A stretch of 64,000 nucleotides of DNA, from positions 58,693 through 122,692 of the forward strand of contig JBBCJA010000012.1 in the NCBI GenBank assembly GCA_037189585.1, read 5' to 3'. The notes beneath the pieces were generated by a model. It ran no database searches, was not told the origin of the DNA, and saw nothing but the letters and a program-made list of their open reading frames with translations. Both the position numbers and the translations under genes were made by a program. This document shows, piece after piece, positions 1 through 64,000 of the stretch (positions within the stretch are counted from its first letter, which is position 1; the number at the start of each line of letters is the position of its first letter). Source of the stretch: Selenomonadaceae bacterium (GTDB taxonomy: Bacteria > Vulcanimicrobiota > Xenobia > Xenobiales > JADMJV01).

Positions 1-356
1 CGGGTTCCGAGAAACTTGCGATGTCTATCGACCGAGCTGTCGAGAAACAAAGAGTTGTGACACATGAAATCTTGACTCAGCTGGTTCTGCCCTGAGGCGT
101 CGACGATGGTGGCCCGGTATCCGGTCAGCCACAAAAGCTCCCGCTCTTTGGAGTTGCCTAAAAAGACTCCCCTCTTGACCTCTCCAGGTCCTTCCATGGA
201 GGCGTACACACGGTCCATCAGATACTCGCCGCTAGTGTACTCCCAAAAGTGTGTCTCCGGCGACGGTTCACCGAACCTCGACGCCAGCGGCATTGCCAAA
301 CAGGCCAGGAACAGGACGAAGGTCGCCAGTCGATGACACGTCTTAAACTTCGCCAC
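1..356 (-). CDS. Partial ORF running off the left window edge. Hypothetical secreted protein. Its 5' end is a GTG start at about 354-356, 13 bp downstream of the HTTM-1 stop.
   Basis: The minus-strand frame has no stop from 356 to position 1. The N-terminus MAKFKTCHRLATFVLFLACLAMPLASRF looks like a signal peptide. The ORF is absent from the supplied track because it has no ATG start and is truncated by the window edge. Confidence 0.35.
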   Translation of the reverse strand, partial: MAKFKTCHRLATFVLFLACLAMPLASRFGEPSPETHFWEYTSGEYLMDRVYASMEGPGEVKRGVFLGNSKERELLWLTGYRATIVDASGQNQLSQDFMCHNSLFLDSSVDRHRKFLGT

Positions 357-369
357 GCGACGCTCCAAG

Positions 370-1893
370 CTAGTAAGACTCGGGCAACGGTGCCCTAAGA
401 ACGACGGCCCTCGCGTGGGGGTCGGAAACGGGAAACGGCCCTCTCCAGTCAGATTTCGGTGACACCGCCCAGGCGACCTCCACTTCGTGAGTCGGTTGGC
501 GCCCGGGCAACAACGAACTTTCCGTCCGCAAGCTCCAGAGCCTCACCAGAATGACTTTCTGGTCCGGATGGGCTTCTTCCCATTTGACCGCCTGTCTTCT
601 CAAATATCGCATGCTGATAGCTCGTCCTGCCGACCATTCCAAAGAGTTGAGATAGTTTCGCTCATGCTGATTTTTGAAATCTAGATAGGCCGGACTACTC
701 TGTTGAAAACTGAAGTCACGACCCTCTCGGCGAAGATCGATCCGCCGGCCGTCTTGCAGTCGGGCTTCCAAGAAGTATCGAGAATCCACCACCCGGGGGA
801 CCGGAGAGAACAGATCCCAAAACTGGACCAGCCGCAAGGCGGAAAAAAGTCGAATCGGCCAGGATTGAGCCAGGCGTCCCGAAGGGGGAACTCCCGATCC
901 GGAAAGCATGACTAGATTCCAGGCCAGCGTCCCCAAGATGGCGAGACTTGCCAGAGCGCCGGTGATGGCACGGGTCGTCCATGCCAAGCTAGTGGATAAG
1001 TCCCCACTCTCGGTACCGGACGCCCTCCGCTCCCATACCAATGAGGGAAGACATCCCACCAGCGAAACTATGGAGACGAGCGGAAACAGCTCCAGATCCA
1101 TGGTCAGTCCGATCCCGATATGAAGAATCGCCAGCGAAATGATCGCCACCAACCGACCGCGTGAGTTGCCGCTAAAGAGCAGAAGAACCGGCGCTATCCA
1201 TTCCAATACAAAGGTGGCCAAAGTCAACCACTTCAAGAATTCGGGGAAACCAGCCAACCAGTATCCTAGAGGTTTCGTGAACTGATGGAGTTCATAGGTG
1301 CGAAACAAAGCCGTGCGTTCGGTGATCCAGACAGGGTGAACTTTCCAGACCGCGGCCATAAGGTAGACCTGGCAGACCTGAAGCAGATAGCCTGTTCCCC
1401 CCAAACAGTTGATGCGATAGGAGGGGGATAGCCTTTGGCCACGCCGAGAATCCAAGGACCAGACCTCCCCCCAGGGCAAAAAGTTTCCCCAAAAAAGTAA
1501 AATGAGAAGAAGGCGGTCCGCGGAGTCTAGAACGAACGGGTTGCGATTGTGCAGGGACAAGGTGAGAAGGTAAGCCGCGAAAGTGGACCAGCGGGTCTGC
1601 CATCCTAGTACCAAAGCCGCAGCGAACGCGATGTGGACCACAAAGAGCAGGCTGACCTCGACAGGGAAACCGCTACTAAGATGCAGCGACCACCAGACAT
1701 CATTCCAATACTGGCTAGTTAGCAAAAAACGAGGTAAAACCCCGACATCACTGTAAAATTCGGTCAAGTCACGAGCCCGGTCCAACAGATCGACCAGTAA
1801 AAGAGCTCCGAGACAGATCCGGAACAGAGCTAGCGACCGCAGGTCCAGGTCAAGAATCCTCGTCAAAGCTTCGCCTCGGCGATCAGGCTCCAC
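370..1893 (-). CDS. HTTM-domain integral membrane protein (vitamin-K-dependent gamma-carboxylase / SdpB-like fold) with a C-terminal soluble domain
   Basis: The N-terminal ~270 aa carry HTTM hallmarks: DLRSLALFRI..G.LLLVD, LSLHNRNPFVLDSADRLLLILLFWGNFLPWGEVWSLD, and multiple TM helices. Confidence 0.7.
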   Translation of the reverse strand: MEPDRRGEALTRILDLDLRSLALFRICLGALLLVDLLDRARDLTEFYSDVGVLPRFLLTSQYWNDVWWSLHLSSGFPVEVSLLFVVHIAFAAALVLGWQTRWSTFAAYLLTLSLHNRNPFVLDSADRLLLILLFWGNFLPWGEVWSLDSRRGQRLSPSYRINCLGGTGYLLQVCQVYLMAAVWKVHPVWITERTALFRTYELHQFTKPLGYWLAGFPEFLKWLTLATFVLEWIAPVLLLFSGNSRGRLVAIISLAILHIGIGLTMDLELFPLVSIVSLVGCLPSLVWERRASGTESGDLSTSLAWTTRAITGALASLAILGTLAWNLVMLSGSGVPPSGRLAQSWPIRLFSALRLVQFWDLFSPVPRVVDSRYFLEARLQDGRRIDLRREGRDFSFQQSSPAYLDFKNQHERNYLNSLEWSAGRAISMRYLRRQAVKWEEAHPDQKVILVRLWSLRTESSLLPGRQPTHEVEVAWAVSPKSDWRGPFPVSDPHARAVVLRAPLPESY

Positions 1894-3248
1894 TCCGCGC
1901 TCGAGCTGGGTCCAGGCAGCCTGGTCTCCACCCGCGCCTGCCAGACTCTCACCAGAACCGCTCGATTCTCGGGGTGACGCCTATTCCACTGTCGCGCGGC
2001 CCACTCCGCGAAGCCTTGTCGAAAAGGACTGTCCACGGGAAGAGTGGGCAAATTCATCATATACTTCCGCCACCGGTCGTCCGGATAGGTCGCGGAAACA
2101 AGAGGCGGGCGTTCCGCACTCCAGGCCCGATCTCCGCGCCAAGCATCGTAGTCGCGACCATCCTGGGCCTGAACCTGGACCGTGAACCAGCCGTCCTCTT
2201 CCAACCCCGGACCCGCGAACACTCCGAAATACTGCAAACTAGAGAAGACTGGAGCGATCCTTAAGACGAGGTCTGGTAAAAAGACCTTGCGACCCTTCCC
2301 CAGAGATTCCAAATTCACCGCGCAAGTCAACAAGCACACCGAGAGAAGAGCCATCGCGAGCGGCCCACCAAGGTGTATTCGTGGTTGCGACCGACCGTCG
2401 GCCCCAAAAAATCTACCTGGCACCAAAGCCAAAAGTCCCACCAGCGGAACGTAACGAAAGACCCCTATCTCTAGAAACAGTCCAAAGGTCAGATGCAGGA
2501 TGGCCGCGGTGCTGATCGCTAAAATACGCGGACGAGGTGTCGGGAGTAGGATCGCGAGTCCGAGACACAGCTCCATTAACCACACGACGCGTGTCAACAC
2601 CGCGAGAGCCTCGGGATGGTCCGTCAACGGCACGGCCCAAGCCGTGGAGTGGTGGCCGATATTTAAAGCATAATAGATGGCGCTGCCCTCACTTAACCAG
2701 TAAGGATGGAGCTTGTGCAGCGCGGCGAAAAGGTATAGACAGGCCATCTGAAGCGACCAGCCGATAGTCGCGGCGGAGAGAACCGTTTCGTCGAGGTGGC
2801 CCTCCCCTGACCTGGCCTTACTGTCGACAGACCAGACCGCGCCCCAGGGCAGAAAGATGCCCCAAAAAAGTAAAGCGGCCATCAGGGTATCGCCACTGTT
2901 GAGAAGTAAAGGATTGCGTTGGTGCAAGCTGAGCAAGAGCAGCCAGGATAAAGCGCTGACGGTCCGTGTCCGATAGCCCAGCAAAAGAGCGCCGGCTAGA
3001 CACAGTTGAATGATCAGGAGTAGGCTCTGATAGGTCTCCAGGTCGTTGGCCAGGTGAAGCGATGGTAAGAGATAGCTCGTCTGCGCGCGCAGGAGGACGA
3101 GTCGACTACAAAAACCATCGTCGGAATAAAATTCGCGGCAAAAACTTAAACGTATCAAAAGGTCGCTCAAGAGTACACAAGCCATGGCCATCCGTGCCAC
3201 AGCCATGGACCGCAAGCTCATCCCGAACCAAAGAACAAACGTCGACAC
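1863..3248 (-). CDS. HTTM-domain integral membrane protein, tandem paralog of the downstream gene
   Basis: Same motif set as the downstream HTTM gene: LLLSLHQRNPLLLNSGDTLMAALLFWGIFLPWGAVWSVD. The two genes overlap by 31 bp. Confidence 0.7.
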   Translation of the reverse strand: MSTFVLWFGMSLRSMAVARMAMACVLLSDLLIRLSFCREFYSDDGFCSRLVLLRAQTSYLLPSLHLANDLETYQSLLLIIQLCLAGALLLGYRTRTVSALSWLLLLSLHQRNPLLLNSGDTLMAALLFWGIFLPWGAVWSVDSKARSGEGHLDETVLSAATIGWSLQMACLYLFAALHKLHPYWLSEGSAIYYALNIGHHSTAWAVPLTDHPEALAVLTRVVWLMELCLGLAILLPTPRPRILAISTAAILHLTFGLFLEIGVFRYVPLVGLLALVPGRFFGADGRSQPRIHLGGPLAMALLSVCLLTCAVNLESLGKGRKVFLPDLVLRIAPVFSSLQYFGVFAGPGLEEDGWFTVQVQAQDGRDYDAWRGDRAWSAERPPLVSATYPDDRWRKYMMNLPTLPVDSPFRQGFAEWAARQWNRRHPENRAVLVRVWQARVETRLPGPSSSAEWSLIAEAKL

Positions 3249-3342
3249 CGCGACAAGAATTTCGCCTGTCCCGAAGTGAATCCCCCAAAGGTTCCCAAGG
3301 TCTGTTGCCAGTCGAAATATTCCTTGCTAAGCTATATGCTGA

Positions 3343-3816
3343 GTGACTTGGTACAAACATCACGGTCGGCGGAGCAGTCGCGGCCACAATCTCCTAGAGA
3401 TGCTGGTGGCGACGATGATCTTCGCCACTGTCATGATTACGTTCGCCTCTGTATTTCAGTATATCGCGATCGCGACCGGACGTAATCGAACACGCCTGGT
3501 CGGTCAGTACATCGCCAAAGGTGTCGTGGAGAAGTGCGTCGCTGCCAAATTTGTCAACGTCAGAAACTTGGAATCCATTGATTGTGGAGGCCCCATGACA
3601 TATGCTCCAACGACCATGACGTTTCGCCGCGAGGGTAAGGAAGTCGTCACCGAATACCTAACTCAAGTCGACGTGGAACCGTTGTCTCACCCTGCCTTCA
3701 CCGCTGTGCAAGCCCTCACGGTGCGAGTGCGCGTTTCATGGCGGGACAAAAATCGAGACACCGATGCCACCATGCCGTATTGTGAGTATCGAACTTACAT
3801 AGGTCAGAATTCATGA
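3343..3816 (+). CDS. Prepilin-type N-terminal cleavage/methylation domain protein (type IV pilin/pseudopilin-like), GTG start
   Basis: Basic leader followed by G-HNLLEMLVATMIFATVMI. This is the class III signal motif G|xxxxE followed by a hydrophobic helix. Confidence 0.6.
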   Translation: MTWYKHHGRRSSRGHNLLEMLVATMIFATVMITFASVFQYIAIATGRNRTRLVGQYIAKGVVEKCVAAKFVNVRNLESIDCGGPMTYAPTTMTFRREGKEVVTEYLTQVDVEPLSHPAFTAVQALTVRVRVSWRDKNRDTDATMPYCEYRTYIGQNS

Positions 3817-4511
3817 AACGTCACCGAGCCTCGAGAGCGACCACCCTTCCGGAGCTTCTCGTGGTCATGGCCGTCATGGGCGTTCTCCTTTACTTAGCCC
3901 AACGCGCCGTCGTCGCCGGGTTTGAATTCTATCGATTCACCGACGAGTCGATCACCCTTCAACGAGAGGGCCTTACCGCCCTGAGCTATATCACGGAAGA
4001 CCTGTTGGCCACTCATCAACGAAGCGTGGTTGTCAAGGACGTCCCAGTGGCCAGTCCCACACCCAGCCACGACGAGGACGAGTTGGTTATCCCTCTGCCC
4101 CAAAAACTTGACGGAACCTCCGAGATCAACAACGATTCCGGCGCCGTCAAATGGATGTCTGTCGTGGGGTATAAAATCGACACGACCAGAGACGACCGCC
4201 CGCTGATGCGACATCATGGAGACTCTCAGTACGACCCCGACAACGACTTCAAAGACCCGATCAGCGGTGACTACATCACCGACATCGAGATCATTACCCC
4301 GCCGGAACTCAAGATGCCGACTGTCGATGACATCGCGGGCTTCCCCGACACCGGGCGTCGATCTCGTGTGGTCGCTCGTAACGTTTTCTCTCTCGCCGTG
4401 GTCCGCCGAACCGATACCATTGACGTGGAACTAACCATTTTCTTGCCCGGCCGCTTTGTTAATGCGGACAATTCGATAACACTGGAAACGACGATCTTTC
4501 CTCGAAACTAG
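3813..4511 (+). CDS. Pseudopilin-like protein with a prepilin-type N-terminal helix and Ala at the -1 position
   Basis: RASRATTLPELLVVMAVMGVLLYLA has the Glu at +5 and a hydrophobic helix. Its start overlaps the upstream stop by 4 bp (ATGA). Confidence 0.5.
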   Translation: MKRHRASRATTLPELLVVMAVMGVLLYLAQRAVVAGFEFYRFTDESITLQREGLTALSYITEDLLATHQRSVVVKDVPVASPTPSHDEDELVIPLPQKLDGTSEINNDSGAVKWMSVVGYKIDTTRDDRPLMRHHGDSQYDPDNDFKDPISGDYITDIEIITPPELKMPTVDDIAGFPDTGRRSRVVARNVFSLAVVRRTDTIDVELTIFLPGRFVNADNSITLETTIFPRN

Positions 4512-4523
4512 TAGGAGACCATT

Positions 4524-6353
4524 ATGCGCAACACATACGACGATAAAGACAAGAGGGGGTCCGCGTTGATTCTCGTCGTGTTCACTCTCTTCTTGGTCAC
4601 TCTGGTCGTGTCCGCGATCTTCGCTCTCTCGCGGCAGAATTTCCTGGGCGTCAATAAAGACTATCACGGGAACAAGGCCGAGTACGGAGCCAAGGCCGGC
4701 ATCGAGCACGCCATCGCTCTGCTGACCAACGATCCCACCGTGGGCACTCAGGCCGGCGGATTTGAGCTCAATGACGAGCCACTCGACGGCGAGCCTGATG
4801 TCACCTACAGTCTTCACATCATCACCAACGGCTCCCCCCCACCGACCATCGTGACCGCTCCTGACGGATTGGCTATCCCACCCAGGGTCGCCTGGGTCAA
4901 GTCGACCGGGGTACTGCGGGATCGCGCGAATTCGTCCAGCTCTTCCCTGGTCAAGCTCGTGGGCCTTCAGCGCCCGATTCTCAAACAGGGACTCTTCGGG
5001 ATCAACTTCGTGGAAGTCAGCGACAACAGCACCGTTCAGGGATACAACTTCGCTCTCTCCGGCGCGGCTCGCAAACTCGACCGGAGGGGAGACATCGGAG
5101 TCAACGCCACGACGTTGTTTCCCAACCTCCTTGCTCCATCTCCTTCTCCCTACCCGGGAGTGAATCGCAGCGGAGTCGTGGTCGATTCAAGCTCCTCCAT
5201 CAAGGGGCAGGTGCGCGTGGGGGTGGGAAGTCCCTCCATCGGAACGGTCGCTCAGATCGCTCCGGGCACTGTAGTCAATAACGAGGACCCCACCAATGCG
5301 ACAGTGATCTCGCAAGAAGCGACTCAGGTCCCTCGCTTCATGCTACCGAGCGATCCCGCGTTGTCGAACTACCGTTTCATTCACAATCTGGTCACCCGGG
5401 ATACTGCCGTGGCCCCACCCTCTCCAGGCCCCTCCGCTAGCCCTATGGCCACATCGACGCCAGGGGGAAATACCTGGCGCATAGGTCCCTGGATCGCATC
5501 GTCACCGACCCCCGTACCGGCCTTCAACATCGACAACACCACGACACCTCCGGCCGGCGCCCAGTTACCCGACCCCGATCCGGCCACCACGGGCTACAAC
5601 GACCTGAAGGTCATCGCGCCCGGACTCTATGATCTCAACGATGTCGGCGGGGAGTTGACTCTCGAGAACGTGGTTCTCCGTGCCGGAGCACGCTACGAAT
5701 TTCGCGGCAACGTGACCTTCAAGGGTAACGTCAACATCTCGAATGTCCGCGCAAACGGCACCTCCTGGGACGACCCGGGTACCCCCGAAATCGAGTCTGT
5801 TCCCGCGACCTGTCTCTATGTTGATGGCGACGTCAAGTTTGAACCGGGCTGTAAGGTCAACATGGATCGTCTCGATGAAGACTCCGATGGAGATTCGGCT
5901 GAACCGATAGCTCCTCGTAGATTGCAGATATACACCTCGACCGGCCTTGGCGAGGATCAGTCGATTAGCTCCCACAACATCTTGGTGGGTGACTCCACAC
6001 CATCGCCAAAAGCGGAAGTATCGTGCGTCCTGGTGGGCTCGGCGATGCGAGTGAGACTTCGCAACACCGACTTCTACGGAGGAATTCAAGCTCTGGAAGT
6101 CATGGCGACCAACCATACCAATATCTACTTCGACGTCGACCTCTGGGGACAGCCCCTGGAAGGGCTCGGACAGATGGCGGTCCTGCTCAACACCGTCCAG
6201 GTTTATAGTCCGCCCATCTTACCGGCCGCTCCCGCTCCGGCGGCACCGGCCAGCGGGCCGGCGACCTCTCCTACCTACACGACCTATACGACCGGACCTG
6301 GATGGTGCTCCCCCATCATTCCGCTCCCGCAATCGGTTCAATGCTACTACTAA
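4524..6353 (+). CDS. GspK/PilX-like large minor pseudopilin with a Pro/Thr-rich C-terminus
   Basis: The N-terminus KRGSALILVVFTLFLVTLVVSAIFALSRQ resembles GspK, which lacks E+5. There is a strong SD (AGGAG) 8 nt upstream. The protein is 609 aa. Confidence 0.5.
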   Translation: MRNTYDDKDKRGSALILVVFTLFLVTLVVSAIFALSRQNFLGVNKDYHGNKAEYGAKAGIEHAIALLTNDPTVGTQAGGFELNDEPLDGEPDVTYSLHIITNGSPPPTIVTAPDGLAIPPRVAWVKSTGVLRDRANSSSSSLVKLVGLQRPILKQGLFGINFVEVSDNSTVQGYNFALSGAARKLDRRGDIGVNATTLFPNLLAPSPSPYPGVNRSGVVVDSSSSIKGQVRVGVGSPSIGTVAQIAPGTVVNNEDPTNATVISQEATQVPRFMLPSDPALSNYRFIHNLVTRDTAVAPPSPGPSASPMATSTPGGNTWRIGPWIASSPTPVPAFNIDNTTTPPAGAQLPDPDPATTGYNDLKVIAPGLYDLNDVGGELTLENVVLRAGARYEFRGNVTFKGNVNISNVRANGTSWDDPGTPEIESVPATCLYVDGDVKFEPGCKVNMDRLDEDSDGDSAEPIAPRRLQIYTSTGLGEDQSISSHNILVGDSTPSPKAEVSCVLVGSAMRVRLRNTDFYGGIQALEVMATNHTNIYFDVDLWGQPLEGLGQMAVLLNTVQVYSPPILPAAPAPAAPASGPATSPTYTTYTTGPGWCSPIIPLPQSVQCYY

Positions 6354-6383
6354 TGTCTAATAGGTCGATATAGTCTACTCCAA

Positions 6384-6441
6384 CAAAAAAACTGGCCAGT
6401 TCACCGCAGTAAAGGAACTGGCCAGTTTTTTTATTATTATT
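6384..6441. terminator. Bidirectional rho-independent terminator between convergent genes
   Basis: A-run, then two copies of the 12-bp palindrome AACTGGCCAGTT (6390-6401 and 6416-6427) separated by a 14-nt loop, then TTTTTTTATTATTATTT. Read on the opposite strand the structure again ends in a U-tract. Confidence 0.6.
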
Positions 6442-7216
6442 TCGCGGTCTTTACCGGGGCCTTCTTAGGAGTCGCCGAGGAGGCGGGCGTCGCGGCGGCG
6501 TCAGGAACTCGAGCAAGCATTTGCTGGATATCGGTCGGAGTCACTTTCCGATAGACCTTGGGAGGTCGTTTTCTTCCGCCTCCCCACAGCAGCTTGTTTC
6601 CCTCCAAGGCAAATTTGTGGGGAAGTGAGCCAGCCATCGTCGCGCTGCCCATCGTTCCTACCAGAAAAAAGGCACTAGACGACTCTCGGGAGACTCTACC
6701 CCAGCAGCCGAGCCGGTTCAAGGACTTCTTCTCATCGAGTCGTTGGAACATACCGACAAAAGTACCCGCGGGAGTAAATTCCACCACCTCGGGCTCTCTG
6801 TCGTCAGAACGCCAAAGCCCATCCAGACGTTTATCGAACAGGTCGTTCGCGCTGCTCCTCCGCGCTTTCTCGAACCGGCGTTTGAAAGCTTTACCACCAT
6901 CAATGATGAGTTCACCGTCATCAAAGGAACATTTCCAGGTGGTTCGCGCTTTCGCGATGAGGCTCTCTAAACTGACCTCATTTCCTTTCACCGACCAGAC
7001 ACCCACATCGACCGGCTCTCCATTGGTAACCACGGCGTACAGTCGATTGGGTGTGAACTCCACTCGACGATCAACCTGGTCCTCGGACCACGTCCCGATC
7101 AGAGCCTGGTCCAAAGGGACTCGTCCGCATCCACTCGCCCACAGCATAGCCCAGCCTAACAACCCGACGAGAATGAGCCTAGTTCTCACGGGGTCTCGTT
7201 CGCTCAACCAATTCAC
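6437..7216 (-). CDS. Hypothetical lipoprotein
   Basis: Signal peptide with lipobox LWASGC. No recognisable catalytic motifs. It lies immediately downstream of the S9 peptidase gene, so an operon is likely. Confidence 0.5.
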   Translation of the reverse strand: MNWLSERDPVRTRLILVGLLGWAMLWASGCGRVPLDQALIGTWSEDQVDRRVEFTPNRLYAVVTNGEPVDVGVWSVKGNEVSLESLIAKARTTWKCSFDDGELIIDGGKAFKRRFEKARRSSANDLFDKRLDGLWRSDDREPEVVEFTPAGTFVGMFQRLDEKKSLNRLGCWGRVSRESSSAFFLVGTMGSATMAGSLPHKFALEGNKLLWGGGRKRPPKVYRKVTPTDIQQMLARVPDAAATPASSATPKKAPVKTAK

Positions 7217-9130
7217 TTACCTGTTCTCTCCACTATCAATGGCGCGGCTCCACAAAAAATCCACCGCCGCCACCTGGTCCACCAAGCGGGAACCCAAGGC
7301 TCCGTGGATTCCTAGCTCCTGCTGCTGTAGATAAACCTTGTCGGCCAGACCTAGTTCTTGCGCGCGTTCAAGAAAGCGCCAACTGTGCCGGGGGTCGACG
7401 ACCGGATCCTCGGAAGATGTCGTCAGTAAAATTGTCGGAACTTTCTTATCGCGGCTCAGAAGGTTCAAAGGAGAAAGCCTCTTGAGTCGCTCAAGTTGAA
7501 CGGGATCTTGAGGATCCCCGTATTCACTCAACCACAGTTTTCCAGGGACTCTCGTCGGATACCCGACGAGGTCCGTCAGCCCCGCCTCGGCCCAAACCGC
7601 GCGAAACAGATCTGGATAGCGCAAAGCGACTATCAGTCCCAGAGTGGCGCCACTACTTCGCCCACGATAGACAACGGCTCGCCCGCCAAGATGCTCGGTC
7701 GCTTCAATCAAGCCTGTCACGGCAAGGTCCTGACCGAGAGGAGGTGTCTCCAACTGTACGATCTCGACGGAGCCACCACGCCTGAGCCACTCAAGACGCA
7801 CAGCATCGTAGTAGGGAAGAAGTTTCTGTCGAAAGGCTCCGTAACTTTCTAGCATCACTGGAGAGTTAGCAACTGGCTCTATCGCGTCCAACTTGACCGT
7901 CTCGGCCCCTACGGAGATCTGAAATCGCCGCGGGTCAATCCCCTCCAGGGGCATTGAAATGACCTCTTGAATAGCACCGTCCTTGAGATCGAGTAGAGCG
8001 GTGCCGCGCGGTTGAAAAGGCCCCTCGAAGTCAAGAGAGACTTTTGACCCCCCGGCTGGCCGAAATCGTCGGCCCTGTCCTGGTGTGGCGGGGAGACTCG
8101 TTGAGTGAATTTCTCCTGACGTGAGGTTCAGGATGGAGAGATGATGCCCCCAGGAGCCGGGAGACAGGATAGCCAGCCGGTCTGACCATTGATAGACATA
8201 GTCGGCCAGGCCTAATCGTGACACCAGCCGCCCTCTCAGCGAGAGAGTTCCCGACTTGAGATCTAGCGACTCTCTAGGAAGCGCCAGAACCCGAGAACTA
8301 CTGGGTCCGTCGCGAACGACCGCATAGAGCGTGGTTTGGCTCCATCCCGTCAGGCGAACCTGGTTTTCCTTAAGAGCAAAGCTTTGCCAAGGCGTATCCG
8401 CACGCCGGTCCATCCGAACCCATCCCCGTGTATCTAACGGTGCGCTACGGTCATATATGATGAGACCCTCGGGCGACATCGGCGCTACGGCGAGCCTGGG
8501 GAACTCCGCATCGCTAGTGGCGACCGTCTTGGATGTGCCTCCGATTTGGCTTTCCAGAACCTGGATCCGGCCTGGAAACATTTCGGCATAGAGGATCCGT
8601 TTCTCGTCCAGCCAGGTCGGTGAGAAGTGAAATGCCGCTCGAGAGGATATCGGAGTCACCGCCCCCGTGGAAAGATCCCAAAGTTCCAAGACGGCTATCT
8701 CAAGCGTGTTTGAGACCGTCGGCTCTCGACGCGATACTAAACAACGCTCACCTTCAGGTGACAAGTTGAGGTCAAAGGGGGCAACAGAGAAAGGAGACGC
8801 ACGAAGTAACTTCGCCGAGGCGAGAGCTCCATGAGTACCGTGCCAAAACGAAACCCCGTCAGAATCTTGCCTGAGCCAGGCTACCTTATCACCTCGAACG
8901 CTCGAGCATAAAAGTTCCCGTGAGGGAAGAGGCGTTGTGTCATCAGCCGTCGCCCTAAAGCGCTCCACCTGGGCCTGTTTCCACGCGGTGTCGGCCTCAG
9001 GGTCTGAAAGTGACGGGCCCGCGGACTGGCACCCGAGAACGAACAGACCCAGGGTGGCGAGCCCCTTAAGACGCCGGGACAAAGTAAAAGGCTCCGCCTT
9101 TCGGACGGAGCCTTTTACTTTGTCCCCCAA
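7217..9130 (-). CDS. S9-family serine peptidase (prolyl oligopeptidase / acylaminoacyl-peptidase-like) with an N-terminal beta-propeller. Lipoprotein, TTG start.
   Basis: Lipobox LFVLGC. The C-terminal alpha/beta-hydrolase part carries the nucleophile elbow G-R-S-S-G-A, then SEDPVVDP and GIHG. Confidence 0.6.
   Translation of the reverse strand: MGDKVKGSVRKAEPFTLSRRLKGLATLGLFVLGCQSAGPSLSDPEADTAWKQAQVERFRATADDTTPLPSRELLCSSVRGDKVAWLRQDSDGVSFWHGTHGALASAKLLRASPFSVAPFDLNLSPEGERCLVSRREPTVSNTLEIAVLELWDLSTGAVTPISSRAAFHFSPTWLDEKRILYAEMFPGRIQVLESQIGGTSKTVATSDAEFPRLAVAPMSPEGLIIYDRSAPLDTRGWVRMDRRADTPWQSFALKENQVRLTGWSQTTLYAVVRDGPSSSRVLALPRESLDLKSGTLSLRGRLVSRLGLADYVYQWSDRLAILSPGSWGHHLSILNLTSGEIHSTSLPATPGQGRRFRPAGGSKVSLDFEGPFQPRGTALLDLKDGAIQEVISMPLEGIDPRRFQISVGAETVKLDAIEPVANSPVMLESYGAFRQKLLPYYDAVRLEWLRRGGSVEIVQLETPPLGQDLAVTGLIEATEHLGGRAVVYRGRSSGATLGLIVALRYPDLFRAVWAEAGLTDLVGYPTRVPGKLWLSEYGDPQDPVQLERLKRLSPLNLLSRDKKVPTILLTTSSEDPVVDPRHSWRFLERAQELGLADKVYLQQQELGIHGALGSRLVDQVAAVDFLWSRAIDSGENR
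9077..9125. other. Perfect 20-bp inverted repeat (stem-loop) between the stop of the 9155..9568 gene and codons 2-18 of the peptidase gene
   Basis: GGACAAAGTAAAAGGCTCCG cctttcg CGGAGCCTTTTACTTTGTCC. Confidence 0.5.
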
Positions 9131-9154
9131 GGACTAGCCTTTAGCGAAGCGTAC

Positions 9155-9568
9155 TTACTTCGACTGACCGGCGAGCCACTTGTAGAACGGCACGGTGTGG
9201 ACCAGCTTGGCTTTCATTCCGTTGTCGGAAGCCACTTCAACCTTGGAGCCCACGCGGACACCCTCGACGCTGGGGTCGAAACGGGTGATACCGGGGTAGA
9301 GCCAGAAGGTGAGAAGGTCGCCGCTGCCATCAGCTTCGACAATCATGGCGAATCGGTCGAGGTAAACCACCTCACCCGAGTAGTCTTCATCGTACTGGAA
9401 GCCCAACATCGGGCTACCGTAGTCATCATGAGCCGGGCCGAGGTAAGGGTAGTACCAGGTCCCACCGGCTTGACGCTGATTGGGAACATCTTTGTTGTCA
9501 GCGTTGGCTGCTCCGCAGAGTCCAGCTACCAGCGCGGCCATAAGGGCCAGTTTTACCAACTTTTTCAT
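9155..9568 (-). CDS. Small secreted hypothetical protein
   Basis: Signal peptide MKKLVKLALMAALVAGLCGAANA. There is a strong SD AGGAGG 7 nt upstream of the ATG. Confidence 0.55.
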   Translation of the reverse strand: MKKLVKLALMAALVAGLCGAANADNKDVPNQRQAGGTWYYPYLGPAHDDYGSPMLGFQYDEDYSGEVVYLDRFAMIVEADGSGDLLTFWLYPGITRFDPSVEGVRVGSKVEVASDNGMKAKLVHTVPFYKWLAGQSK

Positions 9569-9701
9569 ATCGGTCTCCTCCTAAAGAATGGAATTGAAAC
9601 TCTTTCGAGATTCCTTCCAGCGACAGTCCGTTTCTCGTAGCCTTTAGGCATTCCTCCCAAATCAAAGGGGAGAGAATTATCTCTCGAAGAAACGTCTTAT
9701 T

Positions 9702-10910
9702 ATGGCGTCCTTCCCCAGTGTGCGTCCGCTTTCCCCCTTTCAGCTCCCTTCGGAAAACGGATCAGACCAACCAAAATTTGTTCTCCGCGACCCCGCCGAG
9801 CTAGCTCCCGACCAACTCCTGGTCAGCCTGCCGGCTCTTTATCTCATAGAACTTTCCGATGGAAGCCGAAGCAAGGACGAGGTTGTGGCTGAATTTGGCC
9901 GTCTGACCGGTACCCAAGTTCCGGTCGAACTTTTGAACCAGTTACTCGAGCGTCTGGACCGGAGCTATCTTTTGGATAATGAACGCGCTCGAGCCAGGTT
10001 GGGGAAAATCCAACCCCGCCCCTATCGGCTTTCCGGCTCGGCCTATCCCGCCGAGATGTCCCGTCTTCTCCCCTACCTCGACGATCTTATTGGCGCTGAC
10101 GACCCCGAAATCGTGAAACAGCCACTCTGTGCCTCCGTTTTGCCCCATATCGACTTTCATCGTGGCCGCGGCTCCTATCGGGCCGGATATCGGTTACTGC
10201 GGCATGGACTAGGCCCGGCCGACGCACCCATCACCGTGGTCATTCTGGGTATCTCTCATGCCATCGCGCGAGTGCCTTTCATTTTAACCCGGAAAGATTT
10301 CGCCACTCCCATGGGAGATGTGCGAACCGACCAGGACCTGGTCACTCGCCTGACCGAGAAACTTCCCTTCGATCCCTTTCTCGACGAATACAATCACTTG
10401 ACCGAGCATTCTATCGAGTTCCATGCGGTTCTGCTGCGCCATCTGGCCCAGGAGCGGTCACTTTCCATCGTCCCCATCCTCTGTGGGTCGTTCCACGACG
10501 CGCTACTAGGGAAATTCAGCCCCAAGGCTCTCCCTGGGGTTGGAGCTTTTCTGGAAAGGCTCCACAGACTCAAACAGGACCGTCCCGATGTCCACTTTCT
10601 GGCCAGCGTGGATCTCGCGCACATGGGTCTCAATTTCGACCAACCAGCGCTCGATGAGGGCCAATTGCGCGACCTGGGCCAGCAGGACCGGGAGACGCTG
10701 TCCCATCTGGAGCGAGGTGACGCCGACGGGTTCTTCGCCACCTTGCAAGCCGATCGAGGCGTTCGCAACTACTGCGGGACGCCCGCCATCTATACCCTGC
10801 TGGACCTTTTTCCTGAACCGTTCGATCTGGCCTCGTATCAACAATGCAGTGAAAGTGACCTGACCTCTACGGTGACCGTCTGTTCGGCGGTGTTGAAAGC
10901 CAAGCCTTGA
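9702..10910 (+). CDS. MEMO1 family protein (AmmeMemoRadiSam system protein B-like) with an ~80-aa N-terminal extension
   Basis: Motifs LPHIDFHRGRGSYRAGY, VVILGISHA, VDLAHMG and NYCGTPAIYTLL. Confidence 0.65.
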   Translation: MASFPSVRPLSPFQLPSENGSDQPKFVLRDPAELAPDQLLVSLPALYLIELSDGSRSKDEVVAEFGRLTGTQVPVELLNQLLERLDRSYLLDNERARARLGKIQPRPYRLSGSAYPAEMSRLLPYLDDLIGADDPEIVKQPLCASVLPHIDFHRGRGSYRAGYRLLRHGLGPADAPITVVILGISHAIARVPFILTRKDFATPMGDVRTDQDLVTRLTEKLPFDPFLDEYNHLTEHSIEFHAVLLRHLAQERSLSIVPILCGSFHDALLGKFSPKALPGVGAFLERLHRLKQDRPDVHFLASVDLAHMGLNFDQPALDEGQLRDLGQQDRETLSHLERGDADGFFATLQADRGVRNYCGTPAIYTLLDLFPEPFDLASYQQCSESDLTSTVTVCSAVLKAKP

Positions 10911-10918
10911 CCTCCCCG

Positions 10919-12274
10919 CTAACCGAGACTCTTGAAGCCAAGGACAACCCGCAGACCGGGGTGGTTGTCTTCCAAGGTGAGCTCCGCTTGGTGCAGCTCG
11001 GCGGTAGCCTTGACCATGGCTAGTCCCAGGCCGTTGCCCGGTGTCGAGCGCGCGTCCTCTAACCGGGAGAAACGTTCGAGAACGAATTCGCGCTTGTCGG
11101 GTGGTATGCCGGGCCCTCTATCAGACACTGTCACCACGGACCGGTTTTCCACTTTGTCAACCTCGATGGCGATCTCGTGGTTCTTGGAAAACTTGAGGGC
11201 GTTCTCCAAGAGATTACTCAAGGCCTGGCGCAACAAGTGAGGGTCTCCAAGGGTCAGAACTGCCTCCTGGGTTCGCGTTATGATGGGCTCGTTATCACTC
11301 TGGTACAACTCGGCCAACTCTGTGGCCAAAGCCCCGAGATCGACTAATTTGAGCTCTCGAGGTCCCGCTCCGGATTCCACCCGGGCGATCTGTAACAGCG
11401 AGTTGAAGGTCGCGATCACGTTGTCCGCCTCGAGCACGGCGTTCTCCATCGCCTGGCGATACTGCTCCGGCGTGCGCGTCTCCAACAGCGTCACCTCCAG
11501 TCCGCTGCGCAGGCGGGAAAGCGGTTTGCGAAGGTCATGGGCCACGTTGTCGCTGACCCGGCGCATCCCCAAGAGTAGCTTCTCGGTCTTATCCAGCATG
11601 GTGTTGAAATGGGAGCTGAGCTCGTCAAACTCATCTCCGCTACCGTCCATCGGAGCTCGCCGGCTAAGCTCGCCCGCCGTGACAGCCCGAGCCGTATCGT
11701 TGAGCACCTCCACCCTGGCCAGCATAATGCGACCGATGGAGGCCCCGAGCCAGAGCATTGTGATGACCAAGAGGACGCCGAGTACGACGATGGTCGGTAA
11801 GAGTTGATGGCGAAGCGCCTCGTTGATCTCCGAGTGAATGGAGATCAAAAGCGTACAGCCATCATCGAGGGGGACCACCATGGCGGGCCAGTATCCAGAC
11901 TCTTCCCTAACCAGGCCAGGAATATCGCGGTCGTCGACCCAGAGGTTGAAGACTTTACCTTCAGGATAAGAACTCCGCAGCCGCTCGGGAACCGGCTGTC
12001 CCCGTTGAGCGAGCGCAAACAGTCGCTCGATGTCCAGGCTCTGGCTTTGCAGTTCCGCGATCTCTTCCAAGAAGGCCTGGTGCGGTTGCGTGTCGTGAAT
12101 CTGTTTTAGGCGCTTGGCCTCGTGCCTCAACAGTTGGGCGACGTTGTCGTCGATGTAGCGCATCTGAGCGTAAAGGGTCAGACCGACGCACAGGCTCACC
12201 ACCGTGGAGAAGACGAGGGTATGGCGAAGGGCCGTTCGCCCGGCCGAGGTGCGAAGAAATCGAACCCAACTCAA
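10919..12274 (-). CDS. Sensor histidine kinase (2 TM, HisKA + HATPase_c)
   Basis: HisKA H-box NVAHDLRKPLSRL, the LSNLLENALKF N-box, and the G-boxes DRGPGIP and GNGLGLAMVK. Confidence 0.8.
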   Translation of the reverse strand: MSWVRFLRTSAGRTALRHTLVFSTVVSLCVGLTLYAQMRYIDDNVAQLLRHEAKRLKQIHDTQPHQAFLEEIAELQSQSLDIERLFALAQRGQPVPERLRSSYPEGKVFNLWVDDRDIPGLVREESGYWPAMVVPLDDGCTLLISIHSEINEALRHQLLPTIVVLGVLLVITMLWLGASIGRIMLARVEVLNDTARAVTAGELSRRAPMDGSGDEFDELSSHFNTMLDKTEKLLLGMRRVSDNVAHDLRKPLSRLRSGLEVTLLETRTPEQYRQAMENAVLEADNVIATFNSLLQIARVESGAGPRELKLVDLGALATELAELYQSDNEPIITRTQEAVLTLGDPHLLRQALSNLLENALKFSKNHEIAIEVDKVENRSVVTVSDRGPGIPPDKREFVLERFSRLEDARSTPGNGLGLAMVKATAELHQAELTLEDNHPGLRVVLGFKSLG

Positions 12275-12279
12275 AACGA

Positions 12280-12948
12280 CTAGCCTAGACGGTAACCGCC
12301 GCCACGGACGGTGCGGAGCAACGGACTAGGATGATCTTTGTCTATCTTTATTCGGAGACGGCAGATCTGAGTGTCCACCACGTTACTCTGGGGGTCGAAG
12401 TGGATGTCCCACACCTTTTCAAGCAACATCGTCCTAGTCAGGACACGTCCCGCGTTACGCATCAAAATCTCGAGGAGCTTCATCTCCCTGGGGAGAAGTT
12501 GAATCTCTTGACCGGCTCGAGTCACCCTTCGCTCCCAGAGGTCCATCTCCAGGTCCTCCACGATCAACACCGGAGAGCTCTCCGCCGCTCCCCGACGACG
12601 GGTCAGAGACTCCACCCGAGCCAGGAGCTCGGCGAAGGCGAAAGGCTTCACCAGATAGTCGTCCGCTCCGGCTCTAAGGCCGTCCACGCGGTCGTCCACT
12701 TCCCCCAGCGCGCTCAACAAAAGCACCGGCGTCTCGTTTCCATCGGTGCGCAACATCTTGAGCAGCTTCATTCCGTCTCGTTTGGGCAGCATGCGGTCGA
12801 GAATGATGACGTCGAACCTCGCGCCCAGAGCCTGGTGAAGCCCCTCCTCGCCATCAGGAGAGTGCTCCACCATGTGCCCGCTCTCTCCGAGGCCTTTCAC
12901 CAGATATCTCGCGACCTCTTGATCGTCTTCTATGAGAAGAATGTGCAT
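12280..12948 (-). CDS. OmpR/PhoB-family response regulator
   Basis: REC domain (MHILLIEDD ... DVIILDRMLP ... DDYLVKPF) plus a winged-helix domain (TRTMLLEKVW ... VRGGGYRL). Confidence 0.85.
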   Translation of the reverse strand: MHILLIEDDQEVARYLVKGLGESGHMVEHSPDGEEGLHQALGARFDVIILDRMLPKRDGMKLLKMLRTDGNETPVLLLSALGEVDDRVDGLRAGADDYLVKPFAFAELLARVESLTRRRGAAESSPVLIVEDLEMDLWERRVTRAGQEIQLLPREMKLLEILMRNAGRVLTRTMLLEKVWDIHFDPQSNVVDTQICRLRIKIDKDHPSPLLRTVRGGGYRLG

Positions 12949-12980
12949 GGGTTCTCGATCTGATTCTGGAAAGAGATCGG

Positions 12981-13014
12981 GGACCCTCCGCCCTCACATT
13001 GCAAGGCCGTAATC
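12981..13014. repeat. Dispersed intergenic repeat unit (copy A) directly abutting tandem array 1
   Basis: ccctcACATTGCAAGGCCGTAATC shares CACATTGCAAGGCyGTAATC with copy B at 15701-15756. Confidence 0.6.
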
Positions 13015-13026
13015 TTCGTGAAGTCA

Positions 13027-13390
13027 TTGCTATCAGCAAAACTGGCAGCACTGCCCGCTCAGAGTCCTCGCTATCAAGAAAACTGGCAGCACTGCCCGCT
13101 TAGAGTCCTCGCTATCAAGAAAACTGGCAGCACTGCCCGCTCGGATTCATTGCTATCAAAGAAAACCGGCAGCACTACCCGCTCGGATTCATTGCTATCA
13201 AGAAAACCGGCAGCACTGCCCGCTTAGAGTCCTCGCTATCAAGAAAACTGGCAGCACTGCCCGCTCGGATTCATTGCTATCAAAGAAAACCGGCAGCACT
13301 GCCCGCTTAGAGTCCTCGCTATCAAGAAAACTGGCAGCACTGCCCGCTCGGAGTCCTCGCTATCAAGAAAACTGGCAGCACTGCCCCCGC
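13027..13390. repeat. Tandem array of about 9 degenerate ~41-bp units (non-coding minisatellite-like array 1)
   Basis: The unit is GCTATCAAGAAAACTGGCAGCACTGCCCGCTyrGrkTCmTy. The period is not a multiple of 3. The array is the reverse complement of the one at 37950-38424. Confidence 0.8.
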
Positions 13391-13504
13391 GAGGTCTTCG
13401 GCCTGCTCTGAATCCGACATGACTCGGTCCTGTGGCTCTGACCACTTTAAAGACAAGGGCCCAGCTAGTGGCCGGGCCTTGTCCTACCGATGAGATGCCT
13501 TGGT

Positions 13505-14653
13505 CTAGGCGAACACGCCGCCACCGGAGGTAACTCGATTCTGGTTGTTGTTCCCAGAGGAGGGTTGTTGCATCCCCGGGGTAGTGACGTTTCCACCGCC
13601 ACCGCCGAGTTCAAGAGCCAGGCCGACCAGCTGGTGAGTTTCGGCCTTGATGCCCTGGTTCTGCTGTCCTCCGGCCTGCTGGTAGACCTGAGCCAGATTC
13701 TTGGTCAGGGCCCCGAGCGACTCTTGCCCACCACCGTTGCCGCCAAAGTTTCCTCGGCCGACGTTAGCCTGCACCGACCCACCGGCACTTCCGTTTTGTC
13801 CACCACCTAGGAAGCCTCCGAGGCCGGCTTGTGGCTGGACTTGTCCACCACCGGCGTTACCGTTTCCACCACCCGTCGCGAGGGTGATGATCTTGGTGGC
13901 CATCTGGGTCAACTGGGTGTCGAGTTGGTTGGCGCCGTTGATGGCGTTCATCGGATTGATGGCATTCGGGGCCTGTGCGGGTTGAGCAGCTTGAGCGGGC
14001 TGCGCGGCCTGAGGCTCGCCACCACCACTGGGACTTCCACCGCCGCTAGGACTTCCGCCACCCGACGATCCTTGACCTCCGGCCTGTTCTTCTTGAGCCT
14101 TGAAGTTCTCCATCAGGCCTTCGAGCAGACCCTTGATCTCTTCAATCTCCTTTTTCATATCTTCTCTTTCCCTGTCGACAGGCGGCTTCTCGTCAACAGG
14201 AGGTTTCTCGTCAACAGGCGGTTTGCCATCATCAGGCACGGGCATGATACCGTCCATTTCGTCATCGGGGTTGGGTTTTCTGGGTCCGTCCACCGGTTTG
14301 CCGTCACGAACTCGAGGGTCAGGAACGGGCTTGCCGTCGGCATCGGTGAAACCAGTGCTTTCGCGAGGGTCGAGCTCGACTATTCGGTTCTCGTCACCAG
14401 TGCGGCTTCTGCGACTCTCTGTCAGTTCGTTACTCAGGCTAACCCGATCTCCGGTAGAGGGAGACTTCGAGGTCTCCTCGCTCTTCTTGGTTTGTTGTTG
14501 AGCTTTAGGAGCTTCGGTCTTTTTGGCGGCTTCGCTCTTCTTGGGAGCTTGGGTGCGCTTGGGAGCGGACTTGACGCTGGAGCTGCTGGTTTTCTTGATC
14601 GACATAGTGGCCTCTTTCCTCGCGGGCTCGTGTCCCGTATTCTTCTTGACCAC
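13505..14653 (-). CDS. Low-complexity protein with a Lys/Ala/Pro-rich histone-H1-like N-terminus, a KPPVDE-repeat acidic middle and a Gly/Gln/Asn-rich prion-like C-terminus
   Basis: 382-aa ORF of extreme composition. AKKTEAPKAQQQTKK, then (KPPVDE)x3, then long GGQ/GGN stretches. No known catalytic motif. The start may be the internal MSIKK. Confidence 0.4.
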   Translation of the reverse strand: MVKKNTGHEPARKEATMSIKKTSSSSVKSAPKRTQAPKKSEAAKKTEAPKAQQQTKKSEETSKSPSTGDRVSLSNELTESRRSRTGDENRIVELDPRESTGFTDADGKPVPDPRVRDGKPVDGPRKPNPDDEMDGIMPVPDDGKPPVDEKPPVDEKPPVDREREDMKKEIEEIKGLLEGLMENFKAQEEQAGGQGSSGGGSPSGGGSPSGGGEPQAAQPAQAAQPAQAPNAINPMNAINGANQLDTQLTQMATKIITLATGGGNGNAGGGQVQPQAGLGGFLGGGQNGSAGGSVQANVGRGNFGGNGGGQESLGALTKNLAQVYQQAGGQQNQGIKAETHQLVGLALELGGGGGNVTTPGMQQPSSGNNNQNRVTSGGGVFA

Positions 14654-14764
14654 AAGATATCGCTTCGGTCCAAGGCGACCCCAAGATGGTCGCAGAGCTA
14701 TGTTGCGAAGTTGTTAACAGATGGACACGTTTTTGACTCAAGCAGTTCTGGAAGCTCTGAGCGA

Positions 14765-15694
14765 TCAAAGCGATGTCCTTCGGAGGACGACCAGGAGACT
14801 GGTGGAGCCCGAGCGCTCGGTCCAAAGGTCGTCAAGCTCTAGCAGCTCTCTGGTCAAGGCGATGATCAGCCGGCGATAGGCCCGCTTGAGCCAAGAACAC
14901 TTGAGAGCGCGCCTCGTCAGCCAGTCCGGTGCCGGTCCACCCTGCTTGAAATTGAGACTTTCGAACAGGCTCGCGACGGTCATGGCGTCTCTGGAGAAAA
15001 ACGGAGTGGCCGACACGAATTCCCACCGGTCATCGATATGTTCTCTCCACCAGGCGGCGCCAGGGACCAGGTTCTGCCGGCTGCTGGCGAGCTTGTCGTT
15101 GGCAAGTCTCCGGGCCAGGGCGTGCCGTCCCAAGCCTTCAGCCAGCCGTATGGTCCAGATGGAGTCGAGCCATCCGGCCGTGTTGTCGGTCAAAAGCAGT
15201 AGCCCTCCGGGGCGGAGTACCCTCGCGGCTTCCTCCATGACCGGGGAGCGCCGGTCGCTCTGATGGACCACGTTGTTGAGCCGGTAGACGTCTACCGAGT
15301 CGGCGGGAAGGGCCAGGGCCGCCGGGTCGAGCTGGTCCGAGAGTCGGCCCTCAGGAGGACTCCAGCCGAGTGACGAGGTGCCCACATTGAGACTCTCCCA
15401 CTTCGAGCCATCATCCTCGGCGGCGTACACCCGCGATTGAAGCATGAGAGTCAAGATGGGATACAAGCGGGTGGGATAGCGGGACCAAAGTTCCTCGAGA
15501 TATCCGTCGGGGGGCTCCCACAGCAGCTCGACCCGCTTTCTTGTTCGAGGAGCCAAGGCCAACAGAGCGGCGGAGTACAGTCCAGGCATGAGCAGGAGAG
15601 AAAAGGTCTTGCAGAGCCGAGCGACGGTCAGCGGAAGTTGGAGGGGAGGCCTCCCGTCGGAGGGATCAAACTTTATCAAGCCTTGGTCGACCAT
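14765..15694 (-). CDS. Class I SAM-dependent methyltransferase-like protein (type-11-like)
   Basis: Post-motif region DSVDVYRLNNVVHQSD...EEAARVLRPGGLLLL. The Gly-rich motif I is atypical. Confidence 0.45.
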   Translation of the reverse strand: MVDQGLIKFDPSDGRPPLQLPLTVARLCKTFSLLLMPGLYSAALLALAPRTRKRVELLWEPPDGYLEELWSRYPTRLYPILTLMLQSRVYAAEDDGSKWESLNVGTSSLGWSPPEGRLSDQLDPAALALPADSVDVYRLNNVVHQSDRRSPVMEEAARVLRPGGLLLLTDNTAGWLDSIWTIRLAEGLGRHALARRLANDKLASSRQNLVPGAAWWREHIDDRWEFVSATPFFSRDAMTVASLFESLNFKQGGPAPDWLTRRALKCSWLKRAYRRLIIALTRELLELDDLWTERSGSTSLLVVLRRTSL

Positions 15695-15700
15695 CCCGGT

Positions 15701-15756
15701 GAGCCTAACAGGCGCGCCTTACGACCAGCTTGCGCCCACATTGCAAGGCTGTAATC
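15701..15756. repeat. Dispersed intergenic repeat unit (copy B)
   Basis: GAGCCTAACAGgcgcgCCTTACGACCAGCTTGCGCCCACATTGCAAGGCTGTAATC. Confidence 0.6.
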
Positions 15757-15809
15757 CAAAGCGCGTCCTCCAAGGTTTTTCAGGAGGCTCGGATAAGCGA
15801 GCAAGGTTC

Positions 15810-17201
15810 ATGAAAACCTTTCGCAGCCGATTGACAACGGCCCTAGCGGGCTCTACCGCAGCCTTTCTCTCCCTCTTTTGCCTGTTGCTCTATCTCTGGT
15901 GTCGGGCGGCCTTTTTGGCCGATCTCGACGGCGACCTCGAAGCCATTCTCCGAGCCGATTTCGCCGCCCACGAGGCCCCCTCGAAAGAGCAGGCCAGGCC
16001 CGAGCGCAGGCCTCACGACAATGATGGGTCTCACCTCTTCAAGCTGCTGGTGGACCTCGAGGGCAAAGTGATGAGCTACTCAGGCCGTGACGGTGAGGCT
16101 CCTCCCGCACTGCCGCCGGGCTTGTTAAAGTCGGCTCTTCAGGGAGGTCCGACCTTCTTGGATCTGGAGTTCCACGACGATCTCTATCGAACTTTGACCA
16201 GTCCGGTGAAAGTCGACTCACGCCCCATGCTCGAGGTGCTGGGGATCTCCCAGGAACCGATGCAAGAGTCCCTGCGCGAGCTACGAAGAGTTCTTGGCGT
16301 GGCTCTTTTGGTCGGGATCGTTCTGGTCGCCCTAGTCTCCAATCGGGTCGCGGCCTACCTGACCAACCCCCTGGAACGCATCTTGAACCAACTCGAATCG
16401 GTCACCTCCACGGGGGACCCCGCCCTTCGGCTGACCGGGCGCTACGAGGACCGCGAGATGGTCGGCCTGCAGCGGCAGGTCAACGCCATGTTGGAACGGC
16501 TGGAGGCGAGCTTTCGCTCCCAGCAGCAGTTCATCTCCAACGCCTCTCACGAGCTCCGCGCGCCGCTGGCCAACTTGACCCTGGCCATCGACGTGTGTCT
16601 ACGGAGACCACGCGCCGCCCATGAGTATCGCGAGGCTTTGGAGACCTGCCTGGGCGAGACCAAGCGTCTGACGGAGATGTCCAACCAGCTCCTTCAACTG
16701 AGCAAGTCGGATGAAGGGGCTCTGGTGGTGCAGGCTGGGACCGTCGAGCTTCTTCAACTCTCTCGTTCGAGTCTCGCCCGTAAGGAGATGGCCGCCCGGG
16801 ACAAGGGAATTCGTCTGATCGTCGGTGGGGGTCAGGTAAGCTTGCCCGCGGACCCCGTGATGATCGCCCAGGTTCTGGACAACCTGCTCGACAACGCCAT
16901 CCGCTATTCTCCAGCCGGCTCCACCGTCACGGTCTTCACAGCCCGCCGGGCCTCGAGCGCCGAGATTTCGGTGAGCGACGCCGGGCCCGGCTTGAGCGCC
17001 GAGCAGATCGAGCACATTTTCGAGCGCTTCTATCGGGCCGACCCATCCCGCCAAAGGGGTACCGGAGGAACCGGCCTGGGCCTCGCCATTTCGCGAGCCA
17101 TCGCCCACGCTCACGGGGGAGAGCTGCTGGTGAAAAGCGTGCCTGGCGAGGGAACGACCTTCACCCTTCAGTTACCGCTATCCGAGCTCTCCAGCATATA
17201 G
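15810..17201 (+). CDS. Sensor histidine kinase (2 TM, HAMP-like, HisKA, HATPase_c). The likely start is the internal ATG at 15810, not the track ORF start at 15588.
   Basis: FISNASHELRAPLANL, VLDNLLDNAIRYS, DAGPGL and GTGLGLAI. The upstream part of the track ORF overlaps the opposite-strand methyltransferase gene and has no kinase features. Confidence 0.8.
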   Translation: MKTFRSRLTTALAGSTAAFLSLFCLLLYLWCRAAFLADLDGDLEAILRADFAAHEAPSKEQARPERRPHDNDGSHLFKLLVDLEGKVMSYSGRDGEAPPALPPGLLKSALQGGPTFLDLEFHDDLYRTLTSPVKVDSRPMLEVLGISQEPMQESLRELRRVLGVALLVGIVLVALVSNRVAAYLTNPLERILNQLESVTSTGDPALRLTGRYEDREMVGLQRQVNAMLERLEASFRSQQQFISNASHELRAPLANLTLAIDVCLRRPRAAHEYREALETCLGETKRLTEMSNQLLQLSKSDEGALVVQAGTVELLQLSRSSLARKEMAARDKGIRLIVGGGQVSLPADPVMIAQVLDNLLDNAIRYSPAGSTVTVFTARRASSAEISVSDAGPGLSAEQIEHIFERFYRADPSRQRGTGGTGLGLAISRAIAHAHGGELLVKSVPGEGTTFTLQLPLSELSSI

Positions 17202-17854
17202 CCCGAGCCTCGCACGGTTCGTAGCATCTCGGCGTGTTTTCCCAACTTCTTGCGCAGGTAGCCCACGTACACGTCCACCACGTTGGAATTCGGTTCGGCG
17301 TTCGACTCCCAGACCGCTTCCCAAAGTACCGTCCGGCTCACCACCTGGCGGGCCCGGCGGGCCAAAACCTCCAGAAGGTGCAGCTCGCGCGCGGTGAGCT
17401 CCAAGTGTTGCCCCTCCAGACTCGCCTCTTTGCGTAGCGGGTCCACCGTCAGAGGGCCGATGACCAGCCGGCTGTCGAGCTCTTCATTGTGGTGGAACGG
17501 GCGTCGTAGCAAGGCCCGAACACGGGCCAGCAGCTCCTCGAAGGCGAAAGGCTTGACCAGGTAGTCGTCGGCGCCCGAGTCCAGTCCGAAGACCCGATCC
17601 ACCACCGACTGCCGCCCCGATAAGATGAGAATGGGCGCCTTCAAACCCTGAGCCCTCCATTCCGAGCAGAGCTCGAAGCCATTCCGACCGGGCAGCATGA
17701 CGTCGAGAAGGATGAGATCGAACTCCTGCATGTGGACCGCCTCATCGGCCAGCTCCGCGCAACGGGCGACCTCCACCGAGTAGCCCTCCTCCGTCAGGCC
17801 GCGTCGAAGGTAGGAGGCGGTGATCGTCTCATCCTCGACGATCAAAATTTTCAT
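17168..17854 (-). CDS. OmpR-family response regulator. Start at MKILIVEDE. The last gene of the arn-like operon.
   Basis: REC domain (LILLDVMLPGRNGFEL, DDYLVKPF) plus a winged helix (VVDVYVGYLRKK). Its ATG overlaps the TGA of the LAB_N gene (ATGA). Confidence 0.8.
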   Translation of the reverse strand: MKILIVEDETITASYLRRGLTEEGYSVEVARCAELADEAVHMQEFDLILLDVMLPGRNGFELCSEWRAQGLKAPILILSGRQSVVDRVFGLDSGADDYLVKPFAFEELLARVRALLRRPFHHNEELDSRLVIGPLTVDPLRKEASLEGQHLELTARELHLLEVLARRARQVVSRTVLWEAVWESNAEPNSNVVDVYVGYLRKKLGKHAEMLRTVRGSGYMLESSDSGN

Positions 17855-18108
17855 GGGGACCTTCGCACCATCGTGAGATTGCGGATATAGATCACAAAGC
17901 CTGTCAACTGTCCCACCACAAACACCGGATCCCCCCGGTGGAGAGCGTAAACTAAAAGTCCGGCCGCGCCCAGCAAACTCCAGTACCAGAAGGAGACCGG
18001 GATGACGCTCTCCTTGCGACGCTCCGACTCGAGCCACTGAACAAGAAAGCGCATGAAAAAGCAACCCTGGGCCAACAGCCCCAGCCAGGTCCAGGCGGTC
18101 TCGCTCAT
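17851..18108 (-). CDS. Small 2-TM protein with a LAB_N (lipid-A-disaccharide synthase N-terminal-like) domain
   Basis: FMRFLVQWLESERRKESVIPVSFWYWSLLGAAGLLVYALHRGDPVFVVGQLTGFVIYIRNL matches the FxxRFxxQWxxSE...PxxFW...DPVF..GQ..G..IYxRNL pattern. The start is ATGA-coupled to the GT2 stop. Confidence 0.5.
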   Translation of the reverse strand: MSETAWTWLGLLAQGCFFMRFLVQWLESERRKESVIPVSFWYWSLLGAAGLLVYALHRGDPVFVVGQLTGFVIYIRNLTMVRRSP

Positions 18109-18797
18109 CCTCCCATCTCCTCGGCGTCGTAGACGGGATAGCGGCTCTTGAGCCAAAGAAATCCTAACAGGTCCGGTATGGTGGCCTTCAGCCTCTGCCA
18201 ACTTCCGTACTTGGTCCGTCCCGCCGTTCTGGCTCGGTGGGAGACCGGAACCTCCAGCACGCGGTATCCCTCCAGCTGAGCCAGGGCCGGCATGAAGCGG
18301 TGAGCGCCGTGAAAAAAGAGCAGCTCGTCGGCCAGTCGCCCGGTCATGACTTTCAAGCTGCACCCGGTGTCGCTGATACCGTCGCCCGTCAATCCAGATC
18401 GAATGAGGTTGGCCGCGCGTGAGACCAGGCGGCGCCAAGCGTTGTCCTGACGCTGGCCACGAAGGCCACAGACCATGTCCGCGCGGTCAAGATAGCAGAG
18501 CATCATGGGAAGGTCGGCCGGATCGTTCTGGCCGTCTCCATCCATGGTGGCGACCGTCTCGTAGAGGGAGGCTCGCAGGCCCACCAACAGGGCGGTCGAC
18601 TGTCCCCGGTTGCTCTCGAGCCGAATCGCTCGCACGTTGGTCGAGCAAAGGGAGGCCAGCTCTCGCGGCGTGTCGTCGGAGCTGCCGTCGTCGACGAGCA
18701 CAAGCTCCCAGGGCCGGTCGAGTGCCCTTAAGGCGTGGCTAACCTCTCCCACCAGAGGGGCGAGGTTCTCCGCCTCGTTGAAAACCGGCACCACCAC
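18105..18797 (-). CDS. GT2 polyprenyl-phosphate glycosyltransferase (ArnC/DPM1-like). The probable start is a GTG at about 18797. The track ORF extends to 18923 and overlaps the upstream gene.
   Basis: VVVPVFNEAENL, VLVDDGSSDDT and DGDGQNDP. Confidence 0.75.
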   Translation of the reverse strand: MVVPVFNEAENLAPLVGEVSHALRALDRPWELVLVDDGSSDDTPRELASLCSTNVRAIRLESNRGQSTALLVGLRASLYETVATMDGDGQNDPADLPMMLCYLDRADMVCGLRGQRQDNAWRRLVSRAANLIRSGLTGDGISDTGCSLKVMTGRLADELLFFHGAHRFMPALAQLEGYRVLEVPVSHRARTAGRTKYGSWQRLKATIPDLLGFLWLKSRYPVYDAEEMGG

Positions 18798-18813
18798 CGA
18801 CAGACCGGGCTCC

Positions 18814-20436
18814 CTAGGGAGACGCGGCGCGCGACAGGTCAGGCGTTGCCTGGGGCCACGGACGTAGCAGTATCCAGTGGCCAATCTCCTGGTGGGTCCA
18901 GGCTGGGTTGGCGTAAGTTCCATAGTCGGATCTCCTCACAACGATCAAAGTGGATGGGTCCGCTCGGCGAGAGGCGAAATAAGCGGAGAGGTCGGGATAC
19001 AAAAAATCTTGGTAATCTTCGGGGTTCTGGAACCAGGTTTCGCGAGGATAGGAGACCTGAACCAGACGCCGTCCCAGGTAGTAGGGCAACCCGTGGAGAT
19101 GGTCGGCCACCTCCACAATCTCGCCCACAGGGCATTCTCGCTGAATGGTCTGAGCTAGACGACGGGCGCTGTAGGCTCCGTCACAGAGGCCCAAGGAGGA
19201 GGCCAGCAAGAGAAGCCCCGCCGCCCAACTACAGGCAGGCCATGCGAACCAGACCAACGCCCCGGTTCGTGAGCGAAAGGCCAGAGCAGCAAGACATGAC
19301 ATCCCCAGCAGAGCGGCCAGAGCGCTCAAGTGGTGGTAGGCTGGCTGAAGCTCGGGGGCAACACCGATGACCAGGTAGACCGAAAGAGCTAAGGTGAAGA
19401 GCGCCAGGGTGAAAAGCGCGGTCGTTCCTAGTGCGCGCAGCCGCCGCGGCTCTTGTCGCGCCGTCAGCAAAGCCAGCGCCGGGAAGATCGGCAGAAGATA
19501 GGTGGGCAGCTTAGAGCCGGCGCAAGAGAAGAAGAGCACGGGAACGATCAGCCAGAGAAGCAAGAATCGGTCGAGCTCGTTTCTTCTCTTCCAGGCCGCC
19601 GCCAGCGTGAGCGGTAGCCCGGTGGACCAAGGGAAGAACCCGGCGGCCAACACCGGAAGGTAGAACCACCATGCTCCCGGCCTTCCGTGCACCGTGGTCA
19701 GCATGCGTTGAGTCGTTTGAAAACGGAGAAAATAGTCCAGTAGACCCTCGTGCTGGAGGCAGACGATGACGTACCAGGGTAGCGCGAGGGCTAAGAACAA
19801 GGGGAGGCCGAGCCTCGGTCGCAGATTCCAAGAGAGCTTGCCCTGCATGCTCAGATGAAAGAGAGCAAGGACCGGTAGAACGATGACCAAACCTATCGGA
19901 CCTTTGACCATGAAGCCCGCTGCGAGAGAGAGCCAGAATCCCAGCCAGAATTTCCCTTCCGGGTGGTTCCTGGAGCGCCAGGCGCAGTAGAGGGCCGAAG
20001 TGACCGCCGCGGTCAAGAACATGTCGGTCAGCACCAGGCGGGAGAGGAACCAGAATTCGAGCGAGGTGACCAAGACCAGCACCGCGCGGCAGGCCTGCCC
20101 GCGACCTCCCTCTTGGGCAGCCCAGTACCAAGTCAGCCCCACGGTCCAAAGAGCCGCCAGCGCTACCGGAAGCCGCCCCGCCCATTCCGAGGTGCCCAAC
20201 AGCTTCAGGGAGCCTCCCACCAACCAGAACGTTCCCGGCGGCTTATGAAAGTGATCGATGAAGTTCAAACGAGGGGTCAGCCAATCGCCGCTTTGGGCCA
20301 TCTCCCAAGAGATCTCGAAAAAGCGGGCCTCGTTGTCCTCGAGCAGACCGTACGAGCCGAGTCCGAACAGGAGCAAGAGAAGCGATAGCGCCGCCACGGC
20401 GAGGGTGGGAAGATGAAAGCCGGGTCCTCTTCTCAA
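18814..20436 (-). CDS. ArnT/PMT-like GT83 glycosyltransferase (undecaprenyl-phosphate-sugar:lipid A/glycan transferase-like), copy 2
   Basis: An 11-13-TM protein with the periplasmic-loop motif EARFFEISWEMAQSGDWLTPRLNFIDHFHKPP. Confidence 0.7.
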   Translation of the reverse strand: MRRGPGFHLPTLAVAALSLLLLLFGLGSYGLLEDNEARFFEISWEMAQSGDWLTPRLNFIDHFHKPPGTFWLVGGSLKLLGTSEWAGRLPVALAALWTVGLTWYWAAQEGGRGQACRAVLVLVTSLEFWFLSRLVLTDMFLTAAVTSALYCAWRSRNHPEGKFWLGFWLSLAAGFMVKGPIGLVIVLPVLALFHLSMQGKLSWNLRPRLGLPLFLALALPWYVIVCLQHEGLLDYFLRFQTTQRMLTTVHGRPGAWWFYLPVLAAGFFPWSTGLPLTLAAAWKRRNELDRFLLLWLIVPVLFFSCAGSKLPTYLLPIFPALALLTARQEPRRLRALGTTALFTLALFTLALSVYLVIGVAPELQPAYHHLSALAALLGMSCLAALAFRSRTGALVWFAWPACSWAAGLLLLASSLGLCDGAYSARRLAQTIQRECPVGEIVEVADHLHGLPYYLGRRLVQVSYPRETWFQNPEDYQDFLYPDLSAYFASRRADPSTLIVVRRSDYGTYANPAWTHQEIGHWILLRPWPQATPDLSRAASP

Positions 20437-22100
20437 CGGGTATCCCCTCGACGATGGTACAGAAGGGCCCAGCGAGCGTCGCGGAAGACGACCGTCTCGC
20501 CGAGCTGGCTGGCCAGGGAGTCCGCCAAGGGAAGGGGGACGATGAGAAAACGATCCTTATCCCCTTTTTGAAAGGTAGGCAGATAAGTCGGTAGGTCTGG
20601 GGACAAGAGTGCTCGGAAGTCGTCGTTGTCCTCAAATTGGGTCTCTCGCGGGTCTCCGATGTGGATGATGTTCTGTCGCGTGTAGTAAGGAAGGCCGAAA
20701 AGGTAGCCGTCCCACATTCCGATCTCGTAGGGTCCCTGGCTATGCTGACGGATGGACTCGACTATGGGGAGAGCGCTGTTATGACGAAGCTTAGGCAGGC
20801 CGGGCAGAGCGATAGCCACGACCCCCAACATGGCCACCACGGGGGCTATCAAGACCGCCTCCTGGCCGCCTCTGATCCAAAGGACCAGACCGACCAGAGA
20901 GACCACGGCAAGCCAGGCCGCCGCGGTGGCGAGCTCGTGGGAGTAGGTCAGAACTTTTGGGGAAAGAGACCAGCGAGTTAGGGTTGCGCAAGCCAGGGAG
21001 AGCAAGGTCAGAGCCCCCAGAGGATAGGCCCGGGCGCGGGGGGACATGGCCGCGAATTGACGGGACACCAAGAGGGCCAAGGCGGGAAAGAGAGGCAGCA
21101 CGTAGGTGGGGAGCTTCGAGCCCATCATCGAGAAGAAGAGGGTGGGTCCGACAATCCAGGCCAAAAGTAGCGCGTCGGGACTCAACTCGCCTTTTCGGAT
21201 AAGACCCACGGCACGGCGTATCGAGCCGGGAAGCCAGACCGACCAGGGAAGAAAGCCGCCCAGCAGCACCGGCAGGTAGAACCAGGGAGGGCCTGTTCTT
21301 TCGTGGACGGTGGTGAACACCCGGTCAGCGGTCTGAAACTTGAGAAGATAGGACAGCAGTCCCGGATTTTGGGACACGATCCAGAGGTACCACGGCAGTC
21401 CAATGGCGGCGGCCAGAACCAGTCCCGGTCCCGGCGCGAGAACCCGCCAGGACACCTTGGCTAGGAGCATAGTGGGAAGCAGGGCCATGGCCACGATCAA
21501 GGGGCCCACCGGGCCTTTGGCGAGAAAATTCAGACCCAGAGCGGCCCAGAAAATCACAAGGCTTATTCGATCCGGACCTTCACTGAGCACCTTCCAGGCC
21601 ACGGCGAGCGAAACCGTCACCAAGAACGTGACCAGCATGTCGGTCACCGCCACTCGACCCATCTCCCAGAAGAAGGGAGAGGTGGAAAGACAGGCCGGAA
21701 CGAGCCAGGGGTGTGAGCAGCCCATCTCCGGGCGCTTGGCCCACCAGCCGACAACCGCGAGGGTAGCCAAGGCCGCCAGGGCGCAGGGAAGACGGGCCGC
21801 TTCCTCACTCTCCCCCAAGATCCCCATGCTGCCGGCGGTCAGCCAGTAGAAAAGAGGCGGTTTATGAAGATGCTTGATGCCGTTGTAGCGTGGGGTCAGG
21901 TAGTCTCCGGAGCGCAGCATCTCCCAGGCCACACCGGCGTAGCGGGCCTCGCTTCGCTCGGTCAGAGGATAGGAATTGAGGCCCGCCAGATAGGCCCAAA
22001 CCACCAGGCCGGCAAAAGGGAGAAAAGCGGCTCTATGTCCCTGTGACCACACCGACCCGAGTCTAGAATTTTCGATGTGAAACAAAGATGAGAAATTCAT
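20433..22100 (-). CDS. ArnT/PMT-like GT83 glycosyltransferase, copy 1
   Basis: EARYAGVAWEMLRSGDYLTPRYNGIKHLHKPPLFYW. It overlaps copy 2 by 4 bp. Confidence 0.7.
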   Translation of the reverse strand: MNFSSLFHIENSRLGSVWSQGHRAAFLPFAGLVVWAYLAGLNSYPLTERSEARYAGVAWEMLRSGDYLTPRYNGIKHLHKPPLFYWLTAGSMGILGESEEAARLPCALAALATLAVVGWWAKRPEMGCSHPWLVPACLSTSPFFWEMGRVAVTDMLVTFLVTVSLAVAWKVLSEGPDRISLVIFWAALGLNFLAKGPVGPLIVAMALLPTMLLAKVSWRVLAPGPGLVLAAAIGLPWYLWIVSQNPGLLSYLLKFQTADRVFTTVHERTGPPWFYLPVLLGGFLPWSVWLPGSIRRAVGLIRKGELSPDALLLAWIVGPTLFFSMMGSKLPTYVLPLFPALALLVSRQFAAMSPRARAYPLGALTLLSLACATLTRWSLSPKVLTYSHELATAAAWLAVVSLVGLVLWIRGGQEAVLIAPVVAMLGVVAIALPGLPKLRHNSALPIVESIRQHSQGPYEIGMWDGYLFGLPYYTRQNIIHIGDPRETQFEDNDDFRALLSPDLPTYLPTFQKGDKDRFLIVPLPLADSLASQLGETVVFRDARWALLYHRRGDTR

Positions 22101-22128
22101 GAGAGACTTCTCATAGAGAACTCCCCCG

Positions 22129-23271
22129 CTACCAGGCCACCTGGTAGCGAAGGCGCGGACCTTGAGTTCGCAAGGCCGGCCCGCTCAAGGTGTCCTTGAT
22201 CTCGTAGTTGAGCATGACCCGATGTGTCTTCGCCCGGTCGATGTGGTAGGTGATTCCCGCGACCTTGCGGTCTCGAGAGTTGCTGGCATTGTTCGGGGAC
22301 ATAGCGTCGGTACGGTCAAGATCGGGATCGAAGCGGTCGTAGGAAAGGACCAGGTCCAACGGCTCGCTAACGCGATAGACGACGATGCCCTGATATCCGA
22401 AGGCCCGAGAATCGAGCCCGGAAAACGGATTGTAACCGTCACTCCAGATCGTTTCGGCGTCCAGGCTCCAGCGACCGGACGTCCACTGAAGGTCGGTTCC
22501 CGCACGTCGAACAGGTAAGTCGAGAGTGGTGCCGTTGGGTCGAAAGGTCCCGACATGACCGGAGGCACCCAGCTTCAAGCCATCAGCTAAGTTGAAGGAG
22601 GCCCGCCCGACCAGATCATACTGATTGTTAAAGCCACCCACACCTCGGGGCTGACCCAAAAACGCTCCCAAGGTCCCCTCTCCCCAATCCCCTTTGTTGG
22701 TCACAGACAGACCGATGTCACGCTCGGGATAGAGAGCCACGGTCATATCACTGCGCTCGACCGTGTGGGTCGTGCGCGAGCTCCGCAAGCCTTCCCAACC
22801 GAAGGGAACTTTGAAGCGTCCGGCCGAGAGCTTCCATTGGTCGCTCACTCGATAGTCGAGACGCAGGTCCAAAACCTGAATCTGGCTCTCCAGAAAATCG
22901 AGATTGAGCTCGTTGAAAAGACTCCAGCGGGAATCGATCTTGAGATCGAAGGCGGTCCGGAAACGTCGGAACAAGAGACGTTCCGTCGCTGGGAAGGGTG
23001 CGATTCCGTTGGCGGCCGGGAACGCTCCGTCGGCCTTCGAGGCGCCTAGAGAGCCGCCATCGAACTGGAACTGAAAGTAACCTCGATGACGCAGCAGCAG
23101 AGTGCTCGGTGCGTTGGAGGATGGCTCCGAAGGCCTCGCTGGCATCTGATTTCGCTCGGCTAGGCAGGCGGTAGCCAGAATTCCGGCCGCCAAACCAGCG
23201 AGTAAGCTCCTGCCCGCCAAGCGAAAACAGAGTCGTCCAAATCTCGTTGCCCTCTGGCCCAAATGAAACAT
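22129..23271 (-). CDS. Outer-membrane beta-barrel porin, OprO/OprP (phosphate-selective porin O/P) family-like
   Basis: Signal peptide, alternating beta-strand pattern, C-terminal RYQVAW ending in an aromatic residue. It sits in the operon with PiT and DUF47. Confidence 0.55.
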   Translation of the reverse strand: MFHLGQRATRFGRLCFRLAGRSLLAGLAAGILATACLAERNQMPARPSEPSSNAPSTLLLRHRGYFQFQFDGGSLGASKADGAFPAANGIAPFPATERLLFRRFRTAFDLKIDSRWSLFNELNLDFLESQIQVLDLRLDYRVSDQWKLSAGRFKVPFGWEGLRSSRTTHTVERSDMTVALYPERDIGLSVTNKGDWGEGTLGAFLGQPRGVGGFNNQYDLVGRASFNLADGLKLGASGHVGTFRPNGTTLDLPVRRAGTDLQWTSGRWSLDAETIWSDGYNPFSGLDSRAFGYQGIVVYRVSEPLDLVLSYDRFDPDLDRTDAMSPNNASNSRDRKVAGITYHIDRAKTHRVMLNYEIKDTLSGPALRTQGPRLRYQVAW

Positions 23272-23277
23272 CCTGGC

Positions 23278-23333
23278 GAGCCTACCAGAGGTTTCTTACC
23301 GCGAACTTTCGCCACCATTACCGGGCTGTAATT
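23278..23333. repeat. Dispersed intergenic repeat unit (copy C) between the PiT and porin genes
   Basis: GAGCCTACCAGAGGTTTCTTACCGCGAACTTTCGCCACCATTACCGGGCTGTAATTC. Confidence 0.6.
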
Positions 23334-23346
23334 CAAAATGCGGCGA

Positions 23347-24411
23347 CTAGGACATCAAAGCGTTGAAGACATATCCCATCACGATACCCAGAATCACCGT
23401 CACCGGGAAGGTGAAAACCCAGGCCAAGAAGATCTTGGCTCCGGTGCCCCATTTGACACTCCTCGGATTTCGTACCGAACCAACCCCGAGAATCGCTCCG
23501 GTGATAGTGTGCGTGGTACTCACCGGAACCCCCGCCGTGGCCGCCATCTCCAGAACCACACCCGCGCTCGCTTCAGCCGCGAAGCCTTCCACCGGACGAA
23601 TGTGGGCAAGCTTTGCGCCTAAGGTCCGGATCACTTTCCAGCCTCCGGCAGCCGTTCCGACCGCCATCATGGTGGCGCAGGCCAGCATCACCCAAAGCGG
23701 AATCTCGGGACTGCCGTCGACCACAAGCGGAGCGAACCACTCGGGGAAAACTTGAAGAGCGGCGGTGGGAGCTGTCATCAAGGCGAGGGTGATCACACCC
23801 ATCACCTTCTGAGCGTCGTTTTTCCCATGCTGATAAGCCATCATCGAGGCCGACAGGATCTGTAGCCCAGCGAACAGTCTTTTGCCTGGCTTGGCCCGAA
23901 GTTTGGCAGTGTGACTGAGCCAGACGGTGATCACCAGGCAGATGTAGGCTAGGATAAATCCCAACAGTGGCGACATGAACATCGCCACGAAAGCCGGCAG
24001 AATTCCACCCCACTTGAGGATCCCATCAGCTCCACCCATAAAAAAGGCGGTCCCTAAGGCTGCCCCGACAATCCCGCCCATCAGCGAATGCGATCCACTG
24101 ATCGGCATGCCTATCACAGAACAGTAGGCGACCCAGACCGAGGCCGCCGTCATCGCGGCCCCCACACCAGCCACGGTCATCAGATTCTCATCCACAAAGT
24201 TACCCGCGATGGTTTTGGCCACGGCGGTACTAGCCAAGGCCCCGATGAAGTTGAGTACCGAATTCATCAAGACCGCTTGCCATGGCCTCATAACCCTGGT
24301 CGACACGACCGTGGCGATAGCATTGGCGGAGTCGTTCCATCCGTTGCAGAAATCGAAGATCAGAGCAACGGCGATGACAAAAAGAATAAGGGTCGCCCCT
24401 GATTCAAGCAT
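23347..24411 (-). CDS. Inorganic phosphate transporter, PiT (PHO4) family
   Basis: NGWNDSANAIAT signature and 10-12 TM segments. Confidence 0.85.
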   Translation of the reverse strand: MLESGATLILFVIAVALIFDFCNGWNDSANAIATVVSTRVMRPWQAVLMNSVLNFIGALASTAVAKTIAGNFVDENLMTVAGVGAAMTAASVWVAYCSVIGMPISGSHSLMGGIVGAALGTAFFMGGADGILKWGGILPAFVAMFMSPLLGFILAYICLVITVWLSHTAKLRAKPGKRLFAGLQILSASMMAYQHGKNDAQKVMGVITLALMTAPTAALQVFPEWFAPLVVDGSPEIPLWVMLACATMMAVGTAAGGWKVIRTLGAKLAHIRPVEGFAAEASAGVVLEMAATAGVPVSTTHTITGAILGVGSVRNPRSVKWGTGAKIFLAWVFTFPVTVILGIVMGYVFNALMS

Positions 24412-25021
24412 ACTTCACCACAAGCGTCTCGAGCGTGAGGAAGAAATCCTCACAACGATCCAAGAGGCTTTCCATGCGCTCATATAGCTCTTTCCATTTG
24501 AGGAGCTCATAGATCTCGACTCGCTCTTCGAACATTCGTCCGATGGCGCGCCGGCAAAGTTCATCCGAACGCTGCTCACAATTTTTGACCGTTTCCCGGT
24601 ACTCTGCGACGGATGCTCCAGTCTGTAAGCAGCTCAGCGCGCTCCCCAAGGCGGTGATGGCCGTCTTGGCAAGTTTGAGCATCTCCAGAGCATCTTCAGG
24701 CGCTTTCTCAACTCGGAAATAGATCGCGCGGTGAGCCGAGCCGTGGAGAGCATCCAGCACACCATCGAGTCCGGAAGCGAGTTTATGAATGTCTTCTCGG
24801 TCTAAAGGGGTGATAAAAGCATTGGCGAGCTTGAGATTGAGATCAACGATGAGTTGATCCCCTTTGGACTCTAAGCCTGAGATGGTCGCGGCGTCAGCTT
24901 CCGTGATGGGAAGATGACCGAAGAGTCGTAGAAGTTCGTCGGCGGCTTGATTGGCCAAATTTGCGAGTTCATGGAAGACTGAATAGAAAGCGTCCTGCTT
25001 TCTCAAAACTTTATAGATCAC
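24404..25021 (-). CDS. DUF47 (TIGR00153) PhoU-like phosphate-transport regulator partner of PiT
   Basis: 205-aa all-helical protein immediately upstream of PiT, overlapping it by 8 bp. This is the typical PiT-associated gene pair. Confidence 0.65.
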   Translation of the reverse strand: MIYKVLRKQDAFYSVFHELANLANQAADELLRLFGHLPITEADAATISGLESKGDQLIVDLNLKLANAFITPLDREDIHKLASGLDGVLDALHGSAHRAIYFRVEKAPEDALEMLKLAKTAITALGSALSCLQTGASVAEYRETVKNCEQRSDELCRRAIGRMFEERVEIYELLKWKELYERMESLLDRCEDFFLTLETLVVKYA

Positions 25022-25260
25022 GTGTTTCTCCTTGGTCCGTCCTCTATCGCGGGCACGGACGGCTTAGAATCTGTTTTCAGCGAAACCGTCGTCTAGCAAA
25101 CGAAAAGTGAGCGATAATAAACTTAACGCTATGCCGTTCAGCGCGACCTAACAGACCTCACCTGGTGAAGTTCCCACTTCCAATAGCGCACTCTTTCACC
25201 ACGCACGAGCCGTAAGGTTGAGGAAAACTTCCTGCAATGTAGCTATCCTAGCTTGGGACC

Positions 25261-25840
25261 ATGTTGGTCTCTCGTCGCTACTGGCTCCTTGTTCTTCTTT
25301 GGATTCTATCGCTGGCGACGGTGAGCCCCTACGATCAAACCCTGTCAAGACAACTGAGCTCTCCAAGCTCATACTTTGGCCGATTCATCCAGGATTGGGC
25401 CGCGGCTCCCGCCTACATCGCCGTCGCCTTCGCCCTTCTCGCCAGATACAGAAATCCGGGCAGTCTGTGGGCCAAAGCCGTCTTGGCCCAAGGCCTGCTC
25501 CACTCTCTGCTGTTCACTCATCTTCTGAAGTTTCTTTGGGGTAGAGCTATACCGACTTCTTCCTCCCCTCAAGTCAGTTTTGTGGAGAATCCTTTCCCTC
25601 AGGCCATGTCGCCGCGACTTTGGTTTTAGCCCCACTACCGTTCTTGTACTGGAGGACGAAACGATATTTTCCGTGGTGTCTTTCTTTTGTCGCCGTGGGA
25701 GCACTTTGCCTCGCGACTTGCTACGGCCGCGTGCTCTTTGGGGTCCACTATCCCACGGATTGCCTTTTCTCCTTAGGCCCGGGCTACTGAGCGCCTATCT
25801 CATCGTAGGATGGTTGACGCCTCCATCGATCCCCGGATGA
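25261..25840 (+). pseudogene. PAP2-family (type 2 phosphatidic-acid phosphatase) gene disrupted by at least two frameshifts
   Basis: Motif 1 K-x6-(R)P (LKFLWGRA) is in frame 1. Motif 2 SFPSGH and motif 3 GRVLFGVHYPTD are in frame 3. The terminal TM helix LLSAYLIVGWL is in frame 2. Confidence 0.5.
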
Positions 25841-25843
25841 AGG

Positions 25844-25891
25844 GTGTATCCACCGCGGCGTGGATACATCGCCAGCTTTCGGTGGATACAC
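25844..25891. promoter_or_regulatory. 11-bp perfect inverted repeat GTGTATCCACC ... GGTGGATACAC with an internal third half-site. Candidate operator or structure upstream of gene 26002.
   Basis: GTGTATCCACCGcggcGTGGATACATcgccagctttCGGTGGATACAC, followed by an AT-rich stretch and an AGGAGA SD. Confidence 0.35.
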
Positions 25892-26001
25892 GACCCGAGT
25901 GATGAATTCTCAAATGAAACTATTTGAAGATGTTAGCAAGTTGTAACATCTGGTCATTCAGGTTCCTTTTTCATCCCATTTAGAGGAGATATCTTTTTCG
26001 T

Positions 26002-26712
26002 ATGACCACCATCTCATCACTATCGAACTACAATGAAGCCTCCTTCACTATTCGCTCCAAGCAAATTGGCAGCCCCAAACCGGATACGGAGTCTCCTGAT
26101 CCCACGGACGTACGAGACTTCGTGTCCGGCTCCAGCGCTCCAGGATTTAAATTAGCATCCCTTCAGCCGGGCAAATTGGGGTACACGGGATTTTCCGGAA
26201 CATCGATGGCCGGGCCACCGGTTTCAGGAATGGCTATTTTGGTCGGTAGTACCTTTGGGGAAAAAGAAGAATATGTGCCTAAGAACACATCGGATGTTCT
26301 CAATATGGACGCGGTGGGTGCCGCTGTCGAAGAAGTGCGTGCCACTCGAAGGCTCCTTGATCGAATGCAAGAAGACTTTGGAGTCACCGAGTGGACAGAG
26401 AAACCTGTAGTGGAGAAGCTAACAGTTCCGACCAGCGACATGGGTCTCCATGTCACGGGCGAGCAAGCCTTTACGATATCTGAAAGGGTGCGTAGTGTTC
26501 AGCTTCAAACCAAGACCCACAATTTTCTTATGAGAGAAAGTCTGGATACTGACAAAACCACCATAGCCGTGTGGAACGTGGGTGATCGAATGCCGGATGT
26601 TTGGGAGCGCGATTCGGAAAAGAAGAACGTGCTCATGGGACCGAGCACGAAGCCGGTCGAGCCTACGCCGAACGAGGGTAGACTTCCGGACGAGGGTAGA
26701 TTAGCCTTCTAA
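26002..26712 (+). CDS. Hypothetical protein in a low-GC region (~51% versus the ~60% background)
   Basis: An AT-rich promoter-like region and an SD lie upstream. No recognisable domain. It ends in a short direct repeat (NEGRLPDEGRL). Confidence 0.45.
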   Translation: MTTISSLSNYNEASFTIRSKQIGSPKPDTESPDPTDVRDFVSGSSAPGFKLASLQPGKLGYTGFSGTSMAGPPVSGMAILVGSTFGEKEEYVPKNTSDVLNMDAVGAAVEEVRATRRLLDRMQEDFGVTEWTEKPVVEKLTVPTSDMGLHVTGEQAFTISERVRSVQLQTKTHNFLMRESLDTDKTTIAVWNVGDRMPDVWERDSEKKNVLMGPSTKPVEPTPNEGRLPDEGRLAF

Positions 26713-26719
26713 GACGGCC

Positions 26720-26775
26720 GAGCCTACCAGAAGTTCTTAAGGCGAACTTTCTTCACCACCGGATGGCCTGCCTCC
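26720..26775. repeat. Dispersed intergenic repeat unit (copy D)
   Basis: GAGCCTACCAGAAGTTCTTAAGGCGAACTTTCTTCACCACCGG is closely related to copy C. Confidence 0.55.
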
Positions 26776-26787
26776 GAACAGCGAACT

Positions 26788-29700
26788 CTAACCCGGATTT
26801 CTCTTGCCCAGGCGCAGGTAGAAGGCGGGTAGGAGAAACAGGCTCAGCACGGTGGAGGATGCCATGCCGCCGAGGATGACCAGCGCCATGGGGTACTCGA
26901 TCTCGTAGCCGGGAAGGTTGCCCCCCAGGGCGATGGGCAGCAGGGCCAGGATCTGAGTCAGCGCGGTCATCAGGACCGGGACGACCCTCTCACATGAGCC
27001 GCGGACCACCAGGTCCGGTCCGAAGGCGTAGCCTTCCTCCTCCTCCAGATGCCGGTAGTGACTGACCATCATGATCCCGTTGCGCGCGGCGATTCCGATG
27101 ACCGCCACGAATCCGACCAGGGAGCCGAGGGAGATGACTCCTCCTCCCCAGACGATCCCCGCCATCCCTCCGATCAAGGAGAAGGGTAAGGAGAGGAAGA
27201 TGACGGCCACCATGCGCGGCGACTCGAAGTCGGACTGCAGCAGTACCAGGATGAGGACCAGTGAAAGAATCGCCAAGGCTGAAAGACGCTTGAAGGCAGC
27301 CTCCTGAGCCTCGAACTCGCCCAGCGTTTCCGGATAGTACCCCGGTTCGAACTCCACCGACTTGAGCTTCTCGCGGATCCCCGCCGCCACACTGCCGAGG
27401 TCTTGCCCCTTGACATTGCAGGTCACGTCGATGCGGCGGGTGGCTCCTTCTCGAACGATGGCGTTGGGAGCGGAAACGATAGCGATCTCGGCCACCTCCG
27501 CTAAAGGAACTCGGTCCCCCGTGGGGGTCTCTACTAAAATCTCTCGAAGAGACTTGAGATCGCCGCGGACCGACCCTTCACTCCAGACGACCACGTCTTG
27601 GATGGCTTGCCCCTCGTAGAGCTCCCCAACCTTCAAGCCGCTGAGAAAGACGCTCTCCGCGCGCCGGATGTCCTGCTCGGTGATCCCATAGAAGGCCGCT
27701 TGCTCCGGACGCATACGAACCGAAATCTGAGGGACCAAAACTTGAGCCTCGACTTTGAGGTCGACCACCCCGGGCACTCCGGAGATGGCTGCCGCGACCT
27801 TGTGGGCCGAGTTGCGCAGGCCCTTCAACTCGGGGCCGGAGATGCGAACCACGATACTGGCATCGGCGCCGCTCAACACCTCTTTGACCCGCTCACGCAG
27901 ATAGGTGAGCACGTCGCGATGAAGGCCGGGATAGCCGTGGACCACCTCCTGAATTTTCTCCACCGTGGCGTCATAGTCGACGTTCGGCTCGATGCTGATC
28001 CAAAGCTCGGTGAAGTTGGGACCCACCACTTCGTCGGCCGCCTCGGCTCGCCCGATGTGAGCCCCGAAATTCCTGACCCCGGGGATCGACATCAGCTCTT
28101 CGCTGCCCTTGATGGTGATTCTGCGCATCGCCTCCAGGGACGTTCCCGGCTTTTCCACCCAGTGCATCAGAAAGTCGTTCTCTTTAAAGTGAGGCAAGAA
28201 CTCCTGACCGAATCGTCCGAAGGAGACGAAGGTCCCTATCAGACAGACGACGAGAAGGACCGCGGCCAGACCCGCTCTCTCCATCGTTAGAGCCAGAAGA
28301 CGACGGTAAACTTTTTGAATCCATCCTGCCAATACCCCGGTGTGGGACGAATCCGCCTCAACCTTAAGGCCCATCATGCAAAGTGCCGGTGTCACCGTGA
28401 GGGCCACCACCAAAGAGACCAGAATGGCCAGGGCGTAAGCGAAGGCTAAAGGTCGAAAGAACGCTCCGGCCAGGCCGTCCAGAAAAAACACGGGGATGAT
28501 GGTCACGATCACGATAGCGCTGGCGTAGACGATGGCCGAGCGGACCTCGACCGAAGCGTCCAGGATCACCTTCATCTTCGGCTCGGGATGCTCCAGCGCA
28601 GCGTTGAGGCGCAGGCGGCGGTTGATGTTCTCCACGTCGATGATGGCGTCGTCCACCACCGAGCCTAAAGCGATGGCGAAGCCCGCGATGACCATGGTGT
28701 TCACCGACTGCCCCATGGCGACGATAATCAGGATCGCGGCAAGTAATGAGATCGGAATGGCGACCGCGCTGATCAGAGCGCTTCTTAGGTCCGAGAGAAA
28801 GACCAGCAACACCACGACCACCATGACGCAGCCCAATCCTAGTGCCCAGGAGAGATTGTCCAGGGCCGTCTCGACGAAGGTGGCGGGTCGAAAGATGGTG
28901 GTGTCAAACTCCATGTCGGGAAGACCGGGACTCAAAGCTTGTAGGGCTTCCTCGATGCCCCGCGTGACCTCCAGGGTGTTCCCCCAAGGATACTTCTCCA
29001 CGATCAAGAGAAGGCCGGGCTGGCTGTTGATCACGGCGTCGCCGATGGCCGGCGGGGAGCCGATCTGAACCTTCGCCACGTCTCCCACCGTCACGGGGGT
29101 GCCGTTTCTGGAGGTCACCACGGCGCGGGTCAAGTCCTCGGGTGATCGAACCCAGCTCTGATGGCGAACGGGAAGGCGCTGGTTAGGGGTGTCGATGAAT
29201 CCTCCCCCACCCAGCGAGACGGCTCCGGCCACCGCGGTCATGACCTCCTGCAGGGAGACGTTCTGTTGGGCCAGGCGACGTGGTTCGACCATGACCTGGT
29301 ACTGTCGATTGTTCTGCCCCCAGATGGCGACGTTGGCCACCCCCGGCACGGCCATCAAGCGCGGACGGATGACCCAGCGGGCTGACTCGGACATCTCCAT
29401 CTGAGACAGTTTTTCAGAGGTGATACCCACCTTGAGAACTCGGCTGGTGGAGGACAACGGTGGAAGGATGACAGGCGGTCGAGCCGCCGCCGGCAGTCGC
29501 GGAGCGACCTGGGCCAGCCTCTCCTGAACGTTCTGCCTGGCAACCTCGAGATCGGCCCCGCGCTCTAAGATGAGAGTCACGGAGGAGAGTCCGAGAACCG
29601 ACTTAGAGCGCAAGGTCTCGACAAAAGGGGTGCTGGTCAGCGCGTTCTCGATGGGGATGGAGATCAGCTGCTCCATCTCTTCGGTGGATAGCCCCGGACC

Positions 29701-29856
29701 TTCCGTCTGCACCTCGACTCGAGGCGGGGCGAACTCGGGAAAGACGTCCATTTGAGAGTGTTGAAGGGAGATCACTCCCAGGCCGACCACCGCGAGTGCG
29801 GCGGTGACCACCAGGAGTCGGAAACGCATGGAGCTTTCAATCAGTGCGGCTAACAT
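26788..29856 (-). CDS. RND efflux transporter permease subunit (CzcA/CusA-like heavy-metal-efflux family)
   Basis: 1022 aa, 12 TM, two large periplasmic loops. The N-terminus [20 protein letters not shown] is typical of HME-RND. Gene order is OMF-MFP-RND. Confidence 0.85.
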
Positions 29857-31103
29857 CAGTCGTTACCAAACTCCACTCCGAAAATTTCCGCCGCCCCGTC
29901 GGCCACCACCTGAACTCCAAGCTCGGGCCCCTCGGACAACACCGCGAGACCATCTCTCAAGCTTTCGACCACGACTCGAACTCTTCGGTAGGTCTGTGGC
30001 TCGGTGCGAACGTAGACCCAGGCTCCGCCGTGAATGTCGTAGAGGATCGAAGCCGCCGGAACCACCAGGTACTGCCCCGCGCCTTTGAGAGCCAGAGTCG
30101 CCATCACGCGCTGATCGGGTCCCAAGGATTCCCGCGAGTTCTCCACCTGGTAGTAAAGATCGAAGGTCGAGGTCAACTGGTCGGCCGTGGGCGGACCCTT
30201 GACCGGTTTGGCTTGGAACTTTTTCCCCGAGACCGAGATCGCGGCGACCTCCTGGGGAAGCACCTCGGAGGCCTCGCTTTGCGGCACACGCACTCGAATC
30301 CAGAGCTGTCCCAGATCGACCAAGTCGAGCAGCGGTTGGCCGGCCGACACGGACTGGCCGGAGGAGACCATCACTCTGAGGATGGTTCCGCTCAGGGGAG
30401 CGACCTGGCTCAGCGGTGTGGGAGACCATGGTTTGGGGGCGTGGTCGACGCGCCGGATGGTCTGTTTCTCCCGTTGGGCCGCTTCCACGGTTTTTTGAGC
30501 GATGTTGCGGCGGGCCACGGCGTCGTCGACTCTTTTGCGACTCCCGACCTGTTGCTCGAAAAGCTCATTTGACCGTCGTAGCTCGATCTCGGCGGCCTCG
30601 AGCTCGGCTTCGGCCACGGCGATCCGTGTGGCGATGGCCGCGGCGCTTTGCTCCACGATGATTCGATTAGCGTTCAGCTGATCTATTTGAGCCGGGCCCA
30701 TAGCGAAGTCTCCCGCTGTTTGTAGAGGAACCAGGGAGAACAAGGACTGTCCTTTGGCCACGACGGTTCCCACCGCCAAGGGCTGGGGTCCCGTGTACTC
30801 CACCGTTCCGGCGGCCGGGGCCAGAAGCGTGGTCTGGCTCTGGGGCGGAAGCACGGTCACACCGGGATAGGTCCGGTGGTCAGAGATAGCCTGCCGCTTC
30901 GCTGGGACGACGGAGACCCCCAGGCGCTTCTCCGCCTTCTCCGTCAAACGAACGCTGGCAAGCTCCAGCTCGTCGGAGATCTGCATGACCGCGGCCGGCG
31001 GCGTCATGTGGGATGAGGGAGCGTGCGCTCCGCCTGCCCCTCCGCAACCGGACAGCGGAACAAGTGTCAATAAAGTCGCCAAAATAATTCTCACTATCAT
31101 CAA
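29856..31103 (-). CDS. RND efflux periplasmic adaptor (membrane fusion protein) lipoprotein
   Basis: Lipobox LSGCGG, a coiled-coil hairpin, and barrel-sandwich/beta-barrel regions. Its start and stop overlap the neighbouring genes. Confidence 0.8.
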   Translation of the reverse strand: MMIVRIILATLLTLVPLSGCGGAGGAHAPSSHMTPPAAVMQISDELELASVRLTEKAEKRLGVSVVPAKRQAISDHRTYPGVTVLPPQSQTTLLAPAAGTVEYTGPQPLAVGTVVAKGQSLFSLVPLQTAGDFAMGPAQIDQLNANRIIVEQSAAAIATRIAVAEAELEAAEIELRRSNELFEQQVGSRKRVDDAVARRNIAQKTVEAAQREKQTIRRVDHAPKPWSPTPLSQVAPLSGTILRVMVSSGQSVSAGQPLLDLVDLGQLWIRVRVPQSEASEVLPQEVAAISVSGKKFQAKPVKGPPTADQLTSTFDLYYQVENSRESLGPDQRVMATLALKGAGQYLVVPAASILYDIHGGAWVYVRTEPQTYRRVRVVVESLRDGLAVLSEGPELGVQVVADGAAEIFGVEFGND

Positions 31104-32365
31104 TCCTCTCTCGTGAAACGAACGTTGACCGCCAACTCCAGCTCGCCCAGGGCTCTATGCAAGAGCGCGATATCGGCTAAGAAAGCTTGGCGTTGTCGCT
31201 GCACCGACTGCCCGGCCAGCAAAACATCGGTAATGTCGCCCTGACCGAGTTCGTAGGTCTTGTGAGCCAGTTCCAGCACTCGGTCGGCCTGGGGCTGCAG
31301 CACCTGCAAATCATGGCTCACCTGGCGGCGAGCGTTTTGAAAGTTGGTCCAAGCCAGGGCCACGGCTTGCTCAGCCGCTACCAGCGTGGCCTGATGGCGA
31401 AGCAGCGCTTCTTGCTCGCGAGAGCGCGCCTGCCGCACCTCCCCACTCCGGTCACTGCCCAATGGGATCTCCACCTGCACCCCCGCCTGGTAAGTGAAAG
31501 CCGGGTAGATCGGGTCGTAGAGCAGCGCCGCCTGGAGGGAAAGGTCGGGAGATTGGTTGGCCCGGGCCAGATCCACTCGGTGGCGGGCCGTTTCTACCTG
31601 CTGAACGGCCAGGGCCAGGTCAGGCCGGTTTTCTCTGGCCAGCTCCTGAAGTGTGAACAGGTCCGGCAGGTCCCATTCCGGCCCCTCGATGGAGACTTCG
31701 GTGGGAAAGAGCGCACCGTCGCTCACCACGTCAAGCCGCATCTCGAGGGGCTGGCCCAGCAACCGGTTTAGGGTCAGAAGGGCGGTTTCCACGCGGTTCT
31801 CCGCAGGATAGATGAGGCGCTGGTTCTGCTCTTTCTCGAAGACCCCCCGAATGACATCGGCCTCGGCGATGTCGCCCGCCTGAAACCTTCGGGTCGCCGC
31901 TTCCACCAAACGATCATAAAATTCCAGGTCGCGCCGACTCTGCTCTAAGACAGCCCCCGCGATGGCGAGCTCCACGAAAGCGTTACGGGTTTGGTTCAAA
32001 ACGACCAGGCGAGCCTGAGAGCGGGAAAGCGCGGCCTCCTTGACGCCGTCCTCGGCCACCGTCACGCGGGCTCTCCGCCGCCCTCCGGTCTCTAGAGGGA
32101 CGTCGAAGGTCAGTCTCTGCTTACGCTCCGCCGGTCCGATCGGAAAGGCGTAACTCAAGCTAGGGTTCGGTCGCTGCTCGGCGATGGAGATGGCGTCTCG
32201 GGCGACCTCGATACCTTGCTCTACGACCAGGAGATCAGGGTTGCGACTCTCGGCAAGTTCCAGTGCCTGCCCCAAGGTCAAGCGCACGCCCTCCTCCGAG
32301 GGAGCGCCCATCGCTTTAGGCGGGCAGATGCCGACCAACAGAAGAAGAAAGAGAAGGAGCTTCAC
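31100..32365 (-). CDS. TolC-like outer membrane efflux factor (CzcC-like). The probable GTG start is at about 32365. The track ORF runs to 32455 and would read through repeat copy E.
   Basis: Signal-peptide-like VKLLLFLLLLVGIC follows the alternative start. There are two helical/beta-repeat halves with TolC-family patterning. Confidence 0.75.
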   Translation of the reverse strand: MKLLLFLLLLVGICPPKAMGAPSEEGVRLTLGQALELAESRNPDLLVVEQGIEVARDAISIAEQRPNPSLSYAFPIGPAERKQRLTFDVPLETGGRRRARVTVAEDGVKEAALSRSQARLVVLNQTRNAFVELAIAGAVLEQSRRDLEFYDRLVEAATRRFQAGDIAEADVIRGVFEKEQNQRLIYPAENRVETALLTLNRLLGQPLEMRLDVVSDGALFPTEVSIEGPEWDLPDLFTLQELARENRPDLALAVQQVETARHRVDLARANQSPDLSLQAALLYDPIYPAFTYQAGVQVEIPLGSDRSGEVRQARSREQEALLRHQATLVAAEQAVALAWTNFQNARRQVSHDLQVLQPQADRVLELAHKTYELGQGDITDVLLAGQSVQRQRQAFLADIALLHRALGELELAVNVRFTRED

Positions 32366-32371
32366 GCCCCC

Positions 32372-32426
32372 GAGGCTAGCAAAGCTTCCTTGCGGCCAGC
32401 TTTCGTCTATATTACGGAGCGGTAAT
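32372..32426. repeat. Dispersed intergenic repeat unit (copy E)
   Basis: GCAAAGCTTCCTTGCGGCCAGCTTTCGTCTATATTACGGAGCGGTAATC. Confidence 0.6.
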
Positions 32427-32624
32427 CTCCGCCTTAGGTGGCCAAGGTCGACCAACTCCGCGGCGACTCGGAGCGAGTGGACGTGACTCGAGCTGGCTGG
32501 ACTCTCGTATCGGTTGGAGAGGCGACGAGGGTTCCATCAGCGACACCTGACCCAGAAGGCAGGAGCCGGACAGCAACCTCGACGTGCGACAGGCATCGAC
32601 TGTAGGTGACTCGAAATCCAAGCG

Positions 32625-33539
32625 ATGAGGACAGCTCTCCTGTTACTTCTTGCTCTCTTTTTCGTGCCGCCGGCGTCTGCCCAGGGCACGCCCGAGGCCA
32701 CCGTGGAACAGTTCTACCGTGACTGGCTGGCATGGCACAGCGGCCAGGGGCAACCCAGGGAAGATTGGGTAGCCCAGCACCGCTCGTTGCTGACTCCTTC
32801 GCTCTACAAGCCTCTGCACAAAGCGCTTTCGATCCATCCCAAGTACGGCTTGCCTCCCATCGATTTCGACCCCTTCACGAGTAGCCAGGTGAGCTTTGTG
32901 AGCTATCAGGTTGGACAGGCCAAGCTGGAGGGGGACACCGCCACCGTGCCGGTCGCGATGCGCCTCCAGACCCGCGTCTCAGAGCCGGGGACGGTCCATT
33001 ACCGCAAGATGCGTCTAGAAAGAACCGGCGGTGAATGGCAAATCTCGGACATCGTCTACCGGGAGGGCTCGCAGCTCTCCAGCGTCCTGGAAAGTCTGCG
33101 CGACTGGAAGCCGGTAAAACCCAGGGTCACCAACCAGGAAGCGGTCCAACGACTCTTTGACGGCTGGCTGGCGGAGAACCGAAAAGGCCAGCCGACGCCC
33201 GGGATGACGATCGCCTTCCTAGAGCGTCATCGAGATCTGCTGGCTCCCGAGACCGCCGACCTCCTTCTCGAAGCCTTAAGAACCTCACCCCCATTGGACC
33301 GTAACCTCTTTTGTAATGGCTCCTACAGGATGGTCAGCTACCAACTCGGCACCTCCTACGGCGGTGAATCCTTCTCAGTCCAAGTGCGACGGGAGGGGAA
33401 GGACGGCCAGAGCCATGTGCAGGGGCTGATGGTGGATGCGGCGGACGGGCGAGTGACGAACGTGATTTATGGACTGCCCGACGCTAACATGCTAGAGGTA
33501 TGCCGAAAGCACCTGGACCTGGCGCGCGCGCACCCCTGA
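32625..33539 (+). CDS. Secreted protein made of two internally duplicated ~130-aa domains
   Basis: Signal peptide MRTALLLLLALFFVPPASAQG. Repeat 1 is EQFYRDWLAWHSGQGQ...HRSLLTPSLYKPL. Repeat 2 is QRLFDGWLAENRKGQP...HRDLLAPETADLL. Confidence 0.5.
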   Translation: MRTALLLLLALFFVPPASAQGTPEATVEQFYRDWLAWHSGQGQPREDWVAQHRSLLTPSLYKPLHKALSIHPKYGLPPIDFDPFTSSQVSFVSYQVGQAKLEGDTATVPVAMRLQTRVSEPGTVHYRKMRLERTGGEWQISDIVYREGSQLSSVLESLRDWKPVKPRVTNQEAVQRLFDGWLAENRKGQPTPGMTIAFLERHRDLLAPETADLLLEALRTSPPLDRNLFCNGSYRMVSYQLGTSYGGESFSVQVRREGKDGQSHVQGLMVDAADGRVTNVIYGLPDANMLEVCRKHLDLARAHP

Positions 33540-33597
33540 GGCCGGCAAAGCTTCTTTACCGCCAGCTTTCGCTTATATTAAGTTAAGGAGCGGCAAT
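33538..33597. repeat. Dispersed intergenic repeat unit (copy F)
   Basis: GGCAAAGCTTCTTTACCGCCAGCTTTCGCTTATATTAAGTTAAGGAGCGGCAATC is nearly identical to copy E. Confidence 0.6.
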
Positions 33598-33619
33598 CTT
33601 GGGGGCTGAGTCCCGGTTC

Positions 33620-34528
33620 TTAACCCCGACGCTCGGCGCTTGCCTCTTCCAGGCGCTCGGCGCGTGCCTCTTCCAGGCGCTCAGCGTAGCCTTCGTTGGC
33701 CCACTCCGGAGGAGCGACATCGGGGTAGCGGTCCACCAGGTCCAAAATGACATCACGAGTCTCAGGGGTCGTCGCGTGGTCTAGAAGAAAGTCCACCGCT
33801 TCGTGGTCAAACCAGTCGAACATTCCCGAAATCGCGTTGTTGGCGGCAAGGTGGTGGTCAAGGTCGATCCGATAGGCATCGAGTCCAGAGAGAAAATCTG
33901 CCCGGGAAGGGGAGTGTTTTTCATGCTGTTTGGCTTGTTCCAACAGCATCTTCGCGACTTGAGAATGGTCTTGAGAGTCAGAAAATCTGAAAAGCTCCTC
34001 AGAGCGGCTATGAAAACTTGAGGGGGTGAGCTGTTGGCTAGAAATCCGTGCAAACTGAAGCTTGTCGGAAAGAGAGGTCGACTCGAGGTTAGCCGCCGTA
34101 CGCGCAATCACATCATCGCTACTCCCAGCGATCTGCTCGAAAGCCTGCTCGAGAGGGGCCTGCAGTGGTCCCCGGCGGTTGCTGAGAGAGAGCAGGTCGC
34201 CCAGCACCTGGAGAGGGCCTTGAATACTCCCAAAGCTAGTTCTCGTGGCTTGAAAAGCCACCGAGTCGAGAAGGGCGCGATTAAAGTTAAGCTTGTCCTT
34301 GCCGGTAAGTTCGGAGCCGACCGAGCGGAGGTGAGAAAGATTTTTCGCCAGAGCCGGGTCAGACTCGTAGCTCGTCACAGAGATCCGGTCGAGAGCCTGG
34401 TCTGCCGCGCTCTGATTCTTTTCCGTCGAGCGTAGAATATGAAATCGATTGGCCTCGCCGACGCCTTGTCTGGCCAATCCGGCAATGGAGTATCGGAGAG
34501 CGTTATTTGAGTTGAGTGAAGCGGTCAT
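33620..34528 (-). CDS. Hypothetical protein in a low-GC islet. It ends in the tandem peptide repeat AERLEEA(R/S)AERLEEA.
   Basis: 302-aa Ser/Leu/Ala-rich ORF with no signal peptide and no recognisable domain. Local GC is about 50-52%. Confidence 0.4.
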   Translation of the reverse strand: MTASLNSNNALRYSIAGLARQGVGEANRFHILRSTEKNQSAADQALDRISVTSYESDPALAKNLSHLRSVGSELTGKDKLNFNRALLDSVAFQATRTSFGSIQGPLQVLGDLLSLSNRRGPLQAPLEQAFEQIAGSSDDVIARTAANLESTSLSDKLQFARISSQQLTPSSFHSRSEELFRFSDSQDHSQVAKMLLEQAKQHEKHSPSRADFLSGLDAYRIDLDHHLAANNAISGMFDWFDHEAVDFLLDHATTPETRDVILDLVDRYPDVAPPEWANEGYAERLEEARAERLEEASAERRG

Positions 34529-34585
34529 CTGTCCTTGTCCTTTAGGGGTCTGACGTCAGACTAACCAGAAGGCGTTAAGATAGCG

Positions 34586-35239
34586 TTAAAGACTGGATAA
34601 AGAGCTATTGAGCCGGTTGGGTCTATGCACTCTTTTTTGCTGGTGGTCGTAGAAGACGGCGTCGGGATGTGAGTATATGATGGAGCCTCGATTTTGGGCA
34701 GTTTCTATCGAGTGATAGATCGCGAGCGTATCATAGTTGAGGAGGCTCACAAGGACATTATCGCCGTCAGTGAAAGCGAGCAGGAGAGATTCCATGCCAA
34801 GAACTTCACGGTCGTGTCCAAACCAGTGATTCCAGGCATAGAACGGAGTCAGGCTAGAGAGTTTCCTTGGCCTCGTTGATATCCAGCGCTCGGTGACATC
34901 CCACTCCTGGTATTGGGATTTGCTGTCGAAAAAGGTCTCGATAAAGGGACCTAGCTCCACACAAAGTGATTGTAGGAATCGCATCCAACAGACGGAAAGC
35001 CGCTGGCCATCCACCAAAACGAGTTCCAGTCCGTAGTCCAGTTCGTCAAACTCTTCTTGTTGCCATCCATGCTGTGTCCACTCGCAGTCTCCCTCAACTT
35101 TGATTCCAAAGTAGCGAACCTGGCAGACCTCAGAGCCGATGAGACTGTGAAGGCAAACGGAGGCAGATTCGACGTCCTGATAGCAGTCTGCATAAGCAAC
35201 CGAATTGGGAGAGAGCTCCAGATGCGGGGCTCGACTCAT
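34586..35239 (-). CDS. Hypothetical cytoplasmic acidic Trp-rich protein in a low-GC islet
   Basis: 217 aa with no known motif. It is co-oriented with and upstream of the 33620..34528 gene. Local GC is about 50%. Confidence 0.4.
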   Translation of the reverse strand: MSRAPHLELSPNSVAYADCYQDVESASVCLHSLIGSEVCQVRYFGIKVEGDCEWTQHGWQQEEFDELDYGLELVLVDGQRLSVCWMRFLQSLCVELGPFIETFFDSKSQYQEWDVTERWISTRPRKLSSLTPFYAWNHWFGHDREVLGMESLLLAFTDGDNVLVSLLNYDTLAIYHSIETAQNRGSIIYSHPDAVFYDHQQKRVHRPNRLNSSLSSL

Positions 35240-35266
35240 TCTTGACAGAGTATCAGAGAATGAGTT

Positions 35267-35655
35267 TTACGTGGAGGTATCCCAGAAGTTGGCTTCAACT
35301 TTGTTGCCGTCGGGGTCAAGGATAAAACAGCCGTAGTAGGGTTCTCCGTAGTGAGGTCGAGGTCCCGGTAGGCCGTTGTCTCGTCCACCGGCATCGAGCG
35401 CCGTCTTATAGAACAGGTCGACCTCTTCTTTCGAAGAGGCGGTGAAGCTAAAGTGGATACCATTTCCGGGATTCGCGGGCTGACCATCGAGCGGGGTTTG
35501 CACCCAGAACTCGGGAAACAGCTTTCCATAGGCGACCGCGCCCGGATGCTCGAGAATACGGTGGGCCCCGACTACGGCGAGCACACGATCATAAAAATCG
35601 GTCGCCCGGGCAAAGTCGTTGGTGCCCAATGAGACGTGATTGATAATGCTAGGAT
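35267..35655 (-). CDS. VOC-family (glyoxalase/bleomycin-resistance/dioxygenase) protein. The probable GTG start is at about 35655. The track ORF extension to 35947 is rejected.
   Basis: NHVSLGTNDFARATDFYDRVLAVVGA ... YGCFILDPDGNKVEA. There is an AGGAG SD upstream of the GTG. Confidence 0.6.
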
Positions 35656-35672
35656 TGTCCACGGCTGCTGTT

Positions 35673-36182
35673 TTACTCCTCCGCCGGTGCGGTCGTGGAC
35701 GGCTCCAGACCGAAGACTTGAATGGATTTGAGGCCATAGACGGAGCGGCTAGGCCTTTCATCACCGGTGACCAGCAGGCGAACTTTCTCGCCGTCCTCAG
35801 ACCATACGATGTAGGCCGGGCGGTTTCCGAAAGTGGGCAAAAGCTCGCCCAGGGCCACGGTGGCCAGGTAGCCATCTTCTCCCACGGCCAGACAGACGAA
35901 GGCCAGGTTGGCGTTCTTCCTGTCAGAAGGTGTGTCCAACTGAGCAAAGTCCAGGCACTGCAAGAGTTCCAGTGCGTAGCCTGACTCCTGGCGGTCCTTG
36001 ATCGGATAAGTCATAAGTTGAACCTTATCCGGCCAGCGCTTTTGGGCCGACCGCAAGGTCAGCTCCAAGGGTTGCTTGAGCTTACCGGTGATAGCCACGG
36101 AGGCGGGGTCCGCTTGAGCCGCGCCAAGAGAGAGCAGAACGACAAATCCCAGGATGAAACTTCTCACTGACTTGAAACCCAT
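35673..36182 (-). CDS. Hypothetical secreted protein starting at MGFKSV, not at the track ORF start 36272
   Basis: Signal peptide MGFKSVRSFILGFVVLLSLGAAQA. A GAGGAGGA SD lies 7 nt upstream. Confidence 0.45.
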   Translation of the reverse strand: MGFKSVRSFILGFVVLLSLGAAQADPASVAITGKLKQPLELTLRSAQKRWPDKVQLMTYPIKDRQESGYALELLQCLDFAQLDTPSDRKNANLAFVCLAVGEDGYLATVALGELLPTFGNRPAYIVWSEDGEKVRLLVTGDERPSRSVYGLKSIQVFGLEPSTTAPAEE

Positions 36183-36357
36183 GCGGGTAATCCTCCTCGA
36201 GAACCTGGACCTATTTTGGAATCCGTCTCGCGAATCCGTTCCCAGATCGGACCAAACCCTCCTTCGTTTCAAAATCGTTTCGAATGTTTCAAAGTTTTTT
36301 CAGAACGTTCCGTTAAATTGATGCCACAAGAACATCAAATATATAGAGGATACGAAA

Positions 36358-36729
36358 ATGCTTACTGCTCTGAACAACTCACCCACCCTCGGCTCCAACT
36401 ACAAATTCGACCGCACCCAAAACTCCGACCCCGCCACCAATCCGAACCGGGCTCCCGCCGAGAGCTTCCGCTCCAGCGAATCGGTCGACGCCGGTCTGAT
36501 GCCCCGCGGATTCGCCCAGTCCAAGGATGTCGCTAAGAGCGAAGAAGCTCAGCCCACCAAAGAATCTTTCTGGGATCGCTTCGGCACCGGCGCCGGCATT
36601 GGTGCTCTCATCGGAGGCATCGCCCCAGGTGTAGTCCTTCCCTTCATCGGCTTCGCCCTGGCTCCGGTAGGAATGGCCACCGGCGCGCTGATCGGCGGAA
36701 CTGTGGCTGGTTTTTGCGGCAAAGAGTAA
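36358..36729 (+). CDS. Small glycine-zipper membrane protein
   Basis: The C-terminus GAGIGALIGGIAPGVVLPFIGFALAPVGMATGALIGGTVAGF carries GxxxG zipper motifs. An AGAGGA SD is present. A TTGATG(N9)CATCAA palindrome lies in the upstream AT-rich region. Confidence 0.5.
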   Translation: MLTALNNSPTLGSNYKFDRTQNSDPATNPNRAPAESFRSSESVDAGLMPRGFAQSKDVAKSEEAQPTKESFWDRFGTGAGIGALIGGIAPGVVLPFIGFALAPVGMATGALIGGTVAGFCGKE

Positions 36730-36770
36730 CCTTCTACTTCCACCTTTGACATAACAGACACCGGCAAGGC

Positions 36771-37892
36771 CTACTCACTGGCCGCGCTGGTGTCGGTTCT
36801 ATTTTCTGCCAAAGACTCATCGTCAAAAAGAGTCAGCTGAAGGGGTCTATCGTCGTGGAGCAGCCCGGAGAGACCGACCCCCAGAAGTCGCACCGGTCTT
36901 TGGTGATAGTCAGTCTTGCTCAAAAGTTCCATTCCCACCGCCAGGATCTCCCCAGTCGCTCGGGTGGGATGGGGCAAAGTGAAGCTACGCGTGATGGTCG
37001 AAAAGTCATCGTAGCGCAGCTTGAGAACGACGGTCGATCCACTAAGACGCGCCCGCCGGCAGCTCTCCGCGACCTCTTCAACTTGTTTGAGCAAGTGCTC
37101 ATGCAGAACCTCCGCCTCCCGGATATTCTGGGCAAAGGTGCGCTCAGTCGACAACGACTTTGCCTGCCCGCGGCGCTCGACGGGACGGTCGTCTTGCCCT
37201 CGAGCCAGTCGATAATACAAAAGTCCGGTCTTTCCGAACAGCTTGAGCGCCTCTTCCAACGACAGCGCGCGGAGCTGGGCGATGGTGTGGATCTCTAGTT
37301 TAGCCAATCGATCCACCGTGGCCGGTCCGATCCCCCAGATCCGTCCTACCGGCAAGGGGTCGAGAAATTCCCTCACCTGATCGGGCAGGACCACTGTCAA
37401 TCCGTTGGGTTTTCGCATGTCCGATGCGACCTTTGCCAAAAACTTGTTCGGTGCTACTCCAGCCGAGGCGGTGAGCCCGGTACTGTGAAAAATCTCGGCC
37501 TTGAGGTCGGCGGCCAGCCGGGTGGCGGTGATACCGAGTCGAGCCGAAGTTTCGGTTAGATCCAGGAACGCCTCGTCGATGGAGAGCGGCTCCACCAACG
37601 CGGTGTAGCGCTCGAAGATCTCCCGGACCTGGCGAGAGGTCTCCACATAGACCTCCATCCTCACGGGCTGGCGATGGAGCGGGGGACAGCGGCGGAAGGC
37701 CTCCCCCATGCTCATGGCGCTTCGGATACCATACCGCCTGGCTTCGTACGAGGCGGCCGCCACCACTCCGCGCCGGTCCTGACTTCCTCCGACCACCACA
37801 GGCAAGCCCTTAAGATGAGGGAAATCACGCTGCTCGATGGAGGCGTAAAAGGCGTCCATGTCCAGGTGGACGATCTTGCGAAGCATGCTCAA
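36771..37892 (-). CDS. dinB: DNA polymerase IV (Y-family translesion polymerase)
   Basis: IVHLDMDAFYASIEQRD, PVVVGG, SYEARRYGIRSAMS and the little-finger domain. Confidence 0.9.
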   Translation of the reverse strand: MSMLRKIVHLDMDAFYASIEQRDFPHLKGLPVVVGGSQDRRGVVAAASYEARRYGIRSAMSMGEAFRRCPPLHRQPVRMEVYVETSRQVREIFERYTALVEPLSIDEAFLDLTETSARLGITATRLAADLKAEIFHSTGLTASAGVAPNKFLAKVASDMRKPNGLTVVLPDQVREFLDPLPVGRIWGIGPATVDRLAKLEIHTIAQLRALSLEEALKLFGKTGLLYYRLARGQDDRPVERRGQAKSLSTERTFAQNIREAEVLHEHLLKQVEEVAESCRRARLSGSTVVLKLRYDDFSTITRSFTLPHPTRATGEILAVGMELLSKTDYHQRPVRLLGVGLSGLLHDDRPLQLTLFDDESLAENRTDTSAASE

Positions 37893-37932
37893 GTGTCCAT
37901 TCTGAATCAGAAATGCGATCCGAGCAAGAGAG

Positions 37933-37966
37933 TCGCCGCCAGCTTTCGCGCGGTAGCGCTGCCAGT
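37933..37966. repeat. Dispersed repeat unit (copy G) abutting tandem array 2
   Basis: GTCGCCGCCAGCTTTCGCGCGGTAGCGCTGCCAG shares the CCGCCAGCTTTCGC core with copies E, F and H. Confidence 0.5.
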
Positions 37967-38424
37967 TTTTCTGATCGCGCGCACCTCACGCGGGCAACGC
38001 TGCCAGTTTTCCTGATAGCGCGCACCTCGCACGGGCAACGCTGCCAGTTTTCTGCGATAGCGCGCCCTTCGCGCGGGCAACGCTGCCAGTTTTCTTGATA
38101 GCACGCACATCGCGCGGGCAACGCTGCCAGTTTTTCTGATAGCGCGCCCCTCACGCGGGCAACGCTGCCAGTTTTCTGCGATAGCGCGCACCTCACGCGG
38201 GCAACGCTGCCAGTTTTTTTGATAGCGCACCTCGCGCGGGTAGCGCTTCCAGTTTTTTTGATAGCGCACCTCGCGCGGGTAACGCTACCAGTTTTTTGAT
38301 AGCGCACCTCGCACGGGCAACGCTGCCAGTTTTCTGCGATAGCACGCCCCCTCGCGCGGGTAACGCTGCCAGTTTTCTGCGATAGCACGCCCCTCACGCG
38401 GGCAACGCTGCCAGTTTCCGCGAT
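37950..38424. repeat. Tandem array of about 12 degenerate ~41-bp units (array 2), the reverse-complement orientation of array 1
   Basis: The unit is GCGGGCAACGCTGCCAGTTTTyCTGATAGCGCGCACCTCrC. The reverse complement of its constant half, AAAACTGGCAGCGTTGCCCGC, differs from array 1's AAAACTGGCAGCACTGCCCGC by 2 nt. Confidence 0.8.
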
Positions 38425-38437
38425 AGGTGGGAAGGGA

Positions 38438-39319
38438 CTAGCCTGAGATGGCTTTGGTCATCTGATGGAGCGCTGCCTTCTGGCGAAAGCCCAACGAGGT
38501 GTAGAGCTTGAGAAATTCCGGGTTGTCCGTCTTCCAGATCTGGCGAATCAGCTTCACTTCTGGCTGTTGCCAGGCGAATTCCAAAGCGGAGCACAAAAGA
38601 GCCACGCCGTAGCCGTGACGCCTGTAGTCAGAGCGAATTCCAAAGGATTCGATGATGGCTGTCTCTTCGGCTAACTCCAGCTCCAAGAATCCAACCATCT
38701 GGCTCTCACGTTCGGCCACGAAGATATGATAATCGGGGAGCGACAGAAGGAGGTCCAGAAACTGTCGGCTGCGAGGTTGAAATATCTTGCCGTGCAACGC
38801 GATATAAGCATCGCGATCAAAAGCCTTCCCTCCAACCACGTGGCGCAGGGTCAAGCCGGGAACTTCCGGCTTCCCGCCCTGATACGGCTGGTCGCAAGTC
38901 ACGATAAGCTGAGTGCTTCCCTGCTTGAAACCCAATCTTTTCAGAAACTTCTCGCCCAGCCTGTTCTCGTCTTCTAAAAGAACGGAGACGGTGGAGACCC
39001 GCCGCGAGCGCATCAGGTCGGCGAGTTCGTGCCAGAGCCTCTCCCCCAATCCCTGGCCTCGCTCGGAATAAGCCACAACCGGCCCATCCATACGGGCGTG
39101 CCCGTCAGATGGGGTGGAGTAACCGCAGAAGCCTAATAGGTCGCCCTTTTGGCTTTCCACTACGAGATAGTCTTTTTTGGGATCGCCACCTCTTTCAGAG
39201 ATCTCGGCCTTGAGGCGATCAGGAGTCAAACCGGAAAGTCTAGCGGAATCCCGGTAGGTCTGATTAAGAAGGTCGGCGACGGGCAGATAATCGGAGGCTT
39301 GGAAATGACGGATGATCAT
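38438..39319 (-). CDS. Tandem-GNAT N-acetyltransferase (MshD-like architecture)
   Basis: Two acetyl-CoA-binding motifs: RGQGLGERLWHEL and RRHGYGVALL. Confidence 0.7.
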   Translation of the reverse strand: MIIRHFQASDYLPVADLLNQTYRDSARLSGLTPDRLKAEISERGGDPKKDYLVVESQKGDLLGFCGYSTPSDGHARMDGPVVAYSERGQGLGERLWHELADLMRSRRVSTVSVLLEDENRLGEKFLKRLGFKQGSTQLIVTCDQPYQGGKPEVPGLTLRHVVGGKAFDRDAYIALHGKIFQPRSRQFLDLLLSLPDYHIFVAERESQMVGFLELELAEETAIIESFGIRSDYRRHGYGVALLCSALEFAWQQPEVKLIRQIWKTDNPEFLKLYTSLGFRQKAALHQMTKAISG

Positions 39320-41241
39320 GGCTTGAGTCTGATTCTTTTTCTCACCGGCTCGGACTGTCCTGTCGCCGGGTCGGCCAGTCCGGGCGGTTTGGGCCCAGGA
39401 TATTGAAAGAGTTCACAGGGGATCGTACCGTTGTAGATTTTGCGGACTCGTTCCGGCTCTTTCCCATAATGAGAGACGAAATTTTCAAACCCCGTATAAA
39501 AGTAAAGCGACCAAGTCTCGTGAAGCGGCTCGAAAACCTCAGCCATGGTTTCAGTCAACGCGGCCACCTCATCTTGAGAGGAGAGGCGTTTTCCATAGGG
39601 CGGGTTGGTGATCAACACGCCGTAACGCCGAGACGTCTCGAAGTCCGCCACATCTCGAGTTTGAAAGTGCAACCCAAGTCCCTCAAAGCCGGCTTGAGTC
39701 ACGTGTTCGCGAGCCAGTTTGAGGACGCGTCCGTCGACATCGCTACCGTAAAGACGGAGGTGCGCTCGTCGCACCTGGAGGTCACGCGCCTCTTTGTGGA
39801 CCTCCTCCCACGGCTTGCGTCCCAACCAGTCCCAGCGCTGGGAGGCAAACGAACGGTCCAAGCCGGCCGCTTTTCTCAGGCCGATACTGGCCGCTTCCAA
39901 GAGGATGGTTCCACTGCCGCACATCGGGTCGTACAATTCGCGCTCCGGGCTCCAATGGGAAAGCAGAACCAGAGCCGCGGCCACCGTCTCGCGCAGGGGC
40001 GCCTTGGCGTTGTAAGTGCGATAACCACGCCGATGGAGACCTTCACCCGAGGTGTCGATGAAAACCCGAGCCCGATTGTAGACGATAAAGACACGAATAG
40101 CGAATTTCGCACCGCTTTCCGAAAAGGCGGCTCGACCGTAGGTCTCGGACATCTTTTGAATGGCGGCCTTTTTCGCTACAGCCTGACAGGAGGAGACACT
40201 TTCGAGCTTCGACTTGGTGGTGATCGCCTCAACGGGGAACCAGGCGTCGCGTGGCAGCATGGCGGCCCAGTCGATGGCGAGCACGCCCTGGTAGAGCTCC
40301 TCGAAGTCACGACACGGAAACTCGGCCAACTGTAGCCAGACGCGGTCGGCCGTGCGCAGCCAGTAGTTGGCTTTGGCCAGGTTGTAAGGAGAGAAAGGGA
40401 AAGAGACCTGGGCGTTCTGGCGCGAGATCGGACCCAAATCCAAAGCTTCGAGCTCTCGTCCGACGGTCAATTCCAGTCCTAGAGCGCATGTCGCAACCAG
40501 CTTGAGCTGCTGATCGGCTGGAGGCTGGTTGAATTTCTCGGAGTCGGGGGCACGATAGTGCTCTCCGTCGCGGCGTCGGCTGTAACCGCCCTCGCGTCTT
40601 GCCACCGGCGCATTCTGGTTCTCGTGTCTTTGTCCGTGTTCTCGTTGGGGCGGTCGGCGAAAATCATCCCGACGCGGCCCGTCATCGCTACGAGGACCTC
40701 CATCGCGGGTATAGCCACCCTCGCGGCGCGGACCGCCCTCGCGGTTATAGCCTCCACCCTCACGGCGGGGACCACCCTCGCGGTTATAGCCTCCACCCTC
40801 GCGGCGCGGACCACCCTCGCGGTTATAGCCTCCACCCTCACGACGGGGACCACCCTCTCTGCGCGGACCGCCCTCACGATTGTAACCTCCATCCTCGCGG
40901 CGGGGTCCGCCCTCGCGGTTATAGCCTCCACCCTCACGACGGGGACCACCCTCGCGGTTATAGCCTCCGCCTTCACGACGGGGACCACCCTCGCGGTTAT
41001 AGCCTCCACCCTCGCGGCGGGGACCACCCTCGCGATTATAGCCGCCGCCCTCGCGGCGCGGACCGCCCTCCCGACTGTAGCCGCCGCCCTCACGACGGGG
41101 ACCACCCTCTCTGCGCGGGCCGCCTTCACGGCCATAGCCGCCGCCTCGGTCCTGACCTCCTTCTGGAGGTGAGCTTCTCCTCTGGCCTCGAGAGGGTCGA
41201 CGGGGGGCGTCGCCCTTGGGATCTCTATCGTGTGGCTCCAT
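39316..41241 (-). CDS. THUMP-domain class I SAM-dependent RNA methyltransferase (RlmL/UPF0020-like) with a ~230-aa N-terminal Arg/Gly-rich tandem-repeat extension
   Basis: The C-terminal part carries DPMCGSGTILLEAA (motif I) and NPPYGKRL (motif IV). The N-terminus is about 13 copies of REGGPRREGGGYN. No alternative start is available at the THUMP boundary, which is encoded CTC-AAG-CTG. Confidence 0.65.
   Translation of the reverse strand: MEPHDRDPKGDAPRRPSRGQRRSSPPEGGQDRGGGYGREGGPRREGGPRREGGGYSREGGPRREGGGYNREGGPRREGGGYNREGGPRREGGGYNREGGPRREGGGYNREGGPRREDGGYNREGGPRREGGPRREGGGYNREGGPRREGGGYNREGGPRREGGGYNREGGPRREGGYTRDGGPRSDDGPRRDDFRRPPQREHGQRHENQNAPVARREGGYSRRRDGEHYRAPDSEKFNQPPADQQLKLVATCALGLELTVGRELEALDLGPISRQNAQVSFPFSPYNLAKANYWLRTADRVWLQLAEFPCRDFEELYQGVLAIDWAAMLPRDAWFPVEAITTKSKLESVSSCQAVAKKAAIQKMSETYGRAAFSESGAKFAIRVFIVYNRARVFIDTSGEGLHRRGYRTYNAKAPLRETVAAALVLLSHWSPERELYDPMCGSGTILLEAASIGLRKAAGLDRSFASQRWDWLGRKPWEEVHKEARDLQVRRAHLRLYGSDVDGRVLKLAREHVTQAGFEGLGLHFQTRDVADFETSRRYGVLITNPPYGKRLSSQDEVAALTETMAEVFEPLHETWSLYFYTGFENFVSHYGKEPERVRKIYNGTIPCELFQYPGPKPPGLADPATGQSEPVRKRIRLKP
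40650..41165. repeat. Coding tandem repeat with a 39-bp period (about 13 copies) encoding the REGGPRREGGGYN array
   Basis: The 39-nt unit ACCCTCGCGGTTATAGCCTCCACCCTCGCGGCGCGGACC is reiterated. The overlapping ORFs on other frames and strands are artefacts of the repeat. Confidence 0.7.
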
Positions 41242-41782
41242 GCGCTTTCAACCATTCCACTACGTTCGGGAAGCCCTGATCTCGAGCCTGAGACAGCGGA
41301 GTCCATCCTTCGTAGTCGCGAGAATTTACGTTGGCTCCGGCCGCGACCAGAACCTTCACTACCGAAAGGTGACCGTTGAAAGCCGCAACGTGCAGCGGCG
41401 TGCCTCCGTTCACCGATTCTTTAACATTGGGCGAGGCGCCCGCTTTCAAAAGCGCCCGCATAGCTTTGTCCAATCCAGACAGAGCCGCCTCGTGCTGGGG
41501 TGTCCAGCCCTTCTCCTGGGTCACCGGCCAACCCGCGGCCAGAGCCTGACTCCAAAACTCTTCCCCCCGCGGTAGAACCAGATGAAGCAGCCCGTGTCCG
41601 CCCCGACGCACTCGAAAGAGGTCCCCGATACTGTGAGTTCGCAGAACTTCTCCGAACTGTTCCGCCGTTCCGTCTTCAGCCACAGCCATGGCCTCAGGCC
41701 CGGTCAAAGCCCAACATGTCCGCTCTGTCCCCCACAGGAGAAGAAAGGACAAAGCGTAGATTATCAACCGGCGAATGAACAC
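41225..41782 (-). CDS. Secreted ankyrin-repeat protein
   Basis: Signal peptide, then at least three ANK repeats: GWTPQHEAA, GGTPLHVAAFNGHLSVVKVLVAAGANVN and EGWTPLSQA. Confidence 0.7.
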   Translation of the reverse strand: MFIRRLIIYALSFLLLWGTERTCWALTGPEAMAVAEDGTAEQFGEVLRTHSIGDLFRVRRGGHGLLHLVLPRGEEFWSQALAAGWPVTQEKGWTPQHEAALSGLDKAMRALLKAGASPNVKESVNGGTPLHVAAFNGHLSVVKVLVAAGANVNSRDYEGWTPLSQARDQGFPNVVEWLKAHGATR

Positions 41783-41937
41783 GTTTGGTCAATATATAGG
41801 CCCGAGTGCAACCTGGCAACACAAAAGGTGATCGGTTGGCCACGACGTAAACGGGCCCCATCAATCGTGGCTCTCAAAGCGCTGACCTAGATGGTGGCCT
41901 GAACTTCGAGTTTTTTCGCGCCAACCTGGGCAACCTT

Positions 41938-43098
41938 ATGGTGTTGACCGGGAGCGTCATGTTCGTGCTGCTTCCCGATTATCTTCAAGCTCAACATATG
42001 ACCAAGTCCAAGATTGGGCTTATTGATGGAAGTTTTTGGCTCATCTCCATTTTCGTCCAACCCTGGCTAGGCCAACGCCTCGATAAAGATGGACGTAAGC
42101 TGTACCTGCTTCTAGGCTCCTTCCTGATGGCGTTGGCGGCGGCCTCCTACGCCTTTGTTCCGGTCGAGTTAGTTCCGATGCTCGTAGCACGCCTTATTCA
42201 TGGCTTCGGTTTCGCGTGCTATCTCACCGCCAGCTGGACCTGGGTGGCGGATTTCTCTCCGCCTAGCAAGGTGGGTCAATTCTTTGGAATCTTTGGGATC
42301 TCTGGAATGTTGGCTGGTGCCATCGGCCCAGGCGCGGCCGAATACGTGGTCGCGCGTGACAATTTCGACCACCTCTTTTTCTGGGGTGCTGGCGCCATCT
42401 TCACCGGATGTCTGGTCCTCACGACCCTATCGGATCGAGTTCCAGAGCCTACGAGCAAGGTCAAACCGCCGGACTTTTTCAGCCTGGTTCGAGCTCAGAG
42501 TCTGCGCGGGATGGTTATAGGCTCGATAGCTTTCGGGATCGCGATAGGCAGCCTTTTCGCTTTCATCGCTCCTTACCTGACAACTCTGGAACTCGATGGA
42601 GTCGGTTGGATGTTCGCCGCCACCACTCTGGCCTCGGGGGCTAGCCGCATTTACGCCGGTCAAATGACCGATCGCCTGGGCCCGGCCAAAATGATCGGAC
42701 CATCGATTTTTCTACTGGCCGTCGGATGCTATGGGCTCGCCCACGTGGGTGATGCCGGTAGGTACGCCATGGCAGTCCTCGTCGCCTCAGGCCTCTCGGC
42801 CGGACTAGGTTACGGGGTGATCTACCCAGCGCTCAACGCCGTGGCCATCGAGCGACTGGACTCGGCGACACGGGGACGCGGTCTGGCTTTGGTCACCGCC
42901 TCCGTCGACTCGGGAAGCTTCACCGGAGCGGCGGTGTCGGGCTTTGTCGCCGACCATTGGGGTTTCCCTGTGGCTTTCCAGACCATCTCTATACTGCTAG
43001 TTTTGTTTCTCGTGGGTTTCGCGAACGCGGAAAGGCGTAGCGGAAAACTTCGTGTCGCTACGTCCGATGAGGAGGAAACATCCCCTCCAGGCGAATGA
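41938..43098 (+). CDS. MFS transporter
   Basis: 12 predicted TM segments and MFS loop motifs (GQRLDKDGRK between TM2 and TM3). Confidence 0.75.
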   Translation: MVLTGSVMFVLLPDYLQAQHMTKSKIGLIDGSFWLISIFVQPWLGQRLDKDGRKLYLLLGSFLMALAAASYAFVPVELVPMLVARLIHGFGFACYLTASWTWVADFSPPSKVGQFFGIFGISGMLAGAIGPGAAEYVVARDNFDHLFFWGAGAIFTGCLVLTTLSDRVPEPTSKVKPPDFFSLVRAQSLRGMVIGSIAFGIAIGSLFAFIAPYLTTLELDGVGWMFAATTLASGASRIYAGQMTDRLGPAKMIGPSIFLLAVGCYGLAHVGDAGRYAMAVLVASGLSAGLGYGVIYPALNAVAIERLDSATRGRGLALVTASVDSGSFTGAAVSGFVADHWGFPVAFQTISILLVLFLVGFANAERRSGKLRVATSDEEETSPPGE

Positions 43099-44050
43099 GC
43101 AGAGTCTTGAGATTGCAGGACTCCGTGACCGCTCCCAGATCTTCGGCCGCCTTCGGCATGGCGGAAACGCCCGCCGTCAGGGAAGACTGGCCCAAAGTTA
43201 AGCCTCCTGCTTGGCGTAGCTCCAGAAGGCCCTGTGCTCCGTCCCGTCCCATCCCGGACAGAACCACCCCCACGGTGGAATGAGGATGAGAGATAGCAAG
43301 AGATTGAAACAGCCGACTGGCCGAGGGACAATGGCCGTCCTGCTTTCGACTGTCGGTCAAAGAGACGGTGAAGTTTCCCACTTCCAAATGACGCCCATGC
43401 GGAGCCACCAGGCATTTCCCTGTGGCGATAGGGGCTCCGCTGGTCGCCACTTCGACCTCCCAGCCCGTGGTGCGGGAAAGCCAACGTGCGAAGTTTTCCT
43501 CGCCCCCCTCGGGAAGATGCTGTACCACAAAACAGGACAGATCCCGACCGACCAACCGCGCCAGAATGCTTTCCAGAACTTGAGGGCTTCCCGAGGAAGC
43601 TCCGACGGCCAAAATTCTCCGATTTCCAGGAGGGCCGCGACGCGGGTCGCGGCGACGAAAAACCTTGACCGAGCTCATGATCACGAGCTGGTTGAGGAGC
43701 TGCTCCAACGCCTCCTCACTCGGCTCGAGCGAAAGCCCTTTCTCCACCACCGAAACCACCCCGGCCTCCTCCGCCGAGGGAGACCAAAACGAGGCTGAGG
43801 CGGAGAACAAGACGACCGGGACGGGATAGAGGCGGAGAAGCTTCTGTACTGTTTCCGGTCCGGACATCCCCGGAAGCTGGGCATCCATGGTGACGACATG
43901 AGGCTGGACGAAACCGACGGACTCCAAGAGCTCCTCCCCTCGCGAGTAGGCTCCAACAACCATCAGACGAGGATGAGAGTCGATACAGGCCCGTAGGTAC
44001 TCGCGCTGAAAAGCGGAGTCCTCGACGATGGCGACTCGGATCCTCTTCAC
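43058..44050 (-). CDS. cheB: Chemotaxis response regulator protein-glutamate methylesterase
   Basis: N-terminal REC domain (VAIVEDS ... TMDAQLPGMSG) plus a CheB methylesterase domain (GASSGSPQ ... TAGVSAMP). Confidence 0.85.
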   Translation of the reverse strand: MKRIRVAIVEDSAFQREYLRACIDSHPRLMVVGAYSRGEELLESVGFVQPHVVTMDAQLPGMSGPETVQKLLRLYPVPVVLFSASASFWSPSAEEAGVVSVVEKGLSLEPSEEALEQLLNQLVIMSSVKVFRRRDPRRGPPGNRRILAVGASSGSPQVLESILARLVGRDLSCFVVQHLPEGGEENFARWLSRTTGWEVEVATSGAPIATGKCLVAPHGRHLEVGNFTVSLTDSRKQDGHCPSASRLFQSLAISHPHSTVGVVLSGMGRDGAQGLLELRQAGGLTLGQSSLTAGVSAMPKAAEDLGAVTESCNLKTLLIRLEGMFPPHRT

Positions 44051-45912
44051 AAAAGCTCCTCCACCAGTCCGATAAGGCGCTCTTGAGAGAAGTTCTGCTT
44101 GCCCAAGCAGCGGTCGGCCCCCAGAGCGGAAGCTTTCTCGAAAGTCGCCACATCATCGATGGAAGTCAGTAAGATAAAGGGGACATCGGCTGTTCGAGCG
44201 TCGGCCCGGAACTGCTCCAAAAATTCCAATCCGTCGAGGTTGGGCATCTGGTAGTCGCTAACCACCAGAGCCACGTTCTCGCTTCGTGACGTCTCCAGGC
44301 CCTCCAAACCATCACGAGCGACCAGGACCCGGTATCCTTGACTAGTCAGAATCCCGCTTACCAGGGTTCTGGTAGTGACCGAGTCATCGACCACCAGCAG
44401 CAGCGGTCCGGCAGCCTCCGCAACCCCTCCCCCGGAATATACTGGAACTTCTCGACCTTCCTCTTGTAAGGCCCTCAGGGAGATCACCGGGACGGGACGC
44501 CCACGGGTCGGTGTGACCCCAATGATGGCTCTGTCTAGACTGGAAAAGCCGACCAAAGGTCGCACTAAAGCCTCGTCGAAGTCACCCAGGACGTCGATAC
44601 CGACAGCCGCTGACTCATCCTCGTCATGTTTCCAAAGCAAGGCGTAATGGCTCTTAGCGGGCACGGCGGGGTAACCCAGGACGCTGGCCAACTCCCCCAG
44701 CCAGCGCATCTTTCCTTGGGACGATTTGACGTCGCTTACCGCCAAAAGCTCGGAACTCAGAACCGCCAGCTCTTGCCCGCCTGAGGTAACCCGCAACACC
44801 GAGCGCATCTGCCAACCCGCGGGAATTTCGAGACGAAAGGTGGTGCCGCTCGGTCCGCTATCCACCGCGACCGTACCGTTGAGTCGCTGTGCTGTTTCAG
44901 CCACCACCGAAAGACCCATACCGCGCCCGGCGGTCAGGTCGGCCTGTCCTCTAGTGGAAAGCCCGGGAAAAAAGATCCATTGCTGACGCTCCTGGACCGT
45001 CAATTCGTTCCAGCCCGCCTCGTCGAGGTGTCCAGCTCCAATCACCGCGGACTTGAGACGTTCCAGGTTCAACCCTCCACCGTGGTCGGAAACGGAGAGC
45101 TCGAGAAACGAATCTCGGCGCCGATAGTCAAGTTCCAACCCGCCCGAGTCCCCCGGTGTCCCATGGCTTACCGCGTTTCCGACCAGATGGATCAGAGCCG
45201 GGCGTAGAGCTAGCACGGTCTCTCTTTCGAGCTGGTCAGGCGCGACCCTGACCGTCACCCGCACCTGCTTAGCGTTCTCGACAGCCACTCTTCGAGCCAA
45301 CTCGGGAAGACCCGAAAAGAGCTCATAAGAGGGAACGAGAGCCATTTTCCTAGCTCCCTCACGGATCGCCTTCATCCGTTCGATGAGCAACGTCAAGGAG
45401 GCGCTCACGACTTGCGTCGAGGGCGCCTCGTTCTCGTTTAACCCCTCGGCCAGCTCCTCACCCATCCCCAAAAGCTCGTCGAGCGCCAACAGGAGCTCAT
45501 AGGCCGAGGTTCCGCTAGCTTCCCTAGGGCGACCCGTGACAGCCTTCATTTCCATCGAGTCTCCGAAGACTTCTTCGGATCCATCCGTCTCTTGATCATC
45601 GAGGGCGGAAGCCACCGCCTCTTCCAGATCCCACAACTCATCGAGAAAACGCTCCGGTTTTGTCCGCGTTTTCAAGGCCCCCATCACCAACTCCTCAAGG
45701 GCGTGAACCCTCTCCGGCAGACCGGGAAGCTGGAGCAATCTCACACTTCCCTTGATGGTATGAAGCTCACGGCGAAGATCGGGCAAGCCGGTCATCTCGG
45801 TCTGGGCATCTGGCGAATAGGCGTCCCAATCCCTCCGAACAGCGGCCATTTGACCTGCGAACTCCCCACGAAAGGCCTCAAGGAGCGAACTCTGGACCTG
45901 CTCCCTTTTCAT
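44047..45912 (-). CDS. cheA: CheA-type histidine kinase with a C-terminal receiver domain (CheA-REC hybrid). Start at MKREQVQ, ATGA-coupled to the upstream cheW.
   Basis: HPt domain (LHTIKGSVRLL), HATPase (HLVGNAVSHGTPG ... DHGGGL ... GRGMGLSVV), a CheW-like domain, and a REC domain (LLVVDDSVTTR ... DYQMPNLDG). The 123-aa N-terminal extension of the track ORF overlaps cheW and is rejected. Confidence 0.85.
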   Translation of the reverse strand: MKREQVQSSLLEAFRGEFAGQMAAVRRDWDAYSPDAQTEMTGLPDLRRELHTIKGSVRLLQLPGLPERVHALEELVMGALKTRTKPERFLDELWDLEEAVASALDDQETDGSEEVFGDSMEMKAVTGRPREASGTSAYELLLALDELLGMGEELAEGLNENEAPSTQVVSASLTLLIERMKAIREGARKMALVPSYELFSGLPELARRVAVENAKQVRVTVRVAPDQLERETVLALRPALIHLVGNAVSHGTPGDSGGLELDYRRRDSFLELSVSDHGGGLNLERLKSAVIGAGHLDEAGWNELTVQERQQWIFFPGLSTRGQADLTAGRGMGLSVVAETAQRLNGTVAVDSGPSGTTFRLEIPAGWQMRSVLRVTSGGQELAVLSSELLAVSDVKSSQGKMRWLGELASVLGYPAVPAKSHYALLWKHDEDESAAVGIDVLGDFDEALVRPLVGFSSLDRAIIGVTPTRGRPVPVISLRALQEEGREVPVYSGGGVAEAAGPLLLVVDDSVTTRTLVSGILTSQGYRVLVARDGLEGLETSRSENVALVVSDYQMPNLDGLEFLEQFRADARTADVPFILLTSIDDVATFEKASALGADRCLGKQNFSQERLIGLVEELL

Positions 45913-46388
45913 CCGGCGGTCTCCTCGGAGGCGAATCTCTCCAAGAAAGCCACCCGGGCCCCTTCCGAAGTTCGCCCCGAAGACCAGGGATGGCTGTCCT
46001 TGGTGAGAGCCTCGGGGTCGACCGACACCGCGATCAGGTCTTCCGAGACTCGGACGGCTACTGGCGCGTGGCGCAAAAGGAGAAGCAGACCTTGAGATGT
46101 CGGACTTCTGAGCTGGTGTCCCCCGACCAGCGTCTGCCAGCACAAAACCGGCAGCGCCGTCGTGCCGTGGCATACCATTCCCAGACAAGGCCAGGATTCC
46201 CATCGAGCGCCGTCCGGGAAGCGGGTGAACTTGTCGAGTTTGACCAACTGGAGAACCTGGCTCTTGGGAAAGAGCCAATCCGTACCCGTTTGCTGGACCT
46301 TCAGATAACGCGCCTCGCTTCGCAGGGCGGGAGCCGCGGTCCGGGCATACATCCTGGCCCGCTCGGCGAGGATCTCTTCCTCCATCAC
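45909..46388 (-). CDS. cheW: CheW-like coupling protein
   Basis: A ~150-aa CheW fold pattern (ARYLKVQQTGTDWLFPKSQVLQLVKL ... PVLCWQTLVGG) flanked by ATGA overlaps. Confidence 0.65.
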   Translation of the reverse strand: MMEEEILAERARMYARTAAPALRSEARYLKVQQTGTDWLFPKSQVLQLVKLDKFTRFPDGARWESWPCLGMVCHGTTALPVLCWQTLVGGHQLRSPTSQGLLLLLRHAPVAVRVSEDLIAVSVDPEALTKDSHPWSSGRTSEGARVAFLERFASEETAG

Positions 46389-47464
46389 GCTCTTCCCTTC
46401 TCCAGACGCTCTCGCAGGCGAGCGGCGGCCGAACTCAACTGGTCGACGGACAGTCCGTTGCGCTCGGTGAAGGCTAAAATACTGGGATCATCCTCTCGAT
46501 AGAGGGCGAAAAACTTTCTTAAGGCCGACACGGCCTCATTGGACTGGTGCAATTCGTCGTGAAGACGGGCGGAAAAATAGAAGACCAGCGAGGAATGCGG
46601 GTCCGAATCCTCGGCTTCTTGAAACTTTCGCCCAGCTTCCTCCAACTTGCCCATGGCGTGTAGGCGCAACCCTTCCTGAAAGGGGCCGGGACACAAAGCT
46701 AGCGGCGCAACTCTTCCCGATTCGGGAAGGAGCTTTGGAGGTGAAACGAATGCCGACCGAGGTTCCTTGACGAAAATCGCGCTTCTGGCCGACCACATGC
46801 GGAGTTCGGGGTGCTGCAGTCCGAAAAAAGCCTCGGGAAACCCGAGCACCAGCAGCCCACCCACCTCGAGACGCTCCACCAGGCGAGACAGAATCTCCCG
46901 AGCTTTAGCTTCGTCGAAGTAGATCAGGACGTTGCGACAAAAAATAACATCCCAACGTCGGGCCATGCCTGGTCCGTGATCGAGATTGAGATTTTCCAAC
47001 TCGAAGGTCACCAGACTCGCCAAATGAGGCTGAACTTTCCACTGATTCTCCAAGGGCCGAAAATACCGTTGCCGCTCCTCTGAAGTAAGGCGCTCTAGTC
47101 GGCTCTCTCTGTACACTCCCTCTCGAGCCTCAGCGATGCGCGCCGCGGAGATGTCCGTTCCCAGGACACGACCCATTCGACGGGTTCGGTCTAGCATAAT
47201 GGCGATGCTATAGGCCTCGCAGCCTGTAGAGCATCCGGCCGACCAGAGGCGAAGCGAAGAGGTCGCGCTCAGGTCCCGTAAGTAGCCTTCGAAGGCTTTG
47301 CACTGATCGGGATGACGGAAAAAGTAAGTCTGGCCGTTAGTCAGGTGCGCCAGTAGCTCCTCGCGGCTCGCGTTCGGTAGTTTTCTAGCCAGGATGGCCC
47401 GTGTCTGATCGGGAACGACCAATCCCAGCTCACATTCTAAGCCTTCGAGGACTTGATCAAACAT
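46385..47464 (-). CDS. cheR: CheR-type MCP methyltransferase with a C-terminal TPR-like extension
   Basis: TYFFRHP ... LRLWSAGCSTGCEAYSIAIML ... FCRNVLIYFD. Confidence 0.85.
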   Translation of the reverse strand: MFDQVLEGLECELGLVVPDQTRAILARKLPNASREELLAHLTNGQTYFFRHPDQCKAFEGYLRDLSATSSLRLWSAGCSTGCEAYSIAIMLDRTRRMGRVLGTDISAARIAEAREGVYRESRLERLTSEERQRYFRPLENQWKVQPHLASLVTFELENLNLDHGPGMARRWDVIFCRNVLIYFDEAKAREILSRLVERLEVGGLLVLGFPEAFFGLQHPELRMWSARSAIFVKEPRSAFVSPPKLLPESGRVAPLALCPGPFQEGLRLHAMGKLEEAGRKFQEAEDSDPHSSLVFYFSARLHDELHQSNEAVSALRKFFALYREDDPSILAFTERNGLSVDQLSSAAARLRERLEKGRA

Positions 47465-47948
47465 CGTCCGAGCCCACCCGTTCCAAAGCCTCGAGACGTT
47501 TCTGTTTGAGCTCGCCCGCCTTGCGCAGCCTTTCCCGCTCCTCCACCAACATCAGACCGCCCACGTTAAGTAAAAAGACGGTTTGTCCGTCCCGTTCAAA
47601 AGATGCGACATAGCATGGGGTGGGCTCGCAGGAGTGCTCGATCATGGACAGGTCATCCCAGCCGACTTCGTCGAGTCCGACGACCCTTCGCACCCGCCAG
47701 GCCATCCGTCCCTGAGGAGTGGTCACCACAAGATGGTCGCTAAGCCGAGACTCCTCAGCCTTCATACCAAGAATCCCCGCCAGCGACATCGTGGGCAGGG
47801 ACTCTTCCCCTAAGCGAAACCAGCCCTCCAGCATCTCCATGTCGCCAGGTCGCCGTTCCAGACGGGGTAAAAGTGTGACGATCTCCACATCCGCCCGGCG
47901 AAATGCGAAGGCGTGCTCCTCGGTAGAGACCAGCAGCACCGGAATCAC
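47457..47948 (-). CDS. cheW: CheW-like coupling protein (second copy)
   Basis: A 163-aa single CheW-domain-sized protein placed between the MCP and cheR genes, overlapping both by 4-8 bp. Confidence 0.6.
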   Translation of the reverse strand: MIPVLLVSTEEHAFAFRRADVEIVTLLPRLERRPGDMEMLEGWFRLGEESLPTMSLAGILGMKAEESRLSDHLVVTTPQGRMAWRVRRVVGLDEVGWDDLSMIEHSCEPTPCYVASFERDGQTVFLLNVGGLMLVEERERLRKAGELKQKRLEALERVGSDDV

Positions 47949-49570
47949 GCCGGGCCACTGCTCCCACTTTCGTAGCGTGCCATGGCGGTGTGAAGCTCCT
48001 TGGAAAGCGCGGTAAGTTCGTGGGAATCTCGCTCAAGCTCACGACTACCATTTTCGGCAGCTGTCGCGGTTTCCTGAATAGAGACCAGAGCCTCTTCCAC
48101 TTGCTTGAAGGCGTGACTCTGTTGGCGTGTGGCCGCGACGATCTGCTGAAAGGCGTCGTCACCCTTTTTAAAGGACTCCACCAGGGTTCGAATCGTCTCC
48201 TCTGTCAGCCGGCTGTTCTTGTCGCCGGACTGAGATCTCTTGACCGCTTCCTCGGCCAACATCACGGTCTTGTGAATTCCGTTACGGATTTCGGCCAGGG
48301 CGCCCTTGACTTCTACGGTGGCTTCTTTAGAACGATTTGCCAACATTCGCATCTCACTAGCCAGAACCGCGAAAGTCACACCCTCGGCACCCGCCGCGGC
48401 CGCTTGGATAGAGGCGTTGATGGCCAGAATATTGGAGCGTTCGGCCAACTCGTTAACCGAAGCCACGATGGCCTCCAGGTCCTGAGCCTTCTGGCTGAGC
48501 GCCACGATGGTGGAAGCGACTTCCTCCACGCCCTGGCGAGATTTCTCGGACAGACGAATACTTTCCTGAACCGCTTGTAGCCCTTGTCGCCCCTGGGCGC
48601 TGGTCGCACGGGACTCGCTACCGACCTCGGAGGCCCGCTCGGCGATCTGGGTGGCTGACTGAGACAGCTCTTCTAAAGTGACGGCGGTCTCCTGGACAGC
48701 GGTTGCCTGCTGAACCGAAGATGAAGCCTGTTCGGCCGAGGAGCGGGCAAGGCGAGAGCTGATCTCGCGAATTTTGGTCTCGGCTTCGGTCGTACGGGCG
48801 AAAATTTTCCGTAAACCGTCGAGCATGGCGTTATAAGCTTCGGTCACGATGCCGATCTCATCGAGCACGCTGATGGCCAGCGGCTTGCCGGTCAAGTCGC
48901 CTTGCGAGATCTGACCGGCCCGTTCGACAAGGGTGTGCAGAGGGGTAAAACGTGCCGCGATCTTCCGATAAGTGACGATGGTGAAAACGGCGAATCCCAA
49001 CAGGCCTAGCGCGATAAAACCTTGGAGCCATCCTACAAGGCGACTGCTCTGGGAACGCGCGGCCACAATGGTGGAAAGAAACTCCTCTTGCATAGCGTCG
49101 ATCGCTCTGTTGATCTGATCCATCAGCTCCTTACCCTCGTTGTCGAGGACGCGCGCCCTGGCCTGCTCGGCCTTACCCGCTTCTTTCAGCTGGATGGTCT
49201 CGCTCATTTCCTGGAGCTTGGCTGTCACCCGAGGTCGCAATTCGCCGAGCCTGCGTTTTTGAGTCTCCGAAAGATTCGCCTGGCCGAGTTCTGAAAGGAG
49301 GGTCTCCGCTTCCGCTCCATAGTCGGAAATCGAAATCAGATAGTTGCGCTGTCCGGTATACAGGTAGCCACGTTGAGCGGATTCAACCAACAGCATGACG
49401 TTTCGCACCCGGGTCACTTTTTGATGGGCCTGGTTGGCGCTCACGGTCTGGTCGAAAGACTGGCTTATCGTCTGAATCAAAAGTGAGCCCAGGATTCCAA
49501 AGATCGTGAGATAGGCCAAGATCGCCAAAAACGCTCCCTGAAACAGTCGCAGAAGCGAGGTGGAATTCAT
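47945..49570 (-). CDS. Methyl-accepting chemotaxis protein (N-terminal sensor, HAMP, MCP signalling domain)
   Basis: The highly conserved signalling hairpin [22 protein letters not shown], plus 2 TM and a HAMP domain. Confidence 0.85.
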
Positions 49571-51432
49571 GCACGGTACTCCTTGATCAGCCGATTCATC
49601 GTCTCCACCAGCTCTTCAATGACGGGCGGCTTGGTCGCCACCACGTCAAAACCGGCCTGGCGGCACGCGAGGTGGTCTTCTTCGAGAATTCTAGCTGTGA
49701 GGGCCATCAAAGGCAGGCGAGGGCCCCCACGTCCTAGGAAATGGGACCTGATTTCGCGAGCCGCGGACATTCCATCGAGCTCCGGCATCTGTAGGTCCAG
49801 GATCGCCATATCGAAAACATCGGTGTCGGAAGCGCTCAGAGCATCCACGGCTTGACGGCCATTTTCCACCAGCGAAACCTCGAAACCCTGGCGCTCCAAC
49901 GAAAGCTTGAGAACCTGCCTGTTGATCGGATTGTCCTCCGCCACCAGAACACGTGGTGCACGCTCCTGGGCCGAAACGGTTGACTCCAGATGGGGCCCGA
50001 CAGACGTGACCATCCCCTCGGGGGAGAAGTCGAGAACGTTCGGATGGATCCGCGCGGTGGTGGCCACATAGCCCAAAATCTTCCGGTTTGTCCCACTCCG
50101 AAAGGAAAGTCCCCTCTCATCCCATGTCAAGGTAACGAGATCCGAGACAGGAGCGCTCTGTGAGGGCCAGTCGGCAACTCTACGGATAGCGCTTGCCAAG
50201 CCCACGTTGTCGGCCACAACTTCCAAGGCGGGCCATGACGATGAGTCCTCGGCGACCTGACGATGGCCTCGGGGCAGGTGCACCCGGAACGTCGCGCCCT
50301 GTCCTACCACTGAGTCCACCTCGATAGAACCGCCCATCAACTCCACCAGCGAACGCGTGATGGCAAGACCAAGCCCTGTCCCCTGAAAACTTCGATTGAA
50401 AGAGTCGTCGGCTTGGCGAAAAGCCTCGAAGATCTTAACTTGGTGCTCCTGAGGGATGCCCGGTCCGCTATCGGAAACTTCGATCAGAGTCGAGCCGTCC
50501 TCTTCGGAAAAGGCCAGCAAAACAAATCCCGATTCGGTGAACTTGACCGCGTTGCCGATCAAGTTGATCAAAACTTGCCGTAATTTGACTTCGTCGCCGT
50601 TTCCGAGATCGTCCCATTGACGTGGGAAAGCGGCGCCGAGAAAAAGTTTCTTGGCTCCGACCAAGGCCGGAAAGGGGGCAAATGCCTGTTCGATGAGACG
50701 AGACCAGGAAAAGCCCTGGGGAGAATACTCCATCCCTTTAGCCTCGAGCTTGGAAAAGTCAAGAACTTTGTTGATCACGTCCAGCAGATTCTCCGCGCTT
50801 TGGCGGATGTAGCGGACGTACTGGGCCGTCTCCGGCGCCAGATGGGCATCTTCGAGCAACAACCCGGAAAGTCCCAGAATACCGGTCATGGGGGTCCGAA
50901 TCTCATGCGAGACATTAGCCAAAAAAGTATCCTTGGCCCGATTGGCTTCCTCGGCCGCCGATCTCGCGGCCGCCAGCTCCACGTTCGTCTGAGTCAACGT
51001 TCGATTGGCCTTGTCCGACTGGTCCAACTGGTCTTGCAATCTAGCCTCGAGGTTTATCAACCTCTGAGCAACCCGAAGTTGAAGCTCGAGCTCCGCGGCG
51101 TCCAGAGTTTTGGAGACGAATGCATCGGCGCCAGCTTGCAGCGCCGCGAGATGGTCCTCGTGACCTTCGCGCGCGGTCATCACCACCAGATAAAGGTCAG
51201 TCAAAGAGCTTTGCTTGCGAACCCAGCGACACAGGTCCGGTCCGCTCATCCCCGGCATGACCCAATCCGTGATAACCACCTGGACAGACGGCTCACTACC
51301 AAGCGCGGCCATGGCTTCCAAAGCGTCGGCCGCTTGATGAACCACATGACCCCAAGAGCTGATCAGATCGGCAAAGGCCGTCCTAGTCGCTAGGTGGTCC
51401 TCCACCAAAAGGATGACAAGATGTCGGGTCAT
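49567..51432 (-). CDS. Hybrid sensor histidine kinase / response regulator (REC-HisKA-HATPase-REC). First gene of the chemosensory operon.
   Basis: N-terminal REC (ILLVEDH ... DWVMPGMSG), H-box [15 protein letters not shown], HATPase (GTGLGLAI), and C-terminal REC ([11 protein letters not shown] ... DLQMPELDG). Confidence 0.8.
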
Positions 51433-52078
51433 GACGCGCGATTAACTCCAGGCCAAGCGTTCCCTCGCCTGACTATTCCATCACACCGAAACGAAAACGA
51501 AGCTTTACCGAAGCGGTAGCGCCTATCGGCTTGCAAGCCACAAGCGCTACGCAGTCCGCTCCGTTTACCCTACCCACAAATCCCTTCTGGATGAGTCGAC
51601 GATGATCCTAGAAGCTCAGCCGGAAAGTCACTTGACAACCGAGTGGCTCGGTGCCGTTCGTCGGTGAGCCCCGACTGAATCCCTGTAATGGTTGAGCTTC
51701 AGGGTTCCGGCTTGCCTCACAGGCAGACGCACCACACTTCTTCGTCGACTCGGTATCCTACTACCTAACCTCTCCGACTTGCAAGCGGGACCGAGGTACC
51801 TCTTCTTCCGAACCCTAAACAATACACCAATAAATCCTAAGCCAGACGTCGCTTTTCTTTTTGGCCGAAGGACAGTTCCACCAGACGGCGTTCGGAAAAG
51901 AAACGACGAGACCGAAGACGACGCGGGCGCGGGGAACATTGGGGGCAAGGCAGCCACATCGCTCCCGGAAGATATTCGCAACGAGTCTCTTTGTGGCCCT
52001 TGCAGGTTGGGCAGCTTGATTTTTTTTCCATGTCGGGAGGTTCTCCTAGGTCCGACTCCTCCCTACTCCGTGCCTTTT

Positions 52079-52558
52079 TTAATTTGGACGACGAGAATCG
52101 CTCGCCCCTACCACCGTCAACCGGGGAATCCGGCTCGAGATCGGGGGGCTCGGACTGAGACGAGGAAGTTCCGGTTCTCGGCGCAGTTGATGCAGCCAGC
52201 TATAACGAGAAAAGCGTTCCGGTGAAGACAAGTGGACTCCGATCTCGATCCGGCCGCGCCGACTTTTGCTGTAAGCTACGGTCCCCATCGCGATATCGAG
52301 AGGTAAAGGCTCGACGGAATCAACAGGCTTGGGCAAGACTCGAATGGGCCGCCCGGCCAGGACGGCATGGTCGGTAAAAAGACGCAAACCCGTGGAGGAG
52401 ACTTCGCGCAACTGACCTTCTCCTCGCCGACCCTGGGACTCCCAGATCACCTCACAACAACAGATAAGCCGTGGCTCGGATCGCCGGTCTCTAGAAGCCG
52501 TTCGGCCTGTCCATCGTGCGATGACTCTTGAGATTCTGTTCCACAATGTCGCCATCAT
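52079..52558 (-). CDS. PilZ-domain-like (c-di-GMP-binding) protein
   Basis: RTASRDRR (RxxxR) followed about 30 aa later by EVSSTGLRLF, which resembles (D/N)xSxxG. The C-terminus is low-complexity and Pro/Ser-rich. Confidence 0.4.
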   Translation of the reverse strand: MMATLWNRISRVIARWTGRTASRDRRSEPRLICCCEVIWESQGRRGEGQLREVSSTGLRLFTDHAVLAGRPIRVLPKPVDSVEPLPLDIAMGTVAYSKSRRGRIEIGVHLSSPERFSRYSWLHQLRREPELPRLSPSPPISSRIPRLTVVGASDSRRPN

Positions 52559-52675
52559 TTACCCTCGCTTTTGAGAGAGAACCTTTGGAGGCTCTTTGTT
52601 ATATTTAAGCGGAAACTCCTAAGGATCCTGCGAATCTCGGAGGATCTCCCAGAGGGTTCCGAAAAAAACTTTGAC

Positions 52676-54064
52676 GTGAAAAGACTCGTGGCATCGTGCT
52701 CGGTTGTGATGCTAGCCTGTTTCGTTCATCCCGCCTCAACACTGCTTGCGAAGAACGCGGTCGATCTCTTCGCCCACGGCTACAGCCCCGTCAAGGCCGG
52801 GCTGTTGCCTCTATTTCTGCTCCTGGTGCTCGCACTGGACCGATCCAAGCTGCCGGCGCCTCCCTCCGTGGTTTTTCCGCTCTTTCTCGTTAACGCCGGC
52901 CTGGCTCACCTGCTAGCGGTTTTAGAACAGGTCTGGTTCACCCGACAGTTTCATCTCGAAATTTGGGAGCCAGCGATGGTCCTCAAGGACGGCTACTTCA
53001 CCGTTACCGGGATGACCCACATCCACGCCTCCAAGGTTCTCCTGTCACCACTATTTGGCGAAGTCCGAGATGTCACCGACGCCGGCTATCCTCTTAATCT
53101 CGTCTTCGGAGCCGTCCTGGCCCGCTTGCACCTACTGCTCTTCCTGTTTCTTTTGATTCTGGCTCTACTTGGTTCTGTCCGGGCTTACCGAACCTTGACG
53201 CCCGGTAAGGCGACAAGTCTTTCTTTGATCATCTTCGCCATCAGCAAGACAGCTCTCGACGGCGGGCCGTTCAGTTCTGAATTCTTGAGCGCTCTGGTCG
53301 TTCTCGTCTGGCTTCATCTCGGATATCGGAAGGCATTTGGTATGCTTGTGGTGATAGCGCTTCATCTCTGGTTGGTGGAACTGACACCCTGGGTCATGCT
53401 AGTCTGGGGATATCCCAGCAACATCTTGGCACTCTCCCTTCCAGCATTGTGGGAAAAGATACCAGCCCGAGCGAATCGTTGGCCGTTATGGGGACTGATG
53501 GGAACGGCCCTCTTTTTCTCGCCGCTCGCCGTGGGAGCTTTTTGGCCTTCCTTCGACGAGCAACCCTACGGTTTGAATCTTCTGCGCTATGGTTTGACCG
53601 AACTGCCTCCCGGGACTCGGCTCTGGATGCTCACCTCCGAGAGACCGCGGACTTCTTCCCTACTCGATGTCAGGCGGACGGCTTCGGTGGGTCCCTACAC
53701 TCAAATCGAGGGAACGGTCACAAAGCCGACGAGAGTGTTGGACCTGTGCGAGGAATATCGACTCGCGATCAGCCGAGCACCCATCGTCTGGAGCCCACAA
53801 GAATTCTCATTTTCCGCGGAGGTGCTAGCGCTCAACGAGCCGCGAAGTTCACTTGAGGATTCCCCGCTCTTGGTTTCCAGAGAAACTCTTCCAGCGGCCG
53901 ACGGATATTCTAGGGTCAAATTTCAGCTCAGGCCCGGTGCCAACCGAAGTCTCGCCTATGCCCTCCTGGGCCCACAACTGATGGTCGTTCGCCGAGGAGG
54001 CTTCCTTCCTGGCTCCACTTCACGACAGGGTCACCCAGGTTCTCGGACAAAGTCATCCCCGTGA
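52676..54064 (+). CDS. Polytopic membrane protein of unknown family (paralog A). The probable GTG start is at about 52676, not at the track ORF start 52571.
   Basis: About 8-10 TM plus a ~150-aa C-terminal soluble region. It shares the blocks AVDLFAHGYSP, VLKDGYFTVTGMTHIHASK and AISKTALDGGPFSSEFL with paralog B. Its N-terminal length matches paralog B when the start is placed at VKRLVAS. Confidence 0.5.
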   Translation: MKRLVASCSVVMLACFVHPASTLLAKNAVDLFAHGYSPVKAGLLPLFLLLVLALDRSKLPAPPSVVFPLFLVNAGLAHLLAVLEQVWFTRQFHLEIWEPAMVLKDGYFTVTGMTHIHASKVLLSPLFGEVRDVTDAGYPLNLVFGAVLARLHLLLFLFLLILALLGSVRAYRTLTPGKATSLSLIIFAISKTALDGGPFSSEFLSALVVLVWLHLGYRKAFGMLVVIALHLWLVELTPWVMLVWGYPSNILALSLPALWEKIPARANRWPLWGLMGTALFFSPLAVGAFWPSFDEQPYGLNLLRYGLTELPPGTRLWMLTSERPRTSSLLDVRRTASVGPYTQIEGTVTKPTRVLDLCEEYRLAISRAPIVWSPQEFSFSAEVLALNEPRSSLEDSPLLVSRETLPAADGYSRVKFQLRPGANRSLAYALLGPQLMVVRRGGFLPGSTSRQGHPGSRTKSSP

Positions 54065-54255
54065 GATTTTCGGAGAGAACATGGAGGCTTACCGGCAAGT
54101 GCCTCCTACTGATCGTGGGGCTAACTTTTCTGCGCTCGGCTCATCTCTTCACGCAGACCGAGCCGCGTTGGGTAGTGGCGGGCTGGCTAACGGTCCTGGG
54201 ACTGTCAGCCTGTGCCGTCTCCGTGCGAGGTCTACTCGATGGTCAGAGCGAGTAG
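54061..54255 (+). CDS. Putative 2-TM micro-protein, GTG start, GTGA-coupled
   Basis: 64 aa, hydrophobic (LLLIVGLTFL, VVAGWLTVLGLSACAV). It fills the gap between paralogs A and B exactly. Confidence 0.3.
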   Translation: MRFSERTWRLTGKCLLLIVGLTFLRSAHLFTQTEPRWVVAGWLTVLGLSACAVSVRGLLDGQSE

Positions 54256-54261
54256 ACTCCT

Positions 54262-55647
54262 GTGGCCTCTCGCTGGAAAGCTCTCATTCCGGCCCTACTG
54301 CTCCTGGTGGCCTGGTTCAGCACCGACTTCCTGCTAGTACTTAAAAGCTACGTGGATCTTCTGTGCATCGGATACTCCTCCAGTAAGACCTTGACGTTCT
54401 TACTCTTTCTCACCCTCTTGGGGGTGTTTTCGTGGATGCCGCCACTCGGGGCCGTCCGTTGGCATCGCGCCTATGCCGGGGGCCTCGGCCTTCTGCACGG
54501 ATTAGCACTAGTCGAACACACGCTCTTCGTTCGTGCCGTGGGAAGGCCGTGGTGGTCTCAGTTGATGGTGATCGGAGACGGTCACCTCACCAGCACCAAA
54601 CCCACCCATCTGCACGAACCGAAAGCCGCTCTGGCCTGGTTGACCGGATACCGCGGTGACATGCTTGATAGCGGCTCTAGCTTTCTGCCCTACTTTCCGA
54701 CCGCGCTTTTGGTCGTCCACGCCGCTCTGATCCTTTTGGTGGCCCTGCTCGGCTTTCTGATGGCTCACCAGTTTCTACGAAATCACCCGAGTGGGGCGGG
54801 ACTAACCATGGCGATGGCCGTCTTCGCGGCGGCCAAGGCGAGCATCGACGGTGGACCTTTGTCCAGCGAATCGCTCTTGCCGCTGCCCTTTATGCTACTT
54901 CTTCTCCAGGGTCGTGGCTGGCTGGTTCCCGTCCTCTCCCTCGCCACTCCGGCCATCGCCCTCTCGCTTTGGGCCTACGGAGGGGACCCGGTCTTCCAAT
55001 TTCTCAAAATTACCGGGGCGCTAGCACTTCTAGGAGCCCCTCTCCTATGGGACGTTTGTCATCGCCAGCCAGACTCCAAAAGTTTTCTGCTCGCGACCGC
55101 CGTCACGTTATGGGTCCTCGCTGTTCCACTGCTGACCTTCCTCGGATCGGGACAAGCCAGGCGTCCACCTTTCCCTCTGGGAACGTTGCGCTACTTACAC
55201 CGGCGCCTGGAACCGGGACAGACGGTCTATCTCCATCATCGACAACCTCTCAAGCCACGGGCGGACGCTCCCTACCAACCGGTCCGGACCTACCGCGGTC
55301 GCCACCTGTGGACCAGCGAGGTCAAGCTTACCCGGTCGACAACAACGGCGGAGTTGACTCGAGACTTTGCCAACAATCCGCATCACTTTCCCGCCACCTG
55401 GGCCTCCGGTACCACCACTTACGAATTTGTCGCAAATGTCTCGCCAGACCAACTGAGAAGCTGGAAACCCACCGAGCATATCACCGAGTCTCACCTGACG
55501 AGCGCCGGTCCTGGACTTTCAAAGCTCGAATTGTCTCTGCGGGGTGGTGCCAACATGGATGTCGCGGTCGATAGTCTCCCGCCCGGTAACTACGTGCTCA
55601 CCCACTTTCGAATTCTCTCTCATCGGCCGGACTCCGACCCCGAATGA
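54262..55647 (+). CDS. Polytopic membrane protein of unknown family (paralog B)
   Basis: Conserved blocks YVDLLCIGYSS, VIGDGHLTSTKPTHLHEPK and AAKASIDGGPLSSESL. Same TM architecture as paralog A. Confidence 0.5.
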   Translation: MASRWKALIPALLLLVAWFSTDFLLVLKSYVDLLCIGYSSSKTLTFLLFLTLLGVFSWMPPLGAVRWHRAYAGGLGLLHGLALVEHTLFVRAVGRPWWSQLMVIGDGHLTSTKPTHLHEPKAALAWLTGYRGDMLDSGSSFLPYFPTALLVVHAALILLVALLGFLMAHQFLRNHPSGAGLTMAMAVFAAAKASIDGGPLSSESLLPLPFMLLLLQGRGWLVPVLSLATPAIALSLWAYGGDPVFQFLKITGALALLGAPLLWDVCHRQPDSKSFLLATAVTLWVLAVPLLTFLGSGQARRPPFPLGTLRYLHRRLEPGQTVYLHHRQPLKPRADAPYQPVRTYRGRHLWTSEVKLTRSTTTAELTRDFANNPHHFPATWASGTTTYEFVANVSPDQLRSWKPTEHITESHLTSAGPGLSKLELSLRGGANMDVAVDSLPPGNYVLTHFRILSHRPDSDPE

Positions 55648-55898
55648 GGAATCGTCCCCGCATTGACGAAACGGAACTCATCTTGGAAGAGCACAATCCA
55701 GAAACGCCTCCAACCGGTGGATTCCAAACCGTGGAATGGTCTCAAGCCGGAAAGTCCCTGGCCGCCTGCACTGGTTTCGCCTGCGTCGCGCTAGCTCTTT
55801 ATCGCGGCGACGACCTGATCGGGGAGCTTCTTCGAACCTGGGTCGGCCTCTTCGGGGTTCTGGTCGTCGTCATCTCGTTTCGCTCCGGCCGAGCTTAA
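55644..55898 (+). CDS. Putative single-TM micro-protein, ATGA-coupled to paralog B
   Basis: 84 aa with the hydrophobic segment LAACTGFACVALALY ... VGLFGVLVVVISF. Confidence 0.3.
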   Translation: MRNRPRIDETELILEEHNPETPPTGGFQTVEWSQAGKSLAACTGFACVALALYRGDDLIGELLRTWVGLFGVLVVVISFRSGRA

Positions 55899-55902
55899 AG
55901 TT

Positions 55903-56394
55903 ATGAGCTACGCCTACTTCGTGGCCTGGTATTTCGCTCCGGCGATGCTATTCAATCTGCTGGCTTACCTGTCTGGCTGGTGGTTCGGCCCGCGGGCGCT
56001 TCTCCCCCTCGATTTACGGGCGAAACTCCACCACCGCCGTATCATCGGAGATGGTCGGGGTTATACGGGGTTTGCCTGGTTGCTTCTTTCGGCCATCCTC
56101 TGCTCCATCTTTCAAGAACGAGGGAATGAAACTCTTGTTCTGGCCATCGGAGCCCAACTAGGAACGATATCCATGAGCCTGATCAAGCGTCGTCTCGGAC
56201 ACGCTCACGGAGCGGCATTTCGCCCCTGGGAGCACATCGATTTTATCCTGGGAGCAGTGGTTTTGCAGGCGTTCTCCGGCGGAATCGACCTCTATCTGGC
56301 CCTTTCCGGGATTCTGCTCTGCGGCTCGCTCCATTGGCTCGCCGGCGGACTCATCAAGGCCTGGCTCGAGCCGAGTTCTGAGCCTAACCTTTAG
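55903..56394 (+). CDS. CDP-archaeol synthase (CarS, PF01864/DUF46)-like CTP-transferase membrane protein
   Basis: RRIIGDGRGYTGF and SLIKRRLGHAHGAAFRPWEHIDFILGAVVL match the CarS signature blocks DGRRILGDGKTYRGF and SFIKRRLG ... DQLDFVLGALL. About 5 TM, 163 aa. Confidence 0.55.
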   Translation: MSYAYFVAWYFAPAMLFNLLAYLSGWWFGPRALLPLDLRAKLHHRRIIGDGRGYTGFAWLLLSAILCSIFQERGNETLVLAIGAQLGTISMSLIKRRLGHAHGAAFRPWEHIDFILGAVVLQAFSGGIDLYLALSGILLCGSLHWLAGGLIKAWLEPSSEPNL

Positions 56395-56524
56395 CTATCG
56401 CTAATTGAGACTCAGCGCACTGAGCTTGGCTCGAGGATTTCTGGTCGACCATTCGGAAAGCTCATCCCCTGGTCATGCCTTTGCCGAAACGCCTTCATAA
56501 CAGCTCCAAGGCTCGGTCCACAAC

Positions 56525-58810
56525 TTGAGTTCCCCTCGTCTGGATCTGGGTGCGACGATGATGAATCGCTACAAGGTCGTGCGATTCATCGGCCGAGGCG
56601 GAATGGGCGCGGTCTATCTGTGCGAGGACCTCCGACTGCCTGGAAAACAATGGGCTCTTAAGGAGATGATCCTGCACGAGCCTGGTGTGGCCGAGCAAGT
56701 CCGGGAAAGCTTTCAACGCGAAGCGCAATTTCTGGCCGGCCTACGACACCGCAGCTTGCCTTTGATCGTCGATGTCTTTTCCCTTGAGGATCGTCAATAC
56801 ATCGTCATGGAGTACATCCATGGGGAGACGCTGGCTCAACGGGTCGAAAATCAAGGAATCCCAAGCGACACGATGGCGCTATCCTGGGCCCTTGAACTAG
56901 CCCAGGTTCTCGACTATCTGCATCGACAAGAGCGACCTATCATCTTTCGCGATCTCAAACCCGAGAATATCATCATCACTGATGACGGCCACGTTAAGGT
57001 GATCGATTTTGGGCTAGCCAGACACTTCGAGCCAGGGAAACGTCGGGACACACAGGCCAGCGGAACGGTAGGGTACGCCCCACCCGAACAGTGGGAGGAT
57101 TCCGGACAAAGCGATCCTCGCTCGGACATCTACTCCCTGGCCGCCACGCTCTTCTACGTGTTGACAGGGAAACCCCCGAGTCCCATCTATGGAAGCCATC
57201 GAATTCGCCCTTTTCGGCCCGACATCGACCCGGGGATCGAAGCGCTCGTTCTGCGCTGCCTACAACCGGACCCCTCGCAGCGCTATCGCTCAGCGGCCGA
57301 GCTCATTCGGGACCTACTTATTCTACTCAGTGAAGAGCGCCACCAGGGCGCTATGCAGCGACCGGAACTTTCCGACAGTGTGTCCTCCACACCGGTGGCA
57401 CGTGCGGCCAAGGTCAGAAATGGGCATCGTCCGGCCCCACTCAAAGCTCCTCTCAAATATCCAGACAAACTCCCGTACCTACTCGGAACAGGTCTGATTC
57501 TCTTTCTTATCGGCGCCCTGATGCCATTCGTCAGTTGGAATCCCAACGCGGTTCCCGTCGGTTACACGCATCACGACGGAATCACCGACCTTCTGGACGA
57601 AACCGAGCGGAGTAAAGACGACATCCGAAGTTTGATGAATGCTGGAAACTACGGTCAGGCCATCTCTATCCTGGACGGACTCCTGACTCGACATCCCCAA
57701 GATGCCGAAGCCCACATCCTCAAAAACAATGCCTACGTAGCCATGTCCGGACAGGAACCCGTGACCATCGGCGTCGTCAGCTCTTGGCACGGCGTGGAAA
57801 GAGAAGGGTTCCAGCTTCTCTACGGATATGCGCTCGCTCAGTCCGAACTCAACGCTGAACGAGCCGGCAAAAAGAAGCCCTTACTGTTGCAGCTCCACGA
57901 CGATCGATCCGACAACGAGCGACTGCTTGAAATCGTGCAAAATCTGGCCAAGGACACCAACATTCCCGTGGTGGTCGGCCCTTACACCTCTCAGGAGGCT
58001 CGACTAGTGGCACCGATCCTCAATAGCCAGGGGCTGCCGGCGGTCACTCCTGTGGCCTCCGACCCCCAACTGCTATCCACCGGACGCTTTCTTTTCTGCG
58101 TTTCCGATACCGACATAAAAAAGGTCCAGGCTCTGGCCGAGCGCCTCTACGCTGACGGATGCCGACAGGCGGCGGTCTTCGCCAACGAAGGGAGCATTCT
58201 GTCTCGCTCGCTGGCCGAGGTGTTCGTGGAAACCTTCCAATCCAAGGGAGGAAAAATCGCCATCAATGAAACCTACCCTCCCAATCAGTTGGACTACTCT
58301 TCCCAGGTAGCCCGGATCGGAGAGAAGAATGCCGACTGCGTCTTCCTCGGAGAATATCGCGTTCAACCGGTGATCGGATTCTGCGAGACACTCAAGCGGA
58401 TGGGAGTAGGCGCTCTCGTCGCGGCACAGACTCCGGGGTACGCCGAAGCCATATTCCGAAATGGCACGGAAGGAGTCGACGGGCTCTACGTCTCCACCTA
58501 TTATGTCCCGGAAGGCGGCCCCGCCAGCAATCCCGCTTTTGTCCGAGAATTTCGCCAAACCTTTGGGGGACGCTCACCGAGTCATCGAGAGGCACAGGCC
58601 TACGATAGTCTGCGCGTGGCCGTGGAAGCCGTGGACGCGGTCGGGCCCGATCGCGCTAAGATCGTCGAGTATCTCGAGTCCTTGGGTACCAAACAACCGC
58701 CCTACGCCGGGGTGAGCGGAACTTTCGCTCCTAGCAAAAACCTCGATCTTCGCGAACCCCACATCCTACGGCTTGAAAAGGGCGTCTACCGCTTGCTGAA
58801 AGGCTCCTAA
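56525..58810 (+). CDS. Hanks-type Ser/Thr protein kinase fused via one TM to a periplasmic type-I (LivK/amino-acid-binding-like) solute-binding domain. The probable start is the MMNRYK ATG at about 56558.
   Basis: GRGGMGAVY ... ALK, HRDLKPENIII, DFGLAR and GTVGYAPPE. The C-terminal ~400 aa has periplasmic-binding-protein fold patterning. Confidence 0.8.
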   Translation: MSSPRLDLGATMMNRYKVVRFIGRGGMGAVYLCEDLRLPGKQWALKEMILHEPGVAEQVRESFQREAQFLAGLRHRSLPLIVDVFSLEDRQYIVMEYIHGETLAQRVENQGIPSDTMALSWALELAQVLDYLHRQERPIIFRDLKPENIIITDDGHVKVIDFGLARHFEPGKRRDTQASGTVGYAPPEQWEDSGQSDPRSDIYSLAATLFYVLTGKPPSPIYGSHRIRPFRPDIDPGIEALVLRCLQPDPSQRYRSAAELIRDLLILLSEERHQGAMQRPELSDSVSSTPVARAAKVRNGHRPAPLKAPLKYPDKLPYLLGTGLILFLIGALMPFVSWNPNAVPVGYTHHDGITDLLDETERSKDDIRSLMNAGNYGQAISILDGLLTRHPQDAEAHILKNNAYVAMSGQEPVTIGVVSSWHGVEREGFQLLYGYALAQSELNAERAGKKKPLLLQLHDDRSDNERLLEIVQNLAKDTNIPVVVGPYTSQEARLVAPILNSQGLPAVTPVASDPQLLSTGRFLFCVSDTDIKKVQALAERLYADGCRQAAVFANEGSILSRSLAEVFVETFQSKGGKIAINETYPPNQLDYSSQVARIGEKNADCVFLGEYRVQPVIGFCETLKRMGVGALVAAQTPGYAEAIFRNGTEGVDGLYVSTYYVPEGGPASNPAFVREFRQTFGGRSPSHREAQAYDSLRVAVEAVDAVGPDRAKIVEYLESLGTKQPPYAGVSGTFAPSKNLDLREPHILRLEKGVYRLLKGS

Positions 58811-58862
58811 AACTGAAGCCTTCTACTTTCGATTTCAAGACAGTTAAGCAAAAGGAGATCCT

Positions 58863-59783
58863 ATGAGATCACTAATTCTGCTCCTACTGCTGTTCTCGAC
58901 TGCCGCTATGGCTACGCCGTGGCAGCCGCCGGCTGGCATTCCCCAGGTGCCGATCTGGCCGGCCAACTCACAGATTCTGGTTGGTGGCATTCGAAAGCTT
59001 GAGGACAAAGAACTCCTTGCCAAAGAGCCGTTCACAAATGTGGATATCCCCACCTATATGGTCTATCAGCCCAAAAAAAGAAACCCATCGGGCACTTGCA
59101 TCCTCATCTTCCCCGGTGGGGGATACCTGGGACTAGCCATGGATTTGGAGGGAACCGAGGTTGCCGAGTGGTTGGCCAAGTCCGGAATTACCGCCGTTTT
59201 AGTAAAGTACCGTGTTCCCTACTCCGGATGCTACTGGGATCGCAACCTGAAAAAACACGTGACTCCCAAAGTTCCGATGGCTTTGCAGGACGCCCAGAGA
59301 ACGCTCTCCACCATACGGTCTCGGGCTCGTGAACTTGGGGTCAATCCGAACAAGATCGGCGTGATGGGGTTCTCAGCCGGCGGGAACGTGGCGGTGCTCA
59401 CGAGCACGGCCTTCGCTCAACGCTCCTATACTCCGATGGATCCGATCGACAAAGTCAGTTGCCGGCCGGATTTTGCCATTCCCGTCTTCGCGGGACATAT
59501 GGTGATGACTCACAAGAACCTGAACTCCAGAGCCTTAAACAGCGACATTGTGATCTCCAAGGATATCCCTCCCACTCTTTTAGTGCATGCCAAGGACGAT
59601 CCGGTCAACCCGGTCTGGTATTCCGAGGTTTACGCCGAAGCCCTTAGGAGCTCCGGTTTGAACGTCAAGCTCAAACTCTATGAGACCGGCGGCCATGCCT
59701 TCGCGGTGCGAAAACAAGGCAAGCACTCCGACCGATGGACTAAGGATGCGCTTTCCTGGCTAGTCCAGATCAAGATGCTCTAA
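58863..59783 (+). CDS. Secreted alpha/beta-hydrolase (esterase/lipase-type)
   Basis: Signal peptide, oxyanion HGGG-like FPGGGY, nucleophile elbow GFSAGG, and C-terminal GGHAF. An AGGAGA SD is present. Confidence 0.75.
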   Translation: MRSLILLLLLFSTAAMATPWQPPAGIPQVPIWPANSQILVGGIRKLEDKELLAKEPFTNVDIPTYMVYQPKKRNPSGTCILIFPGGGYLGLAMDLEGTEVAEWLAKSGITAVLVKYRVPYSGCYWDRNLKKHVTPKVPMALQDAQRTLSTIRSRARELGVNPNKIGVMGFSAGGNVAVLTSTAFAQRSYTPMDPIDKVSCRPDFAIPVFAGHMVMTHKNLNSRALNSDIVISKDIPPTLLVHAKDDPVNPVWYSEVYAEALRSSGLNVKLKLYETGGHAFAVRKQGKHSDRWTKDALSWLVQIKML

Positions 59784-60015
59784 GCTCTCAGAAACAAATC
59801 GAGTAGTCCTTCCAGAAATACTTCGGGACTCTCAAGACCCCATATATTCAACAGGTTTGGCTATGCAGGACCGTCGCGCGGCGAATAGTCTTGACAACCC
59901 TTGTTGATCTTGATAACAATTTGTGTGAAAATTTGTTCACTCAACACACTATCAATGTCCGATACGGTATGTGGAGGAGAGTACCTCCATCAATTGTACC
60001 GAGAAGGGGTCAATA

Positions 60016-61515
60016 ATGAACCTTATCAAGCAAGGTCCGGTGAATCCAACGGTCTGGTCGACGGCGACTTTAGTGTCTTTAGGCGACCATGTCATTCATG
60101 AACTCGCTCTCAATTCCGTCGGTATCGACACGGCTTACCGGGTCACTCTCGGCCGATGCCTCTTAGCTGTCGAGGAAACGAAACTGTATCAACGATTCGG
60201 TTGTTCCGGAGCGGTGCACTATGGAACGTCGCGGCTCGGCATCGGGGTGCGCCACGCTCGAACCGTCCGCCGCGTGGCCAAGGCCTTGGAAGGGCTCCCA
60301 CGGCTCTCGATCGCCGCCGAGCGAGGAGAGATCGCCTGGGGGAAACTTCGCGAGATCGTCAGCAAGGCCAGTGCTGAAACGGAAAGCACATGGCTAACTC
60401 TCGCCCACGAGCGCTCCTACACCGAGATCGAACGCTTAGTGCGAGCCACAGAGCTAGGAAAGCTTCCCTGGGACCCGTCAGCGGTGCCTGAGCCGGAGAC
60501 GAAACTGCGTTTGCACTTTGCTTCTGAAACTGGAGAGATTTTCGAGCGGGCCAGGGCGCTTCTCTCGGAGCGATTCGAGAAACCGATCTCGATATCGGAA
60601 GCGCTAGAACATCTCTCCTTGGAATTCTTAGCCGGAAAGAAGCTAACCGCCGAGAAAGTGAAAAACGCCAAAATCGAGGCCAGACGTGGCTCTTGCGCGG
60701 CCAAGCGTAGAGATGCTCGATTGGTGGAGAAGGCCAAGGAGGCGGTCGAGACCCGAGGCGAGCAGGCAATTCTAGCTCACGCGCTGGGGGCGTCATCGTT
60801 AGCGGAGGACGACCCGCACGGGACATCGTCCGAGGCGGACCATCAATCAGCGGGAAGCTCTCCTCCTCAACCTGAGGTTGCCGATAGTCGGTGTAAGAAT
60901 TCTTCTCAAGAGAGTCCCAATCAGCACGTCCTGAAATTCGAACGTCCCGCACGGGTCACCACCGAACCAAATATCAAGGAGCAAAATTTCGATGAGCGAG
61001 AAGCTCAGGAGCGAGAGAGCAATCTCCCCACATCCCCCGTCAAAGTGCCCAGCGGGCAGGAAACGGTCACCCGTGGTTCCCATGAGCCAGAGCTCGCCGC
61101 CCACAGTCAAACCCATGACTGGAAGAATCCTCGTCTGCGATTCAATGTGAAGGCCCGCTCCGCGACACCCGCGCAACGCCGAGAGATTCTGCGTAGAGAT
61201 GCATATTGCTGCAGCACTCCGGGATGCCCCAACCGTCATTGGCTAGAACTGCATCACGTAGTACCGTTCTCTCGAAAAGGAGAGACCTTGCCCCGCAATC
61301 TGATCACTCTCTGCTCTCGTTGTCATAAGCATTTTCACGACGGTCACCTTCGAATTGAAGTCGCCTCGAACTCGGGATACATCTTTAAAGACGCCTATGG
61401 ACGCGACTTGGAGCGGGAAGCCCGAATCGAGATCGCCGGGTGGGTCAACTTCTGGCTCGGCTGGGAGGGTGGACCCGAAAACTGTTACATACGACGCTGG
61501 GCTATGGCCGCCTAA
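60016..61515 (+). CDS. HNH endonuclease with an N-terminal DUF222-like domain (mobile/selfish-element type). The likely start is MNLIKQ. The track ORF starts at 59971.
   Basis: C-terminal HNH motif CCSTPGCPNRHWLELHHVVPFSRKGET ... CSRCHKHFHDGHL. An AT-rich promoter-like region lies upstream. Confidence 0.7.
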   Translation: MNLIKQGPVNPTVWSTATLVSLGDHVIHELALNSVGIDTAYRVTLGRCLLAVEETKLYQRFGCSGAVHYGTSRLGIGVRHARTVRRVAKALEGLPRLSIAAERGEIAWGKLREIVSKASAETESTWLTLAHERSYTEIERLVRATELGKLPWDPSAVPEPETKLRLHFASETGEIFERARALLSERFEKPISISEALEHLSLEFLAGKKLTAEKVKNAKIEARRGSCAAKRRDARLVEKAKEAVETRGEQAILAHALGASSLAEDDPHGTSSEADHQSAGSSPPQPEVADSRCKNSSQESPNQHVLKFERPARVTTEPNIKEQNFDEREAQERESNLPTSPVKVPSGQETVTRGSHEPELAAHSQTHDWKNPRLRFNVKARSATPAQRREILRRDAYCCSTPGCPNRHWLELHHVVPFSRKGETLPRNLITLCSRCHKHFHDGHLRIEVASNSGYIFKDAYGRDLEREARIEIAGWVNFWLGWEGGPENCYIRRWAMAA

Positions 61516-61551
61516 GTTATCAGCATCCCAAGTATAGAGTCGGTCCGCCTT

Positions 61552-61640
61552 CAGATGAAAGACACGCACCGCGTGCAGTCGAGCAATGGGCGTCGCGCGC
61601 AGATGAATGACACGCACAGCGTGCAGTCGAGCAATAGGCG
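61552..61640. repeat. Two ~41-bp direct repeats with a 48-bp period between the HNH gene and the convergent histidine kinase
   Basis: CAGATGAAAGACACGCACCGCGTGCAGTCGAGCAATGGGCG and CAGATGAATGACACGCACAGCGTGCAGTCGAGCAATAGGCG. Confidence 0.55.
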
Positions 61641-61652
61641 CCGTTTCGACCC

Positions 61653-63923
61653 TTACGCGGGAGTGTCTTCCGTAGGGGGCGGTTGTGTCGGCAAAGTGAA
61701 AAGGAAGGTGCTGCCTTTTCCGATCACGCTTTCAACCCACAAACTACCACCGTGCTGTTCCACGATAGTCTTACAGATGGGTAAGCCTAGCCCGGTTCCC
61801 CCCTTTTCGCGAGAATCCGAGGCGTCGACCTGTCCGAAACGTTCGAAAATTTTGCCGACCTTTTCCATCGGAACGCCGCGACCATTGTCAGCCACTGAAA
61901 TCTGAGCCCACTGTCCATTTTCATTCTCCACGGTCTCGGCGAACAGCTTCACCTCGCCATCGCGGTTAGAGAACTTAATAGCGTTGGAAAGCAGGTTGGT
62001 CAAGACTTGCAGGCAGCGGTCAGAATCAGCCCAGACCTTGACCGAGAAAGGCTCGACTACAAGTTTCACGCCGTTGTCGTTGGCCATAGCCTGCATCGTC
62101 TCGCTAGCACCCAACATCAGGTTCGCCAGGTCGCACTCGATCTGTTCGACCGTGACCTTACCCGACTCGAGTCGCTCGATATCGAGAATATCGTTGATCA
62201 AGCGGACCAAGCGATCGGTATTCTCCACCGCGATCTTGAGCATCTTTTCGGCCTTGTCGGGGAATTTCTTCAATAGTCCGCTGGCTAGAAGGCCGAGCGA
62301 ACCACGAATTGAGGTCAAAGGTGTTCTCAACTCGTGACTGACAATAGAAATAAACTCGTTCTTCATCTGCTCGATGGCACGACGCTCGGTGATATCCTGG
62401 AAAGTCACCACCGCGCCAAGAATCCGCTCGTCTTCTTCCACGATAGGAGTGACCACGTAGTCCACCGGGAAGCTCGCGCCGTCTTTTCGCCACATGAGAT
62501 CGCCTTTGACGCGACGAACCTCTCCGTCGTTGAGAGTCGCGTAAGTGGGAGACTCTTCCCAGGGATATTCCGAACCATCAGCCTTTCGAGGCTGTAAAAT
62601 CTCGTGCATTGTGTGGACGGCCTTCATCAGCTCCTCTCGAGAGTGACCGGTGAACGACAAGGCCGCTGGATTCACGAAAGAGCACTCGCCCGCCAAGTTG
62701 ATCCCATAAACACCTTCTCCGACCGATTCAAGAATCAGTTCGTTTCGACGAGACAGTCGCTCGAGCTCTCGTTCGGCCTGTTGGCTCTCCGTGACATCCA
62801 AGGCGTGACAGCGGATAGAGATATCCCCAGCCTCTTCCGAGAGACTGGTTTGATACATCCAAAACCGAGTAGCTCCGTTCTTGGTGTAAAGCTTGAGCAG
62901 TCCACGGCTCGTTTCCTGAGTGCGGCACCGCTCGAGGTACTGGGGAAAAGTATGACGTTCCGTCGGAATGATGAAATCCTTGAGACTCCGCCCTTGCATT
63001 TCGCTAGTTTTGTATCCCAGCGAATCCGCCGAGGCAGGATTGAGCGACTGCAGGACACCTTTCTCGTCCTGGGTCCAGATCAGAGCCTGGCTCTTTTCGA
63101 AAAGGTCTCGGTAGCGCTCTTCCGCCTTCTCTAATCGACTCATCGAGTCTTTATAGGCTTGCTCTTTGATCTTCAAAGACTGGGCGCTCTCGTTGGCTCG
63201 GTCCTGGTGCTCCGCGGCTCGAGCAAACAAGTAGCGACAGTAACCCGCCACGGTCAAGGTACAGAACAGACCCAGAAGTCCAGCCAAGGCGGCTTCCCAA
63301 TGCACTGCGGGCGTCGCCTCTGATGAGGAAAACTCCGCTGACCAACGCTGGTCTCCAACTTGAATCGGAACGGAAGCGACCTCCTGGCTCTGACTCGAAG
63401 TATTGCCATCGGACCAAATTCGACCCTGGTCGGAAGCCTCTAGAGAGAGAGCCAGCGGTTCAGAAAGATCGCCGCGCGCTCTGGCCATCAGCTTCGAAAG
63501 GTCGAGCTCGCCGGCCAGAATACCGCGCCCCTCTCCGTTGTCAAAACTGACCGGGGTCAAGAGAACGACGCGACGCTGATTCCCCTCGCTGACCACACAT
63601 GTCGCGACCCCACCACTATTCAAGGCGCGCTCGACGCCGGCCGCTAGAGATGCCTGGGTGGTAAGATCTAAACCTTGTTGGAGATTGCCCGAGATTCCGG
63701 CAGCCATGACGACCGGAAAAAGATGAGGAAAATTCTGCAGACGGTCAGTCAGAAGACGGCGGTCAACATTGGGATAAGTCTTTAGAACTCGGTCTAGAGT
63801 TTGTTCCGTCAGCTCTGGAGCCCAGGCTGTAGCGGTGATGCTTCCGTCGGAGGAACTGGTGTCGGCCACGGAAGAGAAAAGTCCCGGTTGGACCGAGTCG
63901 AGCTGGGCAAAAACGGATCCCAT
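61653..63923 (-). CDS. PAS-domain sensor histidine kinase with an N-terminal extracytoplasmic sensor domain. The reading frame stays open to the right window edge, so the N-terminus may extend beyond 64000.
   Basis: H-box VSHELRTPLTSIRGSLGLL, N-box LTNLLSNAIKFS, DNGRGVP and GGTGLGLPICK. PAS/PAC blocks lie upstream of the kinase core. Confidence 0.8.
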   Translation of the reverse strand: MGSVFAQLDSVQPGLFSSVADTSSSDGSITATAWAPELTEQTLDRVLKTYPNVDRRLLTDRLQNFPHLFPVVMAAGISGNLQQGLDLTTQASLAAGVERALNSGGVATCVVSEGNQRRVVLLTPVSFDNGEGRGILAGELDLSKLMARARGDLSEPLALSLEASDQGRIWSDGNTSSQSQEVASVPIQVGDQRWSAEFSSSEATPAVHWEAALAGLLGLFCTLTVAGYCRYLFARAAEHQDRANESAQSLKIKEQAYKDSMSRLEKAEERYRDLFEKSQALIWTQDEKGVLQSLNPASADSLGYKTSEMQGRSLKDFIIPTERHTFPQYLERCRTQETSRGLLKLYTKNGATRFWMYQTSLSEEAGDISIRCHALDVTESQQAERELERLSRRNELILESVGEGVYGINLAGECSFVNPAALSFTGHSREELMKAVHTMHEILQPRKADGSEYPWEESPTYATLNDGEVRRVKGDLMWRKDGASFPVDYVVTPIVEEDERILGAVVTFQDITERRAIEQMKNEFISIVSHELRTPLTSIRGSLGLLASGLLKKFPDKAEKMLKIAVENTDRLVRLINDILDIERLESGKVTVEQIECDLANLMLGASETMQAMANDNGVKLVVEPFSVKVWADSDRCLQVLTNLLSNAIKFSNRDGEVKLFAETVENENGQWAQISVADNGRGVPMEKVGKIFERFGQVDASDSREKGGTGLGLPICKTIVEQHGGSLWVESVIGKGSTFLFTLPTQPPPTEDTPA

Positions 63924-64000
63924 CGTGGCTAGCTTGTTCTCGTCGGTCCGAAGCTCTTGACTGATCCGGTGACCCCAGGCCTCGGCAGCCCGGACTGAAG

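What the first reader, a model, noticed from the sequence alone, without database searches (positions are those of the whole stretch)
33538..35239. Low-GC islet (~50% versus ~60%) encoding two co-oriented hypothetical proteins and flanked by a dispersed repeat copy
Genes 34586..35239 (an acidic, Trp-rich 217-aa cytoplasmic protein) and 33620..34528 (a 302-aa Ser/Leu-rich protein ending in AERLEEA repeats) lack any recognisable domain. They have lower GC than their surroundings, and repeat copy F lies directly next to them. The architecture fits an acquired effector/immunity or toxin/antitoxin-like pair.
Basis: partly seen in the sequence, partly recalled or inferred. Interest (0 to 1): 0.5.

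Follow-up and report, generated by a model that had tools for sequence, protein, structure and literature searches.

The report
Inserted VOC-enzyme two-gene cassette

Summary
Both ORFs exist as described and neither matches a known domain. Only gene B (34586-35239, 217 aa) is low in GC, at 50.9%. Gene A (33620-34528, 302 aa) is 56.4%, against a window mean of 58.3%. Codon measures for both lie within 1.5 SD of the window's genes. A and B are not a conserved pair. In the closest relatives (four assemblies, ~85% nt identity) gene A directly follows the 199-aa secreted-protein gene, and window ~34615-35672 is missing. That 1.06-kb segment is exactly a VOC/glyoxalase-fold gene (35267-35662) plus gene B. 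The same VOC-B pair, 8 nt apart, recurs in three contigs from other samples, in a different neighbourhood (after a TetR and an FAD-monooxygenase gene) and without gene A. A fourth contig carries that VOC in the same neighbourhood but ends before any B. B's last 13 codons run into the conserved upstream spacer of gene A, which argues for insertion here. B belongs to a small family absent from Pfam, is under purifying selection, and evolves faster than the VOC gene. Gene A is a lineage-conserved all-alpha protein. The ~70-nt repeat is real, but it marks a neighbouring indel. Function is unproven; my best guess is a small-molecule detoxification or resistance module. The finding is ordinary.

The parts
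34615..35672 (-). Segment present in the window but absent from the closest relatives (L001-L004). It holds the VOC gene plus gene B up to codon 204. It also holds 10 nt (35663-35672) and 13 nt (34615-34627) of filler of unknown origin. The right edge is ambiguous by about 13 nt (34602-34615).
   Evidence: blastn of L001-L004 against the window jumps from 35673 to 34601. Junctions were read. No terminal direct or inverted repeats. No tRNA gene in the window.
35267..35662 (-). VOC (glyoxalase/bleomycin-resistance/dioxygenase fold) gene, 131 aa. It has a GTG start, 12 nt after a GGAGGAG that lies in the 3' end of the preceding gene. H9, E51, H70 and E123 are invariant among 4 orthologues.
   Evidence: PF00903 at 45.5 bits against a cut-off of 20.6. 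Sequence read. Nearest solved structures are 4Z04 and 4QB5, both of unknown function. Alignment A9. dN/dS 0.04-0.08.
34586..35239 (-). Gene B, 217 aa, cytoplasmic and acidic, a member of an uncharacterised family. Residues 1-204 are homologous to the partners of the sister VOC genes. The last 13 codons (HRPNRLNSSLSSL) are encoded by filler plus the pre-existing spacer upstream of gene A.
   Evidence: phmmer against 1.84 billion representatives gave 19 hits, the best at 56% identity. The profile search added more members. No Pfam or PDB match. dN/dS 0.19-0.31. End of homology located.
34529..34614 (-). Conserved upstream spacer of gene A. It contains the direct repeat TTTAACGCTATCTTAACGCC (34571-34590, which includes B's stop codon), a window-specific perfect palindrome GTCTGACGTCAGAC (34548-34561), and an AAGGA Shine-Dalgarno-like site.
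   Evidence: Alignment of the window, L001 and L005 spacers. Sequence.
33620..34528 (-). Gene A, 302 aa, an all-alpha protein conserved in this lineage and not part of the inserted cassette.
33630..33686 (.). 24-nt in-frame tandem duplication (2.4 copies) in the 3' end of gene A (ERLEEARA/ERLEEASA). It is specific to this genome.
   Evidence: TRF. Protein alignment A1.
33533..33609 (+).
   Evidence: blastn and nhmmer.
32366..32438 (+). Second strong copy of the same repeat. Together with 33533-33609 it brackets the DUF3828-like gene. Relatives L001-L004 keep one copy and lack window 32429-33651.
32625..33539 (+). DUF3828-like secreted protein gene (304 aa), with composition typical of the genome (GC 61%, CAI 0.755). 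It is absent from L001-L004.
   Evidence: Pfam PF12883 at E 2e-4, below the cut-off..
35673..36272 (-). Gene for a secreted protein of unknown function. The longest ORF is 199 aa. The likely start is the Met before the signal-peptide-like FILGFVVLLSLGAAQA. In L001-L004 this gene is followed directly by gene A.

Best explanation
Shown. The low-GC patch is a compact two-gene cassette. It carries a VOC-fold (glyoxalase/bleomycin-resistance/dioxygenase superfamily) gene followed by gene B. Gene B belongs to a small family of cytoplasmic proteins that no database describes. It evolves faster than the VOC gene but is under purifying selection. In this genome the cassette lies in the short spacer between a secreted-protein gene and gene A. 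The closest relatives have the same spacer without it. More distant relatives carry the same VOC-B pair at another locus, after a TetR regulator and an FAD-dependent monooxygenase. Gene A is a separate, lineage-conserved all-alpha protein with its own conserved upstream element.

Inferred, insertion. The cassette was inserted or relocated here by illegitimate recombination. It arrived without its own ribosome-binding site and without B's native 3' end. The VOC gene now uses a GGAGGAG inside the end of the upstream gene. B reads on into the old spacer to a new stop codon. The pair is probably co-transcribed with the upstream gene.

Inferred, function (weak). VOC and B act together on a small molecule. 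The VOC protein would be a metal-dependent enzyme or binding protein that detoxifies or sequesters an electrophile, aromatic compound or antibiotic. B would be an accessory partner. My confidence is about 0.85 for the anatomy and history and about 0.3 for the function.
For: Absence at this site in close relatives. Four independent assemblies of the closest relative (L001-L004, 82-90% nt identity over up to 11 kb) join window 35673 directly to ~34601 (junctions).

The missing piece is the VOC gene plus B. The VOC gene scores 45.5 bits on PF00903 against a cut-off of 20.6.

The pair recurs elsewhere.
- VOC and a B homologue are adjacent, 8 nt apart, in L096, L130 and L129. These come from three different samples. 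L129 holds only the first 38 codons of B before the contig ends.
- The flanks there are TetR, an FAD monooxygenase, a 143-160-aa gene and a 434-aa membrane protein. None of these occurs in the window.
- L131, from a further sample, has the VOC gene after the same 143-aa-type gene but ends before any B.
- VOC identity to the window is 81-83% aa. B identity is 49-56%.

Boundaries. Homology to the sister cassettes starts at the VOC start codon and ends after B codon 204. B's stop codon lies in TTTAACGCnnTCTTAACGCC. That motif is conserved upstream of gene A in lineages that lack B.

B is a real gene. dN/dS is 0.19-0.31, and it has 19 phmmer hits plus further profile hits.

Composition. B homologues are equally low in GC in their own contigs.

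VOC residues. H9, E51, H70 and E123 are invariant in the four VOC orthologues.

No terminator-like site lies between the three genes.
Against: Function rests only on the VOC fold and on the TetR/monooxygenase neighbourhood in relatives. The nearest solved VOC structures (4Z04, 4QB5) have no known function.

No fold could be obtained for B. The single-sequence AF2 model has pLDDT 34.

Remote B-family members are not next to VOC genes, so the partnership may be specific to this subfamily or merely inherited adjacency.

The direction of the event is inferred by parsimony. The L001 lineage has clearly lost other genes nearby, namely the RND operon, a porin gene and the DUF3828-like gene.

Co-transcription is not shown.
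Confidence: 0.6

Rival explanations
1. One reading: genes A and B form an acquired effector/immunity or toxin/antitoxin-like pair.
For: In the window the two genes are co-oriented and 57 nt apart, and both lack known domains. B lies in a segment that varies between relatives.
Against: A occurs without B in L001-L004 and in L005-L008. B homologues with readable downstream sequence (L096, L130) are followed by a membrane-protein gene, not by A, and L129 ends inside B. None of these other contigs shows the pair. A has its own conserved upstream element. There are no toxin, antitoxin, immunity or defence hits. At 302 and 217 aa the sizes are atypical for type II TA systems.
Confidence: 0.04
2. Gene B is an orphan immunity protein of the polymorphic-toxin type, kept as protection against a competitor's toxin. 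The VOC gene is only an inherited neighbour.
For: B is small, cytoplasmic and acidic. It evolves about 3-5 times faster than VOC in dN. Remote family members sit in variable contexts. One lies between a transposase and an SMI1_KNR4 (SUKH) gene (L095). One is next to an IS3-type transposase (L090). Others lie in runs of small unknown genes (L091, L094).
Against: None of the 30 family members matches any Pfam immunity family. hhalign against the SUKH neighbour gives probability 0.1%. No toxin domain is recurrent among 147 neighbour ORFs of 39 B-family loci. The tight 8-nt VOC-B spacing is kept in three contigs from different samples.
Confidence: 0.12
3. The VOC-B pair is ancestral at this position and was deleted in the L001 lineage, so nothing was inserted in the window genome.
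For: The L001 lineage has lost other genes in the same 12 kb: the RND efflux operon, a phosphate porin gene and the DUF3828-like gene.
Against: The more distant L005 lineage also lacks VOC-B upstream of gene A but keeps the same spacer motif. B's C-terminal 13 residues are not homologous to those of the sister B proteins, and most of them are encoded by that spacer. The sister lineages keep VOC-B in a different, mutually conserved neighbourhood.
Confidence: 0.12
4. The segment is a recent horizontal acquisition from a compositionally foreign donor, that is, a classical genomic islet.
For: B has the lowest GC of 51 ORFs in the window. The segment shows presence/absence polymorphism.
Against: GC3 and CAI are within 1.5 SD. 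The low GC is shared by B homologues in their own contigs and comes mainly from GC2. VOC and B diverge from the sister copies (dS 1.2-1.8) about as much as gene A does from the L005 lineage (dS 2.0), though these values are saturated. There is no integrase, transposase, tRNA gene or terminal repeat at the borders. There are no relatives in viral contigs.
Confidence: 0.1

Closest known systems
Single-domain VOC superfamily proteins of unknown function (PDB 4Z04, 4QB5; Pfam PF00903 Glyoxalase)
   Same: The 131-aa upstream gene matches PF00903 above the gathering score. It aligns end to end with 4Z04 (E 4e-24), including the GGRDNG-PG-RPHY...YY..F.LDPDG motif.
   Different: Those structures carry no functional annotation. 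Nothing is known about a partner protein like B.
VOC-fold resistance determinants (FosA/FosB/FosX fosfomycin-modifying enzymes; bleomycin-binding proteins)
   Same: Same fold class and a small size. The context in relatives suggests xenobiotic handling: TetR plus an FAD monooxygenase.
   Different: NCBIfam Fos models score 12-15 bits against cut-offs of 180-275. It is not a member. Those determinants act alone, without a B-like partner (from my own knowledge).
Polymorphic-toxin immunity proteins (SUKH/SMI1_KNR4 and Imm families; Zhang et al. 2012, PMC3482391)
   Same: B is small, cytoplasmic, fast-evolving and scattered in variable contexts. One remote homologue lies next to an SMI1_KNR4 gene.
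   Different: No sequence or profile similarity. No adjacent toxin gene here or recurrently in relatives. That paper does not mention VOC or glyoxalase proteins.
Type II toxin-antitoxin modules
   Same: Two co-oriented genes of unknown function.
   Different: The genes are far larger than typical TA proteins. They are 57 nt apart. There is no DNA-binding or toxin domain, and the pairing is not conserved.
Small strain-variable 'flexible genome' indels without mobility genes
   Same: A 1-kb presence/absence difference between close relatives. It lies in a region with several other gene-content differences.
   Different: Nothing unusual, apart from edges that coincide almost exactly with the ORFs. 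B's 3' end was rebuilt from host spacer sequence.

Membership tests
Effector/immunity (polymorphic toxin) pair formed by A and B | One partner carries a recognisable toxin or trafficking domain | tested here: not met
   No Pfam, NCBIfam, PADLOC or PHROGs hit for A or B. The model of A is a generic helical repeat.
Effector/immunity (polymorphic toxin) pair formed by A and B | The toxin and immunity genes stay adjacent across relatives | tested here: not met
   A occurs without B in 8 contigs. B homologues with readable downstream sequence (L096, L130) are not followed by A.
Effector/immunity (polymorphic toxin) pair formed by A and B | The immunity partner belongs to a known immunity family (SUKH, Imm) | tested here: not met
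   30 B-family members were scanned against Pfam at E <= 5 and gave only three unrelated single hits. hhalign against a SUKH protein gives probability 0.1%.
Type II toxin-antitoxin | Two small (<~150 aa), tightly coupled genes, with a DNA-binding domain in the antitoxin | tested here: not met
   The proteins are 302 and 217 aa, with a 57-nt spacer that holds A's own conserved upstream element. No HTH, RHH or AbrB hits.
VOC (glyoxalase/bleomycin-resistance/dioxygenase) superfamily, for the gene at 35267-35662 | Match to PF00903 above the gathering score over the whole domain | tested here: met
   45.5 bits against 20.6, profile positions 2-120 of 121. 4Z04 at E 4e-24.
VOC (glyoxalase/bleomycin-resistance/dioxygenase) superfamily, for the gene at 35267-35662 | Metal-binding H/E/H/E tetrad, which would indicate an enzyme and not a pure binding protein | tested here: inconclusive
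   H9, E51, H70 and E123 are invariant in 4 orthologues. Their spacing resembles the glyoxalase I ligands as I recall them. No structural superposition was done.
FosA/FosB/FosX fosfomycin resistance | NCBIfam equivalog or exception model above its cut-off | tested here: not met
   Best score 15.3 bits against cut-offs of 180-275.
Horizontally acquired genomic island | Presence/absence polymorphism between close relatives | tested here: met
   Window ~34615-35672 is absent from L001-L004.
Horizontally acquired genomic island | Composition or codon usage foreign to the host | tested here: not met
   GC3 and CAI are within 1.5 SD of the window's genes. The low GC is shared by homologues elsewhere and driven by GC2.
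Horizontally acquired genomic island | Mobility signatures at the borders (integrase or transposase, tRNA gene, terminal repeats) | tested here: not met
   No tRNA gene in the window. No terminal repeats beyond chance. No such ORFs nearby. The ~70-nt repeat flanks a different indel.
Integron gene cassette | attC recombination site at the 3' end and an integron integrase nearby | not tested
   No dedicated attC model was run. B's native 3' end is missing, and no inverted repeat lies at the 3' border.

The most novel reading that the evidence does not exclude
Gene B founds an undescribed protein family, absent from Pfam, NCBIfam and the PDB by sequence. In one subfamily it would be an obligate partner of a VOC-fold protein. 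VOC-B would then be a new two-component module for resistance or immunity against a small-molecule or protein toxin. Its ORF-exact relocation, with the 3' end rebuilt from host sequence, would be a trace of how such modules move without mobile-element machinery.
Probability: 0.15. Interest if true: 0.5.

Novelty: new member of a known kind. Interest (0 to 1): 0.22.

Why it matters
It corrects the unit of analysis. The variable element is VOC plus B, not A plus B, so any experiment on a supposed A/B toxin pair would be misdirected.

It gives a modest lead. A conserved, tightly spaced pairing of a widespread VOC protein of unknown function with an unannotated protein family could help assign a role to both.

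It also shows that this 12-kb neighbourhood is a hotspot of gene-content change in an unsampled bacterial lineage, with a ~70-nt intergenic repeat at several breakpoints.

Otherwise it is an ordinary accessory-gene indel.

Tried and rejected
No fold search was possible for B.
- The afdb50 fold library was unavailable.
- Genome contigs. Gene A found nothing. DinB found only relatives at <= 52% identity spread over many phyla. The organism therefore stays unidentified and no complete-genome synteny could be done.
- Rfam gathering scan of the window: nothing. tRNA scan: nothing.
- Viral contigs: no relatives of A or B.
- Neighbour enrichment for 39 B-family loci: no recurrent family and no toxin domain among the listed families.
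- hhalign of the B family against VOC, a SUKH protein and gene A: no relation.
- RNA structure for the ~70-nt repeat: weak (-6.8 kcal/mol, little covariation). Not pursued.
- The promoter/terminator scan of 33300-36500 gave nothing above the shuffled expectation.
- My dN/dS line for the secreted-protein gene was mis-framed and should be ignored.
- The literature search found nothing linking VOC proteins with immunity genes.
Full report
**Observation**

Neither matches Pfam, NCBIfam, PADLOC or PHROGs.

The window averages 58.3% GC.
- Gene B is 50.9%. That is the lowest of 51 long ORFs and about 2.3 SD below 654-bp windows.
- Gene A is 56.4%, which is unremarkable.
- The whole finding is 54.0%.

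At codon level neither gene is a strong outlier. GC3 is 0.58 for B and 0.62 for A, against 0.66 +/- 0.055. CAI is 0.711 and 0.722, against 0.733 +/- 0.038.

B is acidic (pI 4.9) with 7 Trp. A is rich in Ala, Leu and Ser. A ends in a duplicated ERLEEA(R/S)A, which comes from a 24-nt tandem duplication that its homologues lack.

The repeat next to gene A is real. It lies at 33533-33609 and has a strong partner at 32366-32438. Weak copies lie at 23278-23332, 15716-15756 and 25210-25254.

**Gene A is conserved and is not paired with B**

Gene A has three homologues in public assemblies, at 79, 76 and 65% aa identity (alignment).

In the closest lineage (L001-L004) there are four assemblies from four samples, at 82-90% nt identity to the window over up to 11 kb. 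There, gene A follows directly after the homologue of the window's 199-aa secreted-protein gene. The blastn alignment jumps from window 35673 to ~34601.

In the more distant lineage (L005-L008) gene A follows a CBS-domain gene, in a cbb3-oxidase neighbourhood.

All three lineages share the ~65-80 nt upstream of gene A. This stretch includes the direct repeat TTTAACGCnnTCTTAACGCC. Gene A therefore looks like a stand-alone gene with its own control region.

**What the missing segment is**

Window ~34615-35672 contains two genes.
- The first is a 131-aa VOC/glyoxalase-fold gene at 35267-35662. It has a GTG start and matches PF00903 at 45.5 bits against a cut-off of 20.6.
- The second is gene B.

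The long ORF 35267-35947 listed by the ORF finder over-extends this VOC gene into the 3' end of the preceding gene. The sequence shows a GGAGGAG 12 nt before the GTG, and that GGAGGAG lies inside the end of the secreted-protein gene.

**B is a real gene with a real family, and its conserved partner is the VOC gene**

A full phmmer scan of 1.84 billion representatives found one homologue at 56% identity (P0006) and 18 remote ones. A profile search added more, and a metagenome scan gave 32 further loci.

None of 30 members matches Pfam, and the profile finds no solved structure. The residues conserved in at least 90% of members (window numbering) are G35, V41, Y43, W59, D65, D68, G70, E72, W85, D114, V115, W119 and D170.

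Three contigs show the VOC gene next to a B homologue, and a fourth carries the VOC gene alone.
- P0006's contig (L096) has a VOC C-terminus 8 nt upstream of the B homologue and a 434-aa membrane protein downstream. Gene A is not there.
- The VOC protein's own sequence cluster led to L129, L130 and L131.
- L130 has VOC, then 8 nt, then a 209-aa B homologue, then the same membrane protein.
- L129 has TetR, an FAD monooxygenase, a 143-aa gene, a 142-aa gene, VOC, 8 nt, and then the first 38 codons of a B homologue before the contig ends.
- L131 has the 143-aa-type gene and VOC, and ends before any B could be seen.

None of those flanking genes occurs in the 64-kb window. VOC identity to the window is 81-83% aa, and B identity is 49-56%. 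dN/dS is 0.04-0.08 for VOC and 0.19-0.31 for B. Both are constrained, and B evolves several times faster.

B homologues are equally low in GC in their own contigs (0.51-0.54, GC2 0.38; contigs ~0.55). The low GC is therefore a property of the gene and not a mark of recent foreign origin.

**Direction of the event**

Homology between the window and the sister cassettes begins at the VOC start codon. It ends after B codon 204 (...QQKRV).

B's last 13 codons (HRPNRLNSSLSSL, then the stop) are encoded by two pieces. The first is 13 nt of unknown origin. The second is sequence homologous to the gene-A upstream spacer of lineages that have no B. The stop codon itself lies in the conserved TTTAACGC motif. 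The sister B proteins end differently (...VIGNP...VIGDPSP).

The L005 outgroup also lacks the cassette upstream of gene A. Together this favours insertion or relocation into the spacer in the window's lineage over a deletion in L001. The deletion rival is still kept, because the L001 lineage has lost other genes nearby.

I found no terminal repeats, tRNA gene, integrase or transposase at the borders.

**Function**

The VOC protein's nearest solved relatives (4Z04, 4QB5) are structural-genomics entries without a function. Fos resistance models are far below their cut-offs. H9, E51, H70 and E123 are invariant in four orthologues. Their spacing resembles the metal ligands of glyoxalase I, but that comparison is from my memory and not from a superposition.

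In the sister lineages the pair lies downstream of a TetR regulator and an aromatic-hydroxylase-type FAD monooxygenase. That is a typical xenobiotic or antibiotic-modification context.

On this basis I propose, with low confidence (~0.3), that VOC-B is a small-molecule detoxification or resistance module in which B is an accessory partner.

The orphan-immunity alternative has some contextual support. One remote homologue lies between a transposase and an SMI1_KNR4 gene. Another is next to an IS3-type transposase. Others sit in runs of small unknown genes. Several results weigh against it:
- There is no family or profile similarity to immunity proteins.
- No neighbour family recurs among 147 neighbour ORFs, and none of the 25 families that the scan listed is a toxin domain.
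- Remote B-family members are not next to VOC genes.

**The repeat and the neighbourhood**

The two strong copies of the ~70-nt repeat bracket the DUF3828-like gene (32625-33539). L001-L004 keep one copy and lack window 32429-33651. This is what a deletion between direct repeats would leave.

The same relatives lack two other segments.
- Window 27109-32323, the OEP/CusB/ACR_tran efflux operon, is missing. Only a 107-aa ACR_tran remnant is left there.
- Window 22183-23361, a phosphate-selective porin gene, is missing. A weak repeat copy lies just inside its edge.

The repeat is therefore associated with neighbouring breakpoints and not with the VOC-B segment.

**Organism**

No close genome exists in the GTDB species set searched. 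DinB finds at best 52% identity, spread over many phyla. The lineage is unidentified.

**Verdict**

The interpretation as an acquired A/B toxin or effector pair is not supported. The real feature is an ordinary 1.06-kb accessory cassette (VOC plus B) inserted beside a conserved gene. There is a modest point of interest in the undescribed B family and its conserved pairing with a VOC protein.

Noticed in passing
window 13022-13386 and 37946-38417: Two arrays of a 41-42-nt tandem repeat (about 9 and 12 copies, no spacers, so not CRISPR). They are in inverted orientation, 24.6 kb apart, and bracket the whole region discussed here. Each unit contains a short GGCA-ACGC-TGCC hairpin followed by a T-run. 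The 190-aa ORF 37825-38397 over the second array is probably spurious.
   Followed up: no
window 32366-32438, 33533-33609, 23278-23332 (weak: 15716-15756, 25210-25254): A ~70-nt intergenic repeat family lies at or near breakpoints of gene-content differences with relatives L001-L004. These are the DUF3828-like gene between two copies, the edge of the RND-operon deletion, and the porin-gene indel. Consensus RNA structure is weak.
   Followed up: partly
window 27109-32323 versus L001 1569-1892: The relatives L001-L004 have lost the OEP/CusB/ACR_tran RND efflux operon. They keep only a 107-aa C-terminal ACR_tran fragment.
   Followed up: partly
window 22183-23361: The phosphate-selective porin O/P gene (22129-23271), next to the PhoU_div/PHO4 phosphate-transport genes, is absent from L001, where 33 nt take its place.
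   Followed up: partly
window 34548-34561: A perfect 14-nt palindrome, GTCTGACGTCAGAC, lies between B's stop and gene A's start. The corresponding sequence in L001 and L005 is imperfect.
   Followed up: no
window 40694-41109 within ORF 39316-41241: 39-nt coding tandem repeats (Gly/Arg-rich) lie in the N-terminal extension of an RlmL/THUMP-type methyltransferase. An ankyrin-repeat gene lies immediately upstream, at 41225-41782.
   Followed up: no
whole window; loci L010-L089: No close relative of this organism is in the 185,579-species genome set. DinB is at most 52% identical, with best hits scattered over Deltaproteobacteria, Planctomycetota, Rokubacteria, NC10 and others. The window also has no Rfam match at gathering level and no tRNA gene.
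   Followed up: partly
L006 5282-5725: In the L005/L006 lineage a MamS_MamX-domain gene and an HTTM-domain gene lie a few kb from the gene A homologue. This is a faint hint about lifestyle or taxon that I did not pursue.
   Followed up: no
window ~25900-26550 and ~59450-60100: Two other stretches are as low in GC as gene B (48-49%). The first covers an intergenic region and the start of a 236-aa ORF with a sub-threshold subtilase match. The core-type PhoU_div gene (24404-25021) is also only 51.8% GC. Low GC alone is therefore not diagnostic in this genome.
   Followed up: partly

Follow-up and report, generated by a model that had tools for sequence, protein, structure and literature searches.

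We identified, on the minus strand of the window (the whole 64-kb stretch of DNA that was analysed), a complete RNA methyltransferase gene (39316..41241; 641 aa) that encodes a standalone RlmL-type enzyme with a translated, net-basic repeat arm at its N terminus. The ORF, recognised from the ORF list, Pfam and PDB sequence and fold matches, is real and corresponds to the single 641-aa frame of the original prediction. The gene identity, the translation and net-basic character of the repeat arm, its occurrence as a clade-wide trait with turnover, and its lack in a sister clade are together very likely to be correct. For the inferred mechanism, in which the arm would act as an RNA tether or chaperone, the chances are about even, and the enzyme, the translated arm and this mechanism, taken as one statement, are somewhat favoured.

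Residues 247-620 constitute a complete standalone SAM-dependent RNA N2-guanine (m2G) methyltransferase of the RlmL/Smu472/YpsC type (COG0116) with a THUMP domain. Three Pfam domains, each above its gathering score, were found in the order ferredoxin-like, THUMP and Rossmann methyltransferase: the RlmL ferredoxin-like first domain (aa 247-301; 40339..40503, minus strand; PF22020, E=7.8e-14), the THUMP RNA-binding domain (aa 311-396; 40054..40311, minus strand; PF02926, E=3.5e-7) and the class I SAM-dependent methyltransferase domain (UPF0020, Rossmann; aa 405-611; 39409..40029, minus strand; PF01170, E=1.1e-44). The last of these contains the SAM motif DPMCGSGT (aa 438-445; 39907-39930, minus strand) and the catalytic motif NPPY (aa 546-549; 39595-39606, minus strand), both of which are invariant in the alignment of relatives and line up with 3K0B, 3LDU and 3LDG. 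End-to-end matches to the same three structures were obtained with phmmer (3K0B, 334 bits; 3LDU; 3LDG, which is Smu472, 297 bits over 373 of 384 residues), and the AF2 model of the core (pLDDT ~90) matched them in Foldseek with TM scores of 0.91-0.93 (3LDG, TMt 0.92, 39% identity) and matched RlmKL with E=3.7e-33. The predicted canonical THUMP plus NPPY RNA methyltransferase was thus upheld by Pfam and the PDB sequence and fold matches. The NCBIfam RlmKL model NF008748 scored 247 bits against a cut-off of 466, and only positions 3-380 of its 704 could be matched, because it describes the RlmK-RlmL fusion. A Trm14/TrmN tRNA m2G6 methyltransferase was not recognised by NF040721 (131.7 bits, below the cut-off of 280), and the fold matches to 3TMA and 3TM5 (TMt 0.72-0.79, 18-20% identity) were weaker than those to the Smu472-type structures.

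Smu472 of S. mutans, YpsC of B. subtilis and the RlmL half of E. coli RlmKL have the same three-domain core with the SAM and NPPY motifs. The COG0116 structures (3LDG, 3K0B, 3LDU and 3V97), to which end-to-end identity is 39-43%, are those of 23S rRNA m2G2445 methyltransferases, and Smu472 makes m2G2445 experimentally (PMC3367195). The target of the present enzyme is probably 23S rRNA G2445 as well; it is homology that singles out this site over tRNA or another RNA, which weakens the overall reading to that extent. Unlike E. coli RlmKL, the enzyme is without a fused RlmK half. Whereas Smu472, YpsC and RlmL begin at the first domain, it adds a 246-aa disordered arm and a short conserved basic C-terminal tail. 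The tail (aa 620-641; 39319..39384, minus strand) is predicted to be disordered (pLDDT <50 for residues 625-641), and its basic motif VRKRIRLKP is conserved in every clade member and missing from sister clade L008.

The arm comprises an N-terminal leader delimited from the ORF list (aa 1-37, MEPHDRDPKGD...; 41131..41241), a tandem array delimited by TRF, unit parsing and codon-position analysis (aa 38-191; 40669..41130), and a non-repetitive basic linker delimited from the alignment of relatives (aa 192-246; 40504..40668), all on the minus strand. The array lies in the 5' third of the ORF, in frame with the methyltransferase domains as had been predicted, and has a 39-bp/13-aa unit, REGGPRREGGGYN. 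TRF reported a period of 39 with 85-89% matches, together with higher-order periods of 96, 135 and 174 bp. Nine canonical 13-aa units (REGGPRREGGGY[NS], with D replacing G in one) are accompanied by two 6-aa half-units REGGPR (41113-41130 and 40861-40878) and by a single 12-aa unit, the array ends in a degenerate unit, and 13 'GGPR' anchors are present in it as assembled. The span of 40650-41165 first proposed is therefore corrected to 40669-41130, and the claim of perfect periodicity is refuted by the half-units, the 12-aa unit and the degenerate last unit. An Rfam scan of the whole window gave no matches, so no known RNA element accounts for the repeat. Chance falls far short of explaining the repeat, which is under constraint at the protein level.

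The 246 residues of the arm contain 22% Arg, 27% Gly and 11% Pro, with 55 Arg and 13 Tyr in total. Its charges (57 R+K vs 42 D+E, net +15) are evenly interleaved, which makes the arm strongly polyampholytic and its net charge density modest. Residues 1-243 had pLDDT <50 and no secondary structure in the AF2 model, and residues 1-246 are predicted to form a disordered, net-positive extension. The commonest words in the arm are REGG (22), GGPRR (12) and GGY (12). The earlier description of the domain as RGG/RG-rich does not hold, as residues 1-246 have one RGG and two RG, and a regex scan of them found no tri-RGG, di-RGG, tri-RG or di-RG. Thandapani and colleagues reportedly defined the RGG/RG motif in 2013 as tri- or di-RGG or tri- or di-RG with spacers of 0-4 residues; the arm is not a canonical RGG box.

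Codon usage within the array argues for translation in the methyltransferase frame. The nine canonical units have nine different DNA sequences and encode three peptides in this frame, against nine and eight peptides in the other two. The variable columns are distributed 1, 2 and 12 over codon positions 1, 2 and 3 (12 of 15 at the third position), and the pairwise differences among units 14, 16 and 176. Such synonymous-only variation indicates selection on the peptide. The methyltransferase ATG (41239-41241) lies 17 nt within the 3' end of the upstream ankyrin-repeat gene (41225..41782, minus strand; 185 aa, Pfam Ank, with a hydrophobic N terminus). The same ATG position, 17 nt ahead of the ankyrin stop, was found in six independent relatives, including L002, L003, L004, L006 and L009, whose full-length in-frame ORFs are 443, 599, 572, 529 and 570 aa, respectively. 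A conserved MAPPDK-like N terminus was downgraded as proof of the start, since its codons overlap the reading frame of the ankyrin C terminus; the fixed position of the ATG and the uninterrupted frame stay valid as comparative evidence for it. The linker motifs PRR[DE]F.[QR]RHE and RREGGYSRRR have been retained in relatives at 73-97% identity. Judged by the codon pattern, the conserved ATG, the open frames and the conserved linker, the low-complexity arm is almost certainly translated and genuinely fused to the enzyme, as originally proposed.

It is extremely improbable, by comparison, that the array is untranslated with the enzyme, as a 5' leader or a mis-joined ORF, and that translation starts at codon 213 or farther downstream. 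An in-frame GTG at this codon (40603..40605, minus strand), 34 codons before the first domain, is the sole plausible downstream alternative start, and gene callers often picked later starts in relatives (P0002, P0003, P0005, P0007, P0015 and P0027); the array is moreover open in three frames of each strand. With this GTG present, the assertion that no usable start exists at the THUMP boundary does not strictly hold. However, the GTG is not conserved, being GCC in the 97%-identical L006, and the peptide motifs that precede it are conserved. The short calls are artefactual: in L003, L004 and L009 the conserved ATG opens the full in-frame ORF, and what was called there as 'extra genes' is the repeat translated in a wrong frame. 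Variation restricted to third positions is confined to the methyltransferase frame, and no sigma-70-like promoter match was found on the minus strand in the interval from the repeat to the catalytic domain. A further candidate, the IDR as a small gene of its own (160-aa and 117-aa calls between the ankyrin and methyltransferase genes), was dropped because these calls are likewise wrong-frame and the true frame runs continuously into the enzyme.

Misassembly is a well-known hazard of repeats, and a real array could have acquired its copy number or arrangement through collapse, expansion or a strain-variant chimera. Close relatives have fewer units (~3 in L006 and ~5 in L007), and an exact look-up of the 641-aa protein in public assemblies returned no record. 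We consider such an artefact very unlikely. Synonymous differences distinguish each unit, exact internal repeats reach at most 44 bp (the next two are 41 and 35 bp), and reads or k-mers of at least 55 bp would thus resolve the array uniquely. The reading frame is intact, and comparable arrays stand in the same place in relatives that were assembled independently at k127 and k141. Logan assemblies use small k-mers, and the low count in L006 is less trustworthy because it comes from one.

To follow the arm across relatives, 21 clade members, all Vulcanimicrobiota MAGs, were compared. Every one of the 21 has an open in-frame IDR of 43-246 aa with a net charge of +7 to +37. The repeat units differ between lineages, those of 13-17 residues sharing GPRR[DE] and an aromatic core, and some members have an arm of just 43-59 aa without repeats. 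The syntenic sister clade L008 (52% identity) has no extension. The comparison shows the arm to be a trait of the whole Vulcanimicrobiota lineage, with a fixed start codon position and fast turnover of length and sequence. Both copy number and unit type differ among close relatives, which bears out the predicted variability of the repeat. In L007 (93% identical), an in-frame TAA occurs inside the arm, 77 nt from the contig end. Outside the clade, the 150 top-ranked representatives of RlmL-family clusters built at 50% identity included no R/G-rich N-terminal arm, and within the family such arms appear to be confined to this one clade. Other N-terminal extensions in the family were upstream over-calls or unrelated S/A/K-rich stretches.

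We propose that the arm may serve as a flexible, multivalent and sequence-non-specific RNA-binding tether or chaperone, with Arg providing electrostatics and pi-contacts, Tyr stacking, and Gly and Pro flexibility. With it, the enzyme would capture 23S rRNA faster and stay on it longer while the RNA is nascent or partly folded, and the arm may help to open helix 74 for m2G2445 formation. This role would parallel the help that E. coli RlmL receives from its RlmK half, which enhances RlmL and unwinds H74 (PMC3351187), and the part played by basic IDRs in bacterial DEAD-box helicases. The number of repeats would be determined by slippage or unequal recombination, with selection acting on peptide sequence and net charge. 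In RhlE helicases the IDRs enhance RNA binding and unwinding and phase-separate (PMC11260450). The C-terminal IDRs of P. aeruginosa RhlE1 and RhlE2 are likewise disordered, Arg-rich and fast-diverging on a conserved RNA-acting core, but they lie at the opposite protein end, belong to another enzyme class and have no near-perfect 13-aa tandem repeat. Boosted RNA binding and unwinding and condensates were demonstrated for those IDRs, which serve as the functional model for the role proposed for the present arm.

Several observations weigh against the tether or chaperone role. Smu472-type enzymes and the sister clade do without the arm, which catalysis therefore does not require; the net charge density is modest, canonical RGG/RG motifs are lacking, and L007 has its in-frame stop. 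The function of the homologues and the sister clade without the arm and the stop in L007, with the well-mixed charges that keep net charge per residue low and the complete turnover of primary sequence between relatives at lengths of 43-246 aa, would fit a tolerated, fast-evolving low-complexity sequence that has no RNA role or has a non-RNA function. Replication slippage at a permissive N terminus may have produced it incidentally, or it could provide an entropic or solubility bristle, a site for protein-protein docking, or the spacer that translational coupling with the overlapping ankyrin gene needs. We regard this as unlikely, given the strong synonymous-only variation among units, the conserved linker motifs, the open frame and positive net charge kept by all 21 relatives despite turnover, and the recurrence of this repeat type specifically on further proteins that bind or modify RNA.

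The arm might also be a multivalent Arg/Tyr sticker-spacer domain that chiefly drives or partitions the enzyme into RNA-rich ribosome-biogenesis condensates, as a bacterial equivalent of fibrillarin's GAR domain. Its 55 Arg and 13 Tyr are regularly spaced along a Gly/Pro-rich disordered chain, and units were amplified repeatedly and independently in different lineages, which suggests selection for valency. Eukaryotic fibrillarin combines an N-terminal GAR domain with an rRNA methyltransferase, and the archaeal protein has no GAR (PMC7194090), just as the present arm is missing from the sister clade; bacterial helicase IDRs phase-separate, as noted above. Nevertheless, this reading is decidedly unlikely: the repeat-free arms of 43-59 aa in some relatives are too short for scaffolding, the high and evenly mixed acidic content disfavours self-coacervation, and no credible R/G/K-rich protein and no domain resembling the arm was found elsewhere in the 64-kb window. 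The fibrillarin/Nop1 GAR (PMC7194090; PMC12862394) is likewise a Gly/Arg-rich disordered domain, but consists of true RGG repeats, often Arg-methylated, whereas the present arm has no di- or tri-RGG. Fibrillarin, moreover, belongs to a different fold family and carries out 2'-O-methylation under snoRNA guidance; the likeness would be one of composition and architecture. In this uncultured phylum, an independently evolved GAR-like Arg/Tyr module, its valency tuned by repeat expansion, that gathers the enzyme and perhaps further biogenesis factors with nascent rRNA in a nucleolus-like condensate, or an ATP-independent chaperone replacing RlmK at helix 74, is a similarly doubtful proposition.

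The nearest matches to the arm, which link it to RNA by association, were the N-terminal (Y)NREGGYQ repeats of Bacteroidaceae RluB-like pseudouridine synthases and the C-terminal tail of an RRM protein. The RluB-like synthases (P0123, P0147 and P0238) also carry an N-terminal R/E/G/Y-rich tandem arm on a bacterial rRNA-modification enzyme and share the words NREGGY and REGG with the present arm. They belong, however, to an unrelated catalytic family (S4 + PseudoU_synth_2) and phylum, and their repeats are Gln-rich, (Y)NREGGYQ(Q)R, without the GPRR element. On sequence comparison (E ~1e-7), the resemblance is best described as compositional or convergent, not as homology. Glycine-rich RRM proteins (plant/cyanobacterial GRP type; bacterial P0121) have a Gly/Arg/Tyr-rich tail with REGGY(N) words as in the arm, but the tail is C-terminal to the RRM, and these are not enzymes but small RNA chaperones.

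Among bacterial proteins, Arg-enriched LCRs are over-represented in those that process RNA and rRNA (PMC6821194), and the occurrence of such tails on bacterial enzymes of RNA processing has been described before. The arm, with 22% Arg, predicted disorder and an RNA methyltransferase as its carrier, belongs to this Arg-enriched low-complexity appendage class. A literature search found nothing specific on R/G-rich arms of RlmL/THUMP enzymes. The fusion, which had been called unusual for a bacterial rRNA-modification enzyme, is thus unusual within the RlmL family, but less so more widely, given the similar RluB-type and RRM repeats and the published Arg-LCRs. If the arm works as proposed, the clade would provide a natural allelic series with a constant core, arms of 0-246 aa and several unrelated units. 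Such a series could test the tuning of bacterial rRNA-modification enzymes and ribosome assembly by disordered basic appendages, and would allow one to ask whether the fibrillarin-style 'GAR plus methyltransferase' arose convergently in bacteria. Standard gene callers fail at the repeat, truncating the enzyme in three relatives and calling a wrong-frame 'hypothetical protein' in two of the three, which suggests that such arms are probably under-reported in MAG annotations.

The ankyrin gene is the first of a conserved ankyrin-methyltransferase-GNAT cluster (synteny in L002, L003, L004, L008 and L009). Just upstream of it is a sigma-70-like promoter match, TTGCCA-17-TATATT (10/12; 41791..41819, minus strand), identified by consensus match only. 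A neighbouring 42-bp intergenic repeat gave no structure signal (fold z-score 0.05). Downstream of the methyltransferase lies a two-domain GNAT acetyltransferase gene (38438..39319, minus strand), the ATG of which overlaps the methyltransferase stop (ATGA); its top NCBIfam match is RimI, with a score under the cut-off.

The minus strand carries a single uninterrupted 641-codon ORF, running from the ATG at 41241 to the stop at 39316. Tandem Repeats Finder detected an array with a 39-bp period in its 5' third (85-89% matches), with higher-order periods of 96, 135 and 174 bp. Parsing of the translation divided the N-terminal extension of the encoded RlmL/Smu472-type RNA methyltransferase (aa 1-246, hereafter the arm) into a 37-residue leader, the repeat array (aa 38-191, 40669-41130, minus strand) and a non-repetitive basic linker (aa 192-246, minus strand), which is followed by the folded enzyme. 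As assembled, the array contains nine canonical 13-residue units, REGGPRREGGGYN, one of which ends in S and one of which has D for G, as well as a pair of 6-residue half-units (REGGPR), a 12-residue unit and a degenerate terminal unit, with 13 "GGPR" anchors in all. Since these units are unequal, the array is not the perfectly periodic 13-copy repeat of the original prediction, which had also placed it slightly off. The first 246 residues are composed of 27% Gly, 22% Arg, 12% Glu and 11% Pro, with 13 Tyr. Their net charge is +15 (57 R+K versus 42 D+E), and the acidic residues are evenly interleaved. The words REGG, GGPRR and GGY recur; no di- or tri-RGG or di- or tri-RG motif was found in these residues (one RGG and two RG in total), so that "RGG box" is a misnomer and the label RGG/RG-rich does not apply. 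The AlphaFold model showed no secondary structure for residues 1-243 (pLDDT <50).

Downstream of the arm, Pfam detected RlmL_1st (aa 247-301), THUMP (aa 311-396) and UPF0020 methyltransferase (aa 405-611) domains, all above gathering score, and the motifs DPxCGSGT and NPPYG are kept. Residues 245-620 aligned end to end with 3K0B (334 bits), 3LDU (311 bits) and 3LDG (S. mutans Smu472, 297 bits), and the N-terminal half of RlmKL from E. coli aligned too (162 bits). In the AlphaFold2 model, built with 22 sequences, the core had a pLDDT of ~90 and matched the same three structures with TM of 0.91-0.93. Smu472 and the RlmL half of RlmKL produce m2G2445 in 23S rRNA, and YpsC of B. subtilis is regarded as their orthologue (PMC3367195; PMC7408541). 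These domains, alignments, model and characterised homologues indicate that the core is an ordinary, standard standalone RlmL-type enzyme, in agreement with the canonical THUMP plus NPPY methyltransferase originally proposed, and 23S rRNA m2G2445 was assigned by homology as its putative product. A Trm14/TrmN-type tRNA enzyme was a clearly poorer match than the Smu472 type in fold comparison and NCBIfam.

Four lines of evidence agree that the arm is almost certainly translated with the enzyme. The nine canonical units are nine distinct DNA sequences, which encode three peptides in the enzyme frame and nine and eight in the other two frames. Third codon positions make up 12 of the 15 variable columns, and pairwise unit differences at codon positions 1, 2 and 3 number 14, 16 and 176, a pattern that is diagnostic of purifying selection at the peptide level and for which gene conversion alone would be insufficient. 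The relatives 68-97% identical over the core all come from Vulcanimicrobiota MAGs and metagenomes, and wherever their DNA was inspected a single ORF began at an ATG, crossed a basic low-complexity region and continued into the enzyme. The full ORFs of the relatives' contigs L002, L003, L004, L006 and L009 encode 443, 599, 572, 529 and 570 aa, respectively, each from an ATG that precedes the stop of the ankyrin gene upstream by exactly 17 nt. Two linker motifs, PRR[DE]F.[QR]RHE and RREGGYSRRR, are kept across lineages 73-97% identical and lie upstream of the sole alternative start, GTG codon 213 (40603-40605), at which the relative L006, 97% identical, has GCC. The sole promoter-like consensus match on the methyltransferase strand is upstream of the ankyrin gene. 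The N-terminal peptide (MAPPDK-like) is also conserved, but it shares nucleotides with the ankyrin C-terminal codons and therefore is not independent evidence. In L007 (93% identical), an in-frame TAA inside the arm at 77-79, 77 nt from the contig end, stands where the window has TAT; it may reflect a sequencing error or be a genuine nonsense allele by which the arm is truncated or lost. The single ORF, the codon-position pattern and the ORFs of the relatives bear out the in-frame fusion of the repeat domain; the claim of no usable start at the THUMP boundary does not strictly hold, because an in-frame GTG does exist in the window, although it is GCC in L006. The feature itself is real, and the original structural reading was largely right, except for "perfectly periodic", "RGG" and "no start codon".

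We found the arm in 21 of the 21 members of the Vulcanimicrobiota clade compared. Its net charge ranges from +7 to +37 and its length from 43 to 246 residues, the window's being the longest. The arms could not be aligned clade-wide, and different units are amplified in several lineages: the 13-residue unit in the window, REGGPRREGGGGYN (14 residues) in L007, REFDGPRGEGRPPR (14 residues, eight copies) in L003, RQEGGGAPRREGSGYRD (~17 residues) in the database protein P0004 and a RGPRRDDSKGSYG-type unit (~15 residues) in L004. A GPRR[DE] element and an aromatic residue are common to many of these units, and other lineages have Lys/Ser-rich arms without repeats. The sister group (contig L008, ~52% identity) has the gene order of the clade (MFS, ankyrin, methyltransferase, GNAT, Pol IV) and lacks the arm at this syntenic locus; its methyltransferase starts with a TTG that overlaps the ankyrin stop by 4 nt (TTGA). 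Among the best 150 50%-identity cluster representatives from 1.8 billion proteins, an R/G-rich N-terminal arm was present in two in-clade entries only. These comparisons indicate that the arm is a derived trait that is restricted to the clade and has been persistently maintained. Other N-terminal extensions among the 150 representatives were few, and were over-calls or unrelated sequence. A basic C-terminal motif, [KR]RI[RP][LI]xP (VRKRIRLKP in the window, 39319-39348, aa 632-641), is predicted to be disordered and co-occurs with the arm, being present in every arm-bearing relative and absent from L008.

Several orthologue database entries are only ~380-410 aa long, a gene-calling artefact in the three whose DNA was inspected. 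Wrong-frame "hypothetical proteins" were called across the repeat in L003 (2435-2917) and L004 (2097-2450), together with shortened methyltransferases (3001-4221 and 2447-3640, respectively), and the NCBI MAG annotation of L009 (2501-3661) starts the enzyme ~184 codons late. Given this mishandling of the repeat by gene callers, MAG proteomes probably under-report arms of this kind. Since the units carry synonymous differences, the longest exact repeats inside the array are 44, 41 and 35 bp, so that reads or k-mers of at least 55 bp should suffice for a unique assembly of the array. Fewer units were counted in close relatives, ~5 in L007 (a k127 contig) and ~3 in L006, the latter count being unreliable because it comes from a Logan assembly, for which small k-mers are used. 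These counts support variation in copy number between near relatives, as had been anticipated. The window's own methyltransferase protein has no record elsewhere.

A search of 5.8 billion proteins with the arm alone returned mainly three kinds of match: RluB-like 23S rRNA pseudouridine synthases of Bacteroidaceae with N-termini of (Y)NREGGYQ(Q)R repeats, an RRM protein that has PREGGYNRE in its tail, and an actinobacterial hypothetical protein. Repeat chemistry of this kind thus recurs convergently on proteins that bind RNA or modify rRNA. The RluB-like proteins (P0123-P0240, ~390-421 aa) form a large, well-sampled group whose extension spans ~150 aa with variable copy number; no description of it was found in the searchable literature. 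The literature lends support to a general role connected with RNA: in bacteria, Arg-enriched low-complexity regions occur disproportionately often in proteins for the processing of RNA, rRNA and tRNA (PMC6821194), and in RhlE helicases the basic IDRs strengthen both the binding and the unwinding of RNA and favour condensates (PMC11260450). Bacterial RNA enzymes are already known to carry basic disordered appendages, among which the arm falls; no earlier description of such an arm on RlmL/THUMP methyltransferases was found in the literature. The best-supported model, which we infer, is that the arm acts as an RNA tether or chaperone that is flexible, multivalent and non-specific. Such a tether would increase the capture of nascent 23S rRNA by the methyltransferase and might help open H74; in E. 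coli, the fused RlmK half boosts RlmL activity and unwinds helix 74 (PMC3351187). Fibrillarin provides a eukaryotic analogy, with an N-terminal GAR domain that archaeal orthologues lack (PMC7194090). It is possible but improbable that the arm is a condensate or "bacterial GAR domain" module: with 42 D+E to 57 R+K, self-coacervation seems less likely than RNA-dependent association, and the interleaved acidic residues argue for modest, tunable affinity over a strongly cationic clamp.

The methyltransferase gene lies in a conserved, tightly packed trio, between genes for a small ankyrin-repeat protein whose hydrophobic N-terminus resembles a signal peptide (41225-41782, minus strand) and a two-domain tandem-GNAT acetyltransferase whose best match, RimI, was sub-threshold (38438-39319, minus strand). 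Both neighbours are strictly syntenic with it in the two clades, and no functional link between them and the arm was evident. The GNAT start overlaps the methyltransferase stop (ATGA), the DNA polymerase IV gene follows the trio, and the MFS transporter gene is divergently transcribed. The overlap between the methyltransferase start and the ankyrin end is exactly 17 nt in each of the six loci compared (window, 41225-41241; L002, 2872-2888; L003, 2422-2438; L004, 1922-1938; L006, 972-988; L009, 1949-1965), which suggests translational coupling of the two genes and means that the ankyrin C-terminus and methyltransferase N-terminus constrain each other's sequence. A non-coding unit of 38-43 bp, GCTGCCAGTTTTCTGCGATAGCGCGCACCTCGCGCGGGCAACG, is repeated ~12 times in tandem at 37940-38430 and fills the gap that separates the GNAT stop from the Pol IV (dinB) start; it recurs nowhere else in the window and gave neither an Rfam match nor a significant RNA fold. 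The corresponding gap in the relatives is only 15-40 nt.

Follow-up and report, generated by a model that had tools for sequence, protein, structure and literature searches.

A conserved seven-gene chemosensory operon, probably of the alternative-cellular-function type, in an uncultured Xenobia bacterium

Does a chemosensory operon headed by a hybrid histidine kinase serve flagellar chemotaxis or another cellular function, and do the PilZ gene and the long, apparently untranslated stretch upstream of it belong to the same system? These questions are raised by a locus within a 64-kb window (that is, the whole stretch of DNA that was analysed) from an uncultured bacterium of the class Xenobia (Vulcanimicrobiota/Eremiobacterota). 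The answer that we favour, with a probability of roughly 0.6, is that the operon is inherited vertically, that its genes are translationally coupled and that they encode a chemosensory pathway of the alternative-cellular-function (ACF) type, similar to the Wsp and Che3 systems. The operon is an ordinary member of an already known kind of chemosensory system.

Operon layout and related loci

Pfam searches and a check of the open reading frames (ORFs) delineate seven co-directional genes on the minus strand (43058-51432), which form one operon and encode, in this order, a REC-HisKA-HATPase-REC kinase, a CHASE3-containing receptor (MCP), CheW, CheR, a divergent CheW-like protein, CheA-REC and CheB. 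Start and stop codons overlap along the operon by 4, 4, 8, 1-4, 4 and 4 nt, the corresponding junctions being ATGA, GTGA, the 8-nt overlap, GTGATG, ATGA and GTGA. The run of seven overlapping genes described in the initial annotation is borne out.

The operon is syntenic in approximately 10 metagenome loci of Xenobia, with CheA identities of 45%-85%. All seven genes occur in unchanged order in L003, L004, L011 and L013-L016, and L002 and L012 are partial; MFS and Ank genes are the downstream neighbours in all loci that are long enough, and RlmL, GNAT and DinB genes are shared by the longer ones. Three syntenic loci (L017-L019) lack the Che operon altogether, with the PilZ gene and a small zinc-ribbon gene, described below, left intact. 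Because it is absent or reduced in L012 and L017-L019, the operon can be regarded as dispensable.

The domain-checked genes of the window, which make up most, not all, of the 64 kb, include neither cheY nor cheZ and nothing flagellar, in line with what had been noted before, and no pilus gene either; the flanks of the ~10 syntenic loci are likewise free of flagellar and pilus genes. CheY, PilG/H and CheZ/C/X/D/V were not found in the window or in the vicinity of the same syntenic loci, and inspection of the operon and its annotated neighbours revealed neither WspR nor a GGDEF domain, either in the window or in any of the related loci. A REC profile run against every ORF of 70 aa or more in the 64 kb retrieved the four REC domains of the operon and two OmpR-type regulators, and no single-domain REC protein. 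As 64 kb of the genome was seen, its other parts may still encode CheY, flagella or pili.

Core signalling proteins and the class of the system

The receptor gene (47945-49570, minus strand) encodes a transmembrane MCP with Pfam architecture 4HB/CHASE3-HAMP-MCPsignal, laid out as TM1, a periplasmic CHASE3/4HB domain, TM2, HAMP and a signalling domain of ~40 heptads; the C-terminal pentapeptide is absent. The hairpin tip lies near residue 395, the N- and C-terminal arms comprise 141 and 146 aa, respectively, and the former is 14 residues longer than that of Tsr (36H); by these measures of length and indel pattern, the receptor falls into class 40H. The gene in the WspB position (47457-47948, minus strand) encodes a CheW of 163 aa (Pfam CheW, E=9e-12) that is kept in the orthologous loci. 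It is followed, in the WspC position, by a 359-aa CheR with a C-terminal TPR-like extension (46385-47464, minus strand; Pfam CheR, E=2e-46). The C-terminal 130 aa of the window copy match TPR_2 (E=0.0027) and TPR_19 (E=0.0049), neither of which reaches the gathering score, so that the window CheR taken alone stays sub-threshold for TPR (E of 0.003-0.01); among the orthologs, TPR_19 is recognised in 8/9 (best E, 3.8e-6) and TPR_2 in 6/9.

The gene in the WspD position (45909-46385, minus strand; alternative GTG start at 46388) is the fastest-evolving one of the operon, at 23%-81% identity. Its 158-aa product had been taken for a second CheW, a reading that is supported by its position, by a weak, in-register hhalign match to the family of the first CheW (residues 29-128 to 5-101, E=0.006, prob 6%) and by a low-confidence AF2 model (pLDDT 46), for which the best eight Foldseek PDB matches are all CheW or CheA-P5 (prob 0.75-0.98). 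By contrast, neither Pfam nor NCBIfam matches the window copy, sequence searches of the PDB returned nothing, and a single ortholog of nine matches Pfam CheW, with an E-value of 0.024.

The CheA-REC hybrid kinase, in the WspE position (44047-45912, minus strand; 621 aa; Pfam Hpt, HATPase_c and REC), is composed of P1 (a single Hpt, with H51), a linker, P3, P4, a divergent P5 and a REC domain (D553) that spans residues 506-615. In an alignment of 18 sequences, P2 is absent and P1 and P3 are joined by a variable, gapped linker of ~60 residues, and LHTxKGS, the N, G1 and G2 boxes and the REC residues are invariant. P5 is weakly detected (a partial Pfam CheW match at E=0.011; hhalign to the first CheW, E=7e-4). 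The CheA family is tight at identities of at least 49% and then falls to ~31%. A longer, 743-aa ORF with a TTG start was considered for cheA and rejected. The last gene of the operon (43058-44050, minus strand) encodes a 330-aa CheB with REC and CheB_methylest domains (Pfam CheB_methylest, E=4e-44; NCBIfam CheB subfamily, E=2e-60) and shares 41 nt at its 3' end with the convergent MFS gene.

Several of these traits coincide with those of the ACF class in the Wuichet and Zhulin classification (PMC10782961, PMC3868531). CheA carries a C-terminal REC and no P2, and CheY-like domains within CheA are known mostly from the F3, F5, ACF and Tfp classes (PMC10782961). CheR is fused to TPR (clearly in the orthologs, below threshold in the window copy), and clusters with CheR-TPR are ACF-type, a HisKA+HATPase module being present in ~40% of their response regulators (PMC3447774). 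The gene that heads the operon encodes a multi-domain response regulator, the presence of which in the cluster, instead of or besides CheY, is an ACF hallmark (PMC3447774). Taken together with the wspABCDEF gene order, the 40H MCP and the checked window genes and locus flanks devoid of flagellar and type IV pilus genes, these features agree with the initial suggestion of an ACF-like rather than flagellar system; the operon is probably ACF-type, the choice between ACF and the Tfp or F classes being judged from architecture and context.

With the Pseudomonas Wsp system (WspA-F plus WspR; ACF), the operon shares the core order MCP-CheW-CheR-CheW-CheA/REC-CheB, the fourth of these genes being a tentative CheW. 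Wsp comprises a 40H receptor, CheR-TPR, two CheWs and a CheA with a C-terminal REC and without a response-regulator-binding domain (PMC5907407, PMC11253619), and the Xenobia system likewise has a receptor of 40H length, a C-terminal TPR on CheR, a P2-less CheA with a C-terminal REC (PMC5907407, PMC11253619, PMC6391922), two CheW-type proteins and neither CheY nor flagellar genes adjacent. Unlike Wsp, it lacks WspR (REC-GGDEF) or any c-di-GMP enzyme, CheB being followed by the convergent MFS gene; it is headed by the REC-HisKA-HATPase-REC kinase, its receptor has a CHASE3 periplasmic domain, its second CheW-like protein and CheA P5 have diverged too far for a proper Pfam match, and its host belongs to a very distant phylum (Vulcanimicrobiota, class Xenobia).

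The Che3 system of Rhodospirillum centenum, which controls cyst formation, resembles the operon in having two CheWs, CheR, CheB, an MCP, a CheA-REC hybrid and a second hybrid kinase whose only evident input is an N-terminal, phosphorylatable REC (PMC3868531), the counterpart of which here contains the invariant D56. However, the gene order differs and the kinases are not orthologous: CheS3 is a REC-REC-PAS-HWE_HK protein that delivers phosphate to a stand-alone CheY3, whereas the Xenobia kinase has HisKA, lacks PAS, carries a further REC at its C terminus and is accompanied by no CheY.

The nearest annotated relatives, which likewise speak for the ACF reading, are found in ACF-like Rhodospirillales clusters, namely, those of Azospirillum ramasamyi (NZ_CP029832, DM194_RS20330-20370) and Pseudoroseomonas cervicalis (NZ_CP115854). 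The cytoplasmic domain of the MCP is 38%-39% identical to its counterparts, without gaps and with the unusual AAAAG tip signature in common; identities are 31% for CheA, 34% for CheB and 35%-38% for CheR, and the clusters likewise comprise CheR-TPR, two CheWs, CheA-REC and adjoining REC/HK hybrid proteins. The CheA similarity (~31%, 144-166 bits) is only modestly above that to an Acinetobacter CheA-REC homolog (28%, 134 bits). In contrast to the Xenobia operon, the order in these clusters is CheW-CheR(TPR)-CheW-MCP-CheA/REC, with the kinases downstream. In Azospirillum, CheA is followed by CheB and a DNA-binding response regulator; the Pseudoroseomonas record lists no feature after CheA. The Rhodospirillales kinases also differ in architecture (HisKA-HATPase-REC, REC-REC-HK or REC-PAS-HK-REC), with generic similarity of ~32% over the kinase core.

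The hybrid kinase and the proposed signalling route

The first gene of the operon (49567-51432, minus strand), which overlaps the MCP gene by 4 nt (ATGA), encodes a soluble, 621-aa REC-HisKA-HATPase_c-REC kinase (Pfam), the proposed output or relay module of the system. D56, T86, K108, H176, the N, G1, F and G2 boxes, D546, T579 and K601 are invariant in nine orthologs, and neither a hydrophobic or transmembrane segment nor a sensor domain apart from REC1 was detected by Pfam or by scanning the sequence. Apart from CheA P1, no Hpt is linked to the kinase, and neither is a terminal regulator. The sensor-less hybrid kinase is the only linked output candidate, as in R. centenum, and signalling probably passes through it rather than through a flagellar CheY; its participation in a phosphorelay, as suggested in the initial annotation, seems reasonable.

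We infer the direction of phosphate flow and the output by analogy with R. centenum, in which the hybrid kinase CheS3 receives phosphate from CheA3 on its REC1 (PMC3868531). The two-TM CHASE3 receptor, with its 40-heptad domain, would form complexes with CheW, the divergent CheW-like protein and the P2-less CheA-REC, and would undergo methylation-based adaptation by CheR-TPR and CheB. CheA phosphorylated at H51 would have as acceptors its own C-terminal REC, which is a likely sink, CheB and, presumably, REC1 (D56) of the sensor-less kinase encoded in the same transcript. Phosphorylated REC1 would then switch the HisKA/HATPase core of the kinase, from which the signal would pass to its own C-terminal REC (D546) and, via an unlinked Hpt or response regulator, to a non-flagellar output.

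The same components could also be arranged such that the hybrid kinase serves as input or as sink, the real output being CheA's own REC or an unlinked regulator: the kinase would either autophosphorylate and relay phosphate from HisKA through REC2 to CheA P1, acting as the Hpt, or drain CheA~P with its two RECs. The C-terminal REC is typical of the Hpt-requiring phosphorelay kinases that this protein resembles (NCBIfam TorS, BarA, RcsC and LuxQ), the sole Hpt encoded nearby is CheA P1, the kinase gene comes first in the operon, and REC phosphate sinks have been documented for CheA3 and CheAY2 (PMC3868531). Nevertheless, we consider such an arrangement unlikely: REC1 and the coiled linker are the best-conserved part of the kinase across the nine orthologs, which would suit a regulatory input; in the characterised precedent, CheA is the donor and the REC of the kinase the acceptor (PMC3868531); and an independent kinase input is hard to see when REC1 is the sole domain that could sense anything. 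That the operon governs taxis by flagella or type IV pili, with CheY-like regulators and motor genes located elsewhere in the genome, appears quite improbable, given the lack of such genes among the checked genes of the window and beside ~10 syntenic loci, the single Hpt of CheA, the CheR-TPR and multi-domain REC-kinase that are ACF hallmarks (PMC3447774), and the proximity of the core proteins to Rhodospirillales clusters with transcription-factor and kinase outputs. What can be cited in its favour is that 64 kb of the genome was examined, that L012 has a weak prepilin-type N_methyl gene near the cluster, that some databases label distant CheA-REC homologs 'ChpA' and that receptors of class 40H are in use in F6 and Tfp systems as well (PMC11253619).

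The PilZ gene, a missed zinc-ribbon gene and the spacer

Upstream of the operon, a gene on the same strand (52079-52558) encodes a PilZ-domain protein of 159 aa. Its initial description as a c-di-GMP-type PilZ is supported by the Pfam match and by an RRxxxR motif (RRSEPR), and the second motif, EVSSTG (ExSxxG), is near-canonical, with E in place of D/N. However, unlike in established PilZ-domain c-di-GMP receptors, the score is marginal (E=5e-5; 24 bits, with the cut-off at 22.5) and the motifs are patchy among the orthologs: five of the seven scanned match PilZ (best E, 5e-6), RxxxR is found in 5/11 and gone in 6/11, and ExSxxG is found in 8/11.

The PilZ gene had been placed immediately upstream of the operon, across a 650-bp untranslated region. 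The gap of 646 nt in fact contains a 64-codon gene (51837-52031, minus strand) and a 404-nt non-coding spacer (51433-51836, minus strand), both of which lie between PilZ and the kinase gene; most of the 'untranslated region' is thereby accounted for by the overlooked gene and an insertion specific to the lineage. The ORF, which starts 47 nt past the PilZ stop codon, encodes a CPxC-x18-CPxC zinc-ribbon with an Arg-rich tail (MEKKSSCPTCKGHKETRCEYLPGAMWLPCPQCSPRPRRLRSRRFFSERRLVELSFGQKEKRRLA). It is present in 12/12 related loci at 80%-97% amino acid identity, a degree of conservation that no other gene of the neighbourhood reaches, and the DNA alignment displays third-codon-position wobble, with mean pS of 0.75 and pN of 0.10. 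It is uncalled in every locus that has gene calls, and the protein belongs to no Pfam or NCBIfam family. Three matching proteins were found among 5.8 billion and one cluster among 1.84 billion representatives, and in neither of these sets were relatives outside Xenobia detected. Judging from its substitution pattern, the ORF is a real, strongly constrained and previously unrecognised orphan gene.

The spacer is poorly conserved and ranges from 95 to 404 nt across loci. The block at 51433-51611 is kept in near relatives and presumably holds the operon promoter and 5' UTR, whereas 51612-51836 is unique to the window lineage: blastn aligned L014 at 88% over spacer positions 226-277 and 314-403 and L015 at 88% over the last 57 nt, and the first ~225 nt gave no match. 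Rfam yielded nothing above noise, sigma-70 and terminator patterns were not found in the spacer, and its folding z-score is -2.15.

Since the PilZ and zinc-ribbon genes both persist in the three syntenic loci without the Che operon, they constitute a separate unit, and the assignment of PilZ to the Che system is not upheld; PilZ is a neighbour of the operon, linked to the zinc-ribbon gene, and not demonstrably part of the system. The opposite view would make PilZ, alone or together with the zinc-ribbon protein, a built-in component of the chemosensory system that responds to c-di-GMP and serves as its input or output. This view can draw on the pair lying on the same strand just upstream of the operon in the window, L004 and L012-L016, on the zinc-ribbon gene abutting the kinase gene in 9/9 Che-bearing loci that cover the region and on the RRxxxR and ExSxxG variant kept by the window PilZ. 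It has, in our judgement, a slim chance of being correct, considering the intact pair in L017-L019, the inversion or relocation of PilZ in L011, its non-detection in L003, the loss of RxxxR in six orthologs, the poorly conserved spacer and the lack of a GGDEF or EAL gene linked to PilZ or the operon. Bolder still, and very doubtful, is the idea that the zinc-ribbon protein would be a new nucleic-acid-binding small regulator, forming with PilZ a c-di-GMP-responsive pair that gates the ACF operon across the spacer; if it were true, the pair would, in loci that have the Che operon, control transcription or translation over the downstream spacer and amount to a second-messenger gate on the ACF pathway.

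Neither the ACF-type pathway nor the annotation fix overturns current understanding. The latter corrects the record for a 64-codon zinc-ribbon gene which, when missed, would pass for a long 5' leader. The former adds a well-conserved pathway, probably of the ACF type, from a phylum of which one member has been brought into culture (PMC9758169), and from a class, Xenobia, so far represented by metagenome-assembled genomes only. With its seven genes, the operon makes a compact test case for which reduced and null variants occur naturally (L012 and L017-L019), and the REC-HK-REC kinase as its probable sole linked output supports the notion that many Che-like systems are sensory front ends of two-component phosphorelays and not of motors (PMC3447774, PMC3868531).

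Layout and proteins of the chemosensory operon

Nine minus-strand ORFs fall within 43058-52558, and seven of them form the chemosensory operon (43058-51432). It opens with a hybrid kinase of REC-HisKA-HATPase_c-REC architecture (49567-51432), followed by an MCP with 4HB/CHASE3, HAMP and MCPsignal domains (47945-49570), CheW1 (47457-47948), CheR (46385-47464), CheW2 (45909-46385), a CheA-REC composed of Hpt, HATPase_c and REC (44047-45912) and a REC-CheB_methylest CheB (43058-44050), all recognized by Pfam except CheW2. The successive junctions read ATGA, GTGA, an 8-nt overlap, GTGATG, ATGA and GTGA; the 4-8 bp overlaps across the seven genes noted in the initial annotation hold, except that the overlap at the CheR/CheW2 junction can be read as either 1 or 4 nt. 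Translation of cheA starts at the ATG at 45912 (621 aa), in agreement with independent gene calls, rather than at an upstream TTG, which would yield a 743-aa ORF. Past cheB, a convergent MFS gene on the plus strand overlaps its 3' end by 41 nt (43058-43098), and hence no WspR-like gene follows. Similar cheB/MFS convergent overlaps are present in the related metagenome loci L011 and L013-L016.

In the receptor, two hydrophobic segments are accompanied by periplasmic CHASE3 and HAMP domains in which only CHASE3 is periplasmic; a C-terminal pentapeptide is lacking. Its hairpin tip lies at about residue 395, between arms of 141 and 146 residues; the N-arm has 14 residues more than that of Tsr (36H), and the 44H TM1143 fragment aligns almost without gaps, with the alignment falling short at either end. 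The arm lengths and indel pattern thus indicate a receptor of 40 heptads. The near-universal tip motif of MCPs is EAARAGExGRGF. In the window copy (residues ~385-400), the usual Arg and GRG are replaced, and an AAAAG signature is shared with the Che-cluster MCPs of Azospirillum and Pseudoroseomonas (loci L020, 6246-7934, and L021, 6499-8166), to which the cytoplasmic region aligns without gaps at 38-39% identity, which suggests that the AAAAG-tip MCPs constitute a distinct receptor subfamily.

The catalytic residues are intact. In the CheA family, the LHTxKGS motif (H51), the N, G1 and G2 boxes of P4 and a REC with D553 are invariant, and the alignment leaves no room for P2; P3 and P5 are visible by eye and weakly by profile, below Pfam thresholds (Pfam CheW E=0.011; hhalign E=7e-4). 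The hybrid kinase, which has neither a TM segment nor a sensor domain, retains invariant D56/T86/K108, H176, the N, G1, F and G2 boxes and D546/T579/K601; conservation is highest in REC1 and the coiled linker next to it, and the ~100 residues that separate HATPase from REC2 vary. CheB matches the methylesterase family at E=4e-44, carries an N-terminal REC and displays, by eye, the active-site motifs GASSG, VQH and GMGRDG. The C-terminal ~130 residues of CheR are TPR-like, with TPR_19 matched by eight of nine orthologues (best E 3.8e-6) and the window copy falling below threshold. CheW2 evolves faster than any other gene of the operon and, standing in the WspD position, is probably a CheW that has diverged very far; it had no significant match in Pfam, NCBIfam or PDB, and an AF2 model built from 5 database homologues was of low confidence.

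Distribution in the class Xenobia

The window matches Logan assemblies of run SRR27999909, and an identical CheA is also encoded on a 303-kb NCBI contig. About 20 close relatives of this CheA share at least 49% identity with it, the next level of similarity being ~31%; the related genome records are MAGs with the names Vulcanimicrobiota, Candidatus Xenobia or Xenobiales, all within the class Xenobia of what was once Eremiobacterota/WPS-2. All seven genes occur in unchanged order in L003, L004, L011 and L013-L016, with the L002 locus being truncated; the MFS and Ank neighbours follow wherever a locus extends far enough, and the longer loci also keep RlmL, GNAT and DinB. Given this conservation of gene order and neighbours, the seven-gene operon looks vertically inherited in its present arrangement. 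The RlmL/THUMP methyltransferase gene of the window (39316-41241, minus strand) encodes 641 aa, with an N-terminal extension of ~240 aa relative to the 399-406-aa orthologues of L011 and L012; those of L013 and L016 are likewise long (717 and 587 aa).

Two departures from the complete operon were found. In the Xenobiales MAG locus L012 (5775-11872), it is reduced to kinase-MCP-CheW2-CheA, with CheW1, CheR and CheB missing, and may represent a decaying or adaptation-less variant; the CheA of this locus has substitutions at positions invariant elsewhere. In three JGI metagenome contigs (L017-L019), the entire operon is absent between a small gene (see the following section) and the MFS gene, in an otherwise syntenic neighbourhood of Ser/Thr kinase-PBP, PilZ, small gene and MFS, to which L017 and L018 add Ank, RlmL, GNAT and DinB. 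In distance, these loci without the operon are roughly on a par with L004, the deepest Che-bearing locus, and the presence/absence polymorphism may reflect either gain or loss.

A small gene and a PilZ gene bordering the operon

The interval between the PilZ and kinase genes had been described as a 650-bp untranslated region, a description that no longer stands: it holds a 64-codon gene (51837-52031, minus strand), leaving 404 nt of non-coding DNA. Alignment of the gap from six loci revealed a block of ~190 nt in which two of every three positions are conserved. The gene starts at the first ATG past an in-frame stop, 47 nt from the PilZ stop and preceded by AGGAG-type motifs, and its product is MEKKSSCPTCKGHKETRCEYLPGAMWLPCPQCSPRPRRLRSRRFFSERRLVELSFGQKEKRRLA. 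It was found in all 12 loci covering its position (besides the window, L003 4099-4287, L004 4167-4355, L011 4103-4294, L012 5489-5680, L013 1762-1950, L014 1925-2119, L015 4203-4397, L016 3081-3272, L017/L018 8001-8180 and L019 2256-2432), with amino acid identity of 80-97% even where that of CheA is only 45%, so that no other gene of the neighbourhood is as well conserved. Nei-Gojobori estimates over 66 pairs (pS=0.75, saturated, vs pN=0.10) show that it truly is protein-coding. None of the seven loci supplied with gene calls has a call at this site. The 117-aa TTG ORF at 51628-51981 and the other frames of the gap, which are Arg/Ser-rich and not conserved, were rejected as non-coding.

The predicted product has four cysteines arranged as a CPxC-x18-CPxC zinc ribbon and ends in a strongly basic, Arg-rich tail; its AF2 model was unusable (pLDDT 51). 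Among 5.8 billion database proteins there are three copies, and phmmer, run exhaustively over 1.84 billion representatives, returned a single cluster; neither search found relatives outside the Xenobia clade, and Pfam, NCBIfam and PDB gave no significant match.

The remaining 404-nt spacer is of mixed conservation. The first ~225 nt, which adjoin the small gene (51612-51836), are unique to the window lineage; they are absent from the 86%-identical relative L014, are not repeated in the rest of the window or in the fetched loci, and match no Rfam family. By blastn, identity to L014 is 88% over the last ~180 nt and identity to L015 is 88% over the last 57 nt, as expected of a putative promoter and 5' UTR. 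Comparison of the spacer by blastn with plasmids and all fetched loci detected no repeat or mobile element, only this short L014/L015 conservation. Rfam yielded nothing at gathering score in the whole window and, at E<=1, nothing in the intergenic region except a chance snoRNA match; a sigma-70 and terminator scan of 51300-52700 and a tRNA scan were negative, and the predicted RNA fold of the spacer is unremarkable (z=-2.15).

The PilZ protein (52079-52558, minus strand) narrowly exceeds the Pfam gathering score (E=5e-5, 24 bits vs 22.5), and five of seven orthologues scanned also match. It carries RRSEPR (RxxxR) and EVSSTG, the latter with E where D/N is usual in the second PilZ motif. Among 11 orthologues, RxxxR is kept in five and ExSxxG in eight; c-di-GMP binding is therefore plausible for the window copy and, by the same motifs, does not appear to be a conserved property of this family. 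The initial annotation had implied a link between the protein and the system, and its position next to the operon would fit an integral c-di-GMP component. Nevertheless, the PilZ-small gene pair stays adjacent in all three Che-less loci, and the small gene keeps its place both in L011, where PilZ is inverted, and in L003, where PilZ was not detected, which renders such a role highly unlikely; the two genes are best treated as a separate unit merely bordering the Che operon. On the other side of PilZ, four genes (52571-56394, plus strand, ~4 kb) encode a 451-497-aa multi-TM protein, proteins of 461 and 84 aa and a weakly CarS-like protein of 163 aa. They separate PilZ from the Ser/Thr kinase-periplasmic-binding-protein gene that abuts it in several relatives, and are thus a lineage-specific insertion.

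Type of system and proposed signalling route

Clusters of the Wsp/ACF (alternative-cellular-function) kind combine a receptor of the 40H type, a CheA that ends in a REC and lacks the response-regulator-binding domain, CheR-TPR, two CheWs and multi-domain response regulators (PMC5907407, PMC11253619, PMC6391922, PMC3447774). The window operon shows each of these features, and its six core genes follow the wspA-F order; since WspR, the defining output of the Pseudomonas system, is absent, this is not a strict Wsp system. The best annotated CheA matches lie in Rhodospirillales chromid clusters (CheW-CheR(TPR)-CheW-MCP-CheA/REC), with REC/HK hybrids further on; in Azospirillum, CheB and a response regulator come between CheA and the hybrids, whereas the Pseudoroseomonas record lists no feature after CheA. 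In CheR-TPR clusters, ~40% of response regulators carry a HisKA+HATPase module, and REC phosphorylation has been suggested to control the kinase (PMC3447774). In R. centenum, CheA3 was shown experimentally to phosphorylate REC1 of the hybrid kinase CheS3, the CheA3 REC being a phosphate sink (PMC3868531); the window kinase differs from CheS3 in architecture and no CheY3 is encoded in the window, so the system is not a Che3 orthologue.

Taken together, these features, the CheA3-CheS3 precedent and the Rhodospirillales matches lead us to read the operon as an ACF-type pathway driving a REC-gated kinase (probability of about 0.6). The analysis establishes which genes are present, how they are coupled, that their catalytic residues are intact, and how far the operon and its surroundings are conserved. 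For the signal flow, we propose that the CHASE3 receptor would control CheA, which would pass phosphate to CheB, to its own REC and to REC1 of the kinase. The odds on this last transfer are about even. REC1 phosphorylation would then switch the kinase, and by way of REC2 phosphate could reach an Hpt or response regulator not linked to the operon.

Assignment to a non-flagellar, ACF-type class, made from architecture and context rather than class HMMs, is quite likely. As initially proposed, cheY and flagellar genes are missing nearby: a REC profile search found no single-domain receiver in the 64-kb window, and the window genes annotated by domain (most of the 64 kb) include efflux, phosphate-uptake, two-component, glycosyltransferase and housekeeping genes but no flagellar or pilus genes. 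A motility system with partners encoded at a distance would leave such a neighbourhood, yet CheR-TPR, the multi-domain REC kinase in the cluster, a CheA with a single Hpt and the closeness to the Rhodospirillales clusters make it very improbable. That the hybrid kinase instead acts as an input or sink is unlikely: a sink is known from the CheA3 REC, but apart from REC1 the kinase has no sensor domain, and REC1 is in its most conserved segment. Other content of the window (1863-3248, 22129-24411 and 26788-32455, minus strand), none of it motility-related, comprises an HTTM-domain protein, a PhoU_div/PHO4/Porin_O_P phosphate-uptake set, an RND efflux pump (OEP, CusB-like, ACR_tran), two PMT_2 glycosyltransferases and two OmpR-type two-component pairs.

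The operon, familiar in type although it comes from a little-studied class, would not surprise a specialist. The added value lies in the corrected annotation, namely a hidden, highly constrained orphan gene for a predicted zinc ribbon, in the evidence for PilZ as a bystander, and in a natural series of loci in which the operon is present, reduced or absent.
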